Below, in pieces: positions 1 to 64,000 of a stretch of DNA of 64,000 nt. Source of the DNA: an uncultured bacterium (lineage in GTDB: Bacteria > Bacillota_I > Bacilli_A > RF39 > UBA660); assembly GCA_949291455.1 (NCBI GenBank), contig CASEVQ010000001.1, positions 1,703 through 65,702 on the forward strand, read 5' to 3'. Both the position numbers and the translations under genes were made by a program. The first letter of the stretch is position 1, and each line of letters opens with the position of its first letter. The notes below the pieces were generated by a model, which was not told where the DNA came from, made no database searches, and saw only the letters and a list, made by a program, of their open reading frames with translations.

Positions 1-282
1 ATAATTAAAAACTTTACAAAAGCAATTCAAAAAGGGCTAGATTTTGTACATGAAAATGAAAGTAGTGTAATTGCTGAATCAATATTAGAATTTTTCCCCG
101 ATACTTCACTAAATGACTTAACACAAGTAATAGAAAGATATAAAAAACAAGATAGTTGGCCACAAACAACAGAATTTACTGAAGAATCATTTATGCATTT
201 ACAAGAAATAATGATAAGTGCTGGGGAACTAAAAGAAAAAGTACCATATGAAGATTTAATGTATAAGGTAATAGATGAATAA
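1..282 (+). CDS. ABC transporter substrate-binding protein, C-terminal end (5' part upstream of window)
   Basis: Frame 1 is open from the window edge to TAA 280-282 (...KKQDSWPQTTEFTEESFMHLQEIMISAGELKEKVPYEDLMYKVIDE*). The stop overlaps ATG 275 of the next gene. Product is inferred only from SBP-ATPase-permease operon context. Confidence 0.4.
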   Translation: MIKNFTKAIQKGLDFVHENESSVIAESILEFFPDTSLNDLTQVIERYKKQDSWPQTTEFTEESFMHLQEIMISAGELKEKVPYEDLMYKVIDE

Positions 283-690
283 TATCCTAAAAATTAAAAA
301 CTTACAAAAAATATATCATGATTTAAACGGAGAAATTGAAGCAATAAAAGATATTACACTAGATATAAATCAAAATGAATTAATATCAATTGTAGGACCA
401 TCTGGTTGTGGAAAATCTTCTCTGCTGTCAATACTAGCAAATATTGAAAAAAAAAGCTCTGGAGAAATAATATTTAATAATCCTAACACAAAAATTGGTT
501 ACATGTTACAAAAAGACTCGCTCTTTCCTTGGAGAACGATACTAGAAAATTGTCTAATTGGACTAGAAACAGAAAATAAATTAACAGAAGAAAATAAAAA
601 AAAGGTTATTAACCTTCTAAAAAAATATGGATTATATGATTTTATTAATAAATATCCAGCATCATTATCTGGTGGAATGAGACAAAGAGT
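275..690 (+). pseudogene. ABC transporter ATP-binding protein (SsuB/TauB-like), fragment 1 of 3
   Basis: Walker A GPSGCGKSS, Q-loop MLQKDSLFPW and signature LSGGMRQRV are present. After codon 139 the frame runs into foreign sequence (LRILYTHK*). The protein continues at 4325. Confidence 0.9.
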
Positions 691-700
691 TCTACGAATA
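691..700. repeat. Element 1 left terminal inverted repeat (P' arm of attL), TCTACGAATA
   Basis: Exact reverse complement of 4313-4322, immediately after core GT 689-690. Confidence 0.85.
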
Positions 701-769
701 CTATATACACACAAATAATTACTTACAAGTGGCTTATAACCCTTATAAATAAAGGAAAAGAGGTATATT

Positions 770-1168
770 ATGTTATTAGATAAAAATTCAAAAAAAGTTA
801 TAGACTTAATTCAAAAATATGATAATTTAAGTGATATAGATAAAATTAGATTAGCAATTTATTTGTTAGAAAATAAAAATTTTAATGTAGATTTTAATGT
901 AAGAGATATGATTATTTTATTAAAGCAAGTTTTAAGAGTATTAGATTCTAATTATACAAAAGTAATAACTAATTTTAGTAAATATAAACATTTATTATTC
1001 TTTTCAGCCAAGTATTTAGAACTTACTGAAAAAGAAAAAAAGCATTTCTCTCTTGAAATGATATTTAATATATATGAAAATGATTTTAAAGATAAAATTA
1101 TTAATGAAGAAATTAATAAACATTCATTAGTTTATGATTATTGTTATTCACTAATTAATAATGAATAG
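770..1168 (+). CDS. hypothetical protein (element 1 cargo)
   Basis: 132-codon ORF with RBS AAAGGAAAAGAGG upstream and a hairpin terminator directly downstream. No motif recognised. Confidence 0.6.
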   Translation: MLLDKNSKKVIDLIQKYDNLSDIDKIRLAIYLLENKNFNVDFNVRDMIILLKQVLRVLDSNYTKVITNFSKYKHLLFFSAKYLELTEKEKKHFSLEMIFNIYENDFKDKIINEEINKHSLVYDYCYSLINNE

Positions 1169-1177
1169 AAAAAATAC

Positions 1178-1209
1178 CTAGTAGGCATTTGCTTACTAGA
1201 TATTTTTTT
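1178..1209 (+). terminator. rho-independent terminator
   Basis: 9-bp stem CTAGTAGGC/GCTTACTAG (one G-U pair) with a 4-nt loop, followed by ATATTTTTTT. Confidence 0.7.
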
Positions 1210-1377
1210 GTTTTGGTGTTCTTTTTAACACTAACGTACCCAAATTTTATTGAAAATATAAAGAAATAAAAATGAAAGTGAGGATTGATATTATGAATAA
1301 AACAAAGTACAAAAACAATAAACATTACTGCTATATTAGTTTAAAATCACACTTTAAATAATATATTTAAATTAGAG

Positions 1378-1518
1378 GTGAGCTTTATAAATATAGTCTA
1401 TAATGTTAAAGAAGTAGTAGAAAAAACTATAACCGATAACGATTTAAAAGAGATCATAAATAAAAAGTTATTAAATATTATATTATTTATGGAAACTTGC
1501 ACAAATGAGTGTAATTAG
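1378..1518 (+). CDS. small conserved protein upstream of the recombinase (candidate directionality/regulatory factor)
   Basis: Not in the ORF track. A GTG-initiated 46-codon ORF, VSFINIVYNVKEVVEKTITDNDLKEIINKKLLNIILFMETCTNECN. It is clearly homologous to the 47-codon ORF at 15530-15673, which occupies the same position upstream of the related recombinase. Start codon is uncertain (GTG with a poor RBS). Confidence 0.5.
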   Translation: MSFINIVYNVKEVVEKTITDNDLKEIINKKLLNIILFMETCTNECN

Positions 1519-1589
1519 ATGGTATAATTGTATTGGTTATAAGTTTAACTTGATAAGTAATTATTGCCTTAAGTTAGGAGGTAATAGTT

Positions 1590-3203
1590 ATGAATGAAAT
1601 GGAGAGTGTTAGAGAGAAGATATTATTAAGAGTTGTTATTTATTTAAGATTATCAAATGAAGATAAAGATAAAATTAATAAAAATGATGATAGTGAATCT
1701 ATTAAAAATCAAAGAAATATGTTGCTAGATTATATCGAGAAAAATCCACAATTTATGTTGGTTGATGAATATTGTGATGAAGATTTATCAGGTGCTGGTA
1801 CTTATAGACCTGAATTTGAAAGATTAATTAGAGATTGTGAAAATGGTAAAATTGATGTAGTTTTATGTAAAAGTCAATCTAGATTTTCAAGAGATATGGA
1901 AATCGTTGAAAAGTATATCAACAATAAATTCAAAGAATGGAATATAAGATTTATCGGCTTATCTGATAATGCAGATACTGATAATAGTGGTAATAAAAAA
2001 TCAAGACAGATAAATGGTTTAGTTAATGAATGGTATTTAGAAGATGTTTCAGACAATATCAGAAGTGCTTTTAATTCTAAAATGAAGCAAGGAGAATTCA
2101 TTTCTCCTTTCGCCTCATTTGGTTATGAAGTATCTAAAGAAGATAATAATAAGTTAGTTATTGATCCTATTGCTAGTGAAGTTGTTAAAGAAATATATGA
2201 TTTATATTTAAAAGGTATGGGGTTTACAGGAATAGCTCATTACTTAAATGATAAAAATATTCCTTGCCCCTCTTTTTATAAATATAAAAAAGGTATTAAA
2301 TTAAATGTCATTAGTAATAGACCTAGAGAAGAAATAAAATGGAATACTAATGCTATTAAAACAATATTAAAAAATGAATTATATTTAGGGCATTTAATTC
2401 AAGGAAAAAGAACTACTGTTAGTTATAAAAATCATAAAGTAATTAATAAACCTGAAGATGAATGGATTCGTAGAGAAAATATGCACGAAGCTATAATTGA
2501 TGAAGAAACATTTGCAAAAGTTCAAATTGCTTTGAAAGAAAGAACAAAACCTATGAAATCAACAGGAGTTGTTCATAACTTCTCTGGCAAAGTATTTTGT
2601 AAAGAATGTGATCGATATATGAGAAAGAAAAATTCTTCTAAACATGAATATCTAGTATGTTCTAATAATAGAGATGGTTATAATGATTGTATAAATAAAT
2701 CAGCGATTAGGTATGATGCTTTAGAAGAATTAGTATTAAGCCATATTAATAAAAAAGTTAAAAAGTTTTACGATTTAAATATTTTAGAAACAGAATCTTT
2801 AAAAAAAGAAAATAATAAGTTCACTAAAAAAATCAATTTATTAACGAAACAAAAAGAAACTATAGTTAATCAAATGGCAAAGACTAAAAATTATTTAAAA
2901 AGTCTTTATGAAGATAAAGTTAATGGAATAATTAATGCAGAACAATTTAAAGAATTAATTACTAATTATAATAATGATGATGAAAAGTTAAAAGACCAAT
3001 TAAAATCTATTGATAATGAGATTAACTATTATACACTAAAAGAATCTTCAAACAAAAATACAAAAGAATTATTTAATAAATATCAACAATTAGAAAAATT
3101 GAACAGAGTTATAGTAGATGAATTTGTAGATAAAATCTATATTGGTAAGATTAATGATGAAACAAATACAAGAGATATTGAAATCAAATGGAATTTTGAT
3201 TAA
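1590..3203 (+). CDS. large serine recombinase (element 1)
   Basis: Resolvase-type N-terminal domain (YLRLSNEDKD...DDSESIKNQ, LCKSQSRFSRDME, NKKSRQINGLVNEWYLED). Also a recombinase domain, a Cys-rich zinc-ribbon region (CKECDRYM...LVCSNN...C) and a coiled-coil tail. RBS is TTAGGAGG. Paralogous to 13858-15462. Confidence 0.92.
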   Translation: MNEMESVREKILLRVVIYLRLSNEDKDKINKNDDSESIKNQRNMLLDYIEKNPQFMLVDEYCDEDLSGAGTYRPEFERLIRDCENGKIDVVLCKSQSRFSRDMEIVEKYINNKFKEWNIRFIGLSDNADTDNSGNKKSRQINGLVNEWYLEDVSDNIRSAFNSKMKQGEFISPFASFGYEVSKEDNNKLVIDPIASEVVKEIYDLYLKGMGFTGIAHYLNDKNIPCPSFYKYKKGIKLNVISNRPREEIKWNTNAIKTILKNELYLGHLIQGKRTTVSYKNHKVINKPEDEWIRRENMHEAIIDEETFAKVQIALKERTKPMKSTGVVHNFSGKVFCKECDRYMRKKNSSKHEYLVCSNNRDGYNDCINKSAIRYDALEELVLSHINKKVKKFYDLNILETESLKKENNKFTKKINLLTKQKETIVNQMAKTKNYLKSLYEDKVNGIINAEQFKELITNYNNDDEKLKDQLKSIDNEINYYTLKESSNKNTKELFNKYQQLEKLNRVIVDEFVDKIYIGKINDETNTRDIEIKWNFD

Positions 3204-3326
3204 CAAATTTCAAAATAAAAAAGGAAATTCAAAACTTTTGTAGAATAATATAAGTGAGAGGTTATACACTTCTATAACCTTTTACTTAATATATATTAAA
3301 AATAAATAGTAAAGGACGGTGAATAA

Positions 3327-4187
3327 ATGAAAGAAAATAAATCAGAAACAATTTCAAACTTATTTGAAAATACTACTATTAGAAGTATATGGGATGCAGA
3401 AAAAGAAGAATATTATTTTAGTGTAATTGATGTTATTGGAGCATTAACTGATAATGATTATCAAAAATCAAGAAATTATTGGAAATGGCTTAAAAATAAA
3501 TTAAATAATGAAGGAAGTGAGTTGGTTAGCAATACTAACCAACTGAAAATGAAATCGGCTGATGGCAAATACTATAATACTGATACATTAGATACAAAAG
3601 GAATATTTAGACTTATTGAATCTGTACCTAGTCCAAAAGCTGAACCTATGAAAATGTGGTTAGCGAATCTTGGTAGTGAAAGAATTGATGAAGTATTTGA
3701 CCCAGAGATTGCTGGCAATAGAATTATTAACTATTATCGTAATAAAGGTTATAGTGATGAATGGATTAAAAAAAGATTAACTGGAATGGTTGATAGATTT
3801 CAACTAACTGATATATGGAAAGATGGTGGCATTGAAAAACCTATAGAATATGCAATGCTTACTAACGAAATATATAAAGGTTGGTCAGGAATGAAAGCAA
3901 GTGAATATAAAGTATATAAAGGTATTAGAAAAGAATCTTTAAGAGATAATATGACTGATATAGAAGTTCTACTTACTGATTTAGGAGAAATTGCTACTCG
4001 TGATATAGCAAAATCAGAACATCCACAAGGATTTAAAGAAAATATGAAAGTTGCTCGTATAGGTGGACAAGTTGCTAATGATGCTAGAAAGTCTTACGAA
4101 AAAGCAACTAAAAAATCAGCTATATCAAATCAAAATGCTTTAAACTATCAATACATAGATGACAAAAAACAAATAGAAAATAAATAA
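3327..4187 (+). CDS. Bro-N domain / DinD-like (DNA-damage-inducible protein D family) protein
   Basis: N-terminus FENTTIRSIWDAEKEEYYFSVIDVIGALT fits the Bro-N pattern. The remainder resembles DinD-type proteins by eye. RBS is AAGGACGG. Confidence 0.6.
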   Translation: MKENKSETISNLFENTTIRSIWDAEKEEYYFSVIDVIGALTDNDYQKSRNYWKWLKNKLNNEGSELVSNTNQLKMKSADGKYYNTDTLDTKGIFRLIESVPSPKAEPMKMWLANLGSERIDEVFDPEIAGNRIINYYRNKGYSDEWIKKRLTGMVDRFQLTDIWKDGGIEKPIEYAMLTNEIYKGWSGMKASEYKVYKGIRKESLRDNMTDIEVLLTDLGEIATRDIAKSEHPQGFKENMKVARIGGQVANDARKSYEKATKKSAISNQNALNYQYIDDKKQIENK

Positions 4188-4312
4188 CTCTGTTCCCGAC
4201 AATTTGTCGGAAAGTAATAATAAATCTTTAAAATACAAGTTAAACATAAAAAAAGAAATTTTAAAAAAGCCTTATTTTTCAAGGTTTTGATAAGGTATTA
4301 GTGTCCACATTA

Positions 4313-4322
4313 TATTCGTAGA
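4313..4322. repeat. Element 1 right terminal inverted repeat (P arm of attR), TATTCGTAGA
   Basis: Exact reverse complement of 691-700, immediately before core GT 4323-4324. Confidence 0.85.
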
Positions 4323-4324
4323 GT

Positions 4325-4486
4325 TGCTTTAATCAGAACACTAGCAACAGATCCAGACATTTTATTATTAGATGAACCACTATCAGCACTAGATTATCAA
4401 ACAAGACTTGCACTGTCTGATGACTTATATAAAATAATAAAAAATGAAGGAAAAACTGCTATTATGGTAACACATGACTTAGGTGA
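4325..4486 (+). pseudogene. ABC transporter ATP-binding protein, fragment 2 of 3
   Basis: Encodes ALIRTLATDPDILLLDEPLSALDYQTRLALSDDLYKIIKNEGKTAIMVTHDLG (Walker B, D-loop, H-loop). The frame then runs into foreign sequence (ELEF*). Confidence 0.9.
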
Positions 4487-4498
4487 ACTTGAGTTCTA
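4487..4498. repeat. Element 2 left terminal inverted repeat, ACTTGAGTTCTA
   Basis: Exact reverse complement of 10210-10221. Confidence 0.85.
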
Positions 4499-4508
4499 AA
4501 AAGAGAAA

Positions 4509-5768
4509 TTATTTATTAACAACAATCCAAGCATTAGGAAGCCATCTATAAGTTGGAACATAACCATTCCAAGGAGAATTGATATATTCATGATTAACAG
4601 TCATAGCAGTTGATGTTCCACCATCTAAATTTGCAGCATTAACTGCACCATACAGCTCCATTATGTGCGCCATATCAGCATAACTTGCGCCTTTAGAATG
4701 ACTTTGTAATCCATCAATTACCAACATTAAAACAATTCCATCCGCCCTTTGCCCAATAGCTGTTCGCCCACAAGTCCAAGTATAATAATTAACATTTTTA
4801 TAATAATTAACACCATTTACAATTAAAAATGGTCCCCATTCAACAGCATCCCTTATTCCTAATGAATATGCTTCATCAACTGTCATCTTTTTTAAAATAA
4901 GTTTATCATTCTTATCAAAACCAATAATCCCACCACCAGCATCACCACTAGCATAATTAGAATCAAGTATACCATCAATAAATACAGGACCATGTGGAAT
5001 ACCACCATTACTATTCCAATTTGGATCATAAAATCCTCCAGCATTCATTGCTATAAGAGCATTATTTTCCCTAGAAATTACTGACAATGTTTCACCATAA
5101 GAAGTATCTGAAGTACCTGCACCACTACTTTTAGCAATTTTAACTAAAGAAGGATCGTATATAACAGCCATATACCCTTCGTAGTGATAATCAGCACCAA
5201 TAGTAGTACCAGAAATCTTAATAATTTTATAAATATCATCTTCATTATGATTAAGAATTTCCTCTTCATATTTATTAGCATATACTTCTAAGTTACTATC
5301 TACCATAGAAAAATCTATTTCGTCATCACTTAAATCGACATACTCATTATCGACTACATCACTAATTGTCTCATCATCATAAATCATTGTTGCAACATAC
5401 TTATAATTTAATGAACCAATACTAGAATTTATAAGCCAATCTTTAAAATCATTATTATAATAAACTAAATTAACAACACCAAAAATTTCTAATATATATG
5501 CAAATAATACTAAAACAAAACCTATCTTTTTTTGCAAATTACAAAAATTAAAAATTCTTTTATTTCTTAACAAAAAAATACAATTTATAATTAAACAAAC
5601 AATTAAAATTACAAGTAAAGACAAAATAGCTATTTTAAAATCATCATTAACCTTTGTTTTATTATTAATAACAATAATTTGAATTGCAACAAAAAAAGGA
5701 ATAGCAAATAAACAAAATATTGCAAAAAACTTACATACACTAACTTTTTGGTTCTTTACATATTTCAC
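4509..5768 (-). CDS. membrane-anchored phosphodiester glycosidase family protein (NAGPA/DUF2233-like)
   Basis: N-terminal TM helices are followed by AMNAGGFYDPNW..GGIPHGPVFIDG and AANLDGGTSTAM, blocks typical of this family. Confidence 0.65.
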   Translation of the reverse strand: MKYVKNQKVSVCKFFAIFCLFAIPFFVAIQIIVINNKTKVNDDFKIAILSLLVILIVCLIINCIFLLRNKRIFNFCNLQKKIGFVLVLFAYILEIFGVVNLVYYNNDFKDWLINSSIGSLNYKYVATMIYDDETISDVVDNEYVDLSDDEIDFSMVDSNLEVYANKYEEEILNHNEDDIYKIIKISGTTIGADYHYEGYMAVIYDPSLVKIAKSSGAGTSDTSYGETLSVISRENNALIAMNAGGFYDPNWNSNGGIPHGPVFIDGILDSNYASGDAGGGIIGFDKNDKLILKKMTVDEAYSLGIRDAVEWGPFLIVNGVNYYKNVNYYTWTCGRTAIGQRADGIVLMLVIDGLQSHSKGASYADMAHIMELYGAVNAANLDGGTSTAMTVNHEYINSPWNGYVPTYRWLPNAWIVVNK

Positions 5769-5781
5769 TTGCTACACCTCT

Positions 5782-6336
5782 TTACTTCAAATCATTATAA
5801 ATTAATTTTAATAACAAATTTATATCACCAATGTAAAAACTTAATTTAGTTTTACCATTTTCATAAGCATAACTATTATACTGTTTAACAAAATCATTAT
5901 ATTTATCCACTATAATTCTATAAGAATCAATCATTTTTAAATAATTACTAGAAAAAACTCTACATTTTTCATTTAATAAATTATTATCAAAATCATATTG
6001 ACAACTATTATACAAAACAATTATCTTAAAAGAATTATTATTTAACCTATCATGTATTTTTTCTATTGAAGATAAAATATTATTTTTTTCTATATCAAAA
6101 TCATCAAAATAAACATTAAAAGAATCACTAATTATAACCATATCATCTTTTAATTCATTTGCATTTATATTAAAAATATCATAATAATAATTTATATTAT
6201 TTTTAATATTATTACTTTTCTCAACATCAATAGAATAATCATTTATATAAGCTAAAACATGCTCTAAAGACATAACAAAAATTCCAATAAAAATAAGTGC
6301 AAAACCAATCTTTAGAAAAGAATTTTTGAACATCAA
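5782..6336 (-). CDS. hypothetical membrane-anchored protein
   Basis: 184-codon ORF with an N-terminal hydrophobic helix, tightly packed in the minus-strand array. Confidence 0.55.
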   Translation of the reverse strand: MMFKNSFLKIGFALIFIGIFVMSLEHVLAYINDYSIDVEKSNNIKNNINYYYDIFNINANELKDDMVIISDSFNVYFDDFDIEKNNILSSIEKIHDRLNNNSFKIIVLYNSCQYDFDNNLLNEKCRVFSSNYLKMIDSYRIIVDKYNDFVKQYNSYAYENGKTKLSFYIGDINLLLKLIYNDLK

Positions 6337-6392
6337 TCATCACCTATATTAAAATAATATAAGTTTTAAAATTTTTTGTAAATAATATAAAA

Positions 6393-8333
6393 CTATTTTT
6401 TTATCTTATTTACATTATTATACTTTTTATTTACAAATAAAACTAATGGTACACCTATAATAATAAGTAAAATCTTTGGAAGGTAATTTATATTATTATT
6501 AACGAATGTATTAGGTGGAAGAACAATATCATCATTTAATTCATAAAAAACTTCTATTACATTATCATCAGCATTGTTTGACACAACTAATGGATAATTA
6601 ATTACTTCTTTTAAAGAATAATTGTCAAATTTTTCAAACTTAATATTATCAATTCTTGTTCCAATAATTTGATCGGTTACTATAACTGTTTTACTGTTAT
6701 CAATCTTTCCATTAAAATAATATAATATTTTATAATAATTTGTTTCTTCTTTTAAATATAAAACTTTGATTACATTGTTTTCAACATCGATAGATATTTC
6801 ATTTGTAGATGCAATACCATCTTTATAACCATTTGGTTTATATAAACTTAACCAATTTTCTCCAAAATCATTAACAATATCTTCAGTAGTAACTAATGAT
6901 CCATACTCCCTAAAAACATCTTTAGTTTTTGCTACTAAATTAACGCGTGATATTTCATCCTTGTAATATTCTATATGATAAGAATAAATATTTTTCTCGT
7001 ATACAATATTTAAAACATTATTGTCTTTGTCTATAACAAAATCATTTAAAATAATATTTTCACTAGTATAACCAATAGGCAAATACTTATCTTTCTCTAC
7101 ATTTACTATTCCACCTAGTTCTAAATAATCACTAATAGTTCCAAGTAAATTTTCTTCTGAAATAGAATCTTTATAATAATTTATAGTATATGGATATTTC
7201 TCTTTTTCATAATAAACTTCTGAAGATGAAGACATTACAAGTTTTTGTTCCTGATTATCTTTGTCTTTATATTTTAATACAACTCCTTCATTTAAAATAT
7301 TATTAGTAGCATACCAGCCATTTTCCAAATTATCATTTAACCTTATCTTAAAATTAAAAGATTTTTTTTCATCACTTATTTCACCTAAAGAATAAGTAAC
7401 AACTTTATCATTGACAATTACTCCTTCTCCAGATACATAAGAAAAATCTTCGCCAATAGTATCAATTAATACTGCATCTTTCCCAGCAGAAATCTCTTTA
7501 ATGTCAGTTGCTAATTCTTTTAATACATCTTTAATACCATCAGTTGTAGCATCATAGTAATACTCTTTTCCACTAGCTATACTTTTTAAGATATTTTTTG
7601 CATCCTCACTAGTGTCATAACCAACAGTATATATCTTTATTCCAGCATTTTTAACTCTAGCTATTGACTGAAATAAAAGTTCAGTACTATTAGGTTCCCC
7701 ATCACTTATTATCAATATGTATTTTAAAGAATTATCTTCAACTGAATCTAAATTTTCTTTAGCAAGATCGACTGCTAAATGTAAATTTGTAGCGCCATAT
7801 GGATAATCAAAATCACTAGTATTAAATACTTGATTAGTCCATGAAATTTTGTTTAAAGCATTACTAGAAAAAGTAATTAAATTGATTTTACTAGTTGGAA
7901 TATTTTCTGTTATATCCTTAGAAAAACTTATAGCACCATTAACGGCATTCTCCCATTTATAATTATTAATAGAATCAGTAACCCTACAATATAAATTTTG
8001 ATTATTTATATTAGTAAACTTATTATAAAACAAATCGGAAGATGTTTTTGTTCCATTAGCACAAAGCATGCTACCTGATCTGTCAAAAATAACAGATACA
8101 TAAACATTTTTAGTTGAAGACTCTAGTGTACTTTCCCCTTCTATTACAAACTCTACATTATAAACAAAATCTTCCTCTGTTTTACTTACTTTTTTAGTTA
8201 CTACAATTTCATCATTACTAACACTAACTTCTTCATTCCTTATATCACCACTTTTATAATCTAACGCCAAAACAAAACTAGGTAAAAAAACATAAATAAA
8301 TAAAAAACTTAATAATATTTTTTTTATTTTCAA
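6393..8333 (-). CDS. cell-surface VWA-domain adhesin with three MucBP-like repeats and a non-canonical C-terminal anchor
   Basis: Signal peptide, MIDAS-type motif VIFDRSGSM, and three Y.I.YYKD-type repeats. The C-terminus reads ...VLPPNTFVNNNINYLPK, then a hydrophobic helix, then a basic tail. The stop overlaps the sortase start. Confidence 0.75.
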   Translation of the reverse strand: MKIKKILLSFLFIYVFLPSFVLALDYKSGDIRNEEVSVSNDEIVVTKKVSKTEEDFVYNVEFVIEGESTLESSTKNVYVSVIFDRSGSMLCANGTKTSSDLFYNKFTNINNQNLYCRVTDSINNYKWENAVNGAISFSKDITENIPTSKINLITFSSNALNKISWTNQVFNTSDFDYPYGATNLHLAVDLAKENLDSVEDNSLKYILIISDGEPNSTELLFQSIARVKNAGIKIYTVGYDTSEDAKNILKSIASGKEYYYDATTDGIKDVLKELATDIKEISAGKDAVLIDTIGEDFSYVSGEGVIVNDKVVTYSLGEISDEKKSFNFKIRLNDNLENGWYATNNILNEGVVLKYKDKDNQEQKLVMSSSSEVYYEKEKYPYTINYYKDSISEENLLGTISDYLELGGIVNVEKDKYLPIGYTSENIILNDFVIDKDNNVLNIVYEKNIYSYHIEYYKDEISRVNLVAKTKDVFREYGSLVTTEDIVNDFGENWLSLYKPNGYKDGIASTNEISIDVENNVIKVLYLKEETNYYKILYYFNGKIDNSKTVIVTDQIIGTRIDNIKFEKFDNYSLKEVINYPLVVSNNADDNVIEVFYELNDDIVLPPNTFVNNNINYLPKILLIIIGVPLVLFVNKKYNNVNKIKK

Positions 8334-9034
8334 TACAATTCCTCCTCTATTTTTTTAGCAATTATTAAAAGATAAGAATCATCTGGTTCATAATAACACG
8401 TTTGCATAATTAAAATTTCATCATCATAATCAAAAGTGCTTTGATACAAAGATGATTTATTTAACCAATCAATATGGTCATTCCATTCATCTTTAGTAAA
8501 AGCTAGCTTCATATGCTGAAAATCAGATACTGTAATTACTACATTTGATATTTCATAATAAGATATTTTATTATTACTTTCTAAAATAAGCTTTCTGTTA
8601 TCCAAGTTATTAAAAAAATCGAACTTTAGAAAATTTTCTAACTTTTTAAAATCTGTCGCGATATTCTTAGAATTATGTCCATAAATTAAAAGTTTTGTAT
8701 CAAGATCAATATTATTTCTGTAGTCTAGGAAAATAGAACCAACATTATCAAAGTTTTTATAAACATCATGATTTAAATAATATTCATTGTCTTCTGCCTG
8801 AACCAAAGGAACATCAATATCAATAGATTCTATATAAAGGCGTCCAACAATATCTTGATTATTAAATTTATTTCTTGCTACATTTACATATTCAGAATTT
8901 ACTTGACTACTAACAACTATATCTACTATTTCTTTGTAATTAATTTCTTTAAAATCAATTGGAAACTCAACATTTAAATTAAAAGGTAATAATAAGCTAA
9001 AAGCCAAAACGACAATTTTTCTAATAAACTCCAT
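8330..9034 (-). CDS. class B-like sortase
   Basis: Signal anchor, active-site His in LLIYGHNSKN and Cys in LIMQTCYY. There is no Arg downstream of the Cys. Confidence 0.75.
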   Translation of the reverse strand: MEFIRKIVVLAFSLLLPFNLNVEFPIDFKEINYKEIVDIVVSSQVNSEYVNVARNKFNNQDIVGRLYIESIDIDVPLVQAEDNEYYLNHDVYKNFDNVGSIFLDYRNNIDLDTKLLIYGHNSKNIATDFKKLENFLKFDFFNNLDNRKLILESNNKISYYEISNVVITVSDFQHMKLAFTKDEWNDHIDWLNKSSLYQSTFDYDDEILIMQTCYYEPDDSYLLIIAKKIEEELY

Positions 9035-9085
9035 ATCACCACCTCAATTTTAGTTTATTCCAATGATTTGTATAAATTTGTCTTT

Positions 9086-10183
9086 TTATGAATAAAATAA
9101 AATTTCTTTAATATTTTTATCCAAAACAATTAATTCTTTAATATTCTTAACAATACAAATAAATTTTTGACTATCCCTTTCATCAACATTTAACATACAT
9201 AATAACTTTTTCTTTAATATAATTTCACTTACACAATTAGATCTACAACAATTACAAAAATATTGAATATAAACTTTATTTTTATTATTTTTTGTTAGAT
9301 GACAAGTTTTCTTAATTTTCATTAAACTACCACATGTACATCTAACTTTAAAAATTCCTTTGCTTTTTCGATAATTTTTTATTTTTTTTTGTACAGATAA
9401 ATATTTATTAATATTAACAATAGGAATATGCCTCCCTTTAGTTTCAAAGTATCTATCACTATTTATTCCATAGCGAACATTACCAATATAATTAGGATTT
9501 AATAAAAGAAGCTTTATCGTCTTATAAGACCATTTACATTTATTTTTAGTCAAAATATTATCATTATTTAAAATATTGGCAATTTCCGTATATGAATACC
9601 CTTTTAAAAATAAATCAAAAACTTTATTAACAATTATTGATTCTTCTTTATTTACTTTTTGAATTTTTTTTCCTTTTTCTTTAATATAACCATAACTTAC
9701 ATTTTTTGATGCAATAGTATAGCCTTCTTTTACTTTCCTTTCTAATCCCAATTTGACTCTTTCAACAATGTTTTCCCGTTCAAATTCAGCAAAAATACCT
9801 ATTATTTTTATAAACATTCTCCCTGTAGATGTCTTAGTATCAATTGACTCGTTTAAAGAATTAAAACTACAATTATATTTATTAAAAATATCTATAAGAT
9901 CGATTAAATCTTTTGTTGATCTTGTTAACCTATCTATTTTATAAACTAAAACATTATTAACTTTATTTTCTTTTATATCATCAATTAATCGTCTTAATTC
10001 TTTACGATCAACAATATTTTTTCCACTTATACCTTCATCAATATAAACAGAAAAAACATTCCAATCCTTTATACTGGCATAAGATTTTAATTTTTCTTCT
10101 TGAGCTCTAATTGAATAACCATTATTTGCCTGTTCTTCAGTTGAAACTCTAATATAAATACCTGTGTTAATCATATTCATCAA
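9086..10183 (-). CDS. serine recombinase (element 2, 365 aa)
   Basis: GIYIRVSTEEQ catalytic Ser motif, VYKIDRLTRS, and GIFAEFERENIVERVK. Also a recombinase domain and a Cys-rich C-terminal region. The ATG is 38 bp from the crossover site. Confidence 0.9.
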   Translation of the reverse strand: MMNMINTGIYIRVSTEEQANNGYSIRAQEEKLKSYASIKDWNVFSVYIDEGISGKNIVDRKELRRLIDDIKENKVNNVLVYKIDRLTRSTKDLIDLIDIFNKYNCSFNSLNESIDTKTSTGRMFIKIIGIFAEFERENIVERVKLGLERKVKEGYTIASKNVSYGYIKEKGKKIQKVNKEESIIVNKVFDLFLKGYSYTEIANILNNDNILTKNKCKWSYKTIKLLLLNPNYIGNVRYGINSDRYFETKGRHIPIVNINKYLSVQKKIKNYRKSKGIFKVRCTCGSLMKIKKTCHLTKNNKNKVYIQYFCNCCRSNCVSEIILKKKLLCMLNVDERDSQKFICIVKNIKELIVLDKNIKEILFYS

Positions 10184-10209
10184 TAAATATTATTGTTTTT
10201 TTTGAAAAA

Positions 10210-10221
10210 TAGAACTCAAGT
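10210..10221. repeat. Element 2 right terminal inverted repeat, TAGAACTCAAGT
   Basis: Exact reverse complement of 4487-4498. Confidence 0.85.
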
Positions 10222-10223
10222 GA

Positions 10224-10398
10224 GGCTATAAGTCTATCAGATAGAATAATTGTTTTAACTAAAAGACCATCTACTATAAAAAGTATCTATACAATAAATT
10301 ATGAAAAAAGAGAAACACCAATAAAAAACAGAACAAAAAAAGAATTTAGCATATACTACGATAAAATATGGAGGGATTTAGATGTCCATATACAGTAA
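10224..10398 (+). pseudogene. ABC transporter ATP-binding protein, fragment 3 of 3
   Basis: Encodes (G)EAISLSDRIIVLTKRPSTIKSIYTINYEKRETPIKNRTKKEFSIYYDKIWRDLDVHIQ*. The stop at 10396-10398 overlaps the permease ATG, as in an intact operon. Confidence 0.85.
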
Positions 10399-11185
10399 AG
10401 AACATAAAGAATTTTTAAAAAAGAAAAAAAAAGAAAAGTATCTTGTAATACTATTTCAATTTTTAATACTTATAATATTTATTGCAACGTGGCAAATTCT
10501 TGCTAACTTAAAAATAATTAACACTTTTCTATTTTCATCACCAGAAAATATTATAAATACAACGATAAAACTATTTAAAGATAAACTATTAACACATATA
10601 GGAGTAACCTTTTATGAAACAATAATAAGTTTTCTTTTAGCATCAATATTAGGTTTAATAGTAGCTACTATATTATGGTGGAATAAAACTATTGCTAAAA
10701 TAGTTGATCCTTACTTAACTGTCATAAACTCTCTTCCAAAGGTTGCATTAGGTCCATTAATAATTATTTGGGTAGGAACAAGTACAAATTCAATTATCTT
10801 TATGGCTCTAATGATATCCTTGATAATAAGCATCATAAACATATATAATGCATTTATCTCAACAGAAAAAAACTATATAATATTATTAAAAAGTTTTAAT
10901 GCAACCAAATGGCAAATATTTTCTAAAGTAATTTTACCTAGTAATAAACAAAACATAATAAACGCATTTAAAATAAACATTAGTATGTCTTTAATCGGTG
11001 TAATAATGGGAGAATTATTAGTATCTAAGGAAGGCTTAGGATACTTAATAATGTATGGATCACAAGTATTTAATATTAATTTAGTAATTACGTCAGTTTT
11101 TATACTAGGAATAATTTCTTATATAATGTATTACATAATACATATTATTGAAAAGAAAGAAAAAATTAAAAAAGAAAAGTCCTGA
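10382..11185 (+). CDS. ABC transporter permease (NitT/TauT-type)
   Basis: 267-codon polytopic membrane ORF with a typical BPD-transport layout. Translationally coupled to the ATPase tail. Confidence 0.8.
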   Translation: MSIYSKEHKEFLKKKKKEKYLVILFQFLILIIFIATWQILANLKIINTFLFSSPENIINTTIKLFKDKLLTHIGVTFYETIISFLLASILGLIVATILWWNKTIAKIVDPYLTVINSLPKVALGPLIIIWVGTSTNSIIFMALMISLIISIINIYNAFISTEKNYIILLKSFNATKWQIFSKVILPSNKQNIINAFKINISMSLIGVIMGELLVSKEGLGYLIMYGSQVFNINLVITSVFILGIISYIMYYIIHIIEKKEKIKKEKS

Positions 11186-11202
11186 TAACATCAGGCTTTT
11201 TT
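11181..11202 (+). terminator. rho-independent terminator of the ABC operon
   Basis: Stem CCTGAT/ATCAGG followed by CTTTTTT. Confidence 0.75.
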
Positions 11203-11203
11203 A

Positions 11204-11749
11204 TTAAGCAATGGACTTTAAAGTTCCAATAATAACTAAATAATGATTTTTATTTAACAAATTACATGTAAACAAAGTTACGGTCGTATCATTTATATTG
11301 CGTTTAATTGAAATTCTCCCATCTTTATAATCATTATAAATATTAGAAACAACATATATATATTTCTTATCACAATACTCTAAAATTATTTCATCACCTA
11401 TTGATAAATGCACTAAATCATTAAAATAAGCTACTGAACCACTACCAGAATGCCCACCTAAAACAACATTACCATTATTTTCATTAGGCATATTAGAATA
11501 TTTCATTATTTGCACATTCATATCTATATTATTCTTAATACTATTTTTATCGTATATATCATTATGCAAATTAATTTTAGGAATTATTAAAGATATAATT
11601 GGTTTTTCTAATACTTTATTTCCATTATTAATAAATTCTATATCAGACATAGTACGTGAATTAGATAAATTTACAAATGATAAATTTATTATTAAATAAA
11701 AAACAAATAAAATGAATATTACTTTATTTACTATTGATAACATAAACAA
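11204..11749 (-). CDS. small sortase
   Basis: Signal anchor, His in VVLGGHSGSG and Cys in VTLFTCN. No Arg downstream of the Cys. Overlaps the end of the adhesin gene. Confidence 0.7.
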   Translation of the reverse strand: MFMLSIVNKVIFILFVFYLIINLSFVNLSNSRTMSDIEFINNGNKVLEKPIISLIIPKINLHNDIYDKNSIKNNIDMNVQIMKYSNMPNENNGNVVLGGHSGSGSVAYFNDLVHLSIGDEIILEYCDKKYIYVVSNIYNDYKDGRISIKRNINDTTVTLFTCNLLNKNHYLVIIGTLKSIA

Positions 11750-13205
11750 CTCCAGACAATATAGATAAAATTAATAATAAAATAAAATCATAGAACTTAG
11801 ATTCATCTTCAATATAAGCATCAGGTACATCTATTTCAATATCATAAAGAGGTAAAGTTATACTAACATTCGATCTTTCATCAACAATAATAGTTATATC
11901 ATCAACTTTATCATAGTTAGTAGTAGTATTAACTTGTTTTATTGTATACTTACCATAAGGTAAAATCACTTCTAAAATTCCAAATTCATCTGTAATTCCA
12001 GTATAAATTAATTTATTATTACAATCATAAAAATCAAAAGTAATTCCACTTTCAACTTTCATAGAAACATTAGCATAATCTTCATTTGAACCATAATATT
12101 TAATAATTTTAATTTTTGACTTTATAACGTCGTTTTTTAAGTTTAACTCTACATTTAAGTTATCGCTATCAATGTCTACAAAATATTCATTTCTATCAAT
12201 ATAATATCCTTTACCAGCTTCTACTTCTTTGATTCTATATTTTCCATATGAAAGATTTTCCAAAACACCAATATTATTTTCCCCAATAATAATATCACCT
12301 ATAAATTTATTATCCATATCAAATACCGAATATTTAGCCCCTATTAAACTTGCTTCTCCACTAGGTATTACAGAATTAGAATCACTATCTAATTTCATAA
12401 TTTTAATACTACCAGACTCTACATAAATATTAACCTCAAATTGTAAAAAATCAACATTTCCTCTTTCAATAACACTTTGAGTACCAAAACTATAAAAAAA
12501 CTCCGTGGAATATGATAAACTATCGTCGTAATTTGCCAATATTATTTTTTTATTTCCTTCTTCTGAAGAATTTATAATTAATTTATTATCTACAATTTTT
12601 GCATCAATGTCTGACTCGATAATTTTAAATTTATTTAATTGCAAACTATTATCAAATAATTCAACACTATCATTAATACTCATTGTAATTTCATTAGGAA
12701 TACTTGGTATCAAATTATGACTACTTACCAAACTTTCAATTTCTTCTATTTCACTATTATATGGATAAATAATATTTTTATCATTAACATTATCAATCCA
12801 ATTAAAAGAATGATTTGGATCAACAGTTCTCCAAATTAACATCTGAGTTATAGAAATCCATTTTTCTTCAAGATGATTTTTATAACCATAACCATAATAT
12901 GCTAAAAGTTTCAATTTTTCCCATTGTTCTTTAGTTAAATTAAAAGCACTATCATATTCAATAAAACCTGTATAATTAGTTCCATCAATTAAAGTAGCAA
13001 ATGGCTCTATACAATAAGCAATATTATTATTTAAAACATTTCTTATAGCTTTTGCATTTCTAAAATAATAATAATGCCCATCATACTTAACATAAGAAAT
13101 AGAATTTAAACTTTCTGAAGAAGAAAATATTGCCTCTTTTGCTAAAACTTTATCAGATAAAAAAAAGCTAATTAAAAATACTATTATTAATGTAATTTTT
13201 TTCAT
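11724..13205 (-). CDS. surface adhesin: thioester (TQXA-type) domain plus two SpaA/Cna-B-like domains, non-canonical anchor
   Basis: Start placed at MKKITLIIV (RBS AAGGGAG). Thioester-domain motifs NNIAYCIEP and SITQMLIW are present. Two repeats of the G..Y.V.D...YGKY.IKEV....GY type follow. The C-terminus reads ...DVPDAYIEDESKFYDF, then a hydrophobic helix, then INSK. Confidence 0.7.
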   Translation of the reverse strand: MKKITLIIVFLISFFLSDKVLAKEAIFSSSESLNSISYVKYDGHYYYFRNAKAIRNVLNNNIAYCIEPFATLIDGTNYTGFIEYDSAFNLTKEQWEKLKLLAYYGYGYKNHLEEKWISITQMLIWRTVDPNHSFNWIDNVNDKNIIYPYNSEIEEIESLVSSHNLIPSIPNEITMSINDSVELFDNSLQLNKFKIIESDIDAKIVDNKLIINSSEEGNKKIILANYDDSLSYSTEFFYSFGTQSVIERGNVDFLQFEVNIYVESGSIKIMKLDSDSNSVIPSGEASLIGAKYSVFDMDNKFIGDIIIGENNIGVLENLSYGKYRIKEVEAGKGYYIDRNEYFVDIDSDNLNVELNLKNDVIKSKIKIIKYYGSNEDYANVSMKVESGITFDFYDCNNKLIYTGITDEFGILEVILPYGKYTIKQVNTTTNYDKVDDITIIVDERSNVSITLPLYDIEIDVPDAYIEDESKFYDFILLLILSILSGVVYVINSK

Positions 13206-13258
13206 ATAATCTCCCTTACCATCACTAATAGTATTTTTATTCATATAATTTAAAAATC

Positions 13259-13804
13259 CTAAATATTATTAAAATATTCAATAACACCTTCTGTTATGCT
13301 AATTGCAAGAGTTTCCTGATAATTTTTATCTTGCAATAACTTTCTTTCTTGATAATTAGATAAAAAACCACATTCTATAAGTACTCCAGGAGTATTAATA
13401 TATTTATACATATAAAGATTTGTAGTTGTTATTTCTCTATTTGTCGAAGTGTTTTTTTTAAGACTTTCTTGAATGCTTGATGCTAAAGTTTCATTAAATT
13501 TATTACCTTCATAATATAAAACTTCTGCACCTTTATAATATGAATTTTTATACCAATTAACATGAATAGACAAATAAATATCAGTTTTTAAATAATTCTC
13601 ATCTATCATTTTAATTCTTCGATATAAATCTCCTCTTTTTTTATGTGCATCATAAACACTAGAATGGTCTATATCACTATCTCTAGTTAAAAATACAGTT
13701 GCTCCTTTCAAAGATAACTTTTCTTCTAATACTTTAGCAATTTCTAAATTAATGTCTTTCTCATAAATGTTTCCGTATACTACACCAGGATCACGTCCTC
13801 CATG
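13259..13804 (-). pseudogene. cwlD: N-acetylmuramoyl-L-alanine amidase CwlD-like, 3' fragment
   Basis: Encodes H|GGRDPGVVYGNIYEKDINLEIAKVLEEKLSLKGATVFLTRDSD...YLSIHVN...GVLIECGFLSN...YQETLAISITEGVIEYF, an Amidase_3/CwlD-like sequence. The N-terminal anchor and the DAGH motif are missing here and are found at 24643-24786. Confidence 0.85.
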
Positions 13805-13857
13805 GCTTGCACCTTTTAACCCCAGAAACCATATTCTTTTTTATTATAGGTTATATT

Positions 13858-15462
13858 TTATAAATCAAAATTCCATTCAATCCTAATATCTCTTGTGTTG
13901 ATATCTTTATCTAATGCACCAACATATATTTTTTCTATAAACTCTTCCACTATTATTCTAGTTAGTTTTTTAATATGTTTATATTTTTTTAATATGCTTT
14001 CTATATCTTTTGAATTTTCTTTTCTAGTTTCAGTTTCATCAAGTTGTTTTTCTATATCTTCAAGTCTTGTTTGATAAGATTCAACATCTTTTGTATATTC
14101 CTCTCTTAACATTTGAAAATCATCTTCTGATATAATACCTTTCATCTTATCCATATAAAGATTTTTAAAGTACAACTTGCTTTCATTTAACTTCTTTTCA
14201 AGATTAGCTTTCTCTTTATTTAAATTAGTAATTAATGTATCTTGTCTATTTTGTCTTTCTAATGTTTCATTAAATTCTTCTTTTAGTAATTTTTGATTAC
14301 ATTTTTTTAATAAACCATTTATGGCATCAAGTACATACTTTTCTATAACATCATATCTTATCGATCTATTATTATCACAGACATGATATTTTTTATTTCC
14401 TTTACATTGTAGATATGCTCGTTTTACTCTTGTTCCATTTTCACCTTTTACATTACATTGATTTCTTGCAAATATTTTTCCACATTCTGCACAATAGACT
14501 TTTGCACTTAATATATGTATATTACCATCTTTTGTTGGTCTATGGTGTTTCTTTAGTCTTTTTTGTACTAAATACCAAGTTTCACTATCAATAATAGGCT
14601 CGTGAGCATTTTCAGTAATACTCCATTCTGATTCAGGAACTTTTTTTGCCTTATGATTTTTATAACTAATGTTTGTTCTTTTGCCTTGTACTAAATTACC
14701 CATATAGGTTTCATTTCTAAGCATTGTTGCTATTGTGTCTGGAGTCCATATTCCAGTAGTATCATAATCAAAATTACAACATACAAAATTACTTCCAATA
14801 GATTTTTTATAAAGAGATGGACATAATATTTTTCTTTCATTTAAACTAGCACATATCTTATGATAACCAAGTCCATTTTTATATTTTTCAAAAATTTCTC
14901 TAACAATAGGTGCAACATTTTGATCAATAATAAGTTTATGTTTATCATTGGAGTCTTTCATATATCCATAAGGAGCAAAACTCCCCATAAATAAACCATC
15001 ATCTCTTTTATTCTTTAATGACTTTTTAACATTGTTAGATAAATCTTCTAAATACCATTCATTAACAAGTCCATTGATTTGTCTTGACTTTTTGTTTGAT
15101 TCATTGTTGGTATCAGCATTATCCACTATACTTACAAATCTAACTCCCCATTCAATAAACTTATTATGTAAATATCTTTCTATTACTTCCATATCTCTTG
15201 AAAATCTACTTTGAGTTTTACACAGTACAATATTTATTCTTCCATTTTCACAATCATTAATTAATCTATTAAAATCTGGCCTTTCAACTCCTGCTCCAGA
15301 ATAATCATCATCTGAATAAATATCTACAACTTCCCAATCTTGATCCAAAGCATATTTTAAAAGCATACTTTTTTGATTAGCGATTGATTCACTATCATCA
15401 TTTTTGTTTTTCTTATATCTATCTTCATCAGATAGCCTACAATATACACCTACCTTTTCCAT
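13858..15462 (-). CDS. large serine recombinase (element 3)
   Basis: YCRLSDEDRYKKNKNDDSESIANQ, LCKTQSRFSRDME and NKKSRQINGLVNEWYLED. A zinc-ribbon region (CAECGKIF...LQCKGNKKYHVCDN) and a coiled coil follow. Same architecture and long shared blocks with 1590-3203. Confidence 0.92.
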   Translation of the reverse strand: MEKVGVYCRLSDEDRYKKNKNDDSESIANQKSMLLKYALDQDWEVVDIYSDDDYSGAGVERPDFNRLINDCENGRINIVLCKTQSRFSRDMEVIERYLHNKFIEWGVRFVSIVDNADTNNESNKKSRQINGLVNEWYLEDLSNNVKKSLKNKRDDGLFMGSFAPYGYMKDSNDKHKLIIDQNVAPIVREIFEKYKNGLGYHKICASLNERKILCPSLYKKSIGSNFVCCNFDYDTTGIWTPDTIATMLRNETYMGNLVQGKRTNISYKNHKAKKVPESEWSITENAHEPIIDSETWYLVQKRLKKHHRPTKDGNIHILSAKVYCAECGKIFARNQCNVKGENGTRVKRAYLQCKGNKKYHVCDNNRSIRYDVIEKYVLDAINGLLKKCNQKLLKEEFNETLERQNRQDTLITNLNKEKANLEKKLNESKLYFKNLYMDKMKGIISEDDFQMLREEYTKDVESYQTRLEDIEKQLDETETRKENSKDIESILKKYKHIKKLTRIIVEEFIEKIYVGALDKDINTRDIRIEWNFDL

Positions 15463-15529
15463 TTACTACAACACCTCAATTCCGATTAGTTGTAGCAAAT
15501 ATAAATCTACAAAGAGATTATATAACATT

Positions 15530-15673
15530 TTAAGAATTATTTAAAGCTACGCTGTCCTCTTCTTCTGCTAATATAACTCGTAGTAATTTTTTTGCAATAA
15601 TATCTTTTAAATCAGTTTCTTCGATTACTTTATTATCTTTTGTTACATATATTACATTATAATTTACCTTCAT
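15530..15673 (-). CDS. small conserved protein upstream of the recombinase (candidate directionality/regulatory factor)
   Basis: Not in the ORF track. MKVNYNVIYVTKDNKVIEETDLKDIIAKKLLRVILAEEEDSVALNNS, with a strong RBS AGGGGGG 9 nt upstream. Homologous to 1378-1518. Confidence 0.65.
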   Translation of the reverse strand: MKVNYNVIYVTKDNKVIEETDLKDIIAKKLLRVILAEEEDSVALNNS

Positions 15674-15733
15674 TTTATCTATACCCCCCTTTGTTATTCT
15701 CTATAAAGAATATCCTCCTATTTTAATCATATA

Positions 15734-16231
15734 TCAATCCTCCTTAAACTCTTTTAACAAATTTTCCATATATGCTTGTTCATCTGGACTAGCTGGATCA
15801 TCTACACAAACTTCTGGATGTTCCATCCAATATGGAATTAATTCATTATGAGTCTTATTATTTTTCCTTGTATATTTTTTCCTTTTATCTTGGTAATTTT
15901 TTACTATGTATTTATCCTCTTTTTTTTCTAATATCTTAGAATTTTCTTTACTTACTATTTCGTTATTTAAATAAATTCTTCTTTGCCTATTAACAAATTT
16001 AACTTCAATATATTTTTTCCTTTTTAATTTATTAATAGAGTTAGATATTGTTTTTTCTTTAACACTTAATGTATTAGTAAAGTAACTATTACTGGCGTAG
16101 CAATACTCATTATTATTTGATAGTAAATTAATCACTCCATAAACTAACTTATCTGTTTGGGAACAAGTTTGGTCATTTAATATTATTCTCGGTACAGCTA
16201 TAAAATACCTTATAAAAGCCATATATCCCAT
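15734..16231 (-). CDS. winged-helix (HTH_36-like) replication/initiator-type protein
   Basis: The pattern ...KLVYGVINLLSNNNEYCYASNSYFTNTLSVKEKTISNSINKLKRKKYIEV is typical of plasmid/ICE Rep-type wHTH proteins. Confidence 0.5.
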   Translation of the reverse strand: MGYMAFIRYFIAVPRIILNDQTCSQTDKLVYGVINLLSNNNEYCYASNSYFTNTLSVKEKTISNSINKLKRKKYIEVKFVNRQRRIYLNNEIVSKENSKILEKKEDKYIVKNYQDKRKKYTRKNNKTHNELIPYWMEHPEVCVDDPASPDEQAYMENLLKEFKED

Positions 16232-16536
16232 CCTTCAAATTATAGTTTCTGGTGTTTAAGGGTGCAATATGCCTATGAAGAAATAAGTTTCCATTGGTAA
16301 TAGTTTGAGCTATAACATACATATTTTTAACCCTTAATACTTAATTTGTTCTTTGAAATAAGTTATAGTTCAAACTTGTATTCATCTTATATTTCTATAA
16401 GATAGGTTCTGATATAAGCCTTAATATCTTATCGAGCCTCTTATAACTAGCGTTCATTGTTACTTTTCTAGTTAAGTGTTATTGTGTACATTCCGTTTGA
16501 GTATTCTTTATATATTAGATATATTAGATATTTTAA

Positions 16537-16734
16537 TTATTCTAATAATTCAAGACTTTTTCTCAAATCTATATTTGTGATGTTTACTACTCTCTGAATC
16601 TCTCCTACATTTATATCTGTAAGTAATCTTTCAAATCCTTTAGTATAAATATATGAGTAGATCAATTTCGTTTCCATTGGAATTTTTTTATCTTTCCAAA
16701 TACTATCTGCAACTTCTAGGTATCTAATCTTCAT
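16537..16734 (-). CDS. small wHTH-like protein
   Basis: 65-codon ORF (...ETKLIYSYIYTKG...), divergent from the XRE gene. Confidence 0.4.
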   Translation of the reverse strand: MKIRYLEVADSIWKDKKIPMETKLIYSYIYTKGFERLLTDINVGEIQRVVNITNIDLRKSLELLE

Positions 16735-16841
16735 TCATAGGTTTCCTCCTTTCTGTTAATGTTCTTTGATGTAAAGCTCATCAAATTAAATATAGTCTAC
16801 CATCTTATTTTGAGCTTATCAACACTATAATTACAATTTCG

Positions 16842-16870
16842 TTGACTTTCTCATCATATTGTGATATGGT
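16842..16870 (+). promoter_or_regulatory. candidate sigma-A promoter of the XRE regulator gene
   Basis: TTGACT, a 17-nt spacer, then TATGGT preceded by TGTGA. Located 37 nt upstream of ATG 16907. Confidence 0.4.
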
Positions 16871-16906
16871 TACATAAGTTGAAACGAAGAAAGGTGGTTA
16901 TGATTT

Positions 16907-17512
16907 ATGAAGAAAACTACTACAGAGCTAGGAAAAGTAATAGCAGAAGCAAGAGAAAAACTAGGTATTTCACAAAGAGAATTATCTCGTAGAGCAAATA
17001 TGGATTGTGCCGAAGTTTCTCGTATTGAAGCAGGTAAGAGATTAAAACCTAATGTTTTATATTTAAAAGGTATTGCTGAAACATTAAATTTAAGTATGGT
17101 TGATTTAATGAAACTTGCTGAATATGATGATATAGATATAAATTGGGGAAAAGATTTTATTGATAGAAGATCAACAGCAGATTATCAAAGACAAATCAAA
17201 AGTTATGAGCAATTTTATTCTGATGCTTTAGAACATATTGAAGAAAAAAGAAAAGTTGATTTTTCAGTTAAAGGTGGAATTGCTGATTTAATTGATAAGA
17301 TAGAACTTGCTAAAATAGAAAAGAAAGAAATATCAAATGATGAAATATTAGAAAGATTAAAAGAAATAATTGTTTTAATAAGACCTAATTTAGAAAAATT
17401 AGATAAATCAAAATACCCATCATTTGATAAAGGGGTTTTCCCTAAAATGGAAATAAAGAATAATGTTAAATATAATTTCATTTCTGGAAAAATTATAGAT
17501 AAGGAAGAATAA
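16907..17512 (+). CDS. XRE-family HTH transcriptional regulator with a ~130-aa C-terminal extension
   Basis: HTH_3 motif LGKVIAEAREKLGISQRELSRRANMDCAEVSRIEAGKR. RBS is AAAGGTGG. Confidence 0.8.
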   Translation: MKKTTTELGKVIAEAREKLGISQRELSRRANMDCAEVSRIEAGKRLKPNVLYLKGIAETLNLSMVDLMKLAEYDDIDINWGKDFIDRRSTADYQRQIKSYEQFYSDALEHIEEKRKVDFSVKGGIADLIDKIELAKIEKKEISNDEILERLKEIIVLIRPNLEKLDKSKYPSFDKGVFPKMEIKNNVKYNFISGKIIDKEE

Positions 17513-17647
17513 AATTACGAACACGTTTTGCGAGTTTACTCGTGAAAGTGAGAAAAGTAATTTTATTCATCCATACTTTTGCAAGGCAAAAGAAAAAATA
17601 ATCTTTTTGGCTTTTCGTTAGATTAGTCATTAAGATTATTTTTATAT

Positions 17648-17714
17648 AAAAGATACGCACCACAAATTAATATTTATGTAATATAAATATAATGCGTATC
17701 TTTTCTTTTTATTT
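17648..17714 (+). terminator. long hairpin terminator
   Basis: 12-bp stem AAAAGATACGCA/TGCGTATCTTTT enclosing an inner 8-bp stem ATATTTAT/ATAAATAT. Followed by a T-rich tract. Confidence 0.6.
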
Positions 17715-17859
17715 AAACTTGATTCAAATAAAAAGGCAACAATACCACTTACAAAGTTTGCGGTATGTTGCTTAAATGGGGTTTCAAAAGCCTTCGCCCA
17801 CTGTTATTGGCTTTGCCAATAGCATAGTGGGTTACTATATCGTCTGATATAGTTTTTAA

Positions 17860-17907
17860 AGCGAAAATTCATTAGTTATGTAATTTCTTTTGAATTTTCG
17901 CTTTTTT
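17860..17907. terminator. hairpin terminator (T-tract on the plus strand; probably bidirectional, ending the giant-gene operon)
   Basis: 12-bp stem AGCGAAAATTCA/TGAATTTTCGCT followed by TTTTT. Lies directly after the stop of the 17911-18117 ORF on the other strand. Confidence 0.55.
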
Positions 17908-17910
17908 AGA

Positions 17911-18117
17911 TTATTTGATTAATTTTTTACTTATACCATTCGATTCTAAATTTTGTTCTGTATCTTGTATTAATTTACTAAGATATTCTAATTTTTGCTC
18001 ATTTGTTAAATTTTGGTTAAAATTTGGTTCATTTATGGAATTTGATACTTGTTCTTGTTCAACGACAGATTCTTCCTTATTTAAAATTTCTGGTCCTTTT
18101 AAATCATTATTTTCCAT
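17911..18117 (-). CDS. small acidic protein translationally coupled to the giant ORF
   Basis: Start placed at MENNDLKG. Its ATG lies within the last codons of the giant gene (AAACATGGAAAATAA) and is preceded by GAGGAAGG. Confidence 0.5.
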   Translation of the reverse strand: MENNDLKGPEILNKEESVVEQEQVSNSINEPNFNQNLTNEQKLEYLSKLIQDTEQNLESNGISKKLIK

Positions 18118-21100
18118 GTTTAACACCTTCCTCTTTACCAATACCATTTTCGCTTAACATTGATTCTAATTCATCAGTTCTTTGCAAACTTGAACTTGCC
18201 CAAGAATTTATAAAACTTTGAATATCTTCATTTCTTAAATTTCCTCTAGTACTATGTCTAATAGTTCTTAAAACTTCTTGTGGAGTATAAGTTTGTAATA
18301 AAACACCTATTGCTTCATCACAATGAAATTCTTTTAAATCATAAATTGCATAAGTTTCTTGTAGTGATGATGCAAACTTTATTAATTGCTTTGAAACACT
18401 ATATTGTAAAAATTCTGGATTTAATCGTGCTTTGTTAACAAATCTAGTTCTGTCAAGTGCATCTGCATCTTTTAATACTTCAGCCATTTGTCTTACTCTT
18501 GGTATTTGATCATCAGTAATTCCATTTTTTCGAGCCATTGAAACAAATAATTCATCAACATTAGCAACATTTCTTGGTGTTTCATGAAATTCAATTATAG
18601 TACTAATTATTGATAAATCTTCTGGAGAACATTTATCTTTTAATTTCTCAATAGCAATTTTCGCACTTAATTCAGCATGTTCTTCATAAGCATCAGTTTT
18701 TCTACCTATATCATGATATTTAGCAGATAGCATTATTAAATCTAAATCATGTTTATCTTGAACAACAGATTGTCCAATTAATGTAGAGTACAACAAAACA
18801 TTTTTTATATGTCTTTGTCCATGAACTTTTAATCTGCCATTTACATTTTCTTCTTTGATTTCATTTTCATACATAACTAGTGAAGTAGATAATCCACTAT
18901 CGGTTAATGCACTCATAACATTAGAAGAAGATAATTGTGTATCAAGAATTGCTTGATCAATGGTAGAAATATCACTTTTTTCAAATTGTCTTTCATTACC
19001 ATCACTATTATTAACCATAACTAAGGTTGAATCAATACTTATTTTAAACGATGATTTTAATTTGTTAATATCAATTAATGCTTCTTCAATATTGAAAGAA
19101 GGTAGTGATTGTCCAAGTCCATGTTGAGTATTATTATATTTTTCTTGCTCATTTCTAACCGCTTTTTCTAATTCATAAATACACTCAATTGCAATATTAG
19201 GCTCTGCTGTATATATTTTTTCTATTGTTTCTATAATTTCACCAACAATACTATCTGATAATTGATCATGTTTTGGAAAATACTTTTCAGATATATTAAG
19301 ATGATATTCTCTATTACCTGCATAATTACTTTCATAATCTGATATAATATCTTTTATTAATTTTGAGTCTAAAGTAGTTTTAAATTCATTTAATCTATTT
19401 TGAATTATTTCAAGTTGAGATTTTGCTATTTTTTCTCTTTCAACAACCATAATAGGTAAAGTTTTCTTAACACCATCTACTTCAATAGAAAAGTTAGATG
19501 CTGCTTTTTTAACAGTTTCCCATTGTTTCATTGCTTCTGGATCGCTTAGTCTATCTTCAAAATTATCTACAAAGTAAACTATATAAGATGGTTGTTTTTT
19601 AAACATAGCATCTCCAGAAATACTTCTTCTTTCCCAGACTGTTTCGTTATGTGTATGTCTAGTATAACCTAAAACATCATCTGGTAATAAGTACATTGAT
19701 GAATACATTGAAAATATTTGATAACTATCTTCGGTTGATGCAGAACATAAATCATAAGGTCCAGATAATTGTAATGCACCTAACTCATAATCTGTAAACC
19801 CTAAACAACAATATTTTACTTCTGCAGTACCTAAATTTTTTTCACCTACATAACTACAACAACAACCATGTGATGCTATTTTATCGACATTCCAACTAGC
19901 ATAGTAATCGTCTGGTTCTTCCATACTTGTATAAGCGCCAACAGAAGTTATCATCATTCTACATTTCTTTTTTCCATCACGACCAGCTGCTAAATAAATA
20001 TCAAAATCCTGCTCATCATTTATATTACTAATAACTTTATCTTCTTGAAGTGGTTTAGTAAAACTTTTATTAAATTCTTGAGTAAATAAGTATTTTAACC
20101 TCGTTTCATAAGTAACCATTAAATCTGGTTTAACTACAAATTCAGGGTTAATATTTTCAACATAATATTTTAAAACGTCTAGATTATTTAAACCAATAAT
20201 TTTTTTCATATTCTCAAGCAAAATAAATTCTGATCTACTTTTTTCATCTAGAGAATTTATTGTACTGCTTTCTAAACTTTTACCATATAAATTTACTAAA
20301 TTAATAGCTGTTGCTAAATCAATACCAAAAGTCTTTTCAAAATAAGCAGTTTTTAAACTACCTAGAGTATTTCTTTCTATAAGCATATTTATATAATTTT
20401 CTCTTACAGAATCTATATTTTTTAATTCTTCAAAACTAGAAATATCTAAATGATTATTTGTCATTAATAAATACATTAAATTTTCTTTTTCTTCTGATGA
20501 TAATTCTTTACCATTTATTGATGAAAGTAAATTAGCATATTCAGAAGAATTTATATTATCTAAAGATTTTTCTAAAATAGGAATCCACTCTAAATTATCC
20601 TTATATTTATCTACTAATTCACAAATTATTTTAGCTCTAGAACTATTAGGAGATAATTTTAATATTTTTTCTTGTAACTTTGGATAACAAGATAGTATTT
20701 CAACTTGAGCTTTTGTAAAATGACTAGTTATTTCATCTGACAAAAACCTTGGGTTTACTGTCTTAGAAATTTCATCATTATTAGCATATAATGTTTTTGC
20801 CTTTTGTAAAAAATCAATAGACTTAGTATCTAAGTAATTAGACCATTTAGTTTCATCAACAGATAAGAATAATTGAAGCAATTGATTTTGATTTAAACGA
20901 TTAAGCTTTAATCCAGAATTTATTGCTATATCAATCAATTTTAACATCTCATCTGAATTTGTTATTTCAACATTTAATAAGAAGTTAGGATGATTAACAA
21001 TGTATCTTGCCATGATATCATAATTAGAGCACATCTTACTTCCCCAGTTAGTTAATACAAATTCACTTGTTACCTCATAGCCATAAGATATGGCTAATCT

Positions 21101-23050
21101 ACATAATTCATCGTATTTTTTTTTATCTGCAACACTACATGATTCGATTAAATCCGGTTTTAAAGGTATGGCTTTTTTCATAATATCATAACTACTATTA
21201 TAGGCAGTTGTTGTTGAATAACTATAACCATTTCCCATTTTTTCAACATCTGGCAAGAATCCTGCATCAGTAGAAATTTTACATATTTCATCATATGCTT
21301 CACAAGGTTTAGTAAAAAATCCAACACGATCTAATAATTGTACTCTTTCTAAATAACTTGGATAGGTTCTAACCATTAACTTTGCAGTTTCAGATCCGTA
21401 ACCAAATATTTCATCATCAATTTTGGGAACATAACCACCTTGAATAGCAAGTAAACCTAATTCATCAATTTCTTTTCTTAATAAGTCTTTACTTAAAATA
21501 GTTATATATTCTGGATTTTTAGATATAATTTCTTTCATTGTTTCAAAGTTACCATTAAACAAATTAATAATATCCTTTGTTTGATAACCTTTGTTGATCA
21601 AATAATTATAAAGGTTAATACTATAATTATTACCATATTGAATACTATTATTTAATCGTTGTCCTTTATCTAATTGATACATTATTGCAGTTTCTGTGTA
21701 CAATAATTTATTTTTTCTGTAGCTGTCTCCTCTATATTGATCTATAATAGTACCATTAAATCCATTTTCGATAGCAATCTTTAATAGATCTTCTTGATTT
21801 GGAGTGTCCTCTCTAATTATATTTATCAATTCAGGATTTTCTTGCACCAAAATTTTCATAATTTCAAAGCTATCAGCTAACCTAGGATTATCTTCCACAT
21901 CTTTTAATGTAGGTATGTAACCATTATCAAGTGACAAACGAACTAAATCAAAAAATTCATTTTGTGGAATTTCTAAAGAATAACCACCTTTTAAAGGCCT
22001 AGTTTCAATATACTTAATTGCTTCAGGTCTTTGAAGTATTAATGCTTGCATTAATTTTGGACTTTTCTTAACATATTCACTATTTTGAACATCACTTAAA
22101 TTTGGAACATATCCCATGCATAAAGCAAGTTCATCAATTTGTTCTCTTTGCCTTTTATATATTTTGCAATATTTAACCATTTCTGGATTTTGTTTAACAA
22201 CTTTAGAGAAAAGAAGCAGATTACTAGTTATTAAATAATTATTTAAAATTTCTTCTGGAACATACCCTTGTTTAAATGCTTCAATCCAAAATTGTTCAAA
22301 GGCAGGACTATCAGGATACAATTCTAAAAGCAAATCTGGTCTTTCACTTATAATCTTTTGCTGTGCTTTTGCATTACCAGAAAAAATCTGACTACGAATA
22401 ACTTCTGGTGTAAGTTCTATAGTATCAAGTATTTTATCAACCAAATTTGGATTATTTAATAATTTTGTTTTACTTAAAAAATTCAACGATGGAACAAATC
22501 CCCAATCTAAGGCTTTTATAAACAATTTTTCATTTGAAAAAATACTCATGTAACTATAACTTTCCATCATTTCATTAGTTGGTCTATATCCTTTATCAAC
22601 TAATTTCCCCATAACCTCAGCACTAGAAAATGACCTAAGATGACTATTAATATAATCACTCGATGGGGTATAGCCATTGTCTAAAGCCATCGATACTAAT
22701 TTATCAGATTCCCAATCAGATTCCCAAATATTTTGCTCTATAAAACTTTCAACAATTTTAGGATTTGATTTAATTGCAATTTCAACAAAATGATTAGCTC
22801 TATGATAATGGGATTGTTTCATCTGTATTAAAAATTCTGGATTATTTGAAACCTCTTGCCCAACTCTATCTAAAATCCTATCAACATATTTTTGATTAGA
22901 CAAACCAAAATTTTGATCTCTGTCATTATCAATTAAAAATAATTTATCATAATCTCTTCGCTCTATTAATTGAATAATTTGATTATATCTTTTTCTATCT
23001 TTGCCAGTAATAATATTTAATAAATTATTATTCATTCCAAACAGCTCCAT
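18107..23050 (-). CDS. giant orphan protein (1,647 aa): N-terminal repeat array, Cys-rich central domain, C-terminal HD phosphohydrolase domain
   Basis: Uninterrupted 4.9-kb ORF. HD signature at aa ~1406-1537: H..H, KYHDIGR, EEHAELSA, EFHE, LKDADALDRTRF. About 12 repeats carry an A[LI]..G[YF].P motif. The real start may be the ATG at 23035, which has a GGAG 9 nt upstream. Confidence 0.85.
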   Translation of the reverse strand: MELFGMNNNLLNIITGKDRKRYNQIIQLIERRDYDKLFLIDNDRDQNFGLSNQKYVDRILDRVGQEVSNNPEFLIQMKQSHYHRANHFVEIAIKSNPKIVESFIEQNIWESDWESDKLVSMALDNGYTPSSDYINSHLRSFSSAEVMGKLVDKGYRPTNEMMESYSYMSIFSNEKLFIKALDWGFVPSLNFLSKTKLLNNPNLVDKILDTIELTPEVIRSQIFSGNAKAQQKIISERPDLLLELYPDSPAFEQFWIEAFKQGYVPEEILNNYLITSNLLLFSKVVKQNPEMVKYCKIYKRQREQIDELALCMGYVPNLSDVQNSEYVKKSPKLMQALILQRPEAIKYIETRPLKGGYSLEIPQNEFFDLVRLSLDNGYIPTLKDVEDNPRLADSFEIMKILVQENPELINIIREDTPNQEDLLKIAIENGFNGTIIDQYRGDSYRKNKLLYTETAIMYQLDKGQRLNNSIQYGNNYSINLYNYLINKGYQTKDIINLFNGNFETMKEIISKNPEYITILSKDLLRKEIDELGLLAIQGGYVPKIDDEIFGYGSETAKLMVRTYPSYLERVQLLDRVGFFTKPCEAYDEICKISTDAGFLPDVEKMGNGYSYSTTTAYNSSYDIMKKAIPLKPDLIESCSVADKKKYDELCRLAISYGYEVTSEFVLTNWGSKMCSNYDIMARYIVNHPNFLLNVEITNSDEMLKLIDIAINSGLKLNRLNQNQLLQLFLSVDETKWSNYLDTKSIDFLQKAKTLYANNDEISKTVNPRFLSDEITSHFTKAQVEILSCYPKLQEKILKLSPNSSRAKIICELVDKYKDNLEWIPILEKSLDNINSSEYANLLSSINGKELSSEEKENLMYLLMTNNHLDISSFEELKNIDSVRENYINMLIERNTLGSLKTAYFEKTFGIDLATAINLVNLYGKSLESSTINSLDEKSRSEFILLENMKKIIGLNNLDVLKYYVENINPEFVVKPDLMVTYETRLKYLFTQEFNKSFTKPLQEDKVISNINDEQDFDIYLAAGRDGKKKCRMMITSVGAYTSMEEPDDYYASWNVDKIASHGCCCSYVGEKNLGTAEVKYCCLGFTDYELGALQLSGPYDLCSASTEDSYQIFSMYSSMYLLPDDVLGYTRHTHNETVWERRSISGDAMFKKQPSYIVYFVDNFEDRLSDPEAMKQWETVKKAASNFSIEVDGVKKTLPIMVVEREKIAKSQLEIIQNRLNEFKTTLDSKLIKDIISDYESNYAGNREYHLNISEKYFPKHDQLSDSIVGEIIETIEKIYTAEPNIAIECIYELEKAVRNEQEKYNNTQHGLGQSLPSFNIEEALIDINKLKSSFKISIDSTLVMVNNSDGNERQFEKSDISTIDQAILDTQLSSSNVMSALTDSGLSTSLVMYENEIKEENVNGRLKVHGQRHIKNVLLYSTLIGQSVVQDKHDLDLIMLSAKYHDIGRKTDAYEEHAELSAKIAIEKLKDKCSPEDLSIISTIIEFHETPRNVANVDELFVSMARKNGITDDQIPRVRQMAEVLKDADALDRTRFVNKARLNPEFLQYSVSKQLIKFASSLQETYAIYDLKEFHCDEAIGVLLQTYTPQEVLRTIRHSTRGNLRNEDIQSFINSWASSSLQRTDELESMLSENGIGKEEGVKHGK

Positions 23051-23099
23051 AATATTTGTTTTCTTTAATATAAAACCTAATATCTATTTTATATAATTA

Positions 23100-23141
23100 T
23101 ATCATACTTTTTAATTTTTTTATCATACTTTTTAATTTTTT
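23100..23141. repeat. perfect 21-bp tandem direct repeat (2 copies) upstream of the giant gene
   Basis: TATCATACTTTTTAATTTTTT occurs at 23100-23120 and again at 23121-23141. Confidence 0.9.
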
Positions 23142-23162
23142 TTGTTCATTATCTCTGTAATC

Positions 23163-23750
23163 TTATAAACTCATACCCATATCATCGTTTTTATCTATTT
23201 CATCATCATGTTCTTCATAATCATAGATATTATAATTGCCTTCGTATTCATCGTTATATAAAGGTGTTCTGATAGTTCTATATTGAACTGGTACATTAGC
23301 ATATTCAAATAATTCATCTTCTCTTTGTGAGCCTTTAGCAACATCTTTTACATCTAACATTTTAAAGTCTTTATTATCATAATATTGTTTAACTTCTTCT
23401 TCAGCATGATCCTTAATATATTCAGCACCAATTTGTAATATTTTTCTAAAGAATTGTTTAATTGATTTAATAACTCTTTGTATCTTATCATTTAATTTGT
23501 TATTTTCTTTTTCAAGTTGATTATTTTTATATTCTAATACTTGGACTTCTCGTTTGATATTTTTATTCTCATTTTCAAGACTTTTATAACCACTAGCATA
23601 ACTATTAATTTCATTAAATGCTTCGTTTATTTTAAGTTGTAATTCTATAACTTTTTTAGATGCTTTAACTATTTTATTCATAGTATCAAAAGTATCTTTA
23701 TTAACTATAACTTGATTTTTATTAAATGGTATATTTTTAGTAGTTTTCAT
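23163..23750 (-). CDS. coiled-coil protein (likely detached C-terminal part of the Mob protein)
   Basis: ATGA overlap with the relaxase ORF. Long heptad-like region NENKNIKREVQVLEYKNNQLEKENNKLNDKIQ and an acidic tail. Confidence 0.5.
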   Translation of the reverse strand: MKTTKNIPFNKNQVIVNKDTFDTMNKIVKASKKVIELQLKINEAFNEINSYASGYKSLENENKNIKREVQVLEYKNNQLEKENNKLNDKIQRVIKSIKQFFRKILQIGAEYIKDHAEEEVKQYYDNKDFKMLDVKDVAKGSQREDELFEYANVPVQYRTIRTPLYNDEYEGNYNIYDYEEHDDEIDKNDDMGMSL

Positions 23751-24504
23751 TTTTCATCAAATTCATTAATTGCTTTATCAAGTCTATTATTTCTAACATT
23801 TAAGTTTTCTTCTAATTTTCTATTTATCTTTTTATAATCTTTGATTTTAATATGTTTTCTATCGCTACCTTTAATACCTCTTTCTAAATCATACCCTTTA
23901 CTTACGAATCTTGCATGATATTTATCTTGTAATTCTGATAAATGGATTTTATCTCTAATATATTGTTTTTTAGAAATAGTAAATCTTTCAGTATTAGTTC
24001 TTTTATCAATCTTTTTAATAAGTGGAACAACAACACAATGAATATGTGGTGTTTTTTCATCAAAATGGATGGTTGCGTGTAAAACCTGTTCTTTTGTATA
24101 ACCTAAATCTTCATAAACAAATTCCATACAAATGTCAGCCCAATCTTTAATATCCTCTCTTGTCATATCTTTAAAAAATTCATTAGTAGCAGTAAATAAT
24201 AATTCATCTGCAACAACATTATTTGATTTATCTAGCATTTGTTTAAATGTCTTTTTTCTATTTTCTTGTTCAGTTTTCATTCTTTCTTCGTGTTTTTTTT
24301 TATAATTTTTTACTACATTATAAAACCCCTTAACATATTTATCTGATAAGGGAACAAGTTCTATATTATCTTTACTTCTTTCTATATCTATATCTGGATT
24401 AGATTATAAGCTTTTTTCTCTCTCTTATTATGTGATCCAATTTGTGCTAAATCATTGATAGTCATTATTGGTTCACTTCTAAATATTGCATAATTTAAAT
24501 TCAT
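23747..24504 (-). pseudogene. MobV-family (Pre/Mob) relaxase, frameshifted
   Basis: ATG 24504 (RBS GAGAGG) gives MNLNYAIFRSEPIMTINDLAQIGSHNKREKKAYN, then a stop after 6 more codons. The family-typical continuation SNPDIDIERSKDNIEL...IHFDEKTPHIHCVVVPL (motif HxDE..PHxH) is in the -1 frame from about 24405. Confidence 0.75.
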
Positions 24505-24642
24505 ATATCTACCTCTCTTTCTATTTTTAAGCATAATAAAAATACTTCGTTAAAAAGTATTTGCTTTGTTTATTATTATTTATATAGATTATTATTTGCT
24601 ACAACTAGTTATATTTACATTGGGTTTATTCGTACTTTGGTG

Positions 24643-24786
24643 TCCAGCATCAACAAATATAACTTTACCAAATAATGGAAATTCATCAATATGTGAAATA
24701 GCAACTGATTTATCAATAATTAAAATAATTAAAAATAAAATAACAATTAAAAAAAATTTAAATTTAATTTTTAACATAAATATCAT
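24643..24786 (-). pseudogene. cwlD: CwlD-like amidase, 5' fragment (signal anchor plus DAG(H))
   Basis: MIFMLKIKFKFFLIVILFLIILIIDKSVAISHIDEFPLFGKVIFVDAG(H), after which the frame enters element sequence (QSTNKPNV...). Confidence 0.8.
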
Positions 24787-24885
24787 TACAATATATGAAA
24801 ACTAATAATAAAAATCACAAAAAATAGGTAATTATTATTACCAAAATAAAGAAATAAAATATAATACATAGAAAGGAGATATCTT

Positions 24886-25026
24886 ATGTACGGATTTGAA
24901 TATGGTTATCCAATTTACTGGGGATGTCAAAACAATAGCAACTATAGTTGGCTATGGATTATAATCGTAGTATTTATTATAATATGCTTGTTTAAAAATT
25001 GTGACTCAAGAAATAATTGTCATTAA
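24886..25026 (+). CDS. small hydrophobic Cys-rich peptide (YjcZ-like sporulation peptide?)
   Basis: Not in the ORF track. MYGFEYGYPIYWGCQNNSNYSWLWIIIVVFIIICLFKNCDSRNNCH, with RBS GAAAGGAG 7 nt upstream and a terminator directly downstream. Confidence 0.5.
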   Translation: MYGFEYGYPIYWGCQNNSNYSWLWIIIVVFIIICLFKNCDSRNNCH

Positions 25027-25027
25027 C

Positions 25028-25051
25028 AAAAAGGCTTATAGAGCCTTTTTT
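25028..25051 (+). terminator. rho-independent terminator
   Basis: Stem AAAGGCT/AGCCTTT followed by TTTT. Confidence 0.6.
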
Positions 25052-25057
25052 AAATAT

Positions 25058-25081
25058 AAAAAAAAACCCAAATAATTGGGT
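25058..25081 (-). terminator. rho-independent terminator after rpsI
   Basis: Stem ACCCAA/TTGGGT followed, on the minus strand, by T8. Confidence 0.7.
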
Positions 25082-25092
25082 AAAACAAACAA

Positions 25093-25518
25093 TTAACGTT
25101 TTGAAAATTGTGGTGCACGTCTTGCCTTCTTTAAACCTGGTTTCTTACGTTCTTTAATTCTAGAATCCCTAGTAATAAGTCCATTAGCCTTTAGCAACTT
25201 TCTATAACTATTCTCACTATCTTTTGGAGTTGTAGAATCATATTCTAATAAAGCCTTAGCTATTCCTAAACGAATTGCGCCAGTTTGACCTGAAAAACCT
25301 CCACCAAAAACATCAACATCAACATCGAAAATATCTTTTGTATTAGTTAGCTCAAGAGGTTGTGACAAATTCATAATTAAAGTCTCATAAGGTAGATATT
25401 CATGTACATCTCTTCCATTTACTGTAATTTTACCAGTACCAGAAAATAATCTAACTTTTGCAATACTTGATTTTCTTCTACCAGTTCCATAATAAATGTT
25501 TTTTTCTTTTTTTGCCAT
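25093..25518 (-). CDS. rpsI: 30S ribosomal protein S9
   Basis: [19 protein letters not shown] and the C-terminal RAPQFSKR. Follows rplM. Confidence 0.95.
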
Positions 25519-25530
25519 TATTTATACCTC

Positions 25531-25962
25531 CTATTTAACTTCTATTTTTTCTGGCATTTGAGCCATATGTGGATGCTCACTACCAGCATACACAAACAAT
25601 TTCTTATACATCTGACGACCTAATCTAGTATGAGGTAACATACCTTTAACAGCTCTTTCTACCATTTCAACTGGATATTGTTCTTTCATAACTTTAGCAG
25701 TTCTAACTCGTAATCCACCTGGATACATTGAATGATTGTAATATTTCTTATCTTCAAGCTTATTTCCAGTTAAAATAACCTTATCAGCATTAATAATAAT
25801 AATATTATCACCACAGTCAATATGTGGAGTATAAGTTGCTTTATGCTTTCCACGTAACATATGAGCAGCTTTTGCAGCTACACGTCCAAGAACAGCATCT
25901 TGTGCATCAATAACATACCACTTACGTTCAATTGTTTCTTTTTTTTGCATATAACTTGTCAT
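25531..25962 (-). CDS. rplM: 50S ribosomal protein L13
   Basis: KWYVIDAQDAVLGRVAAKAAHMLRGKHKATYTPHIDCGD. Confidence 0.95.
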   Translation of the reverse strand: MTSYMQKKETIERKWYVIDAQDAVLGRVAAKAAHMLRGKHKATYTPHIDCGDNIIIINADKVILTGNKLEDKKYYNHSMYPGGLRVRTAKVMKEQYPVEMVERAVKGMLPHTRLGRQMYKKLFVYAGSEHPHMAQMPEKIEVK

Positions 25963-26064
25963 AAATTTCTCCTTTTACTTAAGTTTAACCTTCCCAAAGC
26001 CAAACCTATGTGGGGATTTAAATGTACCGATTAAAATTATACTAAAAGGTATATAAAAAGTCAA
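25963..26064 (-). promoter_or_regulatory. rplM promoter plus ~70-nt leader (possible L13 leader)
   Basis: On the minus strand: TTGACT (26064-26059), a 17-nt spacer, then TATAAT (26041-26036). The leader contains GC-richer hairpin-forming sequence CCCCACATAGGTTTGGCTTTGGGAAGG ahead of the RBS AAAGGAG. Confidence 0.55.
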
Positions 26065-26099
26065 CAAATATAAACTAATTTTACTATATTTAATCTATA

Positions 26100-26846
26100 T
26101 TAATTAAAATATTCAATATCTACTAAATATAGTCCCTCTGGTTTTATAGTAGTAATATATTTCTTTAATGTATTATCTAAAAAAACATTTTTAATAAAAT
26201 CTACATTAAGTTTCCCATTACCTATTTTTACAAGTGTACCAACCATATTTCTAACTTGATATTTCATAAAACCAGTTGCAGTAAAACTAAAAACTATTTT
26301 ATTATTATCAACATCTATAGATGCGCCATAAATTTCTCTAACATAGTTTTCTTTAACAACAGAATCAGAAACAAAACATTTAAAATCATGAACACCAATG
26401 AAATCTTTAATAGCTAATTTCATTTTATCAACGTCTAATTTTTTACAATATTGATATACATAGTTTCTTTCTATAGGATTATACTCACCACAATTAATAA
26501 CATATTTATAAGTTTTATATTTAACCATATAACGAGCATGAAAATTACTATCTACTTGAATAACTTTAAAAACATGAATATCAGGAGGTAATAAACTATT
26601 TAAAGCACATTTCAATTTATATAAAGTAATATTGATATTTAAATCAAAATGTGCACATTGACAAAAAGCATGAACACCATGATCAGTTCTTCCAGCACCA
26701 GTAACTTTTGTTTTTGTATAATTATTAATACTATATAAAGCATCTTCGAGCATATTTTCAACACATCTTTTATTTGGTTGTTTTTGAAAACCATTAAAAT
26801 TACTACCATCATAAGAAAAATAAATTAAATAACGCAAAAACATCAC
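26100..26846 (-). CDS. truA: tRNA pseudouridine(38-40) synthase
   Basis: GAGRTDHGVHA catalytic motif and the classic ecf-truA-rplM-rpsI position. Confidence 0.9.
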   Translation of the reverse strand: MMFLRYLIYFSYDGSNFNGFQKQPNKRCVENMLEDALYSINNYTKTKVTGAGRTDHGVHAFCQCAHFDLNINITLYKLKCALNSLLPPDIHVFKVIQVDSNFHARYMVKYKTYKYVINCGEYNPIERNYVYQYCKKLDVDKMKLAIKDFIGVHDFKCFVSDSVVKENYVREIYGASIDVDNNKIVFSFTATGFMKYQVRNMVGTLVKIGNGKLNVDFIKNVFLDNTLKKYITTIKPEGLYLVDIEYFN

Positions 26847-27434
26847 CTACCATAAACAAACACAAAGAATAACAAAAAATATAAACACTATTAAAAAAAC
26901 AAAATCATATATTCCTATTTTTCTTTCCATATAATTACCTAGTTTATTACTATAACCATAAAATCTAATTCTACTACAAAGATATAAAAAGTTCATATCT
27001 CTTTTTACTTTATTATCTATATTAACATTTTCAGCATATGTTTTTAATGCTTTTTCTTTATTAAAACTCTTTATTTTATCAATATTATATTTATAAAATA
27101 ATTTTTTACGATATTTTTTCCTAAGTTTATATAATAATTTAAACTTCATAAATTTTTTTTCTTTTTTAGTAAAAGAACAGAAAAATAAAACTAAAATATT
27201 TATAATACAAATTAATTTTAACAACATTCTTATTTTAGAAGTATAAAAACAAAACAAAAGAATTAAAACTATTAAAAAATTTAAAAGTAAAGACTTAATA
27301 TTTCTATCAACAATTGAAATTAATAACAAATAAAATAATAACAACCAAAATAAATAATAATTATTTATAAAAAAAGTTATTACAATAAGAATTGTTGTTA
27401 TTAAAGCTCTAATTTTCCAATTTACACTATACAT
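26847..27434 (-). CDS. polytopic membrane protein in the EcfT position (highly divergent)
   Basis: 195-codon, very hydrophobic/basic ORF between the ABC ATPase-like genes and truA. The call rests on position only. Confidence 0.35.
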   Translation of the reverse strand: MYSVNWKIRALITTILIVITFFINNYYLFWLLLFYLLLISIVDRNIKSLLLNFLIVLILLFCFYTSKIRMLLKLICIINILVLFFCSFTKKEKKFMKFKLLYKLRKKYRKKLFYKYNIDKIKSFNKEKALKTYAENVNIDNKVKRDMNFLYLCSRIRFYGYSNKLGNYMERKIGIYDFVFLIVFIFFVILCVCLW

Positions 27435-28116
27435 GTTTATAAATATCCTTTATTATATCTCTTACATCTTTACTATAAAATAATTTAACATTTTTATCTT
27501 TTAGAGCTTTATATGTAATTTTAGATAGAATTGGTACTTCTAACTTAAACTTTAATAGTTTTTCAACATCGGAATATAAATCATCTGTTTTAGAATATTC
27601 AAAATTATTTTTATTCCATAATACTGAATAATCCGCAAGTTTATACAAAACATTTACATCATTGCTAGTTATAAGAATAATATATTTTTTATCTTTTAAA
27701 TATAAAAGTAAATTTTTAATTTTTTTCTGATTAGCATAATCCAAATAATTATAAACATCATAAAATAAAATTTTTTTATTATCCAAAGATAAATTTCTAA
27801 TTATATTTAAATATATTTTTTCAGTGTACGATAAATTTTCAATTTTTTTATTAAAAAAACTATCATCTAATCCTAAAATATTAAGAACATCATTAATTAA
27901 ACTTAAATTATAAATTTTATTATATAAATTTATCTCTTCATATACATTTTCACCTACAAAATACATTTGACTATTATTAATATTAATAAATTTATAATCA
28001 TTTAATAAGTTATTAACAATAGCATTAAGGTTACTCATTTGTAAAGATATAATAGTGCCTTCTTCAACATTAATTTTCTTTTTACAATTATAATTATTTC
28101 GCAAAATTATTTCCAT
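27427..28116 (-). CDS. degenerate ABC ATPase-like protein (EcfA' position) lacking Walker A
   Basis: ABC-fold remnants LSYTEKIYL (signature position), KILFYDV (Walker B position) and ILITSND (H-loop position). No GK[ST] P-loop. Confidence 0.55.
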   Translation of the reverse strand: MEIILRNNYNCKKKINVEEGTIISLQMSNLNAIVNNLLNDYKFININNSQMYFVGENVYEEINLYNKIYNLSLINDVLNILGLDDSFFNKKIENLSYTEKIYLNIIRNLSLDNKKILFYDVYNYLDYANQKKIKNLLLYLKDKKYIILITSNDVNVLYKLADYSVLWNKNNFEYSKTDDLYSDVEKLLKFKLEVPILSKITYKALKDKNVKLFYSKDVRDIIKDIYKHV

Positions 28117-28919
28117 AATTTATCAACCATCCCCTCAACATCATAATATATATCGTCTAATAAATTATAAAATTGTAGTTTTAAAGATAAATCTATCATA
28201 ATAGGTATTTCAATTCCTGATTTACTTAACTCATTATCTCTTTTTATAATATCATTATAATTTCCTTGCATAACAATTTTTCCATTTCCTAAAACAATAA
28301 TGTTTTCCAAATCGATTATTAAAGAAATTTGCGATGTAGTAAAAACTATAGAAATATTATAATTGTTTTTTATATTATTTAAAATATTCAAAATTTTCTT
28401 TTGTTCTTTAATATTTATAAATCTAAAAGGATCATCTAAAAATAATATTTTAGGAAAATGAATAATACTAGTAGCAATTAAAACCTTTATTTTTTCATAA
28501 TTAGAAAGAACTTTTATTTTTTTATTTAATATGTTATCAATCTCACAGATATTAGAAACATCTTTAATATGCTTATTAATAATATTTTTTTTATATCCTA
28601 AATTAACAAGTGGAAATGTTATTTCTTCTTTAACATTATCTGTAATAAACTGATAATCTAAATCCTCTAAAACAACACCTATATTACGAATATACTTTTT
28701 AAAATTTCTTCTAGTTAATTTTACGTTATTTAGCACTATATTTCCATCTAATCCATAAATAATACCACTTAATGTTCTAATTAATGTACTTTTACCACCA
28801 TTATTTGGACATAATATTGCAGTAATTGTATTTTCAGCAATATTAAAAGACAAATCTTTATAAATAATTAAATCTTTATAACCAATTGATAAATTATTTA
28901 AAATTAATAAATTATTCAT
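28107..28919 (-). CDS. divergent ABC ATPase (EcfA position)
   Basis: P-loop CPNNGGKST, signature position LSNYEK, Walker B ILFLDDP (Asp in place of the catalytic Glu), and H-loop position FTTSQ. Confidence 0.6.
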   Translation of the reverse strand: MNNLLILNNLSIGYKDLIIYKDLSFNIAENTITAILCPNNGGKSTLIRTLSGIIYGLDGNIVLNNVKLTRRNFKKYIRNIGVVLEDLDYQFITDNVKEEITFPLVNLGYKKNIINKHIKDVSNICEIDNILNKKIKVLSNYEKIKVLIATSIIHFPKILFLDDPFRFINIKEQKKILNILNNIKNNYNISIVFTTSQISLIIDLENIIVLGNGKIVMQGNYNDIIKRDNELSKSGIEIPIMIDLSLKLQFYNLLDDIYYDVEGMVDKLWK

Positions 28920-28974
28920 ACAATCACTCTTTCATTAATGTTTATTATATCTTATTTTTAAAAAAAAGAAAGAA

Positions 28975-29730
28975 TTATTTTTTTTCTTTCTTTTTTTGAA
29001 ATTTATAAACTATTTTTAAGGCAAACTTTAACGAAATAAACCTGTTAAAAAATATTGCCATTTTCATTTTTAATCCAGGAATAATAATTAATTTATTTTT
29101 AAACATTTTATCTATTGCATATTTTGCAACATCATCACTATTAAGTGACTTCATAGCAAATTGGACATTAGCGACGTTATTAAAATTAGTATTAACAGGT
29201 CCAGGGCACAAGCAAGAAATATGAACATTAGATTTTTCTTTTCTCAATTCTTCATAAATAGCAAGACTTAATTTAGTTACATATGATTTAGTTGCATAAT
29301 AAGTAGCCATCAAAGGTCCTGCTTGAAAACTAGCTGCACTTGATACATTTAAAATATAACCACTATTTCTTTTTCTCATATCTTTTAAAAATAATTTAGT
29401 CAATACATGAACAGCTTTTATATTTACATCAATCATTTCTAATTCCTTGTTTAAATCAGTATCAGAAAAATCGCCAAATAAACCAAAACCTGCATTATTT
29501 ATAAGTATATCAATATTATCATTCTTACATAAAACATAAATCTCTTTCAATTTAGCTTCATTTGTCAAATCTGCAACTACTATTTTTACTTCAGTTGGTA
29601 ATTCTTTTTGAATTTTTTGCAACTTTTCTTTGTCGCGAGAGACTAAAATTAAATCATAGCCAAGACTACTCAAATATTTAGCCATACTATAACCAATCCC
29701 AGAAGAACCACCAGTTATCAATGCTTTCAT
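28975..29730 (-). CDS. SDR-family oxidoreductase
   Basis: TGGSSGIG cofactor motif, NNAG, and S...YxxxK (YYATKSY). Confidence 0.85.
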   Translation of the reverse strand: MKALITGGSSGIGYSMAKYLSSLGYDLILVSRDKEKLQKIQKELPTEVKIVVADLTNEAKLKEIYVLCKNDNIDILINNAGFGLFGDFSDTDLNKELEMIDVNIKAVHVLTKLFLKDMRKRNSGYILNVSSAASFQAGPLMATYYATKSYVTKLSLAIYEELRKEKSNVHISCLCPGPVNTNFNNVANVQFAMKSLNSDDVAKYAIDKMFKNKLIIIPGLKMKMAIFFNRFISLKFALKIVYKFQKKKEKK

Positions 29731-29775
29731 AATATCAACTCCAAATTTATTATATCATAAAACAAAAAAAAAGAC

Positions 29776-31188
29776 TTAAAATAATAAGCCTTTTCCAATA
29801 TCATTTATATTTTCTTCTAAATCTGGTACATTATAATCTAATAAATTTCCAAAAATTTTATTAAACACTTCTAACTCTGCATCAGTCATTTGTAAGATAT
29901 CAGCGCTATTAGAAACATCAATATTAGGAACTTCCTCACCGATTACAAGTTTGTTAACTGAATTAATATTAACTGTTTCATCTGTTGATAAATCAAGTAT
30001 CAAATTTATATTATATTCTTTATTTTTAACAACCTCTTCCATCAACAAATCCAAATTTAAAAATTCGATTGTTCCATTTGAAGATGATAATTCTTCATCT
30101 TCCTCAACTCCAGGCATTGTTCCATTAAGTACAAGATTAAACTTCGAACTAGAAGATTCAAGTGTACCATCAAAATAGATTGAATTTAGTATATTCATAG
30201 AAATATCAGATTTTACATCACTAGTTCCTAAAATTTGCAAACTAAATACCTTAATTCCCATTGCAGATAAATAAATTTCGAAATTATTGTAACCATCTTT
30301 ATTTTCATAAGAATTAATAGTAAAACGTAAAGTAATAGTGTTTTCTTCTGATGGAATAGTAATTGCTACTTCATTTGATATTACATCTTTTCCATCTAAA
30401 TACATAACATATGATACAAAAGTATCAGTATCATCAGAATTTTCTAATAACTCATCTAATGATGAAATATAACCATCTAAACTATTTCCACTCATTACAG
30501 CAGTAAACATTTCAGATAGATAATCATATAATTCTTTATTAGCCTTTATTTTATCAGAAACTGATTTTAAAATACTAATTACATCTTTTTGTGTAAAGTT
30601 AACAGTATATTTTTTAGTACTGAAATCATCATCACCTAAAGTAATCTTTTTATCTTCTAAAGTTAAATTATCATCATCAACATGTTCAATAACTGCTTCT
30701 TCAAAATAATCAAAAATGACTGTAAAATTAACATCCATTTCAATATCAGCATCATTAGATAAATTAACTTCTGTATAATAATACTTTGAATAAACATCTT
30801 TAACCATATGATAAAGTTTAGAATCTTTTAAAATAGCTTCAATGGAATACTTTTCAAGGTTAGATGCAATATCAAAAGTTGTATATAATTTTTCAGCAGA
30901 ACTATCTAAATAGAAATCTCCTTTAATACTTGCTGTATCTAAATTTGATTCCATAGAAGTATCAGTTGTTAGCTTAAGTTTTAAATCCTCTTTTAAATTT
31001 GATATATTTCCTAAACTTAAAACATTATCCTTTCCTACATTTCTTATATTGCTAAAATTTTTCTTAAATGACTCAACAAATATTTCCTTATCACTAGGTT
31101 TTAACACAAAAACCATACCAATTGATATAAAAGCTATACCTATAACAACGCACAATACAATTAAAATATTTTTTACTTTCTTACTCAT
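29776..31188 (-). CDS. hypothetical membrane-anchored extracytoplasmic protein
   Basis: 470-codon ORF with a single N-terminal TM helix and an acidic Asp/Ser/Asn-rich body. Confidence 0.6.
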   Translation of the reverse strand: MSKKVKNILIVLCVVIGIAFISIGMVFVLKPSDKEIFVESFKKNFSNIRNVGKDNVLSLGNISNLKEDLKLKLTTDTSMESNLDTASIKGDFYLDSSAEKLYTTFDIASNLEKYSIEAILKDSKLYHMVKDVYSKYYYTEVNLSNDADIEMDVNFTVIFDYFEEAVIEHVDDDNLTLEDKKITLGDDDFSTKKYTVNFTQKDVISILKSVSDKIKANKELYDYLSEMFTAVMSGNSLDGYISSLDELLENSDDTDTFVSYVMYLDGKDVISNEVAITIPSEENTITLRFTINSYENKDGYNNFEIYLSAMGIKVFSLQILGTSDVKSDISMNILNSIYFDGTLESSSSKFNLVLNGTMPGVEEDEELSSSNGTIEFLNLDLLMEEVVKNKEYNINLILDLSTDETVNINSVNKLVIGEEVPNIDVSNSADILQMTDAELEVFNKIFGNLLDYNVPDLEENINDIGKGLLF

Positions 31189-31253
31189 AACAATCTCCTC
31201 TACTATATAAAATAGTATATTACAATTGTCTAAAATAGTCTACAAAAATTAAA

Positions 31254-31281
31254 AAATATTTACCTATTACAGTAAATATTT
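31254..31281 (-). terminator. rho-independent terminator after rplQ
   Basis: 10-bp stem AAATATTTAC/GTAAATATTT. The minus-strand T-tract is supplied by the plus-strand A-run at 31245-31253. Confidence 0.65.
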
Positions 31282-31287
31282 TTTAAA

Positions 31288-31629
31288 TTATACTAATTCA
31301 ATAACAGCAAGTAAAGCGTTATCCCCACGTCTTTCATCTAATTTTAATATTCTAGTATAACCACCATTTCTAGTAGCATATTTTACAGCTAATTCATCGA
31401 ATATTTTCTTAACAACTTCATTATCATTATGAAGAAACGCTAAAGCGTTACGTCTAGAAACTAAGCTACCATCTTTTCCATAAGTAATCATTTTATCAAC
31501 AAATTTACGAACTTCTTTAGCTCTTGTTTCTGTTGTAATAACTTTCCCATTCATAATAACGTCTTTAACTAAATTAGCAAGCATACTTCTTCTATGTTTA
31601 TTATCAACACCTAATTTTCTATATGACAT
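31288..31629 (-). CDS. rplQ: 50S ribosomal protein L17
   Basis: MSYRKLG..HRRSMLANL and GGYTRILKL. Confidence 0.95.
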   Translation of the reverse strand: MSYRKLGVDNKHRRSMLANLVKDVIMNGKVITTETRAKEVRKFVDKMITYGKDGSLVSRRNALAFLHNDNEVVKKIFDELAVKYATRNGGYTRILKLDERRGDNALLAVIELV

Positions 31630-31643
31630 AATTTCCCTCCTTA

Positions 31644-32594
31644 CTAATCATCATTACGTAAAATTAAACCTAAATCCCTTACTTTATCTAATACTTCTTT
31701 TAAAGATTTCTTTCCTAAATTACGTATTTTCATCATATCATTCTCACTCTTATTTACTAAGTCTTGTAATGTATGAATATTTGCTCTTTTTAAGCAATTA
31801 TATGCTCTAACAGAAAAATCTAAATCTTCAATTGTAGTTTCTAATGCTTTAACTTTTGGATCTTCAGTTTTTTCTATCATCATTCCAGTCATATCAGCAA
31901 TATTACTTAAATTAGTAAGAATACTGAAATGTTCAATCAAAATTCTAGAAGCTAAAGCTATCGCTTCCTCAGGTTTTATTGAACCTTTTGTCCAAACATT
32001 AAGAATTAATTTATCATAACTTTCATCTTGTCCAACACGAGCACTTTCAACATCATAAGAAATTCTCTCTACTGGAGAAAAAATAGAATCAATTGCAATA
32101 ACTCCTACTTTTTTAATATCTAAAAGTCTTTTATTATCCTCGCTTCTTACATATCCTCTACCATTGGATACTGTCATCTCCATAACTAATTTTCCACCCT
32201 TAGCAACATTTGCAATTACTAAACTTGGATTAATTATTTCAATATCAGCATCATGCTCAATATCACCTGCTGTAACTGGACCTTCTTCAGTAGCATTAAT
32301 TCTAATTGTTTTCATTTCTTTCGCATGATTTTTAATAACTACTTGTTTTAAATTTAAAATAATTGTAGTAACATCTTCAACTACACCATCAATAGTTTGA
32401 AATTCATGCAAAACTCCATCAATTTTAACACTACTAATTGCACTTCCTGGAAGACTTGATAACATAACACGCCTTAACGCATTACCTAAAGTTGTACCAA
32501 AACCCCTTTCAAGTGGTTCTATTTCAAACTTACCATAAAAATTACTTTCTACATAATCAGTTATTTTATAATTTGGTTTTTCAAATTCTATCAT
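31644..32594 (-). CDS. rpoA: DNA-directed RNA polymerase subunit alpha
   Basis: FGTTLGNALRRVMLSSLPG in the NTD and LDFSVRAYNCLKRANI in the CTD. Confidence 0.95.
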   Translation of the reverse strand: MIEFEKPNYKITDYVESNFYGKFEIEPLERGFGTTLGNALRRVMLSSLPGSAISSVKIDGVLHEFQTIDGVVEDVTTIILNLKQVVIKNHAKEMKTIRINATEEGPVTAGDIEHDADIEIINPSLVIANVAKGGKLVMEMTVSNGRGYVRSEDNKRLLDIKKVGVIAIDSIFSPVERISYDVESARVGQDESYDKLILNVWTKGSIKPEEAIALASRILIEHFSILTNLSNIADMTGMMIEKTEDPKVKALETTIEDLDFSVRAYNCLKRANIHTLQDLVNKSENDMMKIRNLGKKSLKEVLDKVRDLGLILRNDD

Positions 32595-32624
32595 GAAATT
32601 ACCTCCTTTTTTATTAACAACAAA

Positions 32625-33008
32625 TTATCCACGTGGACGTTTTGGTGGACGACATCCATTATGTGGAATTGGTGTTACATCAGTAATTGAAGTTATTTCC
32701 AAACCTGCTGTTTGAAGTGATCTAATAGCAGTTTCTCTTCCTGGTCCTAACCCCTTAACATTTACTTCAATCTTTCTCATACCAAGTTCATAAGCAGCTT
32801 TTCCAGCAGCTTCTGCAGCCATACCAGCGGCAAATGGAGTTGATTTTTTACTTCCCTTAAAACCTAAAGCACCACTACTAGCCCAAGAAACAGCACGACC
32901 TTCTTTATCTGTTATAGTAGTAATTGTATTATTAAATGTTGAATGAATATGAGCTACACCTTCAGGAACATTTTTCTTGACTTTTTTCTTTCTTGTCTTA
33001 TAAGCCAT
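32625..33008 (-). CDS. rpsK: 30S ribosomal protein S11
   Basis: [18 protein letters not shown] and [13 protein letters not shown]. Confidence 0.95.
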
Positions 33009-33040
33009 GTTTTTTTCCTCCTTTTAACATATATTAATTA

Positions 33041-33406
33041 TTATTTCTTTTTATTAGCAATAGTTTTACCTTTTCCTTTACGAGTTCTAGCATTACTTCT
33101 AGTACTTTGACCTCTTACTGGTAAACCTTTTTTATGACGAGTACCTTGATATGAATTAATTTCCATTTTAGTCTTGATGTTCATATTAACATCACGTCTT
33201 AAATCTCCCTCAACAACATATTTAGATACTTCATCACGTAATCTAGTTAATTCATCATTATCTAAATCTTTAACTCTTTTGCTACCTTCTACTTTTGCAT
33301 CAGTAACTATTTTTTTTGCTAAATTTCTACCTATTCCATAAATATAAGTTAGTGAAGTTTCAACTTGCTTATCATTAGGAATATCTACACCCTTAATTCG
33401 AGCCAT
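33041..33406 (-). CDS. rpsM: 30S ribosomal protein S13
   Basis: [26 protein letters not shown]. Confidence 0.95.
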
Positions 33407-33424
33407 AAATTACACTCCTTTCTA

Positions 33425-33768
<344 letters not shown>

Positions 33769-33772
33769 CTTT

Positions 33773-34528
33773 TCACTCTCCTGTCAAAATTTGATATCCA
33801 TCTTTGGTAACTAAAACAGTATGCTCAAAATGAGCAGATGGACTATTATCATAACTTTCTATTGTCCAACCATCATCTAATATACAAATATCTGCATCGC
33901 CCATATTTAACATTGGCTCAACTGCAAATACCATTCCTTCTTTAATTAAAGCTCCTGTATGTGCTTTACCATAATTTGGAATATCAGGTTCTTCATGTAA
34001 ATTATGTCCTACACCATGTCCACAAAGTTCCTTAACAATTCCTAAATGATATTTTTCAGCAGTTTTTTGTACTGCACTAGAAATATCACCAATTCTATTA
34101 CCAGGTTTAACCATTTTTAAACCTTCATATAAAGCTTCCTCAGTATGCTTTAATAACTTATCAACTTCATCAGTTACGCTCCCTACTTTATATGTCCAAG
34201 CTGAATCGCCATGATAACCTTTATAACAAGCACAAATATCAATTGATATTATATCACCATTTTTTAGTTTCCTATTACTAGGAATACCATGAACTACTTC
34301 TTGATTTATACTAGTACATAAAGTTGCTGGAAAGCCATGGTATCCTTTACAAGAAGGAATAGCACCTTTACTTCTAATAAACTTCTCTGCAAGAGTGTCA
34401 AGCTCTTTAGTAGTTATTCCCTCTTTAATAAAAGGTTTCAAATATTGATGTGTCTGATAAACAATAGAACCAGCAATCTTTAATAATTCAATTTCTCGAT
34501 TGCTCTTAATATTAATCAATTTTATCAC
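33773..34528 (-). CDS. map: type I methionine aminopeptidase
   Basis: [34 protein letters not shown] and AVEPM metal-ligand blocks. Confidence 0.92.
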
Positions 34529-35180
34529 CTAGAGTTTTTAATATATTTTCAACAGACTTAATAGTTTCTTCAGAATCAGTAGAATCTACTTCATATAAAA
34601 TTCCTTTATTCTTGTAATAGTCAATAACTGGAGATGTAACTTTAAAATAAGTTTCAACTCTCGTTTTAAGAGCATCTGGATTATCATCTGCTCTTTGATA
34701 TAATTGACCACCACATTTATCACAAACATTATCGACTTTTGGTGTTAATTTTTCATTAAATATATTGTATATTGTTCCACAATTTTTACACATTCTTCTA
34801 CCAGTAATTCTTTTTAATAATAACTCTTCTGGTATAGTCATATTAATTACAATACCACCATCTATATTTAATCTTTCTACCATTGCATCATACATTTTAG
34901 CTTGTTCTAAATTTCTAGGACAACCATCCATAATATATGCTTTAGAATTGCCAATGTTTTTAATTTTATCTTCAATTGCTTTAAAAATCAAATCATCAGA
35001 AACAAATAAACCTTTATCAATTAGTTTTTTTATTTCTCTTCCAGTCTCATCATCAATTGAAGCTCTTTCACGTAAAATATCACCTGTTGATATATGAACA
35101 TAACCATATTTCTCATTAAGTGCTTTAGCTAAAGTTCCTTTACCCGCACCTTGTACTGCTAATAATATTAAATTTTTCAT
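34512..35180 (-). CDS. adk: adenylate kinase
   Basis: P-loop AVQGAGKGT and zinc lid CKNCG...CDKCGG. Confidence 0.93.
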   Translation of the reverse strand: MKNLILLAVQGAGKGTLAKALNEKYGYVHISTGDILRERASIDDETGREIKKLIDKGLFVSDDLIFKAIEDKIKNIGNSKAYIMDGCPRNLEQAKMYDAMVERLNIDGGIVINMTIPEELLLKRITGRRMCKNCGTIYNIFNEKLTPKVDNVCDKCGGQLYQRADDNPDALKTRVETYFKVTSPVIDYYKNKGILYEVDSTDSEETIKSVENILKTLGDKID

Positions 35181-36442
35181 CTTCTACTATATCCTTTTTT
35201 ATAATTTCTTGTAAGTAAGCTTCCTTCTAGTTGTCTATATGTTTCTAGTGCAACACCAACAACGATAAGTAAACTAGTACCACCAACAGATACAGATGAA
35301 GAAAGTCCAGTCAAAGCAGAAAATATTATTGGTAGTGCAGATATAATAACCAAGAATAATGCACCAAAAACAGTTAATCTTGATAATACTTTCGAAATAT
35401 AATTTTCAGTGTCTTTTCCAGGTCTTACTCCTGGAATAAAACCACCATTATTTTTTAAATTCTTTGCAAGTTCTTCTGGTCTTAATTGAATAAATGTATA
35501 AAAATATGCAAAGAAATATATTAATAATACAAATATTACAAACCCAATTGGTTTTGTATATGTTAAATAATTACTAACAAAATTTGAAAATCCACTATTA
35601 TTTACAAACTGTGCAATAACTGCTGGTATTGTAAGTAAGCTTGATGCAAATATTACTGGTACAACTCCAGCTGTATTAATTTTTATAGGCATATATGATT
35701 GATTAGCACCAAATACACTAGTAGACTTATTTGCATATTGAATTTGAATTCTTCTTTCTGCTTCTTGCATAAAGATAACTCCAATTACAACTAGGAAATA
35801 TATTATTACAAAAGCTATAAAAATAGCAATTCCAATAGCTTTTGAATAAGTATCAGCCAATATAAGTTCTTCAAAAGCAGTAACAAACATTGCAGGAAGT
35901 GTTGCAATAATACCAGCCATGATAATTAATGACATACCATTTCCTAACCCTTTTTGAGTTATTTGATCACCCAACCATAACAAGAATGCTGTACCTGCTG
36001 TTATAACAGTAGCAACATACATATAATCTATAGTACTCTTACCATCTCCTAAAAATGCTATAGCAAAAACAAAACCTTCAATAAATGCAAATATAATTCC
36101 CATATATCTAGTTATTTTATTAATCTTTTGACGACCAATAGGTCCTTCATCTTTTAATTCACTAAAATATGGAACAATGTCCATTTGTAACAACTGCATA
36201 ATAATTGAAGCAGTAATGTATGGCATTACACCTAATGAAAATATTGAAAATTTTTGCATTGCACCTCCGGTAAACGCATTTAATGTACCGAAAGCAGTAG
36301 ATGACATATCTAAATTAGGAGTACCTGGTATTTGAATATATGTTCCTATAATAAACAATGCTAACGCACCTAATGTAAATAATATTCTTGTTCTTAAATC
36401 TTTGTTAGTAGGTGCAAATAATTGTTTCAAAGTTTGAAACAT
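35177..36442 (-). CDS. secY: preprotein translocase subunit SecY
   Basis: 421-codon polytopic ORF in the canonical rplO-secY-adk position, with SecY-like conserved blocks. Confidence 0.93.
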   Translation of the reverse strand: MFQTLKQLFAPTNKDLRTRILFTLGALALFIIGTYIQIPGTPNLDMSSTAFGTLNAFTGGAMQKFSIFSLGVMPYITASIIMQLLQMDIVPYFSELKDEGPIGRQKINKITRYMGIIFAFIEGFVFAIAFLGDGKSTIDYMYVATVITAGTAFLLWLGDQITQKGLGNGMSLIIMAGIIATLPAMFVTAFEELILADTYSKAIGIAIFIAFVIIYFLVVIGVIFMQEAERRIQIQYANKSTSVFGANQSYMPIKINTAGVVPVIFASSLLTIPAVIAQFVNNSGFSNFVSNYLTYTKPIGFVIFVLLIYFFAYFYTFIQLRPEELAKNLKNNGGFIPGVRPGKDTENYISKVLSRLTVFGALFLVIISALPIIFSALTGLSSSVSVGGTSLLIVVGVALETYRQLEGSLLTRNYKKGYSRR

Positions 36443-36443
36443 A

Positions 36444-36887
36444 TTACATCACCTCGAATTTACTTCCTGACGCTTCTATTTTTTCTAATGCTGTCTTTGA
36501 AAACTTATTAGCTTGAATAGTTAATTTCTTTTCAAGAATTCCATTCCCTAAAACTTTAATTCCATCAAGTTGTTTTTTTACTAACCCTACTTCCTTCAAT
36601 AAAGCAGGAGATACAACAGTACCATCTTCAAATCTATTTAAATCACCAACATTAATAACTGCATATTTAATTGCAAATTCATAATTATTAAATCCTCTTT
36701 TTGGAAGGCGTCTATACAATGGTGTTTGTCCACCTTCAAATATAGCTCTTACTCCTCCACCACTTCTAGCATTTTGTCCTTTATGACCTTTACCACTTGT
36801 TTTACCTAAACCTGAACCTCTACCACGACCAACTATTTTTCTTTTATGAGTAGCTCCAATATTTTTTTCTAATTCATGTAATTTCAT
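36444..36887 (-). CDS. rplO: 50S ribosomal protein L15
   Basis: MKLHELE...[19 protein letters not shown]. Confidence 0.95.
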
Positions 36888-37396
36888 TATCCTAAAATCT
36901 CCTCTACTGTTTTTCCTCTTAGTTTAGCAATATGTTCAGGTGTTTTAATTTGCTTTAAAGCATCAAGTGTAGCATTAGCCATATTATTTTTAGTTCTAGC
37001 TCCAAGTGATTTAGATAAAATATCACGAATACCAGCAAGTTCAAGAACAGCTCTTACAGCTCCACCAGCAATAACACCTGTACCAGCAGAAGCAGGTCTT
37101 AATAAAACTTTAGCAGCTCCTCTTGTTCCTACAACTTCATAAGCAATTGTTCTATCTTCAGTTAAAGGTACTTTAATTAAATTTTTGTTAGCATCTTGAA
37201 TAGCTTTCTTTATAGCATCTGGTACTTCATTTGCTTTTCCCATTCCTAGTCCAACTTGACCATGTCTATCCCCAACAACAACAGTAGCAGAAAATCTTCT
37301 TTGTCTACCACCTTTATTAACTTTAACAACACTCTTAATTTCAACAACTTGTTCTTCTAAAGTTTTTGCTTTTGGGTCATTATTTTTATTTTGCAT
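36887..37396 (-). CDS. rpsE: 30S ribosomal protein S5
   Basis: [31 protein letters not shown]. The stop overlaps the rplO start, leaving no room for rpmD. Confidence 0.95.
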
Positions 37397-37410
37397 AAAT
37401 TACCCTCCTT

Positions 37411-37773
37411 TTAGAATTCTAAACCATTTTCACGTGCTGCTTCTGCCAAAGCTTTAACACGTCCATGATAAAGATATCCACCTCTATCAAACACAATTTT
37501 TTTAATATTTGCTTTTTTTGCTTCTTCTGCAATTTTTGCACCAACTTTACTTGCAGCTTCTACATTACTTCCATTAGTTAATTTTAGATCTTTGTCAAGT
37601 GATGAAGCACTAACTATTGTAGTACCAGATTCATCATCAATAATTTGTGCAAAAATATTTGAATTTGATCTAAACACATTAAGTCTTGGAACAGCACTTG
37701 TACCATGTACATCTTTTCTTACTCTTTTGTGTCTTTCAACACGCATAGCATTTCTTGATTCTTTCTTAATCAT
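37411..37773 (-). CDS. rplR: 50S ribosomal protein L18
   Basis: RHKRVR..V.GT...PRL.VFRSN..I.AQIIDD and [16 protein letters not shown]. Confidence 0.95.
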
Positions 37774-37798
37774 AAGTAACTTCTCCTTATCTTATATT

Positions 37799-38329
37799 TT
37801 AAGCAGCTTTTTTACCTTCCTTACGAATAATGTGTTCGTCTTTATAACGAATACCTTTTCCTTTATAAGGTTCAGGTTGTCTAACTTTTCTAACATTTGC
37901 TGCAAATTCTCCAACTTTTTCTTTATCGATACCTCTTATAGTAAGTTCTGTATTACTAGGTAACTCAATTGTAATACCATTAGGAATTTGCATTTCAACT
38001 GGATGAGAATATCCAGCACTAATAACTAGTACATTTCCTTTTTGAGAAAAACGATAACCTACACCAACAATCTCTAAAGCTTTTTCAAAACCTTTAGTAA
38101 CACCTAATATCATATTATTGATATTAGCATTAATTGTTCCATGCATTGGTTTAAAATTATCATTATTTCTTAAAACTTCTATAGTATTATTCTCTATATT
38201 AACAGTAATACCATTTACTAAACTAGTAGTAAGTTCACCCTTAGGTCCAATAACTTTTACTATTCCATTTTCTTCAGTAATTGTAACACCACTAGGTATT
38301 TCAATTTTTCTATTTCCTATACGACTCAT
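37799..38329 (-). CDS. rplF: 50S ribosomal protein L6
   Basis: MSRIGNRKIEIPSGV and PEPYKGKGIRY. Confidence 0.95.
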   Translation of the reverse strand: MSRIGNRKIEIPSGVTITEENGIVKVIGPKGELTTSLVNGITVNIENNTIEVLRNNDNFKPMHGTINANINNMILGVTKGFEKALEIVGVGYRFSQKGNVLVISAGYSHPVEMQIPNGITIELPSNTELTIRGIDKEKVGEFAANVRKVRQPEPYKGKGIRYKDEHIIRKEGKKAA

Positions 38330-38353
38330 TTCAAGGCCTCCTTACTTTACAGA

Positions 38354-38755
38354 TTACCAAATATAAGCTAAAACTTCTCCACCAAGATTTTGTTTACGAG
38401 CTTCTTTATCTGTCATAATACCTTTTGAAGTAGAAATAATTGCTATTCCTAATCCATTTAATACTTTAGGTACTTCATCACTCTTAACATAAACTCTCAA
38501 TCCTGGTTTAGAAATACGCTTCAATCCAGTAATTACTCTTTCTTTTTTATTTCCATATTTAAGTGTCAATTCAATAGTCTTTTGAACATTTTCACTAGAA
38601 ACTTTATAGTCTTTAATAAATCCTTCTTCTTTTAAAATTTTTGCCATTTCTATTTTTAATTTAGAAGCAGGAATGGTTACCTCAGCATAACCCATTGAAT
38701 TTGCATTACGAATACGTGTTAACATATCTGCAATTGTATCAGTTACTACAGCCAT
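38354..38755 (-). CDS. rpsH: 30S ribosomal protein S8
   Basis: [13 protein letters not shown] and GGEVLAYIW. Confidence 0.95.
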
Positions 38756-38775
38756 AATAAAATCCTCCTTCCCAA

Positions 38776-38961
38776 TTACCAGCTTGATTTCTTAATTCCT
38801 GGTATTTGTCCTTTATAAGCTAATTCTCTAAAGCAAATACGGCATATTCCAAATTTACTCATAACTGCATGAGGTCTACCACATCTTTTGCAACGAGTAT
38901 ATTCACGAACTTTAAACTTTTGCTTTTTATTAGCTTTAACAATCATACTTTTTTTTGCCAT
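38776..38961 (-). CDS. rpsN: 30S ribosomal protein S14, zinc-binding type Z (61 aa)
   Basis: MAKKSMI.K and the CxxC...CxxC pair (CKRCGRPH...CRIC). Confidence 0.95.
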
Positions 38962-38975
38962 TATTTACCCTCCAA

Positions 38976-39515
38976 TTACTTTCTAAATGGAATTCCAAGT
39001 TCACTTAATAAATCATAAGCTTCTTCATTAGATTTTGCAGTTGTTACAAATACAATATCCATTCCACGTACTTTAACAACATTATCATATTCTATTTCTG
39101 AAAATATTAATTGTTCCTTAATTCCTAAAGTGTAATTACCTCTACCATCAAAAGCTTTAGGTGAAACACCCCTAAAATCACGAACACGAGGTAAACCAAT
39201 TGAAACTAACTTATCCATAAAGTTATACATATTATCCCCTCTTAAAGTAACCTTACAACCGATTGATTGACCTTCTCTTACTTTAAATCCAGCAATAGAT
39301 TTTTTTGCTTTTGTAACAACTGGTTTTTGTCCTGAAATAACTTCAAGATCTTTTACTGCTGCATCTAATAATTTAGAATTTCCAGTAGCATCACCAACAC
39401 CCATATTAATAACAATTTTCTCTAACTTAGGAACTTCCATAACAGTTTTATAATTATGTTTTTTCATTAAACTTGGAACAATTTCATTTAAATATTTTTC
39501 TTTTAGGCGGTTCAT
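38976..39515 (-). CDS. rplE: 50S ribosomal protein L5
   Basis: Canonical uL5 blocks ([19 protein letters not shown]), in the rplX-rplE-rpsN order. Confidence 0.95.
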
Positions 39516-39534
39516 AAATTAATCCCTCCTTTCA

Positions 39535-39840
39535 CTAATCAATCTTTTCGTTAGATTTCTTAGCTACTCTAACTTTCTTATCATTTTCTATAGTATGCCC
39601 TATTCTAGTTCTTTTTTTAGTTTTAGGGTCAATAATCATAACATTAGAAGCATGAATTGGAGCTTCAGTTTCAAGAATACCTCCTGTTTCTTGCCCATTA
39701 CCTTTTTTATGTTTTTTAACTATATTGCATCCTTCAACTATAACTCTATTTTCAGCTCTTAAAACTTTTGTAATTTTACCTTCTTTACCCTTACTAGATC
39801 CAGCAATTACTATAACTTTATCTCCTACTTTTAAGTTCAT
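39535..39840 (-). CDS. rplX: 50S ribosomal protein L24
   Basis: [23 protein letters not shown] motif. Confidence 0.95.
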
Positions 39841-39849
39841 AATATCCTC

Positions 39850-40218
39850 CTATAGTACTTCCTTAGCTAGTGATACAATCTTCATAAAATCTTTATCACG
39901 AAGTTCTCTAGCTACAGGGCCAAAAATACGAGTTCCTACTGGACTCTTATCATCTTTAATAATAACACAAGCATTATCATCAAATTTAATATAAGAACCA
40001 TCTTCTCTTCTTAATCCAAATGTTGTTCTAACAATTACAGCTTTAACAACTTTTCCTTTTTTTACAGTTCCATTAGGTGTGGCATTTTTAATCGTACCAA
40101 CAACTATGTCACCGATATTACCAGTTTTAACTTTGCTTCCACCAAGTACTCTAATTACTAATAATTCTCTAGCACCTGAATTGTCAGCAACTTTTAAACG
40201 ACTTTCTTGTTGAATCAT
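39850..40218 (-). CDS. rplN: 50S ribosomal protein L14
   Basis: [18 protein letters not shown]. Confidence 0.95.
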
Positions 40219-40242
40219 AATTAATCCTCCTTCACCTAAGAG

Positions 40243-40500
40243 TTATAAAATAACTGCTTCCTTTACTATTTCTTTTAAGTAGAATCTTTTAGTTTTAGAA
40301 ATTGGTTTAGTTTCGACAATTCTAACAACATCTCCTACTTTTGCTTTATTGCTTTCATCATGAACTGCATATTTCTTTGAAGACTTAACTCTTTTACCAT
40401 ATAATGGATGTTTTTTATAAGTCTCAACTAATACAGTTATTGTTTTATTATTTACAGAACTTACAACTTTTCCAACTAATTCTCTCTTTGTCTTTTCCAT
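40243..40500 (-). CDS. rpsQ: 30S ribosomal protein S17
   Basis: GKVVS....KTI.V.VE....HPLYGK. Confidence 0.95.
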
Positions 40501-40508
40501 ATACCCTC

Positions 40509-40709
40509 CTACTCAGTCTCACTTAATTCTCTTTCACGAAGTACTGTTTTAAGTCTTGCAACAAGATGTCTTAATTCTCTGATTCTTGAAGGTTTTTCTA
40601 AATTACCAGTTGCTTGTTGAAAACGTAAATTAAATAATTCTTCTTTTGTTTCTTTGATTTTAGCAATAATTTCTTCAGTGGTTAGATTTCTAATTTCATT
40701 AACCTTCAT
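40509..40709 (-). CDS. rpmC: 50S ribosomal protein L29
   Basis: [15 protein letters not shown]. Confidence 0.95.
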
Positions 40710-41130
40710 TTATATCACCACCATTTTCTTTACTCACAAACTTAGTCTTGATTGGTAGTTTATGTGATGCAAGACGTAATGCTTCTCTTGCAACATCCTC
40801 AGTAACATCTGATATTTCAAACATAATTTTACCAGACTTAACTACAGCTACCCAAGCCTCCACATTACCTTTACCTTTTCCTTGACGTGTACCAAGTGGT
40901 TTTCTAGTTAAAGGCATGTGTGGAAAAATATTAATAAAAACTCTTCCTCCACGTTTCATATAACGTGTCATAGCAACACGTGCTGCTTCGATTTGATTAG
41001 CAGTAATCCAAGCACCTTCTACTGCCATTAAACCATATTGTCCGTTATGTAATTCAGTATTACCTTTTGAATGACCTTCATAAGGTAATCTATGTACACG
41101 ACGATATTTAGTTCTTGATGGTATTAACAT
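40699..41130 (-). CDS. rplP: 50S ribosomal protein L16
   Basis: [14 protein letters not shown] and RQGKGKG..E.WVA.V. Confidence 0.95.
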
Positions 41131-41132
41131 AA

Positions 41133-41786
41133 TTAATTACCTCCTTTAGCCTTTTTATCTTGAAGAATTTCTCCTTTGTAGATCCATACTTTAACACCAA
41201 TTTTACCAAAAGTAGTATCAGCTTCACTAACTGCATAATCAACATTAGCTCTCAAAGTATGTAATGGAATTGTTCCCTCAGAATATCCTTCACTACGTGC
41301 AATATCTGCACCATTTAATCTACCAGAAACTAAAGTCTTAACTCCTTTAGCTCCAGCTTTCATAACATTTCTAATAGCTTTCTTTTGAGCCATTCTAAAA
41401 GATGCACGATTTTCAATTTGCGCTGCAATACTATTTGCAACAAGAGTAGCATCTAAATCAGGCTTTTTAATGTCTACAATTGAAATTTGAACATCTTCAT
41501 TAACCAACTTAGAAATTTCTCTTTTCAAACTTTCTATTTCTTCTCCACCTTTTCCAATAATAACACCAGGCTTAGAAGTATGAATTACAACTTCACATCT
41601 TTTTGTATTTCTTTCAATTTCTACAGAACTAACACCAGCATCTTTTAATTTTTTCTCTAGGAATTTACGAATTTTTAAATCATTCTCTAAATACTTACTA
41701 AAATCTTTTTTGTTAGCATACCAATTAGCTTCCCAACTTCTGTTAATTCCAATTCTAAGTCCAACTGGACTAACTTTTTGTCCCAT
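41133..41786 (-). CDS. rpsC: 30S ribosomal protein S3
   Basis: [14 protein letters not shown] and the KH domain. Confidence 0.95.
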
Positions 41787-41804
41787 ATTAACCTCCTTAT
41801 CAGA

Positions 41805-42155
41805 TTATTTTTCAGCCACAACTATAACAATGTGACTAGTTCTTCTATCTTTGTGTCCTATATGACTTCTTGAATCAAACATATGTCTTTTCATAACAGG
41901 ACCAGCGTCTACTCTAGCTTCTTTAACGTACAATTTATTTTCATCTAATTTAAAGTTATTAACAGCATTTGCTATAGCTGAATTTAAAACTTTAAGAATA
42001 AGCTTACTAGATTGTTTATTTCTATTATTCAATATATTTAATGCAACACTAACATCTTTACCACGTATTAAATCAATAACAAGCCTTGCTTTAATAGGTG
42101 ATATTCTAAGAGATTTTACAATTGCTTTAGCTTCCATTCTTTCCCTCCTAGTCAT
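41805..42155 (-). CDS. rplV: 50S ribosomal protein L22
   Basis: uL22 blocks (SPIKARLVIDLIRGK) in the canonical position. Confidence 0.95.
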   Translation of the reverse strand: MTRRERMEAKAIVKSLRISPIKARLVIDLIRGKDVSVALNILNNRNKQSSKLILKVLNSAIANAVNNFKLDENKLYVKEARVDAGPVMKRHMFDSRSHIGHKDRRTSHIVIVVAEK

Positions 42156-42424
42156 TATTTATTTTTGTCTTCGCCATGACCACCAAATTTACGAGTTAAG
42201 GCAAATTCTCCAAGCTTATGTCCCACCATATCTTCTGTAACATAAACTGGAATAAATTCTTTACCGTTATGAACTGCAAATGTATGTCCTATAAAGTCAG
42301 GATATATTGTAGAACGGCGTGACCAAGTTTTAATAACTTCTTTTTTTCCACTTTTATTTAGTTCTCTTACTTTATTTAATAATCTTTCAAATACATAAGG
42401 ACCTTTTTTAAGACTTCTTGCCAT
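42155..42424 (-). CDS. rpsS: 30S ribosomal protein S19
   Basis: [10 protein letters not shown] and [21 protein letters not shown]. Confidence 0.95.
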
Positions 42425-42438
42425 AAATAATCTCCTTC

Positions 42439-43266
42439 CTAATTACTGCGACGACGCACAATTAATTTATCTGATGCTTTTTTCTTTCTAGTTTTATAAC
42501 CTAATGCTGGTTTACCCCAAGGTGTAACTGGGCCTTTACGACCAACAGGTGCACGACCTTCTCCACCACCATGTGGGTGATCATTAGGATTCATAACAGA
42601 ACCGCGTACTGTAGGTTTAATACCTAAATGACGTTTTCTTCCAGCTTTACCAAGCTTAACTAATTCATAATCTTCGTTTCCAACAACACCAATAGTCGCA
42701 TAACAAGTTCCTAAAACCATTCTTTGTTCACCACTAGATAAACGAAGCATAACATAATTTCCTTCTCTACCTAATATTTGTGCACTAGAACCTGCACTTC
42801 TAGCAAGTTCTCCACCTTTTCCAGGTTTAAGTTCAATATTATGAATAACAGTTCCTACTGGAATATTCATTAAAGGAAGTGCGTTACCAACTTTAATATC
42901 AGCATTATCAGATGAAATAACTTCCATACCAACTTTTAAATCCTTTGGTGCAATAATATATCTTTTTTCTCCGTCAACATAATTAATTAAAGCAATATTA
43001 GCACTTCTATTTGGATCGTATTCAATAGTAGCTACTTTACCAATAATATCCTTTTTATTTCTTTTAAAATCAATTATTCTATATTTTCTCTTAACACCGC
43101 CACCATGATGTCTAACAGTAATTTTACCTTGATTGTTACGACCACCATTCTTGTTTAAACTAACTAACAAACTTTTTTCAGGAGTATCTGTAGTAATTTC
43201 TTCATTAACTAGAGAACTCATCTTACGTCTTGCATTAGTAGTTGGTTGATAATTTCTAATTGCCAT
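42439..43266 (-). CDS. rplB: 50S ribosomal protein L2
   Basis: HHGGG.KR.YR.IDF and [14 protein letters not shown]. Confidence 0.95.
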
Positions 43267-43280
43267 AAGTAATCCTCCTT

Positions 43281-43565
43281 CTAGCCAAGATCAATAGTCT
43301 GACCATCAGCTAATTTAACAATAGCTTTTTTAGCTCTATTGCTAACGCCAGCATAACGTCCAACTCTTCTTTTCTTAGGCTTAATATTCATTGTAGAAAT
43401 TTCTTCTACTTTAACTTTAAAAATTTTCTCAATAGCATTTTTAATTTCTGTTTTAGTAGCTTTTGAATCTACTTTAAACACATATTTACCCTCTTCTTGA
43501 GTAATTTTTGAACTTTTTTCAGTAACTATTGGTGCCTTTATAATTTCCAAATATTTTGTATCCAT
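43281..43565 (-). CDS. rplW: 50S ribosomal protein L23
   Basis: uL23 blocks in the canonical position between rplD and rplB. Confidence 0.95.
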
Positions 43566-43566
43566 A

Positions 43567-44187
43567 TTATTTTAGCACCTCCTCTATAGAACTTAATGCA
43601 TCTTTAGTAATCAAAACTTTATCAGCAGCAACTAAATCTAAAACATTTATTTCACTAGCTTCTATTAATAAAACATTTGAAATATTTCTAGATGCAAGTA
43701 TCAAATTTTCATCAAGTTCTTTAACAACAATCAACGTATTTACATTATTTAGATTTAATATAGTTAAAATTTTAACCATATCTTTTGTTTTTGGTGTAGC
43801 AACAGATAACTCATCTACTACAACAAAATCTTTAATTTTACTAACAACAGCACTCTTAAGAGCAAGACGGCGTTCTTTACGATTCATTTTCTTGCTGTAA
43901 TCTCTTGGGACAGGTCCGAAAGCTATCCCCCCGCCTCTCCATTGAACAGCTCTAATAGATCCTTGACGTGCGTGTCCAGTACCTTTTTGTCTCCAAGGTT
44001 TTCTTCCTCCACCACTAACTTCAGAACGAGTTTTAGTGCTATGAGTACCTTGTCTTAATGATGCACGAGACAAAATAATAGCATCATATAAAACTTTTTT
44101 ATTTGGTTCTATACCAAAAATATCTTCGTTTAATTTAATATCTTCAACTTTTTCACCTTTTATATTTAAAAGTGCAACTTTTGTCAT
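43567..44187 (-). CDS. rplD: 50S ribosomal protein L4
   Basis: [22 protein letters not shown]. Confidence 0.95.
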
Positions 44188-44242
44188 CTATAATTCCTCC
44201 CTTCATCATATTTAATTAAAACTTAGAAATTAACTATGACGA

Positions 44243-44971
44243 TTATTCTCCAACTTTTTCTTCTTTAGACTCTTCTGAAACAGTAACATCATTTTTTTCT
44301 TCAACTAATTCATAAGAAATTAACTCAAGAGCTTCATTAGACTTTTCACCGTTTTTTACAGAAGTTTTAATCATAACTAAAGATTTTTTTGGACCAGGAA
44401 CATTACCTTTAATTAAGATAACATTATTTTCTAAATCAACAGATACAACTTCCAAATTTTGAATTGTCGTTGCAACATTACCCATATGCCCTGGTAATTT
44501 TTTTCCTTTTAATACATGCATTGGTAATAGTGTTCCAAGAGAACCTACACCTCTATGATACTGTGAACCATGTCCCATAGGCCCACGACTTTGATTATAA
44601 CGTTTAATAACTCCTTGAAAACCTTTTCCTTTACTTATACCATTAACATCAACAATTTCTCCTTCTTTGAACAAATCTACTGATATTACTTGACCTAAAG
44701 TATAGTCATTAACGTTTACTCCTCTAAGTTCTTTTAAGAAGCGCTTAGGAGTAGTATTTGCTTTTTTTGTATGACCAATTTTTGCTTTATTAGAACTTTT
44801 TTCTTTAACAGTAACAGCACCCAATTGAATTGCGTCATAACCATCTTTTTCTTTAGTCTTAATTTGAGTTACAACATTAGGTTCTACTTCTACAACTGTT
44901 ACAGGTACAAGTTTTCCGTTTTTAGTAAAAACTTGAGTCATACCAATTTTTCTACCTAAGATTCCTTTCAT
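44243..44971 (-). CDS. rplC: 50S ribosomal protein L3
   Basis: Start moved to [15 protein letters not shown] (ATG 44971), with GGGAGG 7 nt upstream. FQGVIKRYN block. Unusual acidic C-terminal extension. Confidence 0.93.
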
Positions 44972-44991
44972 TTCATTTCCTCCCACTAAAA

Positions 44992-45297
44992 TTATTGTTT
45001 AATTTGAATGTCAACCCCGCTAGGAAGTTCTAAGTGTGCTAAAGCATCGATAACTTCCTTACTTGGATTTTTAACATCAATTAATCTCTTATGCGTACGC
45101 ATTTCAAATTGTTCACGTGAATCCTTATATTTATGTACAGCTCTTAAAATAGTAAACTTTTCTACATCTGTTGGAAGTGGAACAGGACCACTGATAACTC
45201 CACCAGTTCTTTTTATAGTTTCAACTATTTTTGTTGCAGCATTATCAAGAACTCTATGATCATATGCTTTTAATTTAATACGAATAATATTTGACAT
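44992..45297 (-). CDS. rpsJ: 30S ribosomal protein S10
   Basis: [14 protein letters not shown] and GPVPLPT. Confidence 0.95.
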
Positions 45298-45451
45298 ATT
45301 AAATCCTCCTCTCGCCTATATCGTCGTATAGACTTGCTCCGTGTAAATAACCTGAATTATTCCTAGCAACTTTGCCTGGCGTATCAGCAACCTCACACAT
45401 CTAAGCAGCCACACGTCTAAAAGTATACCATATCCATAGCCTTAAAATCAA
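45298..45451 (-). promoter_or_regulatory. S10-operon promoter and GC-enriched structured 5' leader
   Basis: On the minus strand: TTGATT (45451-45446), an 18-nt spacer, then an extended -10 TGGTATACT (45427-45422). A ~115-nt leader follows that is visibly GC-richer than its surroundings, with complementary segments (CGTGT/ACACG, TTGCTG/CAGGCAA, CTATA/TATAG next to the RBS GAGAGGAGG). Confidence 0.55.
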
Positions 45452-46577
45452 GCTTTTTTTAACATTTTTTCATAAAAAAATGTTGTTGTTTTTCATATGT
45501 AAATTAAATTTGAAAGTACACAATTGTTATACAGTTAATTTTATAATGGTAATTATACCAAGCAATTTGTTTGTTATTTAAAGGATGAATATTATCACAC
45601 AAATTATTATTATCTTTCTTATAAAGAAAAAACATTGAAGATAGTTTAAAAAGTATTAACCAAATTTTAATTAAATTAAATAAATTTCCATTCAACTATT
45701 TAAGAGAAATAAGTAGAAATAAAGTTTCTTCTAAACCAAGTGATTTTAATAAATTTCACAAAAAAAGGTAAATTATAACAAATTAAAAACACCCCTTATT
45801 TTCAGAATAGTTGGAAATCTAGAAGTTACTATTGAAAAGAAAAATATACTTATTAGCTAATAATTAACAAAAAAATTAATTATCACTTGCATACAATGTA
45901 TAAATCTAATAGAAAAAAATTTATAATACCAAAAATGAGATTAATTCACTTACTAAAAAAGAAAAACTACGAATCATTTATACATTAATCATCCTAAAAT
46001 TCTATTTTTTTTAAAGCATCTTTCTATAATTACATTAATAATAGTGTATTTGAATTTGGACCTTTAGATTTTACTAGAATTGGTAAACCAAAAGAAAAAC
46101 ATGAAATGATTGTAAATGAAAATGTGGCAATAGGATTATTTAAAATGAAATGATAAAAATAATGTTAAAGGATAATTAAATCTAGCAATTGAAAACAATA
46201 TAATAAATTAATAAAAAAACAAAAATATAAAATTCCTATTAGAAAATATAAAAAATATAAAGTACGATTAGCTCTTATAATAAAAATAGTTATAACCAAT
46301 TGAGTAATATTTAATATATAAACACAATGCTTGAATATCAGATGAACTTTGTCATGAAATGAAAGAGTTAAAACAGAAAATTGTTCATAATAAAAACTAC
46401 ACAATTCCTTGTATAGTTTCTTAAATTGGTAATATTTGGGGTTCTACACATCGTTATTGGCTCTATAAATATCATAATAGTCTACTAAAATATAATTTCT
46501 ACTATCAAAAAATATGAAGTCTTTCATTTTTTCGTAAAAAAAACAATTTATTGTAAAAAGTTGCAAATGTTTTAAAA

Positions 46578-46922
46578 TTATATCTTATACATTTTGTTGA
46601 TAAGTAGCTTTGTCTTCAAAAAGAAATAATTTCCGTTCTTCAAAATATACTTATCATAATCACCATGCTCAACTTTAACAAGATCTTCTAAATTGATAGA
46701 TAAAAATGGTTCCTTACTTTTTAAGTAATTCATTCCCCTTGATATTCTCATAACTTCTCGATAATCATCACTTAGATAATCAAGCAAGATTAATCTAAAA
46801 TTTGTTAATATTATACTTATATTTTTTTCAGTTCCATCACATAACAATATACAATCATCTTCAATCAAATCAATTATTTCATGTTCCATTTTTTCAAAAT
46901 TATACATATTAATCATCTCCAC
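46578..46922 (-). CDS. hypothetical protein
   Basis: 114-codon ORF with no recognisable motif. Confidence 0.45.
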   Translation of the reverse strand: MEMINMYNFEKMEHEIIDLIEDDCILLCDGTEKNISIILTNFRLILLDYLSDDYREVMRISRGMNYLKSKEPFLSINLEDLVKVEHGDYDKYILKNGNYFFLKTKLLINKMYKI

Positions 46923-47281
46923 TTCATCACGGAAAATAAATAGTTATAAATTTAGATAAACTGCGTCACACAATTATACTAATATGATAATGATATTCCA
47001 CCCATTCCATTATTAAACGATATAACTCCTCCTAATCCTGATGAATTAAAAGTATAACTATGTACACATCATTATAACAGGCTATTAAATTATTCTGTAA
47101 CTTATGAATAAAACCTATTCCATAATAATTATCAACGCTAACAAATTTTTCTTATTCCATGCGGAATTGCCATAATTAAAAGTATTACGAAATGTTGATA
47201 GAGATATAACATTGCACTCATAAATAGACAAAAGCGTATATGTATAAGTAACTTATCAAGAATTTTTATATTCATAAAATA

Positions 47282-47902
47282 TTAATTTTCACACATTACT
47301 ATAACCGGAATATCACTATTACCACTACATTCATAATCATCAGATGCTTCTTTTTTATACATTCTATAGTCACATGCAGTATACTCTTTTCCATTAAAAT
47401 CGTATATAGTATTATTTAAAGTATATTTATTATCAAAACAACTAATAAAAGAATTAAGTCCCATAATATCATTACTGTTTATACTAGTAATACTACCTTT
47501 AGAAATAGAATCTATATTTAAATTAGAAACGCCATAATTAGCATCATCTAAAAAATTAGCATAATATTGGTTAGTGTAAATGGAAGAAGTAATAACAACA
47601 TAACTTTTATTATAATCGTAATATCCAAATGGAGTAGAATCAGAATCACCACTTTCTAATTTTATAAGACTAATTGGGACTACCATAATTTCAGAATCAT
47701 CTAAATAATCACCAAACTCCATCATATCATATTCACTTTTTATAGTCTCAACATAAGCAGAAATAGTACCATAATAACTCGTTTTTCTAGAATCCAATAT
47801 ATAAGAAGAAACCATTGGAACAGCAATAGTAAAAATTATACCAATAATAATTACTACAGCAATTATCTCTATTAATGTAAAACCTTTTCTATTATATATC
47901 AT
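47282..47902 (-). CDS. prepilin-type N-terminal cleavage/methylation domain protein (type IV pilin/pseudopilin-like)
   Basis: N-terminus MIYNRKGFTLIEIIAVVIIIGI (G|FTLIE class III signal). Confidence 0.8.
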   Translation of the reverse strand: MIYNRKGFTLIEIIAVVIIIGIIFTIAVPMVSSYILDSRKTSYYGTISAYVETIKSEYDMMEFGDYLDDSEIMVVPISLIKLESGDSDSTPFGYYDYNKSYVVITSSIYTNQYYANFLDDANYGVSNLNIDSISKGSITSINSNDIMGLNSFISCFDNKYTLNNTIYDFNGKEYTACDYRMYKKEASDDYECSGNSDIPVIVMCEN

Positions 47903-47906
47903 ATTT

Positions 47907-49184
47907 TTATTCTCCTTTACTTAATAACTCAAGTGCAAAACTAAGCTGAGTATCATTTTCATCGTCTATATCTATAACATAATCTGGTAAAATACCAACA
48001 CCATTTATTTCATTACCTTTTGGAGTAAGCAATTTTTGAACTGTATATTTTATATATGAATCATCAAAAAGTTCAACCAATTTTTGGATAGTTCCCTTTC
48101 CATAAGTCTTAGCGCCTACAACATAAACATCTAAATTATCTTTTAAAGCAGAGACAAAAACTTCAGCAGCAGAAGCCGTATTTTCATTAACTAAAAGTAC
48201 TACATCTTTATCAATTTTTTTATCTACTTCTGATTTGACAACTTCAATATTTTCATTATCAATCGTTTGATAAACAATACTACCTTTATCCAAAAACAAA
48301 GAAGAAATATTTTTTGCAACCGACAAATAACCACCGTTATTGTTTCTAACATCAATAATTAATGAATCGACATTATTATCTAAAGCTTCATTATATATTT
48401 TTTCAAATTGTGACAAACTATTCTTAGCAAATTTTGAAATAGTAATAATTCCTATCATATTATCACCAGTATTATAATAATTAACAAAAACAGATTCAAT
48501 TTCAATCTTTTTTCTTTTTAAAACGAATTCTTTCTCAATATTATCTCGCAATACAGTTATTTTAACTTCTTCATTAATATTTCCCTCTTTTATCATTGAA
48601 GTAATATCATCAATCGAAAAATTACTTATATCTTTATCATTAATTTTATACAATAAATCATTTACCATTATACCAGCACTACTAGCTGGAGTATCATTTA
48701 AAACATTAACAACAATTGGAAGAGAATTTTCATATAAAACTATTTCAACACCAATTCCAATAAAACTACCAGTAAGCTCATCATTAAAAGTATCTGCATA
48801 ATCAGGATCAATATATACAGAATATGGATCATTCAAACTATTCATCATTCCAGAAATAGCCCCAATAATCAATTCATTTTTATCAACATCATCATAATAT
48901 TCATTAACTAAATTATCATAAACTTTAATTATCTCATTAACATCTTCTTGATTATAAAAAGTTTCACTTTTGTCATTATTATTAATATAACAAATAAACC
49001 AACCAATTAATATACCAAATAAAGAAGTCATAATCATTATAATAACAACTTCAAGTAAATTAAAATTAGAATTACTTTTTTTAAAATTTTCTTCACTTCT
49101 TTCAGCAGATTCTACAATATTAATTGAACGTTTATTTTTTTGATACTTATTTTTTTTCTCTTTAGCATTAGAATTATTAACCAT
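47907..49184 (-). CDS. S41-family C-terminal processing peptidase with PDZ domain
   Basis: Start placed at MVNNSNAKEKK (RBS AAGAGGTGG). Blocks TASAAEVFVSALKDN and YGKGTIQ. Confidence 0.85.
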   Translation of the reverse strand: MVNNSNAKEKKNKYQKNKRSINIVESAERSEENFKKSNSNFNLLEVVIIMIMTSLFGILIGWFICYINNNDKSETFYNQEDVNEIIKVYDNLVNEYYDDVDKNELIIGAISGMMNSLNDPYSVYIDPDYADTFNDELTGSFIGIGVEIVLYENSLPIVVNVLNDTPASSAGIMVNDLLYKINDKDISNFSIDDITSMIKEGNINEEVKITVLRDNIEKEFVLKRKKIEIESVFVNYYNTGDNMIGIITISKFAKNSLSQFEKIYNEALDNNVDSLIIDVRNNNGGYLSVAKNISSLFLDKGSIVYQTIDNENIEVVKSEVDKKIDKDVVLLVNENTASAAEVFVSALKDNLDVYVVGAKTYGKGTIQKLVELFDDSYIKYTVQKLLTPKGNEINGVGILPDYVIDIDDENDTQLSFALELLSKGE

Positions 49185-49247
49185 AAGCCACCTCTTATTA
49201 TACATAAATAATATTATCATAAAAATAAACAAAAAAAAAGAATTATC

Positions 49248-49784
49248 TTATTTTAATAATGTATCTTGATAATTAGATAATTCTTCATTTCCAGATATTA
49301 CAAACTCTGCTTTTCCATCTTTTACTTTGATTAAAGAAGCATCCATAACTTTTAATTCACTAGCACTATTAACATTAACTAAATCGATAGAATCAACAAC
49401 ATATGTCTTATTAAATGCATTGTTTAAATCAACAACATACATTTTTAAATGTTCTTCTTTTTGATTATACAAATTATAAATTGCTAAACAATTTAAAGCA
49501 TTATTACCTTCAAAATCATAAAACAAAACATAATACTCACTATCAATTCTGTTGAAGGTTGAACCTGCCAATATTTTTATATTTTGAATTGTTACTTCCT
49601 CTTCTTCGTCATCTTTTTTACCAAAAGAAATTTCACCATTATATATTGCAAAGATAAAATAGAACGAAACAAGAGCTAGCACAACAATTGCAAAAACTTT
49701 TATCATTCTTATAATTTCATCATTTTCACCACTAGTTTGATTTTCAAAAGTTTTTAATTTTCTTCTTCTTTCTCTATTACTCAT
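49248..49784 (-). CDS. hypothetical membrane-anchored protein
   Basis: Start placed at MSNRERRRK (RBS GGTGAT). One TM helix. Confidence 0.55.
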   Translation of the reverse strand: MSNRERRRKLKTFENQTSGENDEIIRMIKVFAIVVLALVSFYFIFAIYNGEISFGKKDDEEEEVTIQNIKILAGSTFNRIDSEYYVLFYDFEGNNALNCLAIYNLYNQKEEHLKMYVVDLNNAFNKTYVVDSIDLVNVNSASELKVMDASLIKVKDGKAEFVISGNEELSNYQDTLLK

Positions 49785-49844
49785 AAACATCACCAATAAA
49801 ATTATAACACGAAGAAAAAAAAAAATAAACACTTAATAAAGTGT

Positions 49845-50846
49845 TTATTTCATTATAGGAATTGCACTTATCGAATTGGCAATCTCAATAAGTTCTGTTT
49901 TTCCCATTACATCAGAAACTAAATAATAATCAATCCCATTACTAGACCAACTAACAGAATTATCAGTGATAGCACCTAAAGTATCATTAAGGAATTGTGG
50001 TTCTCCAAATATTGGTACAATTGAAAATTCATCTTCGATACTAGAAGTTTCTTCCACTAGTAAGAATGGTTTTTCTCCATCAAATGTCAAAATAATTCGT
50101 TCACCATCTTCTTTAGCAATTGTCTCCTGATCAACTAGTACAGTACCAGTTGGAATATATAATGGATATATAATATCATCAATAGTACTAGTTTCTTCTT
50201 CAGTAACATCTGGTGTTTCAATATCGGATATTATACTATTAAGTTCAAAATAATTATCATCAAATGTTGGATTATCATCTATTTTATCAAATTTCATAAT
50301 CATTTCCACAATACTAGAATCATTTAATACTTCTATTTTTGAAATATTACCTTCTTTATCTACATATATTTTTTGTTTTATCAAACCAATATTATTAGGA
50401 TAATTTACTTTCGTTGTTACAATATATCCTGAATCAAATTCATCAATAGTTTTCTCATCATCTGTGTTAATATCATTTAAAATAGAGCTTAAAATATAGA
50501 TTTGTGAATTGTTATCAGGCCAACTACTTTGAAACTTAAAGCTTTTATTAAGAGCTGGTGTTATAACATAAACCTCGTTGTTACTTTTTAAAATAATTTG
50601 CTCATGTCCATTAGACTTATTAATTAAACTAACTTTGTAATTATCATTCTTTTTATAAGATACCACAACATCATAATTATATGTATCCTCATTATTAGAA
50701 ATAGAAAGTACACCATTTATTTGATAAGCATCTAAAGATTCTATCTTTTTATTTACCTTATCAATAATATTCGATTTACTATCTTTTGTACATCCTGAAA
50801 AAAGAAAGATAGTTATAAAGAAAATAATTAAAAAATTTTTTTTCAT
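49845..50846 (-). CDS. lipoprotein (LolA-fold/YdcC-like?)
   Basis: Lipobox LFSGC after an N-terminal signal. The fold assignment is tentative. Confidence 0.6.
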   Translation of the reverse strand: MKKNFLIIFFITIFLFSGCTKDSKSNIIDKVNKKIESLDAYQINGVLSISNNEDTYNYDVVVSYKKNDNYKVSLINKSNGHEQIILKSNNEVYVITPALNKSFKFQSSWPDNNSQIYILSSILNDINTDDEKTIDEFDSGYIVTTKVNYPNNIGLIKQKIYVDKEGNISKIEVLNDSSIVEMIMKFDKIDDNPTFDDNYFELNSIISDIETPDVTEEETSTIDDIIYPLYIPTGTVLVDQETIAKEDGERIILTFDGEKPFLLVEETSSIEDEFSIVPIFGEPQFLNDTLGAITDNSVSWSSNGIDYYLVSDVMGKTELIEIANSISAIPIMK

Positions 50847-50954
50847 TTTTCACCCCATATTTTTATTTTCATTTAATTATATTGAATTAAATAAAGATTA
50901 TTCATGAATAAATAATAAAAATTAGGATAGTATATTAATAAAAGGAGGGCAAAA

Positions 50955-51158
50955 ATGAGAATACTTCAAAAAGTTGCACTAGTATTAACAATTATAGGTG
51001 CTCTTAACTGGGGAATGGTAGGATTATTTGAAATTGATATAATTGCAACATTATTTGATGGTAGCGATAGTATTATTTCAAAAATAATCTATATAATTGT
51101 AGCTATTGCAGGTATTATAAATATCGGGTTATTATTTGAACATGAAATTAAAAAATAA
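50955..51158 (+). CDS. DUF378-family small membrane protein
   Basis: VALVLTIIGALNWGMVGLF, characteristic of DUF378. RBS is AAAGGAGGG. Confidence 0.8.
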   Translation: MRILQKVALVLTIIGALNWGMVGLFEIDIIATLFDGSDSIISKIIYIIVAIAGIINIGLLFEHEIKK

Positions 51159-51339
51159 AGTTTAAACATAAAATAAATTTTATTAATATAAACAAAACAG
51201 TATATTTGATTATATTGTTTTTTTGATTTTAAATATCAAATATAAATTAATAACAAATATTTACAATTAAAACACATATTTTATATAAAAAAACTATTAA
51301 TAAAATAATTCTATTAATAGTTTTTCTAATAAACAATAT

Positions 51340-52692
51340 TTATTTTTGAGAAATTCTAACTTTAATCTCTTTTGTTCTTGGAGTATAAGTTAATCTAGAA
51401 TCCTCTCCTTTTACTTTAACTTCAACAGAATGTTCACCAACAGAAAGACCTGATAAGTCAATATAAGCTTCAATCATTGATGGATCAAAAGAATCAATTA
51501 CGTCCTTACTTCCCTTTATTATAACAGTAACAGTTCTATTTTCTTCTCCAATAGCTTGAACTTTATAACCTTCACCAACATTAATTGGATCAATTGGTAT
51601 ACCTTCAATATCTTTAGAAACTATATTGTCAACTTTTAGATCAACACTTATTGTTTTAACACTAATTTCTCTTATGCCATTTGGTTTAGTTAAGTTAATA
51701 CTATAAGTTTTATCTTCCTTTACCCCACTAACATCTACTGTAACAGGTAAATATTCTAAATTGTTAACCGCATCTTCAGTACCATAAACAGTAACCATTG
51801 TCGTACTAGAAGTAAGACTTTTAATTGCTACATCATCAAGTTCTCCAGAAGCAATTAACTTAATTGGAACTTCTTTACTTGGCGAAGTTATTTTTAATGT
51901 AACATCCACTTTCGATGGAACAATTTCAACATTTAGCTTATTTCCTTCACTATCATATGGTATAAGTGGAACATCACTAAGAGTTGTACTACCAACTTTA
52001 ACATTACTAATATTATCAACATCAATTATAGCTTTAACCATAGCAACTTCTTCCAATTGATGAGTTGCACCCTTTACAATAACACTATCACGATCTAAGA
52101 TAACACTATCTATATCCAATTTAGTATCTAGATTATCTCTATGAATAATATCATAAGAAAGCTCATTAGTAACAGAAATTTTATCATAAATTCTTATATT
52201 AACAGTAGAAGGATCTATTTTATATTCAACAGAAGATACCGCTTGCTCATATTTAAAATTAACTGAATAAGAACCAGGAGTATAACCAGTAAGATCAAGA
52301 GTAACACCATCAATTGGGTATTGCTTTGCTAAATAAACATCCCATCTACGACCAACCAAAGTAACATCTACTGTTTCAGGAATTCCCTCAACAACATATA
52401 AAGCTTCGTTATAATTGGCAGTAACTTTTTGATTATATAAAACCTCAGCAGAATTATCAATCAATGTCACATGTTTTTGATCAATCACATAAAAAGTAAT
52501 TAATGCAAATATCAATGAAATAACAACTAAAGACTGTCTATTAACCAAAATCTTTTCTAACCCATTTCCACTACTACAAAAGAACTCATATATACTAACA
52601 AAAAATTTAGTTATTGGCATAATTACCCATTTATCAAAAAAAAGCCAAATTGATTTAAAAAAGTTGCATATTATTCTACTTATTTTCTTCAT
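51340..52692 (-). CDS. cdaR: CdaR (YbbR-domain) regulator of diadenylate cyclase
   Basis: Immediately downstream of and overlapping cdaA. N-terminal TM helix plus repeated beta-rich YbbR-like modules. Start placed at MKKISR (RBS AGGAAG). Confidence 0.75.
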   Translation of the reverse strand: MKKISRIICNFFKSIWLFFDKWVIMPITKFFVSIYEFFCSSGNGLEKILVNRQSLVVISLIFALITFYVIDQKHVTLIDNSAEVLYNQKVTANYNEALYVVEGIPETVDVTLVGRRWDVYLAKQYPIDGVTLDLTGYTPGSYSVNFKYEQAVSSVEYKIDPSTVNIRIYDKISVTNELSYDIIHRDNLDTKLDIDSVILDRDSVIVKGATHQLEEVAMVKAIIDVDNISNVKVGSTTLSDVPLIPYDSEGNKLNVEIVPSKVDVTLKITSPSKEVPIKLIASGELDDVAIKSLTSSTTMVTVYGTEDAVNNLEYLPVTVDVSGVKEDKTYSINLTKPNGIREISVKTISVDLKVDNIVSKDIEGIPIDPINVGEGYKVQAIGEENRTVTVIIKGSKDVIDSFDPSMIEAYIDLSGLSVGEHSVEVKVKGEDSRLTYTPRTKEIKVRISQK

Positions 52693-53506
52693 ATATTTCT
52701 TCCTCATCTATCTCATCTTCAAAATCTGATTCTTGTTTTGGCCTTAATTCATCAACAAGCATCATTCTAACATCATCCAAGGATAAATTATAGAAAAGCT
52801 CTCCTTTAACGGCAACAGAAAGTCTTCCCGTTTCTTCAGAAACAACTAAAGCAATACAATCTGTTTCTTCAGCTATCCCAAGTGCTGCTCTATGCCTAGT
52901 TCCTAAACGTTTATTTAATTTACCATTATCACTTGTTGGAAATACAGCACCAGCGCAACTAATTCTATTTCCTTGAATTATAACACCACCATCATGCATA
53001 GGATTATTAGGGAAAAACAAAGCAATCAAAAGTTCACTAGTTAAATCTCCATATATTTTTTTTGCTTTATCAATATAATCACTTAAGCTTACATCTCTCT
53101 CGATAACAATTAAAGCACCAATTCTAGATTTACGCAAATAATCCATAGATTGAATTATTTCATAAATCAATCTTTCTCTTTCATCTACAGTTAAAATTTT
53201 ATGTCTTCCTAACAATTGGCTTCTTCCAAGCTGTTCTAAAACTGCCCTTATTTCTGGTTGAAATACAATAATTAATGCCAATGGTCCCCACATAATTATG
53301 TATTCTAATAATAATCCAATCGTTACAAAACCAAAAACATCACTTACTAATTTCATAATAGCGATTACCAAAACACCTTTAAAAATAAGCGTAAGTTTAA
53401 CATTATTCTTCATACTTTTTAATATATAATAAAAAATTAACCATACTAAAAGTATATCTATTGTTTTATTTAATATTGTCAATATAGAACTCAAAGTTAT
53501 TGTCAT
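52676..53506 (-). CDS. cdaA: diadenylate cyclase CdaA
   Basis: Three N-terminal TM helices followed by DisA_N blocks MHDGGVII, GTRHRAALGIAEETD and VVSEETG. Confidence 0.92.
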   Translation of the reverse strand: MTITLSSILTILNKTIDILLVWLIFYYILKSMKNNVKLTLIFKGVLVIAIMKLVSDVFGFVTIGLLLEYIIMWGPLALIIVFQPEIRAVLEQLGRSQLLGRHKILTVDERERLIYEIIQSMDYLRKSRIGALIVIERDVSLSDYIDKAKKIYGDLTSELLIALFFPNNPMHDGGVIIQGNRISCAGAVFPTSDNGKLNKRLGTRHRAALGIAEETDCIALVVSEETGRLSVAVKGELFYNLSLDDVRMMLVDELRPKQESDFEDEIDEEEIYEENK

Positions 53507-53526
53507 TATATCCTCCTAAACAAAAA

Positions 53527-53997
53527 TTAAACTTTTTTTTCATTGCTATCACTCTTATTATCTATATCATTAACAGTAGCAATATTATCATTTGATTTAT
53601 TCAAATCATTATTTTGAATATTTTCTAAATTATTAGATGTATTATTTTCAGAAGATGTGTTTTTACCAGTTTCATCAATAACCAAAACAGCAGGAGCTTT
53701 ATCTTCTTTAGAACTTTCAACGTTAGAATTATTCAAATTAGAAGTACCATTAACACTAGCTGAATCATCACTCATAACATCTAAAATTTGCTTAGATTCC
53801 ATTGCTGCAATACGTGCTTCTTTTCCTGATGCAATATCTTGAGCTTTTTTCTCTTTTAATTTTTTAGCTATTACTGCCCTTTTTCTATCGCCAACAATTC
53901 CAAGCAACACAAATATAAAAAATATACATAATATTATATATATAAAATACCAAAATCCAGAAATCGTATCTCTAAAAAATGAAATAACAAAATTCAT
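53527..53997 (-). CDS. hypothetical membrane-anchored low-complexity (Asn/Ser-rich) protein
   Basis: 156-codon ORF with an N-terminal TM helix. Confidence 0.5.
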   Translation of the reverse strand: MNFVISFFRDTISGFWYFIYIILCIFFIFVLLGIVGDRKRAVIAKKLKEKKAQDIASGKEARIAAMESKQILDVMSDDSASVNGTSNLNNSNVESSKEDKAPAVLVIDETGKNTSSENNTSNNLENIQNNDLNKSNDNIATVNDIDNKSDSNEKKV

Positions 53998-54076
53998 ATA
54001 TTTATCACCTACTATTATATTTATAATAATAACATCAAAATAAAAATTTTACAAGCAACTAAAAATTTTAAATAAA

Positions 54077-55135
54077 CTATTTTAACTTTTTACGTAGTCT
54101 TACTTTTAAATCATTTTCAGAAGAATATGATTGAAATCTAGAATCATAAATTAAATTTTCTACTATATCCATTCTGAATCGATAAAACAATTTTTCCTTC
54201 TTTAATATTTGGTAAAATGGATCTGAAAAAACATCTCCATACTTAACCTCTGTAAGTCTCAAAATTAAATTAATTATTTCTTGTTTTTCTTCTATCGAGT
54301 ATTTACTTGAAAACATAATATCCCTAACTCTTTGCAAAGAATGAATTTTTTGGTTACCTCTTATAGCAGTCTCATAATTTTCAAATATATTAGCAATTTT
54401 ATATTGTTCTTCAACCAAATCACAGCAGTCATAGATATCTAATAAACTAGTCGAAGCATTCTTTGTATCTTTTAGAGTAGTATTATCAAACTTAGAAGAA
54501 TGACAATAAAAATATTTTCCTGAATTAGCAAAAGCAACAGAATCTGCTTTTCCTAATAAAAAAGTACAAAAAGGATAATCTTCCCATTTAATATTTGGAA
54601 ATCTTGTATCAGCAATTAGATCACGTCTAAAAACTTTATTACAAACTCCTGGAGTTTCTAAAGCAACATATTTTTGACTATTTTTAGGATTTAAAACCCC
54701 TCTTCTATCATTAAATAAATTATTCGAAAAAAAAGAAATATTAATACGATATTTATCAAAATCCAAATAAGAATCCTGACAATATCTAACAATATTTGGA
54801 CTATTAAATTCATTAATAGCACAATTAACGCTATCATAAGTATCCAACTTTAAAAAATCATCGCTATCAACAAATGTAACATACTCACCAGTTGCTACAT
54901 CAATACCTTTATTTCTTGAATACCAAGCCCCCACATTTGTATCATTTTCTAAAACTACAATTCTAGAATCTTTATCTAAACAACTATACATTTTATCCAA
55001 AGTATCATCTGTTGAACAATCATCAATCAAAATTATTTCCAAATCTTTAAAAGTTTGTCCAACTATACTATTTACACAACGCAATATTTTTTTACCACTA
55101 TTATATGCAGGCACAATTACTGAAATTTTACTCAT
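54077..55135 (-). CDS. family 2 glycosyltransferase
   Basis: Start placed at MSKISVIVPAYNSG (RBS GGGGGA). DDCSTD and DSDD motifs. Confidence 0.85.
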   Translation of the reverse strand: MSKISVIVPAYNSGKKILRCVNSIVGQTFKDLEIILIDDCSTDDTLDKMYSCLDKDSRIVVLENDTNVGAWYSRNKGIDVATGEYVTFVDSDDFLKLDTYDSVNCAINEFNSPNIVRYCQDSYLDFDKYRINISFFSNNLFNDRRGVLNPKNSQKYVALETPGVCNKVFRRDLIADTRFPNIKWEDYPFCTFLLGKADSVAFANSGKYFYCHSSKFDNTTLKDTKNASTSLLDIYDCCDLVEEQYKIANIFENYETAIRGNQKIHSLQRVRDIMFSSKYSIEEKQEIINLILRLTEVKYGDVFSDPFYQILKKEKLFYRFRMDIVENLIYDSRFQSYSSENDLKVRLRKKLK

Positions 55136-55305
55136 TATTTCCCCCATAATATAAAAATAATTAAATAATAATATTAAAAAAATTAAATTTATCATAATTA
55201 AATTAACATATAATAATTTAATTATAACAAATTAATCCATCTTAATAAATACATAAGTTTAATTCCAATAACATCTCACGTTTAATTAAAAACTTATTAT
55301 TAATA

Positions 55306-55554
55306 TCATTTTCTTTTTTTTATTGCTCTTGAGAAATCATAAATACCACCTGCTGAAAACGAAGAAATAACGCACAAAATAATAGCTTCAAAAATATTAG
55401 GGACAACACCAATAAAATAACATAATATTCCAGATAAAATACCAATTATTAAATTTTGTAATGGAATGTTATTCTTAGTACAAATATTTAACCCCTTACA
55501 TATAGTACCAAAAACTAACGTTGTAAAAAATACAACACTAGCAACAGTTAGCAT
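55306..55554 (-). CDS. small three-helix membrane protein (holin-like?)
   Basis: 82-codon hydrophobic ORF with a basic C-terminus KKRK. Confidence 0.4.
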   Translation of the reverse strand: MLTVASVVFFTTLVFGTICKGLNICTKNNIPLQNLIIGILSGILCYFIGVVPNIFEAIILCVISSFSAGGIYDFSRAIKKRK

Positions 55555-55718
55555 ATATAAACATCATCTCATATATTATTAACATATGAAATAACTAACA
55601 ACACTAATACAAAAAATTAAATATGTTATATTCTTATAAAATCACTAACTATCATTAAAATAAAAAAACTAGAAAGTACTTCTAGTTAATATATAAAAAG
55701 TTTCAATAATTATCAATC

Positions 55719-55794
55719 TGGTGCTGAAAACAGGATTTGAACCTGCGACCTATCGCTTACGAGACGATTGCTCTACCAACTGAGCTATTTCAGC
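55719..55794 (-). tRNA. tRNA-Thr (anticodon CGU), CCA encoded
   Basis: The minus-strand 76-nt sequence GCTGAAATAGCTCAGTTGGTAGAGCAATCGTCTCGTAAGCGATAGGTCGCAGGTTCAAATCCTGTTTTCAGCACCA folds as a cloverleaf. It has a 7-bp acceptor stem, a GCTC/GAGC D stem, an ATCGT/GCGAT anticodon stem with loop CTCGTAA, and a T loop TTCAAAT. Confidence 0.88.
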
Positions 55795-55808
55795 ATAAGA
55801 ATTATTAA

Positions 55809-56453
55809 CTATAAAGTTAATAATTCATGCAATAATTCTTCTTCATTATTAAGTTCAAAATCTTCTATTCTATCGACTCTACATTTTTCTGCCAATATAA
55901 TAGCTTTAACTTTATCAACAGCATTTTGAACTTCATCATTAATAACTATATAATTATATTTTGTAACTTCGTTTATTTCTTTATAAGCATTTTTAAAACG
56001 CTCTATAATTTTATCTTTTGACTCTGTATTTCTTTTCACTAACCTATCTTTCAATTCTCGCATACTAGGAGGCATTATAAAAATAAAAATACCTTCTTCC
56101 ATCTTTTCTTTAACTTCAAGTGCACCTTGAATATCTATTTCCAAAATTATATCTTTACCACTAGCAAGACTTTCTTCAACTTTCTTTTTTGGAGTTCCAT
56201 AATAATTATCACCATGAACCTTAGCATATTCCAAAAAATTACCTTTTTTTATATCTTCTTCAAATTGTTCTTTAGTAACAAAATAGTAATCTTTTCCATC
56301 TGCTTCATTACCACGTGGACTTCTAGTTGTCATAGAAATAGACAAACTTAAAGTATCAACTTGTTTTAATAACTCATTACATATTGTTCCTTTACCGGCA
56401 CCAGAAGGACCAGATAATACAATCAAAGTACCAGTTTTTTTTCTCTTAACCAT
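55809..56453 (-). CDS. gmk: guanylate kinase
   Basis: P-loop GPSGAGKGT, TTRSPRGNE and YYGT. Confidence 0.92.
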   Translation of the reverse strand: MVKRKKTGTLIVLSGPSGAGKGTICNELLKQVDTLSLSISMTTRSPRGNEADGKDYYFVTKEQFEEDIKKGNFLEYAKVHGDNYYGTPKKKVEESLASGKDIILEIDIQGALEVKEKMEEGIFIFIMPPSMRELKDRLVKRNTESKDKIIERFKNAYKEINEVTKYNYIVINDEVQNAVDKVKAIILAEKCRVDRIEDFELNNEEELLHELLTL

Positions 56454-56535
56454 AATAACCTCACATAATTTACATTATTATATAACATAAGTTATTATTT
56501 TTTAAAGACTTTTTCCACAATATTGTGAAAAATTA

Positions 56536-57072
56536 TTAAAAAAATAAATTATCTATAATATTACCTTCAATATCTTTTAATTCTATACCGTTTTCATCCA
56601 TAAGAATATAACTATTAACAGAACCATTTTTTGGTAATGATAACGATCCCGGATTAATAAAAATATGATTATTTATTTTTTTTATAAAGCCTGTATGAAA
56701 ATGTCCATATGCCATAATATCAAACTTACAATTAGGAATATTATAAATATTATATTTATGACCATGTGTACAATATATTTTTTTATTACAAAGTTCTAAT
56801 AGTAAACTTTCATTAAATATAAATTCTGATATTTGTTCATCAACTTCAGAATCACAATTACCACGAACAACAAAAAGATATTGTTTTAGAGAATTTAAAA
56901 CTTCAGATACTTTCATTGGATTATATTCAAGAGATAAATCATTACGTGGTCCATGATAATATAAATCACCTAATACAACTATTTTATCGGCTTCTTCTCG
57001 TCTAAAAATATCCTTTAAAATTTTTGCATAATAGAAAGATCCATGGATATCAGAAACAAATAAAACCTTCAT
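56536..57072 (-). CDS. YfcE-family metallophosphoesterase
   Basis: DIHGS, GDLYYHGPRN, RGNCD, THGH and GHFH motifs. Confidence 0.85.
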   Translation of the reverse strand: MKVLFVSDIHGSFYYAKILKDIFRREEADKIVVLGDLYYHGPRNDLSLEYNPMKVSEVLNSLKQYLFVVRGNCDSEVDEQISEFIFNESLLLELCNKKIYCTHGHKYNIYNIPNCKFDIMAYGHFHTGFIKKINNHIFINPGSLSLPKNGSVNSYILMDENGIELKDIEGNIIDNLFF

Positions 57073-57089
57073 AGTACCTCCATTATTAA

Positions 57090-57866
57090 TTATTTTTTCT
57101 TATTTTCTTTTTGAACATTATCCGAAAATCCATCAACTGCCCTTAAAACTTCAATAGGAAGGGTAAATACTATTGTATTAGAAGCATCTCCAGAAATATC
57201 ATTAATAGTAGACAAAGTTCTTAAATGAATTGCTCCAGGAACTTTACTCATATTGCTTGCAGCTTCTGCTAAATTTCGTGATGCTTCAACTTCTCCCTGT
57301 GCCTTTGTAATAACTGCTTGTTTTTCTCTTTCAGCCTCAGCAATTCTAGCAATAACACGTTGCATTTCCTCAGGAAGTGAAATATCTTTTAATTCAACAT
57401 TTTCTACCTTTATTCCCCAAGGATCAGTAAGCTCATCGATAATCTTACAAATTTTCTCAGATATTTTTTCTCTTTCACCTAGAAGCTCATCTAAAGTAAC
57501 AGCACCAACAGCATTACGCATTGTAGTTTGTGATAATTGCTCTATTGCATAAGAATAATTTTCAACAGCTAAAATTGCTTTCGAAGCATCAAAAATCTTA
57601 TAATATAAAACAGCATTTATTTTAACAGAAACATTATCCTTTGTAATAGCATCTTGCGATGGAACATCTACAGCCTTAGTACGAATATCTACTTTTTTAT
57701 AAGATTGAAATATTGGAATTACAAAATTCCACCCAGGATTCATTATTTTATGAAACTTTCCACGATGAAATTTAACTCCTCTTTCATATTCATTGACTTG
57801 AACAATAGTAATTGACAAAAGAAAGATAACAACAATAATAACAACAATCAACATATAAACCTCCAC
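57090..57866 (-). CDS. SPFH/band-7 (stomatin-like) protein
   Basis: N-terminal TM helix followed by an SPFH core and the EAEREKQA helix. Confidence 0.85.
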   Translation of the reverse strand: MEVYMLIVVIIVVIFLLSITIVQVNEYERGVKFHRGKFHKIMNPGWNFVIPIFQSYKKVDIRTKAVDVPSQDAITKDNVSVKINAVLYYKIFDASKAILAVENYSYAIEQLSQTTMRNAVGAVTLDELLGEREKISEKICKIIDELTDPWGIKVENVELKDISLPEEMQRVIARIAEAEREKQAVITKAQGEVEASRNLAEAASNMSKVPGAIHLRTLSTINDISGDASNTIVFTLPIEVLRAVDGFSDNVQKENKKK

Positions 57867-59071
57867 TACTTTAACTCATTATTTATTAAATCTTTATAAT
57901 CCTGAACTCCAGGTTGATTAAAAGGATTAACATCTAAAAGAATTGCTCCTATAATAGAAGACAAAATAAAGAAATAAATAAGTTCACCTATTGTATGTTC
58001 ATTTTTTTCATCAATAGTAATTATATTGCTTGGTGTATGCCCATTACTATGAGCAAGTGCAACTTTATCTAAAGCTATTCGATTCAAATTATTAAGCTCA
58101 ATATCATATTGTTCTAAAGCTATTTTAAAGTCTTTATCAATTCCTATAACCGTTTCAAATATAATATCACTTCCATCCTGAAAAAATTGCCCCAAAGAAT
58201 GTAAATCTCTAGTATTTACGCAGGAAATAGGAAGTATTCCCTTAGAATCTTTCCCTTGCGTCTCTGCAAATAATTGCTTTAACCACTCAGTAAAATAATA
58301 TAACTTATTATTATATACAGTAAAAGACTCTATATATTTATGTTTATGATACAAAATGTCTCTAATAATAGCATATTCTATAGCTCTATCAACTTTATCA
58401 AAAGATTCACGAGCACCATCTAAAATTTTCGCAACATTAAACCCTGCTACCGAAATAGGTAAAAGCCCTACAGGAGTAAAAACTGAAAACCTACCACCAA
58501 TATTCTTAGGTATCGTAAATGATATAAAGTCTTTTTCATTAACTAATTTTCGTAAATCACCATCTTCTGAATCAGTAGTTATTATTATTCTATTTTTTAA
58601 TTCATCTAAAGAATATTTCTTTTCCATCATTTCCATTATCAAAGAAAATGCTATAGAAGGCTCTAACGTAGTACCAGATTTAGAAATAACATTAACTATA
58701 ACCTTTTTATCTTCTAAATAATTAATAGTTTCATAATATTCTTCTGCAGTTAAATTAGTTCCTAAAAAAATTATTTCAGGCTTTTTTCTGTGATATAAAG
58801 GAGATAAAGCTTCGATAACAGCCTTACTCCCCATATATGATCCACCAATACCTATAACTAAGAATACATCACAATTTTCTTTAATAAAATCAGTTAAATT
58901 AATAAGTTTAATAAGCTCTTTTTTAGATATAAAAGTATCTAACTTATTCCAATAAGATAAATCACCACTAACAAATCTTTCTTTTATACTTTTAGCTTTA
59001 TCTAAATAAATAATTTTATCTTCCTTTTTTATATATTTTTTTATATATTTATGAAAATCAAAATTAATCAT
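57866..59071 (-). CDS. pgi: glucose-6-phosphate isomerase
   Basis: GIGGSYMGSKA, SKSGTT.E and GGRFSV blocks. Confidence 0.88.
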   Translation of the reverse strand: MINFDFHKYIKKYIKKEDKIIYLDKAKSIKERFVSGDLSYWNKLDTFISKKELIKLINLTDFIKENCDVFLVIGIGGSYMGSKAVIEALSPLYHRKKPEIIFLGTNLTAEEYYETINYLEDKKVIVNVISKSGTTLEPSIAFSLIMEMMEKKYSLDELKNRIIITTDSEDGDLRKLVNEKDFISFTIPKNIGGRFSVFTPVGLLPISVAGFNVAKILDGARESFDKVDRAIEYAIIRDILYHKHKYIESFTVYNNKLYYFTEWLKQLFAETQGKDSKGILPISCVNTRDLHSLGQFFQDGSDIIFETVIGIDKDFKIALEQYDIELNNLNRIALDKVALAHSNGHTPSNIITIDEKNEHTIGELIYFFILSSIIGAILLDVNPFNQPGVQDYKDLINNELK

Positions 59072-62000
59072 TTAATTCCTCCTAATATTTACTACAACAG
59101 CATGAATTCTTTTATCATTCTTTAAAGTAACAAAATCTTTAGTTAGCTTATCACCATCTAAAACAATATCATTATTATCGGTAAAATTAACCTTTATTTT
59201 ATAAAGCGTATCAAAATATCTATACTCAATTTCATAATAATCCCAAATATCTGGTACAGAAGGTGTAAACTTAAGAGTATTTCCTTCTTTTTTCAATCCC
59301 AATATTTGCGTTATTCCTATATTATAAAACCAACCACTACTTCCTGTATACCAAGTCCATCCACCACGTCCAGGATTTTGCTTGTTACTATAAATATCTG
59401 CTGCTATAACATATGGTTCAACTTTATAACGTTTTACATCATTTTTAGTAAGTGTTCTATTAATTGGATTTATCATTTGATAATAATCATAAGCTAACTC
59501 TTTAGCACCTAATTTAATAAGAGCCATAATATACCAAATAGTAGCATGAGTATATTGCCCACCATTTTCTCTAATACCTTCTGGATAATCCATAATATAA
59601 CCAGGATTATCAATAGATTTTGCAAATGGAGGAGTAAGCAATTTAATGATTTTTAAATCACTATCAACAAGGTTTTCCTCAACAGATTTAACAACAGAAT
59701 TTATCTTATCCTTTGTAATAACATCAGACAATATTGAAAAACTTTGACAGATTAGATCAATTTTACACTCGTCATTTAAATGAGAACCTAAAGTACTACC
59801 ATTATCAAAGAATGCTCTTAAATAATAATCACCATCCCAAGCTACATTATTTAAAGAATACTTCAATTTATCTAAAAAAGTAATATATTTCTTAGTACCT
59901 AACTTTTTAGTCTTTTTAACAAGCTCAATAAAATCACTAATTATATAATACAAGAAAAATCCAAGCCAAACACTAGTTCCAGAACCTTTAATTCCTACTT
60001 TATTCATACCATCGTTCCAATCGCCACCACCCATTAATGGAAGACCATTTTCACCAATTTCATTCATTGATTTTTCAATAGAAATTAAACAATGTTCGTA
60101 TATAGTTGCTGTATTAGTCGTATAACTATAAGTTATTCCACGTTCTTCTTCGTCATCACTTAACATTTGTCCACAAACAAACTCAACTTGTTCATCAAGG
60201 AACTTATAATCACCACTTATTTTTATATACTGATTAACTGCATATACTAACCATAAGAAATCATCTTTATATCTACTTCTAAGCCCTAATTGAATAATTT
60301 CATGCCACCAATGTAATACATCACCTTGAATAAACTGATGTTTGGCATTTTCTATAATTTGTCTCTTGGTCAAATTCTCATCAACAATAGAAATATTAAC
60401 TGCATCTTGTAACTGATCCCTATAACCAAAAGCTCCACCTACTTGATAAAATCCTGCTTTAGCATTAAGCCTCGAAGATATAGTTTGATACAAATACCAA
60501 CCATTTAAAATTGTATTAAAACTTTTATCTGGAGTTTTAATCTTAATCTTACCTAACTTTGTTAACCAATCTTTTTCAACTAACAAAAGCTCATTATTAA
60601 TCTTTTCATTATCAGAATACTTATTAATTAAATTTAAAACATTATCATTACCAATCTCTGTTCCAAGAAGAAAAGAAAATTCTTTAACTTCATTTGGATC
60701 AAAATCAAGTTCAACATCAATAGATTTAAAAATTATTTTATCTATAGAATAATTATTAATAGGTAAAGTTGAACTAATAAAAGCAGTAACTCCTGAAAAA
60801 TTTGTATTATAAACATTTCTAATAAGAACTGAATTCATCTCTTGATAATAATCTGTTAATAAATAACGACTAGATTTTTCTTCATTAGGTCCAAATGTAG
60901 GATTAATCCAAAAAGTTAATTTATATTTTTTATTAGCTTTACATTTATTTTTAAACTTTACTTTATAAAATTTAATCGTATCACTATTACTAACAAAATG
61001 TGTAGTATCAAAACTATAATCGGAAGTATTATGAATAAAAGTTGTATAACCAAATCCATGAATTGCTCTTATCGGATTAACCACTTTATCATCAACTTTA
61101 ATCCCTTCTGACTTATCATTTAATACTATATCATTAGTCCAAGAAGTAATCTTAAACATTTGACTATTGTATGCATAAGTAAAACCGCATTCATTATTTG
61201 TAACAATACTTCCAAATTTATCATTCGAAATAACATTACACCAAGGAGTAGGAGTATCAGGATTTGTAATTATATATTCATTACCATTTTCTGAAAATCC
61301 ACCATAACCATTATAAAATAATAAATTTTTAGTATCGAAATCATCATCAACACTTTTCTCATACTTAATTGGTTCATAACTAATCATTGTATTTTCTTTT
61401 TGTAATATAGCAATACTTTCCTCTAGAGAAGTACTTCTTCTACTATCAAAACGTAGCCTTGCAACCATATTAAGTAAAATTGTCTCCTGCTCATTAACAT
61501 CATTTTCATCCAATACAAATATCTCACCCGGAGTAGCCATAAAATCATAAAGAGTATTCATTCGATATTTTTCTTTTTCAATTTCTCTTTTAATAATTGA
61601 TTTATACTCATCCTTTTCTCGATTAATTATAACAACATCGACAAAAATTGCCCTACTTTTATAATATTCATAAGCTCTTAACACTTCTTTTGCTAAATTC
61701 AAAGATTCACTTTCATTAATTTCTACTAATATTATTGGATAATCACCAGTAATTCCATACTTCCATAAATTAGTTTGATTCATACTATTCTTTGTTAAAA
61801 TATCTTTTCTTTCAGAATTAATAAAATGTCTACTTGTCTGATATAAATAATTAAGCATAACATTATAGTGCCTCATATCAGGACCATTTATTCCCAACAG
61901 TTTAGTATTAATATTATTAGCTAAAGTTGCATATTTAAATGCTACATTTATTTTAGCTGTTGTATCGTATGACTCTAAAATATCATAAATTTGTTCTTTT

Positions 62001-64000
62001 GATTTACTATAACCATTAATAAAATATACAATTTTTTCTGAATTTTTAGGTAAAACAAGCTTCGTTCTCAAACTAATAACAGGGTCAATATTCGTACCAA
62101 CTGTATTTGATAAATCATTTTTTGTAAGTGCTAAAGGATAATCTGTATTTCGATTTCTACCAATAAAATTAGCTCTTTCAGTTTCATAACTTATTTGAAA
62201 ATCATTATCTTCTACTAACAATCTATTAACTAAATATTGAACTGTTTTCTTTTTATTATTCTTTCTATACATAATAACTGCTTGATGTAATTCATCGTAT
62301 TCACTTCCTATAAATAAATTTTTAAAAGTACGATGTGTAACATCTTCAATATTTTCAATAATTATTGGTTCTGTATAAGTAGTTAATTCTATAGTTTTAT
62401 CTTGATTTAAATTATTTTTCAAAGTTACTTTTCTTATTTCAGCATTATGTTCTTTTGTAACAATTATTTCTGTCTTAGTAGTAATACCTCCATCTTGTCT
62501 AATAAAATTAATTCTATCACTAGCAAAAACAATGTTATACTTGTCTGGTTTAACATTTGTAGGAGCATAGGTATTAGACCAGAATTTACCACTACTAGTA
62601 TCTTTAATATATAAAAACATACCATAATCTTGCTCAGTTATCTTTCTATAACGATTAAGTTGAGTCTTTTTATATCTACTAAAACCATTACCTCTATCAT
62701 TTATAAGTAATAAATAATTATTATTAGATAAAACAGATACTTCTGGAATCAATGACAAATAATTAAACTCACGAATATCATTTTCAACTTTTTCTTTTTC
62801 GTAATTATACTTTTTATATCCATAAATCTTCAAATCTATTACAGGATTTAATTGAACTTTCTCTTTTAGCAATATTTCAATAGATTGAACTCTAACATCA
62901 TTATGGAAATAATTTCTAATTACATCTTTCTTTAAATAATTAGCTAAGCTTGCTAAAATCATACCTTGATGATGTGCAAAATATGAAAGAACAATCTCTT
63001 TATCATCGTAATCATATGATTCAAAAAAGCCAAAATCACCATAAAGTCCAATCTCTTTTAATCTAATAATGTTATCATATACCGCTCTAGGATTAGTAGT
63101 TATTGCTAAAATAGAAGCATATGGAGAAATAACTATTTCTTGCTCTTTATCTTCTTGAACTTTCAAATATGGTGTAGAAAAAGCCTTATATTTATAATTT
63201 AAACCATCATCTAATTCACCATAAGCAGACTCAGATATTCCCCAAGGCATACTTGAATCTACTTCTTTCATATATTCTTTTTGACAATACAAAGCAAAGA
63301 AATAACTTTCATCCAATAAAGTATTTGGATAACTTTTCATAAAAATTGCTGGCATAAAATATTCAAAAGAAGTTCCAGACCAAGAAGTAAGACCTTTATA
63401 TTTTTTAAATCTTGTCAAAGATTTATCAAGGCAAAGCCAATGCTTAGATGGAACATCACCTTTTGCAATAGCTACAAATCCTAAAATTCTACTTTCACTA
63501 GCGAATTTATTATAATTATATATTGATAATTTTTCTTCTGTAGCATTATAAGCAACACTAAATACATCTTTATTAGTATATAATCTTGAAAAATCCATAT
63601 TATCAAATAATTTTTCAATACGACTACTTAATTCATTATTTCCAATGTCATTAACAAATTCTTTAGCAACTAACAAACACGCTGCCAAATTACCGTTATC
63701 AACAGAAGATACATCATATGGATATATTTTTTGCATTGTCTTAATATCATACCAATTATATATAAAACCATTCCATTTTTCCAATTTTTCAATAGAAGTA
63801 ATAACATTATCAATTAACTTAATCGCAGCATCACTTTTTATAAAATCCAATTTACAAGCTGATACTATAGCAACAATTGACATTCCAATATCAGTCGGAG
63901 AAGTCTTATAATCTTCTTTTATTTCACGATTAATCTGATAATTATCTGGAATTAAATAATTATTAGAACTTGTTAACAAATTGCTAAAATATAACCAAGT
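59072..64000 (-). CDS. GH94 glycosyl phosphorylase/cyclic beta-1,2-glucan synthase-like giant protein, C-terminal >1,630 codons (5' end beyond window)
   Basis: The frame stays open to the window edge. GH94-type catalytic region with GGAFGYRDQLQD, HWWHE and GGGDWNDGMN. Confidence 0.8.
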   Translation of the reverse strand, partial: TWLYFSNLLTSSNNYLIPDNYQINREIKEDYKTSPTDIGMSIVAIVSACKLDFIKSDAAIKLIDNVITSIEKLEKWNGFIYNWYDIKTMQKIYPYDVSSVDNGNLAACLLVAKEFVNDIGNNELSSRIEKLFDNMDFSRLYTNKDVFSVAYNATEEKLSIYNYNKFASESRILGFVAIAKGDVPSKHWLCLDKSLTRFKKYKGLTSWSGTSFEYFMPAIFMKSYPNTLLDESYFFALYCQKEYMKEVDSSMPWGISESAYGELDDGLNYKYKAFSTPYLKVQEDKEQEIVISPYASILAITTNPRAVYDNIIRLKEIGLYGDFGFFESYDYDDKEIVLSYFAHHQGMILASLANYLKKDVIRNYFHNDVRVQSIEILLKEKVQLNPVIDLKIYGYKKYNYEKEKVENDIREFNYLSLIPEVSVLSNNNYLLLINDRGNGFSRYKKTQLNRYRKITEQDYGMFLYIKDTSSGKFWSNTYAPTNVKPDKYNIVFASDRINFIRQDGGITTKTEIIVTKEHNAEIRKVTLKNNLNQDKTIELTTYTEPIIIENIEDVTHRTFKNLFIGSEYDELHQAVIMYRKNNKKKTVQYLVNRLLVEDNDFQISYETERANFIGRNRNTDYPLALTKNDLSNTVGTNIDPVISLRTKLVLPKNSEKIVYFINGYSKSKEQIYDILESYDTTAKINVAFKYATLANNINTKLLGINGPDMRHYNVMLNYLYQTSRHFINSERKDILTKNSMNQTNLWKYGITGDYPIILVEINESESLNLAKEVLRAYEYYKSRAIFVDVVIINREKDEYKSIIKREIEKEKYRMNTLYDFMATPGEIFVLDENDVNEQETILLNMVARLRFDSRRSTSLEESIAILQKENTMISYEPIKYEKSVDDDFDTKNLLFYNGYGGFSENGNEYIITNPDTPTPWCNVISNDKFGSIVTNNECGFTYAYNSQMFKITSWTNDIVLNDKSEGIKVDDKVVNPIRAIHGFGYTTFIHNTSDYSFDTTHFVSNSDTIKFYKVKFKNKCKANKKYKLTFWINPTFGPNEEKSSRYLLTDYYQEMNSVLIRNVYNTNFSGVTAFISSTLPINNYSIDKIIFKSIDVELDFDPNEVKEFSFLLGTEIGNDNVLNLINKYSDNEKINNELLLVEKDWLTKLGKIKIKTPDKSFNTILNGWYLYQTISSRLNAKAGFYQVGGAFGYRDQLQDAVNISIVDENLTKRQIIENAKHQFIQGDVLHWWHEIIQLGLRSRYKDDFLWLVYAVNQYIKISGDYKFLDEQVEFVCGQMLSDDEEERGITYSYTTNTATIYEHCLISIEKSMNEIGENGLPLMGGGDWNDGMNKVGIKGSGTSVWLGFFLYYIISDFIELVKKTKKLGTKKYITFLDKLKYSLNNVAWDGDYYLRAFFDNGSTLGSHLNDECKIDLICQSFSILSDVITKDKINSVVKSVEENLVDSDLKIIKLLTPPFAKSIDNPGYIMDYPEGIRENGGQYTHATIWYIMALIKLGAKELAYDYYQMINPINRTLTKNDVKRYKVEPYVIAADIYSNKQNPGRGGWTWYTGSSGWFYNIGITQILGLKKEGNTLKFTPSVPDIWDYYEIEYRYFDTLYKIKVNFTDNNDIVLDGDKLTKDFVTLKNDKRIHAVVVNIRRN

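What the first reader, a model, noticed from the sequence alone, without database searches (positions are those of the whole stretch)
275..10398. One ABC-ATPase gene cut into three by two unrelated serine-recombinase elements; double in-silico excision restores a 250-codon ORF
The three pieces of the protein are:
- 275-690: the Walker A, Q-loop and signature part (...LSGGMRQRV). It leaves the ABC fold at 691.
- 4325-4486: ALIRTLATDPDILLLDEPLSALDYQTRLALSDDLYKIIKNEGKTAIMVTHDLG (Walker B and H-loop).
- 10224-10398: the tail EAISLSDRIIVLTKRPSTIK...WRDLDVHIQ*. It overlaps the permease ATG at 10382, exactly as in an intact operon.

The lengths 416+162+175 nt sum to 753 nt, which is 250 codons plus a stop, so both joins are in frame. 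Each gap has its own serine recombinase and its own inverted-repeat ends. Each has crossover dinucleotides in direct orientation, which predicts excision rather than inversion.

Two different elements in one 750-bp gene make transporter function depend on two independent excisions, effectively a genetic AND gate. Caveat: conservative site-specific recombination always restores the frame, so the in-frame joins validate my boundaries but do not show biological regulation.
Basis: seen in the sequence. Interest (0 to 1): 0.75.

Follow-up and report, generated by a model that had tools for sequence, protein, structure and literature searches.

The report
ABC transporter gene split by two recombinase elements
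One ABC-transporter ATPase gene of an uncultured gut bacterium really is cut into three by two separate mobile elements, each with its own serine recombinase; this is a known kind of gene interruption, and the unusual part is that the whole operon is a repeated target while its gene pieces stay intact.

Summary
Joining 275-690, 4325-4486 and 10224-10398 gives a 250-codon ABC ATPase that aligns colinearly with intact orthologues.

Both inserts are large-serine-recombinase (LSR) elements. Their rebuilt attP sites are perfect palindromes: 10-GT-10 for element 1 and 12-GA-12 for element 2.

The two elements have different histories:
- **Element 1 (691-4324)** is a recent, strain-specific arrival. 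Six same-species contigs carry the empty site. Its abundant recombinase family sits at the same ATPase codon 139 in three other species, with different cargo each time.
- **Element 2 (4487-10223)** is present in every sampled strain of the species. Relatives (LSR 55-65% identical) sit at the same codon 193 in four other lineages. The element has diverged along with its host.

The split ATPase is still under strong purifying selection (dN/dS about 0.08). Its 3' piece cannot be translated on its own, yet it stays stop-free and conserved.

The binding-protein and permease genes of the same operon are also cut by other LSR elements in many species.

The "AND gate" is therefore an incidental strain state, not a design. 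I found no direct evidence of excision.

Verdict: a new member of a known kind (gene-intervening LSR elements), with an unusual operon-wide pattern.

The parts
1..282 (+). 3' end of the substrate-binding-protein gene (NMT1/SsuA-like) of the operon. The window starts at about residue 239.
   Evidence: Frame-0 translation ends at ...KVIDE*. It is 76% identical to residues 239-326 of the L074 binding protein. L074's binding protein hits the SsuA_fam subfamily weakly.
275..690 (+). ATPase fragment A (codons 1-138 plus 2 nt): Walker A, Q-loop and signature LSGGMRQRV. The GT core of attL1 is at 689-690.
691..4324 (+). Element 1 (3634 bp), a strain-specific LSR element. Arms are at 691-700 and 4313-4322; the second GT core is at 4323-4324.
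   Evidence: It is absent, with a precise empty site, from L001-L006. The rebuilt attP is the palindrome TATTCGTAGA-GT-TCTACGAATA. Family members sit at the same ATPase codon in L099, L103 and L108.
770..1168 (+). Element 1 ORF, 132 aa, with no family hit. This left part of the element is not shared with relatives.
1378..1518 (+). Element 1 small ORF (46 aa), conserved immediately upstream of every Rec1-family recombinase. It is a candidate accessory or directionality factor (inferred).
   Evidence: 56-98% identity in L099-L111.
1590..3203 (+). Rec1: large serine recombinase, 537 aa (Resolvase, Recombinase, Zn ribbon, DUF4368).
   Evidence: It has 4993 homologues at E <= 1e-40, and the 98%-identity cluster has 592 members. 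The closest named relative is TndX at 31%.
3327..4187 (+). Element 1 cargo: Bro-N domain protein, 286 aa.
   Evidence: Pfam Bro-N E = 4.8e-9. 69% identical homologue in L099/L102.
4325..4486 (+). ATPase fragment B (codons 139-192 region): Walker B, D-loop and H-loop. The GA core of attL2 is at 4485-4486.
   Evidence: It is contiguous with fragment A in the 196-aa proteins P0008, P0039 and others.
4487..10223 (-). Element 2 (5737 bp), an LSR element fixed in the species. Arms are at 4487-4498 and 10210-10221; the second GA core is at 10222-10223.
   Evidence: About 94% identical over its whole length at the same site in L001 and L004. Relatives sit at the same codon in L074, L087, L090 and L092. 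The arms are conserved across species.
4509..5768 (-). Element 2 cargo: membrane-anchored phosphodiester glycosidase (NAGPA domain), 419 aa.
   Evidence: Pfam E = 3.6e-35. dN/dS 0.12-0.16. Homologues lie in the L090 and L092 elements.
5782..6336 (-). Element 2 ORF, 184 aa, unknown function.
   Evidence: No family hit. 35-37% identical homologues in the L090 and L092 elements. dN/dS about 0.5.
6393..8333 (-). Element 2 cargo: VWA-domain surface protein, 646 aa.
   Evidence: Pfam VWA E = 8.8e-12. dN/dS 0.17-0.18. 58% identical homologue in the L087 element.
8330..9034 (-). Element 2 cargo: class B sortase, 234 aa.
   Evidence: TIGR03064 E = 1.3e-30, below the curated cutoff. dN/dS about 0.17.
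9086..10183 (-). Rec2: short serine integrase, 365 aa (Resolvase + Recombinase + a Cys-rich end; no coiled-coil in the model).
   Evidence: AF2 model pLDDT 78.9 with no long helical hairpin. Foldseek matches serine integrases of 486-596 aa. dN/dS 0.15.
10224..10398 (+). ATPase fragment C (codons 193-250 plus stop). There is no in-frame start codon; an in-frame TAG lies inside the att arm, 3 codons upstream of codon 193.
   Evidence: Conserved and stop-free in all 7 interrupted loci.
10382..11185 (+). Permease gene (BPD_transp_1), 267 aa, intact in this window. It is cut at the position matching window 10998 in strains L001 and L004.

Best explanation
Two independent integrative elements, each moved by its own large serine recombinase, have inserted by conservative site-specific recombination into two conserved coding motifs of the ATPase gene. 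The gene belongs to a binding-protein/ATPase/permease ABC importer operon in an uncultured, low-GC gut Bacilli bacterium.

**Element 2** is an old resident.
- It sits after the H-loop, at THDLGE|AISLS.
- It is fixed in the species.
- Its family has apparently been inherited vertically through a clade of species.
- Its recombinase, att arms and surface-protein cargo are all kept intact.

**Element 1** is a recent horizontal arrival.
- It sits between the signature and Walker B, at RQRV|ALIRTL.
- It comes from a very abundant family related to Tn4451/Tn5397-type elements.
- Despite carrying DUF4368, the family is specific for this one codon.

**How it works.** Each recombinase can in principle recombine its attL and attR at the 2-bp core, release a circle and restore the reading frame exactly. 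This step is inferred from family knowledge; it is not shown here.

**Why excision must occur.** The ATPase pieces stay under strong purifying selection, including a 3' piece that cannot be translated on its own. The intact gene must therefore be re-formed often enough to be selected. The trigger, the cell type and the frequency are unknown.

**The double cut** in this strain is an accident of two independent site-specific elements sharing one small target gene. It is not an evolved two-input gate.
For: **Shown: anatomy and boundaries**
- Exact boundaries, cores and palindromic attP.
- LSR domain content.

**Shown: element 1**
- Natural empty attB1 in six same-species contigs.
- Rec1 relatives at 76-98% identity lie at ATPase codon 137-139 in three other species. 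Their cargo is Mob_Pre/DnaB-like, Fic, or a van-like cluster.
- Arm changes are matched on both arms: CTACGA becomes CTTTGA in L103.

**Shown: element 2**
- Present at the same site in all sampled strains, with dS 0.15-0.29, similar to the ATPase fragments it interrupts.
- Rec2 relatives at 55-65% identity lie at the same codon in L074, L087, L090 and L092, with conserved 12-nt arms.
- Cargo genes are shared in mosaic form at 35-62% identity.
- In a host-gene tree, all codon-193-interrupted taxa except L074 form one clade, with intact L095/L097 nested inside it.

**Shown: selection**
- ATPase codons 1-192, window versus L001/L004: 30-32 synonymous against 9-10 non-synonymous changes, dN/dS about 0.08, binomial p about 1e-13.
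- 3' fragment: pS 0.5-0.87 against pN 0.10-0.30, with no stop in 7 loci.
- The 3' fragment has no in-frame start codon in 6 of 7 loci.
- Rec2 dN/dS is 0.15.

**Inferred**
- That excision actually happens.
- The reversibility and directionality of the reaction.
Against: - There is no direct sign of excision.
  - No intact ATPase above 85% identity appears among 5.8 billion clustered proteins.
  - None of six rebuilt intact proteins exists in the 15-billion-protein collection.
  - No attP junction was found in IMG/VR or JGI contigs.
- In strain L004/L005 the attL2 arm carries two substitutions that are not matched in the attR arm. This could mean the site is decaying.
- No directionality factor was identified for either element.
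- Co-divergence of Rec2 with the host is only weakly supported (Spearman 0.35, not significant). Repeated independent insertion at a shared attB is therefore not excluded.
- Several elements in one operon (up to four in L001) would all need to excise to restore function. That is unlikely unless excision is efficient and coordinated.
Confidence: 0.6

Rival explanations
1. Programmed, developmentally timed rearrangement. All elements in the operon are excised efficiently in a terminal cell type, most plausibly the mother cell during sporulation. This is how skin/sigK, SPbeta/spsM and gin/gerE work in Bacillus, and how the nifD, fdxN and hupL elements work in heterocysts. The germ line keeps the interrupted copy while the terminal cell gets a working transporter.
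For: - The pattern matches those systems.
  - The element is fixed in the lineage.
  - The recombinase gene lies at the element's end.
  - The fragments are intact and under selection.
  - Several elements sit in one operon, as with nifD, which carries up to four (PMC4874684).
  - The smallest variant carries little more than the recombinase (L074), like gin (PMC5595907).
- Multiple simultaneous interruptions (L001) can only be compatible with function if excision is efficient and coordinated.
- RF39-type Bacilli are predicted to be able to sporulate (PMC10868615).
- The window carries a CwlD-like amidase and a weak GerS-like hit. The CwlD-like gene is itself split by a third LSR element.
Against: - An SsuA/NMT1-type ABC importer is not a known mother-cell-specific function.
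- No sporulation-type promoter or directionality factor was found. The simple promoter scan found nothing upstream of Rec2.
- Assigning this organism to RF39 rests on my memory of what the CAG:710, CAG:417 and CAG:776 relatives are. It was not verified.
- Element 1 and the CwlD element look like recent mobile arrivals rather than domesticated elements.
Confidence: 0.2
2. A dead or dispensable operon used as a neutral landing zone. The transporter is not needed in the gut. Element 2 killed the gene, and later elements piled into the wreck. Nothing ever excises, so the split is simple pseudogenisation.
For: - Many different LSR elements accumulate in the same 2.5-kb operon across species and strains.
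- No empty attB2 or circular junction was found anywhere.
- The attL2 arm carries unmatched substitutions in L004/L005.
Against: - dN/dS is about 0.08 on the split ATPase between strains that both carry element 2 (p about 1e-13).
- The untranslatable 3' fragment is stop-free and conserved at the amino-acid level across lineages with saturated synonymous divergence.
- Random 56-codon stretches at this base composition would be stop-free only about 0.65% of the time.
- The permease and binding-protein fragments are likewise intact.
- Each element family uses one exact codon. Insertions are not scattered as neutral pile-up would predict.
Confidence: 0.1
3. A reversible population-level switch, like active lysogeny or phase variation. 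In growing cells the elements excise and re-integrate at low frequency. A minority of cells therefore has a working transporter when it pays, much as the comK prophage of Listeria or the hlb prophage of S. aureus behave.
For: - Serine integrases favour re-integration, so an excised circle can return.
- Rec2 lacks the coiled-coil that enforces directionality in other LSRs. It might therefore run both ways without a helper (inference).
- Intact L095/L097 nested within the interrupted clade fits an occasional heritable, precise loss.
- Precedents: PMC7397523 and PMC6597384.
Against: - With two to four independent elements in one operon, chance simultaneous excision would be vanishingly rare (inference).
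- The elements have no replication or phage genes to survive as circles.
- No minority junctions are visible in assemblies, although assemblies are insensitive to minority states.
Confidence: 0.1

Closest known systems
Gene-intervening elements of spore formers: skin/SpoIVCA in sigK, SPbeta/SprA in spsM, gin/GirC in gerE (PMC4191935, PMC5025042, PMC5595907, PMC5499854)
   Same: - An LSR-bearing element sits inside a coding sequence and precise excision rebuilds the ORF.
- The element is kept in the lineage and the gene pieces stay intact.
- Element size ranges from near-minimal (the L074 variant, about 1.9 kb) to cargo-rich.
   Different: - The target here is an ABC importer ATPase, not a known mother-cell sporulation gene.
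- No developmental timing or directionality factor has been shown.
- The host is an uncultured gut Bacilli bacterium.
- Two elements lie in one 750-bp gene, and other elements lie in the neighbouring genes of the same operon.
Heterocyst interruption elements of cyanobacteria: nifD/XisA, fdxN/XisF, hupL/XisC; survey in PMC4874684
   Same: - Several independent elements, each with its own recombinase, lie in one gene or operon (nifD carries up to four).
- One insertion position is conserved per element variant.
- Element content varies.
- XisF is the best NCBIfam hit for Rec1, although far below its cutoff.
   Different: - Different phylum and different target function.
- No known terminal cell type is tied to this operon.
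- The best-known nifD and hupL elements use tyrosine recombinases (my recollection, not checked here).
Site-specific LSR integrative elements that target conserved coding sites (Durrant et al. 2022, PMC10083194)
   Same: - Diverse LSR clusters hit one conserved site inside a gene and carry variable cargo.
- The att sites have a 2-bp core.
- Here, both attB sites lie in conserved ABC motifs.
   Different: - That survey reports DUF4368 recombinases as mostly multi-targeting. Here the DUF4368-bearing Rec1 family was at the same codon in 4 of 4 contexts examined.
- ABC transporter genes are not mentioned there as a target.
Tn4451/Tn5397-type elements (TnpX, TndX)
   Same: - Rec1 carries DUF4368, and its closest named relative is TndX (31% identity).
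- A 98%-identical relative lies in a larger element with a Mob_Pre relaxase (L099), like the mobilisable Tn4451.
   Different: - The core is GT, not GA.
- The family is site-specific rather than loosely targeted.
- The window copy has no mobilisation gene.
Active lysogeny / phage regulatory switches (Listeria comK prophage, S. aureus hlb prophage; PMC7397523, PMC6597384)
   Same: A mobile element inside a host gene whose excision turns the gene back on in growing cells.
   Different: - Neither element here is a prophage: there are no structural, lysis or replication genes.
- No excision has been observed.

Membership tests
Large serine recombinase (serine integrase) elements | N-terminal resolvase-type catalytic domain with the serine nucleophile | tested here: met
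   PF00239: Rec1 E = 7e-23, Rec2 E = 8e-43. Motifs YLRLS (Rec1) and YIRVS (Rec2) are visible in the sequences. S14 is invariant in 39 Rec2 homologues.
Large serine recombinase (serine integrase) elements | Recombinase domain followed by a zinc-ribbon domain with an embedded coiled-coil | tested here: inconclusive
   The Recombinase domain (PF07508) is present in both. Zn_ribbon_recom hits Rec1 only. Rec2 has four invariant Cys (C282, C284, C310, C313). Its AF2 model shows no long helical hairpin, and the protein is about 120-230 aa shorter than the solved integrases it matches.
Large serine recombinase (serine integrase) elements | attL/attR share a 2-bp non-palindromic core flanked by inverted-repeat arms, with no target duplication and exact restoration on excision | tested here: met
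   Cores are GT and GA. The rebuilt attP sites are 10-GT-10 and 12-GA-12. An empty attB1 exists in relatives. The joins are in frame.
Developmentally excised gene-intervening elements (skin, SPbeta, gin, heterocyst elements) | The element interrupts a CDS, the pieces remain functional-looking, and the element is retained vertically | tested here: met
   This holds for element 2 only. Element 1 is a recent strain-specific gain.
Developmentally excised gene-intervening elements (skin, SPbeta, gin, heterocyst elements) | Excision occurs in a terminally differentiated cell and is needed for that cell's function | not testable with these tools
   This needs cultures, or time-resolved DNA or RNA. 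Only indirect hints exist: a CwlD-like and a GerS-like gene, and the RF39 sporulation prediction.
Developmentally excised gene-intervening elements (skin, SPbeta, gin, heterocyst elements) | A cognate recombination directionality factor is encoded in or near the element | tested here: inconclusive
   No family hit identifies one. The candidates are the conserved 46-aa ORF upstream of Rec1 and the 184-aa ORF of element 2.
Tn4451/Tn5397 (TnpX/TndX) transposon family | DUF4368-type LSR plus mobilisation or conjugation functions, GA-flanked ends, and many target sites | tested here: not met
   DUF4368 is present. However, the window copy has no Mob gene, the core is GT, and all four contexts examined use the same ATPase codon.
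Prophage / active-lysogeny switch | Phage structural, lysis and replication modules | tested here: not met
   Only a Bro-N protein in element 1. Element 2 carries surface-protein and sortase cargo.
NitT/TauT-type ABC importer (SsuA/NMT1 binding protein, ATPase, permease) | Full set of ATPase motifs in the rebuilt protein, and operon order binding protein - ATPase - permease | tested here: met
   ABC_tran E = 8e-32. The best NCBIfam models are PhnT2, SaoA and ntrCD-like, all below their cutoffs, so the substrate is unknown. No riboswitch lies upstream in relatives.

The most novel reading that the evidence does not exclude
In a clade of uncultured gut Bacilli, one ABC importer operon is a conserved multi-site landing pad. 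It has at least six distinct attB positions spread across its three genes. Serine-recombinase elements stay resident there over speciation-scale time while every gene piece remains under purifying selection. This would imply programmed, coordinated multi-element excision that rebuilds a nutrient transporter, perhaps during sporulation or under a specific nutritional cue. It would be a Firmicute counterpart of the multiply interrupted nifD of heterocystous cyanobacteria, but in a gene with no known developmental role and driven partly by unusually short integrases that lack the coiled-coil.
Probability: 0.25. Interest if true: 0.75.

Novelty: new member of a known kind. Interest (0 to 1): 0.5.

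Why it matters
**If the elements only integrate**, this is one more example of serine integrases using conserved coding motifs as attachment sites. It would still supply:
- two well-defined attB/attP pairs with natural empty sites;
- a DUF4368 integrase family that is site-specific rather than promiscuous;
- a family of short integrases (312-378 aa) without the directionality-controlling coiled-coil.

All three are of practical interest for integrase engineering.

**If the purifying selection means what it seems to mean**, a nutrient transporter in abundant, uncultured gut bacteria is switched on by DNA rearrangement. Several independent elements would have to leave together. That would extend programmed gene reconstitution beyond sporulation and nitrogen-fixation genes. 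It is directly testable with junction reads in existing metagenomes.

**Cargo.** One element-1 relative carries a van-like resistance cluster, so this attachment site is also a route for cargo spread in gut Bacilli.

Tried and rejected
**Searches for free or excised forms: nothing usable**
- The attP2 (degenerate) and attP1 patterns gave 0 hits in IMG/VR.
- attP2 gave 0 hits in JGI metagenome contigs.
- A looser attP1 pattern gave 120 hits. None has a recombinase nearby, so I treat them as chance matches.

**Search for assembled intact alleles of the interrupted lineages: none**
- Six rebuilt proteins are absent from the 15-billion-protein collection.
- No intact homologue exceeds 85% identity.

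**Split-protein idea: rejected**
- I considered whether the 3' fragment is made as a separate peptide.
- There is no in-frame start codon in 6 of 7 loci, and a TAG lies inside the conserved arm.

**Substrate clues: no result**
- No riboswitch lies upstream of the operon in six relatives or in the window.
- The NCBIfam hits are all below their cutoffs.

**Promoter scan upstream of Rec2:** no call at the expected place.

**Compensatory change in the element 2 arms within the species:** not seen. L004's attL changes are unmatched in attR. Across species there is only one matched position, in L090.

**Co-divergence of Rec2 with host genes:** the rank order is compatible with co-divergence but is not statistically significant.

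**Secondary attB-like sites in the window:** none within 3 mismatches.

**Generic inverted-repeat search:** uninformative in this AT-rich DNA (492 pairs). The terminal repeats are significant because of their position at the junctions, not their length.

**Literature check that the CAG:710-type relatives belong to RF39:** no paper found. That assignment rests on my own memory.

Full report

Yes, exactly as described.

- Joining window 275-690, 4325-4486 and 10224-10398 gives 753 nt. This translates to a 250-aa protein without internal stops.
- The protein carries a full ABC_tran domain (E = 8e-32). It resembles NitT/TauT-type importer ATPases, but all NCBIfam hits fall below their curated cutoffs, so the substrate is unknown.
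- The first ORF reads through RQRV into LRILYTHK*.
- The ATPase stop overlaps the permease ATG at 10382, as in intact operons.
- Each gap holds one serine recombinase.
  - Rec1, 1590-3203 (+), 537 aa: Resolvase, Recombinase, Zn ribbon, DUF4368.
  - Rec2, 9086-10183 (-), 365 aa: Resolvase, Recombinase.
  - They are only 28% identical over 259 aa.
- The ends are textbook serine-integrase sites.
  - Element 1 has a GT core at 689-690 and 4323-4324. Its arms rebuild the perfect palindrome TATTCGTAGA-GT-TCTACGAATA.
  - Element 2 has a GA core at 4485-4486 and 10222-10223, and rebuilds TAGAACTCAAGT-GA-ACTTGAGTTCTA.

**2. Independent confirmation from other genomes**

The rebuilt protein finds thousands of intact 248-252-aa orthologues that read colinearly across both joins.

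It also finds a set of 196-aa proteins that are 94-100% identical over residues 1-192. They end ...THDLGELEF* or ...GDLKF*.

- These come from six contigs of the same species, 93-99% nucleotide identity, from ENA, Logan and NCBI GCA_949292255.1.
- In all six, window 691 joins directly to 4320 across the shared AGAGTT. This is a natural empty attB1.
- All six then run into element 2 at the same base. Where the contigs are long enough (L001, L004), the whole of element 2 is present at about 94% identity.

So element 1 is a recent gain of this strain, and element 2 is fixed in the species.

The organism is an uncultured, 26% GC gut Bacilli or "Tenericutes"-type bacterium. Its relatives are named Clostridium sp. 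CAG:710 and CAG:417 and Mycoplasma sp. CAG:776. From memory these are GTDB order RF39; I could not verify this here.

**3. Element 2 is an old resident at one codon**

Rec2 homologues of 55-65% identity are short integrases of 312-378 aa. In every case examined they lie between the permease gene and a truncated ATPase gene of the same operon: L074, L087-89, L090-91 and L092-94.

- **Same cut.** The cut is at the same codon (THDL[G/A]E | A[I/V]S) in all five lineages.
- **Conserved arms.** The 12-nt arms on both sides of the GA core are conserved in four of the five lineages and weaker in L074, while the neighbouring element DNA is not conserved. In L090 one arm position has changed on both arms.
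- **Mosaic cargo.** NAGPA, sortase B, the VWA protein and the 184-aa ORF are shared in mosaic form at 35-62% identity. L074 keeps little beyond the recombinase. This fits one ancestral element losing different genes in different lineages.
- **Host tree.** In a neighbour-joining tree of ATPase plus permease, all the codon-193-interrupted taxa except L074 form one clade. The intact L095/L097 pair is nested inside it. That means either one ancient insertion followed by one precise loss, or three separate gains.
- **Limits.** The tree has no support values. The correlation between Rec2 distances and host distances is weak. I therefore call vertical descent likely, not proven.

**4. Element 1 belongs to a very abundant, site-specific family**

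Rec1 has 4993 homologues at E <= 1e-40, and the 98%-identity cluster alone has 592 member sequences.

Three further contexts were examined:

| Loci | Rec1 identity | Cargo |
|---|---|---|
| L099-102 | 98% | HTH, DnaB-like, Mob_Pre relaxase, Bro-N |
| L103-107 | 76% | Fic/RhuM |
| L108-111 | 78% | VanY, D-Ala-D-Ala ligase family, VanW, two-component system |

- All three sit at ATPase codon 137-139 of the same kind of operon, in three other species.
- In L103 both arms have changed together, from CTACGA to CTTTGA.
- These hosts are scattered over the host tree, so the family moves horizontally.
- Durrant et al. report that DUF4368 integrases are mostly multi-targeting (PMC10083194). This family was at one codon in 4 of 4 contexts.
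- attB1 lies in the highly conserved LSGGMRQRVALIRTL coding stretch. It is nearly identical in many species with intact genes, so targets are plentiful.

**5. The whole operon is a repeated target**

A systematic tblastn of the three operon proteins against all fetched loci shows several classes of interruption.

- **Binding-protein gene.** It is cut at about residues 70, 95, 147 and 192-210 in different species.
- **Permease gene.** It is cut at about residue 206-209 in 13 of 80 species representatives. A roughly 435-480-aa LSR gene lies immediately downstream of the cut in most of them.
- **ATPase gene.** It is cut at codons 139 and 193.
- **Overall.** At least 20 of 80 GTDB species representatives carry at least one interruption.

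Individual strains differ:

- Strain L001 has the binding-protein gene cut at about residue 200 and truncated at about residue 94, the ATPase cut once and the permease cut once.
- The strain closest to the window (L006, 98.7% identical) has its binding-protein gene cut by an LSR element with a GH3 gene. The window begins downstream of that site, so its own state is unknown.
- The closest species with an intact ATPase (P0001/P0003) carry that binding-protein element instead.

**6. Are the gene pieces decaying?**

No.

- **5' part, within the species.** Between the window and L001/L004, which both carry element 2, ATPase codons 1-192 show 30-32 synonymous and 9-10 non-synonymous differences. That gives dN/dS of about 0.08 and a binomial p of about 1e-13 against neutrality.
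- **Element divergence.** Element 2's own genes have diverged to a similar degree (dS 0.15-0.29). They are also under purifying selection: Rec2 0.15, sortase 0.17, VWA 0.18, NAGPA 0.12-0.16.
- **3' fragment, across lineages.** The 56-codon 3' fragment has near-saturated synonymous divergence (pS 0.5-0.87) but pN of only 0.10-0.30. There is no stop codon in any of the seven loci.
- **No independent translation.** This fragment has no in-frame start codon in six of seven loci. The conserved att arm itself contains an in-frame TAG three codons upstream of codon 193. It cannot be made as a separate peptide.

The simplest reading is that the intact gene is re-formed often enough to be seen by selection.

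**7. What I could not show**

There is no direct evidence for excision.

- No intact allele above 85% identity exists among 5.8 billion clustered proteins.
- None of six rebuilt intact proteins is present in the 15-billion-protein collection.
- No circular junction was found in IMG/VR or JGI contigs.
- Assemblies report majority states, so this does not exclude minority excision.
- The attL2 arm of L004/L005 has two substitutions not matched in attR.
- No directionality factor was identified. Candidates are the 46-aa ORF conserved upstream of every Rec1-family gene and the 184-aa ORF of element 2.
- Rec2's model (pLDDT 78.9) has the catalytic, recombinase and a small Cys4 domain but no coiled-coil hairpin. 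It matches solved integrases that are 120-230 aa longer. In well-studied integrases the coiled-coil enforces directionality (established knowledge of phiC31, Bxb1 and LI integrases). Rec2 may therefore run in both directions unaided. This is inference only.

**8. Mechanism and rivals**

*Best explanation (confidence about 0.6).* Two independent, site-specific LSR elements occupy two conserved motifs of one small gene.

- One is old and retained; the other is new.
- Both remain competent for precise excision.
- The gene is kept alive by selection, so excision must matter biologically.
- The trigger is unknown.

*Programmed excision in a terminal cell such as the sporulation mother cell (about 0.2).*
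- For: it best explains how strains with three or four interruptions in one operon could still use it.
- For: RF39 is predicted to sporulate (PMC10868615), and the window has CwlD-like and GerS-like genes.
- Against: an ABC importer is not a known mother-cell function, and no regulatory evidence was found.

*A dead operon serving as a neutral landing zone (about 0.1).* This is contradicted by the selection data and by the one-codon-per-family pattern.

*A stochastic vegetative switch (about 0.1).* This is hard to reconcile with multiple simultaneous interruptions.

It is an accident of two independent insertions rather than an evolved device, and the real number of inputs may be three.

**9. 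Comparison with what is known, and novelty**

- Gene-intervening LSR elements are well known in spore formers: skin, SPbeta and gin (PMC4191935, PMC5025042, PMC5595907).
- Cyanobacteria also carry them. There, 10 of 87 interrupted genes hold several elements, and one nifD holds four (PMC4874684).
- LSRs commonly target conserved coding sites (PMC10083194).

The finding is therefore a new member of a known kind. Four things are not, to my knowledge, described:

- this target operon;
- the density of distinct sites in it;
- the speciation-scale retention with selection on all pieces, in a gene with no developmental role;
- the short coiled-coil-less integrase family.

Interest is moderate (0.5). 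It would rise to about 0.75 if coordinated excision were demonstrated.

Noticed in passing
window 13265-24765 (element about 13805-24642): A third LSR element of about 10.8 kb splits a CwlD-like spore-cortex amidase gene at DAGH|GGRD (core CA). Residues 44-223 lie at 13804-13265 and residues 3-44 at 24765-24640.

The element carries:
- an LSR of 534 aa at 13858-15462 (-), with DUF4368, 44% identical to Rec1;
- two HTH proteins;
- a 1647-aa HD-domain protein;
- a Mob_Pre fragment at 23747-24280.

The intact orthologue (L087) sits next to rpsI/rplM. Its best hit is TIGR02883 CwlD at 180 bits, below the cutoff of 221.
   Followed up: partly
L001, L004, L006, L007-L086, L087-L098 (relatives of window 1-11185): The binding-protein and permease genes of the same operon are also cut by other LSR elements at fixed positions.
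- Binding protein: about residues 70, 95, 147 and 192-210.
- Permease: about residue 206-209.
- At least 20 of 80 species representatives carry at least one cut.
- The permease element is polymorphic within one species: L088 has it, while L087 and L089 do not.
   Followed up: partly
L108-L111 (NCBI GCA_948755625.1, CAQAQY010000002.1): An element 1 relative (recombinase 78% identical), at the same ATPase codon, carries a vancomycin-resistance-like cluster: VanY, a D-Ala-D-Ala ligase family protein, VanW, and a histidine kinase with a response regulator.
   Followed up: no
window 9086-10183; alignment A1: Rec2 belongs to a large family of short serine integrases (312-378 aa, over 1700 homologues at E <= 1e-30). 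They have four invariant cysteines but no coiled-coil in the predicted structure.
   Followed up: partly
window 1378-1518: A 46-aa ORF lies directly upstream of Rec1. It is conserved (56-98% identity) upstream of every Rec1-family recombinase examined. It may be an accessory or directionality factor.
   Followed up: partly
window 11204-13244: A sortase and a TED/SpaA-type pilin gene lie next to the permease. They look like cargo, but they are conserved chromosomal neighbours in related species (L087, L090, L092, L095). They are not part of a mobile element.
   Followed up: yes
L013 2095-3890; L028 6890-8134: Homologues of the element 2 cargo genes lie beside the operon in two species whose ATPase gene is intact. 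NAGPA is 50-54% identical; the 184-aa ORF is 27% identical and was found in L013 only. The origin of the cargo is therefore unclear: it could be a former chromosomal neighbour or an element at another site.
   Followed up: no
window 49845-50846: A weak match to the germination lipoprotein GerS (E = 3.5e-11, 43 bits, cutoff 175). Together with the CwlD-like gene, this hints that the organism may form spores.
   Followed up: no
L001 11893-14263: Strain L001 has an extra insertion of about 2.4 kb inside element 2. It includes a 478-aa ORF and a duplicated NAGPA 5' segment.
   Followed up: no

Follow-up and report, generated by a model that had tools for sequence, protein, structure and literature searches.

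A gene for a CwlD-like amidase is split at the codon of its catalytic histidine (His49) by a 10.8-kb element in the window, the 64,000-nucleotide stretch of DNA analyzed here. Judged from its genes, the insert is an integrative mobilizable element of the MobV type and not a phage-like skin element (Table 1). The explanation we prefer, to which we give an even chance, is that a horizontally mobile element is present here as a decaying copy, that cwlD is a tolerated safe harbour for it, and that the element's own switch governs excision. The element belongs to a large and previously unremarked family in uncultured gut bacteria. As a target, cwlD appears undescribed, as the preliminary description of this DNA had proposed: it is absent from the described targets of sporulation-gene intervening elements in the literature that could be searched, namely sigK (skin; SpoIVCA, CD1231 + CD1234), spsM (SPbeta; SprA/SprB), spoVFB (vfbin), spoVR (vrin), gerE (gin; GirC/GirX) and yabG (yin).

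Table 1. Features of the split cwlD gene and the inserted element (window coordinates).
Feature	Position	Strand	Details
cwlD 5' fragment	24643..24786	-	Codons 1-48, with the start and signal anchor, to ...GKVIFVDAG; alignable to uninterrupted CwlD homologues
Left junction (attL), crossover dinucleotide CA	24641..24642	-	Positions 1 and 2 of the His49 codon
Candidate oriT hairpin	24540..24562	-	AAATACTT-TTTAACG-AAGTATTT, just 5' of the relaxase start; putative
MobV/Mob_Pre relaxase pseudogene	23163..24504	-	Three frames; Pfam Mob_Pre 9e-28, NCBIfam MobV 3e-26
Cargo, 1647-aa protein	18107..23050	-	C-terminal HD domain (Pfam HD 9.6e-5)
cI-like HTH_3 repressor	16907..17512	+	Pfam HTH_3 1.7e-10; PHROG transcriptional repressor
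Divergent control region	16735..16906	.	TTGACAA-17-TGnTAnACT promoter, then inverted repeat TTGATG..CATCAA (operator-like)
Small winged-helix-like ORF	16537..16734	-	65 aa here, 85 aa in relatives
HTH_36 protein	15734..16231	-	Pfam HTH_36 1.6e-12; PHROG replication initiation / DnaD-like, ~2e-11
Conserved 47-aa ORF	15530..15673	-	Directly 5' of the recombinase
Recombinase promoter and 5'-UTR hairpin	15463..15545	-	TTTAAA-17-TATAAT (15545..15517); hairpin adjoins the ribosome-binding site
Large serine recombinase	13858..15462	-	534 aa, intact; Pfam Resolvase, Recombinase, Zn_ribbon_recom, DUF4368
Right arm and right junction (attR)	13803..13857	-	Terminates ...TTTCTGGGGTTAAAAGGTGCAAGC-CA (CA = 13804..13803)
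cwlD 3' fragment	13259..13802	-	(CA)T GGA GGA CGT... = HGGRDPG... to the C-terminus and stop

The split and its rejoining, which had been described from the sequence before, are correct in coordinates and frame. Deletion of 13803..24642 with one CA kept restores an intact CwlD-like amidase: 24786..24643 (minus strand), CA and 13802..13259 (minus strand) join into 690 nt, an open reading frame of 229 amino acids with no stop inside. The rebuilt site, TTGTTGATGCTGGACATGGAGGACGTGATCC, equals the uninterrupted site of a relative (L001) except for synonymous changes. In the occupied state, the 5' frame reads 16 codons into foreign sequence before it meets a stop at 24592, and the insertion parts the catalytic body from the cwlD promoter, the signal anchor and the first 48 codons; the occupied locus would be expected to yield no active CwlD. 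The joined protein matches Pfam Amidase_3 (E 2e-45, profile positions 1-173 of 174), and its top NCBIfam match is TIGR02883 spore_cwlD (positions 1-189 of 189). The curated threshold is 221.55 bits, and other cwlD-type targets reach 199-206; at 182.8 bits, the rebuilt protein is filed as CwlD-like. Its layout is that of CwlD, with about 230 amino acids, a signal anchor at the N-terminus and one Amidase_3 domain behind it. CwlD proper is needed to form the muramic delta-lactam of the spore cortex, and in B. subtilis and C. difficile it is not known to act outside sporulation.

The rplM-rpsI neighbourhood of cwlD noted in the preliminary description is present in the window and in L001, but not in conspecific strains L115-L117. 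A 46-aa ORF beside cwlD (24886..25026), previously taken for a YjcZ-like peptide gene, matches neither YjcZ-type nor other sporulation peptides when NCBIfam and Pfam are searched with a threshold as loose as E <= 1. It is extremely improbable that the arrangement is an assembly artefact, in which a chimeric contig would fuse the element with two cwlD halves. The assembly is of metagenome type, and contigs L113 and L114 from other samples end at the element boundary; however, in an independent assembly (L091) a 7-kb stretch that takes in the recombinase-side junction is 100% identical, both junctions are structured as in dozens of loci from unrelated assemblies, and the halves join in frame at the shared CA.

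The ends of the element are those of its family. The 2-bp core CA is present at both junctions. Left ends, conserved across the family as ...GAT GCN GGN|CAC C(C/A)(A/G)AG...TAWACCCA, adjoin ...(V/I)D(A/P)G codons, and their best-conserved part comprises the stretch of the candidate oriT hairpin and the relaxase start. The right ends of all relatives read ...AGCCA|YGGNGG, here 53 nt from the end of the recombinase gene. Acting on both junctions, the recombinase would free a circle of 10,838 bp and leave an exactly restored cwlD behind. The recombinase confirms the earlier report of such an enzyme at one end of the insert: in addition to the four Pfam domains, it matches PHROG integrase (8e-109), the TnpX N-terminal domain in the PDB and TndX (32.5% identity over 99% of its length), and it has more than 5000 homologues. 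These matches place it in the DUF4368 (TndX/TnpX) clade.

Between the junctions, the element carries a MobV relaxase, cargo, a cI-like switch, a DnaD-like protein, the 47-aa ORF and the recombinase; no type IV secretion genes were found among its ORFs, so it has no conjugation apparatus. The relaxase, intact in relatives, is a pseudogene here. The single frameshift previously noted proved to be two, caused by 1-nt deletions near 24404 and 23750, as located by tblastn with the intact 440-aa relaxase of L002 and by DNA alignment. In the small winged-helix-like ORF, a glutamine codon has become a stop (CAA->TAA), with a 9-bp duplication after it, and the ORF is truncated. Because of the two frameshifts and this nonsense codon, the copy in the window is judged to be decaying. 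The large cargo protein gave no matches in PADLOC or the PDB and only one weak match in PHROG; close relatives of the element carry cargo of other kinds. The cI-like repressor is divergent from the excision/replication operon, a place conserved in relatives, and the HTH_36 protein is similar to DnaD-like replication initiators in their N-terminal domain. All close relatives have an ORF of 45-48 aa at the position of the 47-aa ORF; the latter has no family match and might be a directionality factor.

In the broad sense, the element is Tn4451-like, combining a large serine recombinase, a MobV relaxase, a 2-bp core and horizontal movement. With the group of Tn4451/Tn4453 (TnpX + TnpZ) and Tn5397 (TndX) it shares a DUF4368 large serine recombinase, a Mob_Pre/MobV relaxase without conjugation genes and a 2-bp crossover dinucleotide at both ends. 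Assignment to Tn4451/Tn4453 proper was rejected: there are no TnpV, TnpY or TnpW matches (Pfam, PHROG), the core is CA where theirs is GA, and the recombinase shares ~32% identity with TndX, the sister enzyme. In contrast to Tn4451/Tn4453, the element is also without a resistance gene. Its recombinase lies at the distal end reading outward, whereas those of Tn4451/Tn4453/Tn5397 lie at the left end reading inward. Unlike these transposons, it has a cI-like switch, a DnaD-like protein and a tightly defined target, the GHGG codons of Amidase_3.

This target is common to the family. Relatives of the recombinase (47-94% identity), identified in 80 species-level genomes, are almost always found in Amidase_3 genes, at the same codons, D-x-G|H-G-G. 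The H-G-G codons are at most 160 nt from the recombinase stop in 60/80 species-level loci, and in most of the others the 3' part of the amidase gene is a few hundred nucleotides farther away. Eight of the 80 targets are cwlD-type, 25 are long Amidase_3-LysM genes and 22 are shortened fragments; most of those other than cwlD-type are leaderless Amidase_3-LysM genes. The distribution of these sites shows a recombinase family that recognises DNA coding the conserved Amidase_3 D-x-G-H-G-G-x-D motif and recombines at the CA of the histidine codon, with cwlD one target class among several. In this strain the element landed in cwlD; on the explanation we prefer, the gene would have been targeted because it carries the motif. 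The DUF4368 'multi-targeting' clade of Durrant et al. 2022 (PMC10083194) similarly has targets that would cluster separately at 50% identity and, as in their conserved-site recombinases, diverse recombinases share one conserved coding site here. In contrast to that work, the main text of which does not mention amidase genes, the apparent multi-targeting here reflects one short catalytic-motif sequence common to paralogous amidase families.

The family also moves between hosts. Recombinases are 93% identical where the corresponding CwlDs are 48% identical, and likewise 89% versus 51%; because the two phylogenies are thus uncoupled, the family is considered horizontally mobile. A 94%-identical recombinase is found in another amidase gene, in an element whose cargo differs. 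A second family member (recombinase 59% identical) occupies the same cwlD dinucleotide in conspecific strains, seen in four samples. Together with the uncoupled phylogenies, this indicates that the elements are mobile and their insertions recurrent and polymorphic. The domestication suggested in the preliminary description is therefore not upheld: the family is mobile and most alleles of the species are intact.

The promoter of the recombinase is sigma-A-like and conserved: the promoter/hairpin region is at least 90% conserved, the stem covaries between subfamilies, and the 5'-UTR hairpin has an MFE of -16.1 kcal/mol (z -3.8). The divergent promoter of the control region is conserved in an alignment of 11 family members. 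A motif scan found no conserved sigma-E/K/F/G-type promoter in the element family, and the conserved promoters seen, in the control region and ahead of the recombinase (15462), are sigma-A-type only; promoters are hard to infer in DNA of 26% G+C. The control module shares 89% nucleotide identity with that of an element in a different amidase gene, and therefore has nothing cwlD-specific. TndX and TnpX, which catalyse integration as well as excision, are not known to need an accessory factor for either; control via a small directionality factor is possible.

In the host species, the insertion is a minority allele. Most conspecific alleles are intact, and more than 60 contigs carry an uninterrupted cwlD that is 96-97% identical. 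At least five samples contain split alleles, and the gene has been hit repeatedly, in at least nine species; both fragments are intact, with no secondary lesions, in 10/10 split cwlD genes examined. The cwlD allele of the window differs from conspecific alleles by 10 synonymous and 8 non-synonymous changes, and the dN/dS of roughly 0.24 suggests that purifying selection conserves cwlD. Among 14 conspecific alleles, the rebuilt CwlD stands out with 6 unique residues, against 0-1 in each of the others. A search for the circle junction in assemblies found nothing real.

These unique residues are consistent with a dead-end knockout, which we consider unlikely: the decayed copy could no longer excise and cwlD would be permanently off, leaving spores germination-defective or sporulation dispensable. 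The three lesions of the element and the repeated loss of sporulation in the host clade (PMC10868615) are in line with this, as is an ABC-ATPase gene in the window that has stayed split. However, the recombinase is intact, as are its promoter and the two junction arms, and all agree with the family consensus, both cwlD fragments remain open at the above dN/dS, and the relaxase serves transfer, not excision.

The preliminary description favoured a skin-like developmental switch, a reading that is possible but doubtful: during sporulation, excision from the mother-cell chromosome would rebuild cwlD for cortex modification, the forespore would keep the element, and the 47-aa or small winged-helix protein would possibly be the directionality factor. 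Of this claim, two points stand: a serine-recombinase element, with its recombinase near one end, divides a sporulation gene precisely, and excision would restore the gene. The view of the element changes, as it is of the MobV type, has sigma-A-type control and belongs to a mobile family. Its other support comes from the absence of a known non-sporulation role for CwlD, the repeated targeting of cwlD with both fragments always intact, the persistence of split alleles in several samples, the retention of the recombinase though the relaxase is lost, and a weakly GerS-like gene within the window. The other main target of the family, with a leaderless N-terminal Amidase_3 domain and LysM repeats, is laid out like CwlC, a mother-cell lysin. 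In addition, the host clade includes predicted spore-formers (PMC10868615). The reading is opposed by the sigma-A-like promoter and the cI/Cro-type switch over the operon, the lack of a conserved sporulation sigma motif, the similarity of the control module to that in another amidase gene, the mobility and minority status of the insertion, the truncation of the small winged-helix ORF in this copy and the splitting of non-sporulation genes in the same genome. There is no sporulation regulator in the window and, besides cwlD and the GerS-like gene, no other sporulation gene.

Like the sporulation intervening elements, the cwlD element is a serine-recombinase element that interrupts the reading frame of a sporulation gene, which precise excision would rebuild, and like gin (PMC5595907) it is non-viral. 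It differs from them in its new target, in being mobilizable with a relaxase, in belonging to a family that targets a motif-coding sequence common to several amidase families and not one gene, and in being horizontally mobile and polymorphic; sporulation-specific control was not found in its sequence. In every published tested case, elements inside mother-cell sporulation genes were excised during sporulation (PMC4191935, PMC5595907, PMC10747680, PMC5025042). The intact split fragments, the dN/dS of ~0.24, the occurrence of split alleles in at least five samples and the intact recombinase despite transfer decay weigh against the explanation we prefer, as they would also fit selection for reconstitution in sporulation. 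The broader proposal, that these are true sporulation-coupled intervening elements of an active mobilizable family, spreading horizontally in uncultured gut Bacilli and specialised on the GHGG codons of cwlD and CwlC-like Amidase_3-LysM genes, is improbable on present evidence. If true, mother-cell excision would rebuild both amidase genes, cwlD and the CwlC-like leaderless Amidase_3-LysM gene, a single family of elements could exploit several sporulation genes by targeting a motif, and sporulation gene rearrangement would be widespread in reduced-genome RF39/RFN20-type lineages.

If cwlD is instead a tolerated safe harbour for a mobile element, as we prefer, occupation of the gene would be costless in vegetative growth. 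Excision at the CA core would rebuild the gene under the joint control of the element's cI/Cro-like switch, the sigma-A-type recombinase promoter and the translational hairpin, outside any dedicated sporulation programme. Germination-competent spores would arise only from cells that had lost the element by excision.

The same window contains a non-sporulation ABC-ATPase gene in three pieces, separated by two other serine-recombinase elements at the signature and H-loop codons. One of the two recombinases is 44% identical to that of the cwlD element, and the gene has been split since before the divergence from L001. As this gene has no part in sporulation, gene splitting alone does not indicate developmental excision; the sites suggest that conserved-motif targeting is general in this genome.

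The cwlD-like gene of the window is split at its His49 codon by the insert proposed in the preliminary description, and the proposed join proved sound. Fused through a single CA, the two fragments form 690 nt, or 229 codons without a stop, and the predicted sequence of the empty site is TTGTTGATGCTGGACATGGAGGACGTGATCC. The rebuilt protein matches Pfam Amidase_3 from end to end (E 2e-45), while its best NCBIfam match is the CwlD equivalog TIGR02883, full-length at 182.8 bits. As this score is below the curated cut-off of 221.55 bits, the product is named CwlD-like. An assembly artefact, in which the split would not exist in the organism, is very improbable given that the independent assembly L091 is 100% identical to the window across 7 kb, including the recombinase-side junction.

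Split genes and related features of the window (a slash marks a cut; features of the cwlD insert are listed in the direction of cwlD)
Feature	Position	Strand	Description
cwlD 5' fragment	24786..24643	minus	Met1 to Gly48; signal-anchored; ends ...GKVIFVDAG, then foreign sequence
cwlD insert	13803..24642		contains the features from left to right junction
Left junction			CA
Hairpin near left end			conserved; candidate oriT
MobV/Mob_Pre relaxase			broken by two single-base deletions, one outside a homopolymer
Cargo protein	18107..23050	minus	1647 aa; weak C-terminal HD domain
cI-like HTH_3 repressor			orientation opposite to the remaining insert genes
Small winged-helix-like ORF			85 aa in relatives; 65 aa here via CAA->TAA
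HTH_36 protein			resembles N-terminus of DnaD-like replication initiators
47-aa ORF			conserved; between HTH_36 gene and recombinase
Recombinase 5'-UTR hairpin	15463..15516	minus	beside ribosome-binding site
Large serine recombinase			534 aa; Resolvase, Recombinase, Zn_ribbon_recom, DUF4368
Right junction			...GGTGCAAGC-CA
cwlD 3' fragment	13802..13259	minus	begins (CA)TGGAGGACGTGATCC = HGGRDPG; runs to natural C-terminus
46-aa hydrophobic ORF	24886..25026	plus	adjoins cwlD
GerS-like protein	49845..50846	minus	333 aa
ABC-transporter ATPase gene	275..690, 4325..4480, 10218..10385	plus	three pieces; cut at signature motif LSGGMRQRV/ALIR and H-loop VTHDL/SEAI
ATPase insert 1	691..4324		537-aa large serine recombinase; PADLOC PDC-S13 candidate defence gene
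Insert-1 recombinase	1590..3203	plus	44% identical to cwlD-element enzyme
ATPase insert 2	4481..10217		VWA protein, class B sortase, short 365-aa serine recombinase

The large serine recombinase at one end of the insert and the frameshift in its relaxase, both reported earlier, are borne out. Pfam and PHROG searches found no phage structural or conjugation genes in the insert, making it an integrative mobilizable element rather than a prophage remnant. The idea of a phage-derived skin homologue was dropped for the same lack of phage structural genes, and Tn4451 proper was rejected because gene set and core differ. Megablast of the insert against known phages and plasmids gave no near match. 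In the 1647-aa cargo, the N-terminal half repeats segments with the motif GY(V/T)P and the middle is Cys-rich. Neither PADLOC nor the PDB gave a match to it, and the protein collection lacks the exact sequence.

Homologues of the recombinase number more than 5000 at E <= 1e-20. We compared 80 loci at 47-93% recombinase identity, one genome per species, almost all from uncultured gut 'Bacilli/Tenericutes/Mollicutes' MAGs. In 60 of these 80, the sequence CA(T/C) GGN GGN lies at most 160 nt past the recombinase stop and encodes His-Gly-Gly at the exact start of the Amidase_3 gene part. Most of the other 20 have the amidase 3' part a few hundred nt further on, or the recombinase at the opposite element end. 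The other end, where visible, adjoins ...(V/I)-D-(A/P)-G codons, which are followed by the conserved element end CAC C(C/A)(A/G)AG ...TAWACCCA. The His codon invariably takes its third base from the recombinase side (C in the related locus L011, T in the window); strand exchange therefore occurs at the CA dinucleotide, as expected of a serine recombinase. Among characterised enzymes, the nearest are TndX (32.5% identity) and TnpX, whose N-terminal domain is matched in the PDB; both are known to catalyse integration and excision without a partner. DUF4368 recombinases have been placed in a 'multi-targeting' TndX-like clade (Durrant et al., PMC10083194).

Three classes of target were distinguished. 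Eight are cwlD-type genes encoding a signal anchor and about 225 aa (TIGR02883 199-206 bits), 25 encode leaderless proteins in which an N-terminal Amidase_3 domain is combined with four LysM repeats (the long type), and 22 are long-type copies with a second interruption. Thus, cwlD is a recurrent target, one of several. The noteworthy feature is the target rule, a catalytic-motif codon common to several amidase families. The element family is very abundant among uncultured gut Bacilli and has an easily read attachment-site rule, the CA within the catalytic His codon; recombinases with such short, defined sites may interest genome engineers.

Identities of recombinase and CwlD are uncoupled in this family. 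The window and L011 share 93% identity in the recombinase and 48% in CwlD, and two further loci, L036 and L063, share 89% and 51%, respectively. A 94%-identical recombinase with an 89%-identical control region was found in a long-type amidase gene with entirely different cargo. The family is mobile, as these comparisons show, and its cwlD insertions are recent and repeated. Comparison within the species is consistent with this picture: conspecific strains from four other samples (L111-L114) carry a cwlD 3' fragment 97.5% identical to that of the window at the nucleotide level, preceded by a recombinase of only 59% protein identity. Their element end differs from the window's, yet joins cwlD at the same CA; therefore, two different family members occupy one site in one species.

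Most cwlD alleles in the species are empty. The gene is uninterrupted in the related locus L001 (~90% identical), where the site differs from the rebuilt one by synonymous changes only. It is also uninterrupted in more than 60 conspecific contigs, whose intact 226/229-aa alleles fall in the same 90% protein cluster and share 96-97% identity with the rebuilt protein. Neither the 229-aa nor the 226-aa form of the rebuilt CwlD has an exact counterpart in a collection of 15 billion proteins; hence, there is no recorded empty-site copy of this exact strain. Additional inactivating lesions, looked for in split cwlD genes, did not appear: the fragments are intact in 10/10 cases. A locked, permanently inactivating insertion is, in our estimate, unlikely.

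Conserved-motif codons are also occupied in other genes. The ABC-transporter ATPase gene at the start of the window rebuilds to an intact 243-aa protein, and both of its inserts have inverted-repeat ends and one serine recombinase each. As the insert-1 enzyme resembles that of the cwlD element and sits at ABC-signature codons, related enzymes have different conserved-motif targets. This insert is polymorphic, being absent from the conspecific strain L116 (ATPase fragment 196 aa), while the other is common to L001 and all conspecific strains examined. In relatives, elements of several other families make the second cut in the long amidase gene, always directly after SNH(I/L)NAGG (L002-L005, L013, L016-L019, L026, L028-L031, L040, L047, L049, L058, L059, L066, L079, L084-L086). 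Hence, landing on conserved-motif codons is general for serine-recombinase elements in these small genomes and not specific to sporulation genes; different recombinase families insert at amidase GHGG and NAGG/G, at the ABC signature and at the H-loop. Some elements at the SNH(I/L)NAGG site begin with a TnpV-like gene, and in L031 the rest of the long amidase gene is found 7.5 kb downstream, beyond an element that encodes a 508-aa recombinase of its own. Other element families also cut at a third site, near residue 200, in L014, L035 and L071.

The signals surrounding the recombinase are of housekeeping type in a lysogeny-switch layout. In an alignment of 26 family members, the promoter TTTAAA-17-TATAAT is conserved to at least 90%; it lies within the final part of the 47-aa ORF, immediately before the recombinase gene. 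Where the cI-like gene and the small ORF diverge, the intervening region holds a conserved TTGACAA-17-TGnTAnACT promoter and an operator-like inverted repeat. A generic sigma-70 scan gave fewer sites than shuffled sequence. The 5'-UTR hairpin (-16.1 kcal/mol, z -3.8) recurs at homologous positions in L002-L092, and its stems differ between subfamilies (CUACAAC/GUUGUAG, UUAUACCUC/GAGGUGUAA, UUACCUCA/UGAGGUGA) through compensatory substitutions, which suggests translational control of recombinase level. Control by a small directionality factor is also conceivable. The sporulation-sigma promoters envisaged near the recombinase did not emerge: scans for sigma-E/K/F/G consensus found nothing conserved, which is weak evidence in DNA of 26% G+C. 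The one match near a relevant gene, a sigma-K-like sequence, lies across the start codon of the 46-aa ORF on the opposite strand and appears fortuitous.

These findings bear on whether the element excises during sporulation, as the preliminary description proposed by analogy with skin. We consider this possible but doubtful. The architecture matches, and the recombinase is intact while the transfer genes have decayed. CwlD is not known to act outside sporulation. Beyond the intact fragments, the window allele differs from conspecific alleles by 10 synonymous and 8 non-synonymous changes (roughly dN/dS 0.24), and at least five samples retain split alleles; those carrying them are ERR10610578, ERR11458117, ERR11565277, ERZ24773513, ERZ28614505 and the run that yielded the window. 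Every published, tested element in a mother-cell sporulation gene excises during sporulation (PMC4191935, PMC5595907, PMC5025042, PMC10747680). Against sporulation-coupled excision stand the mobility of the family, the sigma-A-type signals, motif-codon landing in other genes, and the absence of a sporulation regulator from the window and of an empty-site copy of this strain or a circle junction from public assemblies. For the predicted circle junction, GGTTAAAAGGTGCAAGCCACCAAAGTACGAATAAACCC, a strict IUPAC pattern had 0 matches in JGI metagenome contigs and IMG/VR. The 13 metagenome matches to a looser pattern all have 38-59% G+C and lack recombinase and relaxase, and were therefore rejected as chance. 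Elsewhere in the window, no sporulation genes were found except for a weak, nearly full-length match to the GerS model (E 3.5e-11; 42.9 bits, cut-off 175). GerS, a germination lipoprotein, partners CwlD in C. difficile. We give roughly even chances to a safe-harbour reading, in which the element would land opportunistically in cwlD and later be reversed by its own excision control.

The element belongs to known kinds, namely mobilizable elements with a serine recombinase and gene-intervening elements. The targets described for intervening elements in searchable papers are sigK, spsM, spoVFB, spoVR, gerE and yabG; as previously supposed, cwlD is not among them, and none of the searchable papers connects intervening elements, or the attachment sites of serine recombinases, with cwlD or with amidase genes. 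With this case, cwlD and Amidase_3 genes in general join the genes split by serine-recombinase elements. Were excision coupled to sporulation, cwlD would be the first cortex-modification gene with an intervening element, and metagenomic junction reads could reveal sporulation in uncultured lineages. If it is not, a split sporulation gene with a serine recombinase should not by itself be taken as a sign of a skin-like switch.

The rplM-rpsI neighbourhood noted earlier holds in part. L001 has the same order (rplM, rpsI, 46-aa ORF, cwlD, SpaA-like gene, sortase). In the conspecific strains L115-L117, the intact cwlD follows gmk, a SHOCT protein and the 46-aa ORF and is not beside rpsI; therefore, a ~30-kb segment including the ribosomal protein operon is placed differently from window 24.9-55.8 kb, reflecting either inter-strain rearrangement or misassembly in one. 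The 46-aa ORF adjoins cwlD in all relatives (L001, L115-L117), and its identification as YjcZ-like was abandoned for want of HMM support or any family match. A further serine-recombinase element lies between sortase and ABC permease in L111, L112, L115 and L117, whereas the window, L001 and L116 lack it. It encodes a 1075-1098-aa GH10+PHP protein and a 448-479-aa recombinase, and its presence leaves a permease gene of just 207 aa.

Follow-up and report, generated by a model that had tools for sequence, protein, structure and literature searches.

What does the large gene of this locus encode, and does it act in bacterial defence? The window, meaning the whole 64,000-nucleotide stretch of DNA analysed, was described in an earlier note as carrying an orphan protein on a mobile element. 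From its sequence relatives, the large protein is instead a member of a big unannotated superfamily and not a recognisable defence gene. A conflict function exerted by one polypeptide, whether defence against phages or MGEs or addiction to the element, is plausible by context and architecture, and is proposed here tentatively, at somewhat under an even chance.

The open reading frame at 18107..23050 on the minus strand was confirmed with 1,647 codons as called. Homologues put its true start at M6, position 23035, as does a conserved Shine-Dalgarno sequence (GGAGnnGTTTnAAT-ATG-AAT-AAT). The ORF encodes a real, strongly conserved cytoplasmic protein of about 190 kDa. A three-part anatomy of repeats, a Cys-containing block and an HD domain had been proposed; it was borne out, and the DNA coordinates given for the three segments were arithmetically correct. 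The regions of the gene are as follows.

18107..23035, minus strand: large CDS from the corrected start M6; 1,642 aa plus stop, ~189 kDa, pI 5.1, cytoplasmic
22769..23035, minus strand: N-terminal helical segment, aa 6-94 (AF2 model, helices H9-95)
20816..22768, minus strand: predicted α-solenoid, ~12-14 repeats of ~55 aa, aa 95-745; consensus YSKEEYDELCRLAIDNGYVPSLEDILNNEKLNSNYELMKKIIKKNPELIKSVEITSRK
20039..20815, minus strand: helical region "mid1", aa 746-1004, kept together with the core in many superfamily members
19271..20038, minus strand: family-defining core domain, aa 1005-1260 (deep profiles, superfamily alignment)
18866..19270, minus strand: helical linker "mid2", aa 1261-1395
18371..18865, minus strand: HD phosphohydrolase domain, aa 1396-1560 (Pfam, alignment, AF2, Foldseek)
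18110..18370, minus strand: C-terminal helical tail, aa 1561-1647

A motif scan of the large protein found no P-loop, HExxH or CxxC motif, and hydropathy revealed no TM segment (maximum KD19 0.93) and an N-terminus that is not signal-like; the absence of NTPase, protease and secretion motifs claimed earlier thus stands. Selection differs by region: dN/dS is 0.19-0.29 in the repeats, 0.06-0.14 in the core and 0.15-0.35 in the HD domain, and in no region does it exceed 1 (pairs with locus L010 were left out, the wrong ORF having been picked there). A second window ORF of 1,635 aa (59072-63979) was considered as a paralogue and rejected; it is a GH94 enzyme.

The N-terminal half is repetitive. 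All 12 repeat motif strings quoted earlier were located between aa 122 and 709, spaced by 28, 30 and 78 aa and thereafter by 51-63 aa. Profile methods were needed, because plain self-BLASTP of the large protein detected no repeats. Profile-profile comparison of family-alignment slices gave repeat-versus-repeat probabilities of up to 97%, and three non-repeat control slices were absent from the 45 best-scoring slice pairs. An HMM of the repeat unit found 10 strong and 4 weak copies at aa 93-697, some outside its training set. These comparisons indicate that the motifs are true repeats. The N-terminus is confidently modelled as an α-solenoid: the AF2 model is all-helical with a pLDDT of 86.8 (mostly 85-96), and its Foldseek matches in the PDB are weak and generic, of HEAT/importin-like solenoid type (E at least 0.014). 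The solenoid evolves faster than the core.

The Pfam family DUF4116 (PF13475) likewise consists of helical repeats, and its pattern of hydrophobic and Gly positions is similar. DUF4116 has itself been modelled as an α-solenoid (PMC8078820). It scores 14.1 bits (E = 0.035) on the window N-terminus and 19-22 bits on three distant superfamily members, all under its gathering score of 24.9. Against an artificial fourfold consensus repeat it reached 36 bits, where 52 other families matched too, some unrelated ones about as strongly. The unit here differs in its length of ~55 aa and its A[LI]xxG[YF]xP plus NPE signature.

The most constrained part of the large protein is the core, an α/β domain of about 250 aa that is very strongly conserved and defines an unannotated superfamily. 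Its motifs read GAY..WN..HGxC[TC]S..LGF..YDxS..TRHxHNExVxER..PxYIVY...YxxNxxGNR. The protein is no orphan: 138 full-length homologues at 60% identity or more occur in AT-rich gut "Bacilli" MAGs, and 602 protein clusters (at 50% identity) carry the core, in proteins of up to ~3,700 aa encoded by bacteria of human and animal guts. Names for family members were found in no source. Since nothing known is related to the domain that is best conserved, the protein belongs to a large unstudied superfamily. The two Cys-block strings quoted earlier do lie at aa 1060 and 1128, and the block forms the centre of the core domain, but "Cys-rich" was an overstatement: the block holds 7 Cys at aa 1030-1102, 5 of them invariant within the close family, and superfamily-wide only the C1064 position is mostly retained among core cysteines. 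The residues invariant across the superfamily are D1100, E1136 and P1154, with H, R, N, E and R near-invariant; cysteine as the defining chemistry is not supported.

Searches with the core as a single sequence, as a close-family profile, as a 25-member diverse profile and as a 40-member full-length profile found no relative in Pfam, NCBIfam or PDB sequences, and PADLOC has none either. AF2 on aa 760-1647, run from a 24-sequence family alignment (60-93% identity), gave pLDDT below 35 for core residues 1030-1154. Read as "PYD ... ExVxER", the motifs could conceivably fit PD-(D/E)xK. Two other ideas from motif resemblance (HG..., NExV, TRH), an ADP-ribosyltransferase (H-Y-E) and a di-adenylate cyclase (DAC), were rejected: hhalign of core profile A5 found no similarity to the PARP1 catalytic domain or the CdaA DAC domain (probability at most 0.1%), a weak test because each comparator was one single sequence, and a PDB-wide hmmsearch with the core gave no match. 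A lone TnsA_N (Tn7) match in one superfamily member (E = 0.0028) was treated as chance.

A more far-reaching interpretation is that mid1 and the core (~500 aa) form a new enzyme class that founds a hitherto overlooked, lineage-restricted family of mobile conflict systems in AT-rich gut Firmicutes, with the optional HD domain reversing or completing the reaction and the acidic peptide encoded downstream inhibiting it. The core would then perform new chemistry on a nucleotide or nucleic-acid substrate, with a fold that is new or unrecognisably divergent. This interpretation is considered unlikely.

The HD domain is better connected. The motif set reported earlier is complete (aa 1410-1537), and a superfamily alignment of 16 sequences shows no variation at the metal ligands H1414, H1446-D1447, H1458, H1489, D1528 and D1533. 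Pfam HD (PF01966), whose cutoff is 22 bits, reaches 23.1 bits with the full-length protein and 27.1 bits when the segment is searched by itself. AF2 models aa 1400-1620 as all-helical (pLDDT ~80-95), and the best Foldseek matches of the C-terminal model are PDE5 and the HD hydrolase 2pq7 at a probability of 0.99, though their E values do not get below 0.014, since a multidomain model served as the query. An HD-domain profile against the PDB matched 4mcw (HD-GYP) at 2.8e-6, and also 2pq7, 3dto and 5z7c (cGAMP PDE). These comparisons place the domain in the HD phosphohydrolase superfamily as HD-GYP-like without GYP, and its closest solved relatives are HD-GYP cyclic-dinucleotide phosphodiesterases.

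The likeness to the HD-GYP and HD phosphodiesterases (PmGH 4mcw, V-cGAP3 5z7c, 2pq7), which give the best profile matches in the PDB, lies in the H...HD...H...H...D ligands, the HDxGR motif and the helical fold. The differences are these: the HD-GYP motif HHExxDGxGYP is absent after the HD motif, where the sequence is IEFHETPRNVAN with no DG..GYP; the alignment to 4mcw covers the N-terminal half only, and ~45-95 residues are alignable with these enzymes; and the HD domain here makes up just the last 10% of a chain of 1,642 aa. The E-[FY]-H-E at aa 1486-1490 presumably occupies the HHE place of HD-GYP enzymes.

Such relatives raise the possibility of a physiological nucleotide-signalling or house-cleaning enzyme, in which the core would make or modify a molecule derived from a nucleotide and the HD domain hydrolyse it, the solenoid being a regulatory scaffold and mobility incidental. 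The pattern followed is that of RelA/SpoT, GlnD and GGDEF/HD-GYP proteins, where a single chain houses activities that oppose each other. It is doubtful overall. The nearness of the HD domain to c-di-GMP and cGAMP phosphodiesterases agrees with it, as do very strong purifying selection and a core-HD fusion that is recurrent but optional, some relatives having a second, degenerate HD. However, no NTase, GGDEF or RSH motif was found, GYP is absent, and the hhalign comparison of the core with the single DAC sequence found nothing.

The large gene is not alone. Together with a small ORF and its own promoter it forms a cassette of ~5.2 kb, with these further elements.

17911..18117, minus strand: small ORF, 68 aa, pI 4.5; ATG at 18117, Shine-Dalgarno sequence AAGAGGAAGG upstream
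23036..23150, minus strand: cassette promoter/leader with an extended -10 (ATGATATAAT), conserved across loci with unrelated flanks
17725..17905, minus strand: highly structured 3' region (z = -7.3) with four hairpins and a T-run after the last one; shared with locus L006

The small ORF overlaps the 3' end of the large gene by 11 nt. The translationally coupled small acidic protein described earlier is thus present, at 68 aa. In 17 of 19 searched loci tblastn recovered its conserved helix LTNEQKLEYLSKLIQ, and by this measure the ORF appears conserved at nearly every locus of the close family. The small protein matches nothing in Pfam, NCBIfam or PADLOC and has no DNA-binding domain match, and the small ORFs of distant subfamilies have no detectable homology to it. 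The promoter and Shine-Dalgarno sequence are conserved across cassette loci; in the window the promoter region has a 21-bp tandem duplication (AAAAAATTAAAAAGTATGATA x2). The 3' hairpins are probably one or more terminators, and Rfam has no match in them or anywhere across the island.

A gene pair of this kind recalls a toxin-antitoxin-like addiction module, made of a large nuclease or phosphodiesterase toxin and a labile 68-aa acidic antitoxin, which would keep its carrier elements stable. Tight translational coupling, conservation of the pair, MGE association and an intact HD active site fit such a module. A 190-kDa toxin with a 650-aa repeat array is, however, far beyond known type II toxins, the small protein lacks a DNA-binding match and is encoded downstream of the large gene, many copies have no nearby MGE, and the cassette is intact in the window though its relaxase is dead. 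The proposal is rather improbable. Membership of the type II toxin-antitoxin class itself was rejected: the gene overlap is present, the toxin candidate of 1,642 aa has no toxin-family match, and the small protein is without a match in Pfam, NCBIfam or PADLOC.

The same layout, a large protein with a C-terminal hydrolase domain followed by a small ORF, could also describe a secreted or contact-delivered polymorphic toxin with its immunity protein. But the protein has no signal peptide or TM segment and no LXG, WXG or Rhs/RHS domain, no secretion genes occur in any neighbourhood examined, and the C-terminus is conserved, not polymorphic. Such a toxin is highly improbable.

The carrier in the window comprises the following features.

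13802..24639, minus strand: Tn4451-like carrier, ~10.8 kb, integrative and formerly mobilisable; it splits cwlD between DAGH and GGRDPG
13858-15462: large serine recombinase
15734-16231: HTH_36 gene
16907-17512, plus strand: XRE gene
~23163-24560: MobV relaxase, frameshifted

A location on a mobilisable element beside an XRE gene, as claimed earlier, is borne out. The carrier domains are Resolvase, Recombinase, Zn_ribbon_recom, DUF4368 and Mob_Pre, and the junctions lie in cwlD; the relaxase is frameshifted twice (a pseudogene) and is intact in locus L008. The carrier is a decayed Tn4451-type element inserted in cwlD, with the cassette as cargo. IMEs of the Tn4451/Tn4453 type consist of the TnpX serine recombinase, the TnpZ MobV relaxase and cargo (PMC5704250). 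The likeness includes a large serine recombinase that ends in DUF4368, a Mob_Pre relaxase and one cargo module, and another cassette copy adjoins TnpV. The differences are that the cargo is this cassette and not catP/catD, that the insertion is inside cwlD, and that the relaxase is broken.

Beyond the window, the association with mobile elements is stronger than the earlier note could see. In about 10 of about 24 distinct contexts the cassette neighbours MobV relaxases, serine or tyrosine recombinases, TnpV or TrwB. The window and L008 share the same serine-recombinase/MobV island, and MobV also adjoins the cassette in L028 and L032; the cassette lies between TnpV and a tyrosine integrase/Xis/sigma module in L029, beside a serine recombinase in L009 and L031, beside a tyrosine integrase in L015 and beside TrwB in L002. 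Only window DNA from ~17,905 to 23,150 is common to the loci: the cassette is 90% identical to those of L006 and L013 while the flanks are unrelated, and there is no synteny at all between species at cassette loci. Horizontal transfer thus carries the cassette between spore-forming, very AT-rich Bacilli/Bacillota of the gut, often as integrative-element cargo.

For a nucleotide-signalling enzyme, these contexts speak both ways. About half have no MGE gene within 10 kb and look purely chromosomal, and Ham1/NUDIX/CYTH/nucleotidase genes lie near L004 and near L022 (the distant relative P0161). Against it stand the lack of synteny, the near-identity of the cassette in unrelated flanks, and the repeated adjacency to recombinases or relaxases.

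MobV adjacency in four loci (window, L008, L028, L032) suits an anti-defence factor, whose HD-GYP-like PDE would destroy cyclic-oligonucleotide signals (CBASS, type III CRISPR, Pycsar) or which would shield incoming DNA; the HD relationship to cGAMP and c-di-GMP PDEs suits it as well. Known signal-degrading anti-defence proteins are small, though, and no HD domain could be detected in about two-thirds of the superfamily representatives examined. In addition, the close family is absent from viral contigs (IMG/VR scan), the core is absent from sequenced phages and plasmids (tblastn), and many chromosomal copies have no nearby MGE genes. An anti-defence role is improbable.

The conflict module, the tentatively preferred reading, is favoured by the constraint on the protein, the mobility of the cassette, its carriage by mobile elements, the conserved partner ORF and the domain make-up. 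It might work as follows. A ligand, either a macromolecule or a nucleotide, would be recognised by the α-solenoid. Catalysis would fall mainly to the core, where H1061, D1100, R1131, N1135, E1136, E1140 and R1141 are candidate residues. As an accessory phosphodiesterase or nuclease, the HD domain would attack the same substrate, which would contain nucleotides. Translational coupling would supply the small acidic helical protein in a fixed ratio, and by binding the large protein it would restrain or tune it. The logic of a repeat sensor with an HD effector, suggested earlier, is incomplete: the most constrained part is the core, and the HD domain is not a universal effector because so many relatives lack it.

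Known systems offer partial parallels. Avs/STAND-like and large Abi proteins are likewise large cytoplasmic proteins with a repeat array and a hydrolase-type domain, found on MGEs. Unlike Avs/STAND sensors, the large protein has no Walker A motif ([AG]xxxxGK[ST]) and no NTPase Pfam match, and its most conserved part is an unannotated core, not a known switch or effector. Several observations weigh against a conflict module: PADLOC-DB v2 returned no family for either the large protein or the small ORF; recognised defence genes are absent among annotated neighbours and no defence-island association was seen; dN/dS is nowhere above 1, unlike in many defence sensors; the small ORFs of distant subfamilies lack detectable homology; about half of the contexts lack an MGE gene within 10 kb; and no catalytic activity can be assigned to the core, for which AF2 failed and sequence libraries are silent.

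The finding exposes a superfamily of more than 600 protein clusters that is wholly unannotated. Its core domain has no Pfam, NCBIfam, PADLOC or PDB match, yet it travels on several kinds of mobile element as a compact two-gene cassette. The cassette is defined, residues that may be catalytic have been singled out and a partner peptide is available, so that tests have material to start from. Should the cassette prove to be a conflict system, bacterial immunity would gain a new chemistry of sensing or effect, in a lineage that is poorly studied and mostly uncultured; should it encode a nucleotide-signalling enzyme instead, MGEs would be spreading a new signalling module.

The large gene is a real, strongly constrained gene. 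Its product is one of a large, unannotated protein superfamily whose defining feature is the central core domain.

18107..23050, minus strand: large ORF, 1,647 codons (residue numbers count from this ORF)

The ORF, its twelve repeat motif strings, two Cys-block strings and five HD strings all lie at the residues that the earlier note assigned to them, and the arithmetic of its DNA coordinates for the three segments is right. Homologues begin at the residue matching M6, and the upstream regions of ten other loci, when aligned, conserve GGAGnnGTTTnAAT-ATG-AAT-AAT before the gene; the true start is therefore 23035 and the product 1,642 aa (about 189 kDa, pI 5.1). A motif check confirmed that the protein has no P-loop and no HExxH, and it found no CxxC. 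The claimed lack of a TM segment and signal peptide also holds, as there is no hydrophobic segment (KD19 maximum 0.93) and the N-terminus is not signal-like. The large protein is cytoplasmic, and a secreted toxin is a very improbable reading of it. Nei-Gojobori dN/dS, computed region by region, is lowest in the core (0.06-0.14), against 0.19-0.29 in the repeats and 0.15-0.35 in the HD domain. Purifying selection acts along the whole gene, the repeats evolve fastest, and positive selection is undetected at this resolution.

The protein had been described as an orphan, a label that no longer applies: a search of 5.8 billion proteins found 138 homologues, none of them named. Among the 120 homologues listed, almost all are full-length (about 1,600-1,650 aa), with 60-93% identity. 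The gene is present in twelve GTDB species representatives, mostly gut MAGs labelled 'uncultured Bacilli'; in one Bacillota MAG among the GTDB carriers the homologue is 46% identical. GC content is 22-31% across all loci and 23-32% in the window.

The most conserved stretch in the close family (the full-length homologues) is aa 1018-1162, within the core domain (aa ~1005-1260). Neither as a single sequence nor as a profile does this domain match Pfam, NCBIfam or PDB sequences. When 1.84 billion cluster representatives were searched exhaustively with an HMM, 602 clusters contained it at E <=1e-3 (386 at <=1e-10), the proteins ranging from about 250 to 3,700 aa. In a 25-member diverse core alignment, D1100, E1136 and P1154 are invariant, and A1039, Y1040, W1053, H1061, A1076, G1084, F1085, T1130, R1131, N1135, E1140, R1141 and Y1156 nearly so. 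Cysteines had been taken as the defining chemistry of this block; across the same alignment they are unconserved except C1064, which is mostly kept, so Cys-richness is a close-family trait. A 40-member full-length alignment shows that a preceding helical segment and a later Y..NN..G(C/N)R motif are conserved along with the core. Individual Pfam scans of 25 diverse core domains, and of 40 full-length relatives that lack HD, gave nothing recurrent, and the sole PDB matches of the full-length superfamily profile are designed helical repeats.

By the sequence methods used here, the core domain is without a known relative. Most 'new' domains prove to be divergent known folds, and we consider it unlikely that the core is something categorically new. 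AF2, run on a shallow close-family alignment, gave pLDDT 23-32 for aa 1030-1154; the C-terminal edge of the core is confidently modelled as β-α-β-hairpin-β, which suggests an α/β domain. Two motif-inspired candidates, an H-Y-E ADP-ribosyltransferase and a DAC cyclase, received no hhalign support, the comparator in each case being a single sequence. A PD-(D/E)xK reading has one weak TnsA_N match behind it.

The HD phosphohydrolase signature, called complete in the earlier note, scores above the Pfam threshold, and this known family covers only about 10% of the large protein. In a 16-sequence superfamily alignment H1414, H1446-D1447, H1458, H1489, D1528, D1533 and R1536 are invariant; judged from these residues, the bimetal ligand set is complete and the domain looks catalytically competent. 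The best PDB matches of the HD-domain profile are PmGH, an HD-GYP c-di-GMP phosphodiesterase (4mcw, E = 2.8e-6), 2pq7, 3dto and the cGAMP phosphodiesterase V-cGAP3 (5z7c), with weaker matches to Cas10 and Cas3 HD domains. Unlike HD-GYP enzymes, the window's domain has no GYP motif. A physiological nucleotide-signalling enzyme pair is one alternative for the large protein, which we regard as doubtful. The HD domain is detectable in about 50 of the ~160 superfamily representatives examined; it is thus an accessory that the core module can lack.

Some relatives (P0125-P0130, P0154) carry two tandem HD-like domains C-terminal to the core, the first degenerate. In P0125-P0130 the HD dyad of the first domain is gone (e.g. 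KYKQCSYMDG), which suggests a regulatory pseudo-enzyme domain; the dyad is missing in P0154 too (KYYESAK). Short superfamily versions at loci L023-L027 comprise two overlapping ORFs, of 290 aa and of 409-412 aa, with a third ORF of 84-85 aa behind them, and have neither repeats nor HD domain. These could be genes that have been split, or the core module in minimal form.

The N-terminal repeats are real. Self-BLASTP of the large protein detected none, and hhalign of slices from a 24-sequence family alignment matched repeat slices to each other with up to 97% probability, the three non-repeat control slices being absent from the 45 best-scoring pairs. A repeat-unit HMM found 10 strong and 4 weak copies over aa 93-697, some of them held out of training. 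AF2 predicts an all-helical solenoid for aa 1-830 (mean pLDDT 86.8), and the large protein has an α-solenoid. In Foldseek on the AF2 models, a check proposed earlier, the C-terminal model matched PDE/HD folds, and the solenoid gave only generic HEAT/importin-type matches (E 0.015 or weaker). Matches to Pfam DUF4116, itself an α-solenoid by prediction (PMC8078820), came from three distant relatives and from the N-terminus of the window's protein, none of them reaching threshold. A 4x repeat consensus, made artificially, reached 36 bits against DUF4116, and 52 other families also matched it, some unrelated ones scoring similarly.

Overlapping the 3' end of the large gene by 11 nt is the small ORF, whose ATG at 18117 has a strong SD, AAGAGGAAGG, ahead of it. 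The coupled protein of the earlier note is indeed acidic (pI 4.5), its length being 68 aa, not 69. With its conserved LTNEQKLEYLSKLIQ helix, it was found by tblastn in 17 of 19 loci searched, almost all close-family loci. A TA-like addiction module is an improbable reading of the gene pair. Downstream, at 17725-17905 (-), four stable hairpins stand in a row, with a T-run after the last (MFE -54.4 kcal/mol, z = -7.3; GC above surroundings). This stretch is common to the window and L006, has no Rfam match, and could represent tandem terminators or a small structured RNA.

Gene order around the large gene is not conserved among 18 loci compared. BLASTN confines shared DNA to ~17,905-23,150, that is, promoter, large gene and small ORF, with 90% identity to L006 and L013, two loci with unrelated flanking DNA. 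The large gene and small ORF form a mobile two-gene cassette. Upstream lies a conserved extended -10 promoter, ATGATATAAT; in the window a perfect 21-bp tandem duplication (AAAAAATTAAAAAGTATGATA x2, ~23098-23139 (-)), single-copy at other loci, overlaps it. Other contexts look purely chromosomal, and about 10 of ~24 distinct ones have MGE genes adjoining the cassette or close to it:

Window, L008: serine recombinase and MobV
L028, L032: MobV
L029: TnpV, tyrosine integrase, Xis and sigma-like module
L009, L031: serine recombinase
L015, L006: tyrosine integrases
L002, L009: TrwB

Nearby genes include sporulation genes, e.g. SpoIVA and SpoVIF, and cwlD in the window. The neighbourhood survey bore out the proposed mobile association and not the defence one: the neighbourhoods examined held no recognisable defence genes, and PADLOC gave zero matches. 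tblastn with the core domain found nothing in sequenced phages or plasmids, and IMG/VR contigs lacked the close family. That the protein is an anti-defence phosphodiesterase of an MGE is also improbable, slightly more so than an addiction module.

In the window the carrier is a Tn4451/Tn4453-type integrative mobilisable element (type: PMC5704250); the earlier note had placed the gene on a mobilisable element beside an XRE regulator.

About 13,802-24,639: island with large serine recombinase, HTH_36 protein, divergent XRE regulator, cassette and Mob_Pre relaxase
13,802-13,810 and 24,640-24,651: island junctions
13259-13804 and 24640-24786: cwlD fragments

The recombinase (Resolvase, Recombinase, Zn ribbon and DUF4368 domains) lies at the island's edge, and the insertion divides a cwlD-like germination amidase gene within conserved codons, between DAGH and GGRDPG. 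Interruption of a sporulation gene with a recombinase at the edge resembles skin, SPβ and gin, 'gene-intervening elements' that are excised from sporulation genes during development (PMC5595907, PMC4191935); cwlD is absent as a target from the literature found on such elements. The MobV (Mob_Pre) relaxase at ~23163-24560 (-) is a pseudogene split over three frames, its C-terminus being the '195-aa coiled-coil ORF' (23163-23750), whereas the near-identical island of L008 has an intact ORF of 457-468 codons.

Other features of the window are as follows.

1590-3203 (+), 9086-10183 (-), 6393-8333 (-), 11204-13244 (-): two more serine recombinase genes and a linked cluster
59072-63979 (-): second giant ORF, 1,635 aa, GH94-family glycoside phosphorylase/cyclic-glucan-type enzyme, unrelated to the large gene

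Of the extra recombinases, one is full-length and has a DUF4368 tail, and the other is truncated; between them lie genes for a VWA protein, a sortase-like protein and a SpaA/thioester-domain pilin-like protein. The arrangement points to further islands, of mobile or adhesin type, alongside the carrier element.

By sequence, the large protein can be likened to MGE-borne multidomain HD-hydrolase proteins. A conflict function, in defence or addiction, is the favoured if tentative reading. In such a system the solenoid would bind a ligand and the core would do most of the catalysis, assisted by the HD domain as a phosphodiesterase or nuclease in an accessory role; the small acidic protein would serve as a stoichiometric regulator.
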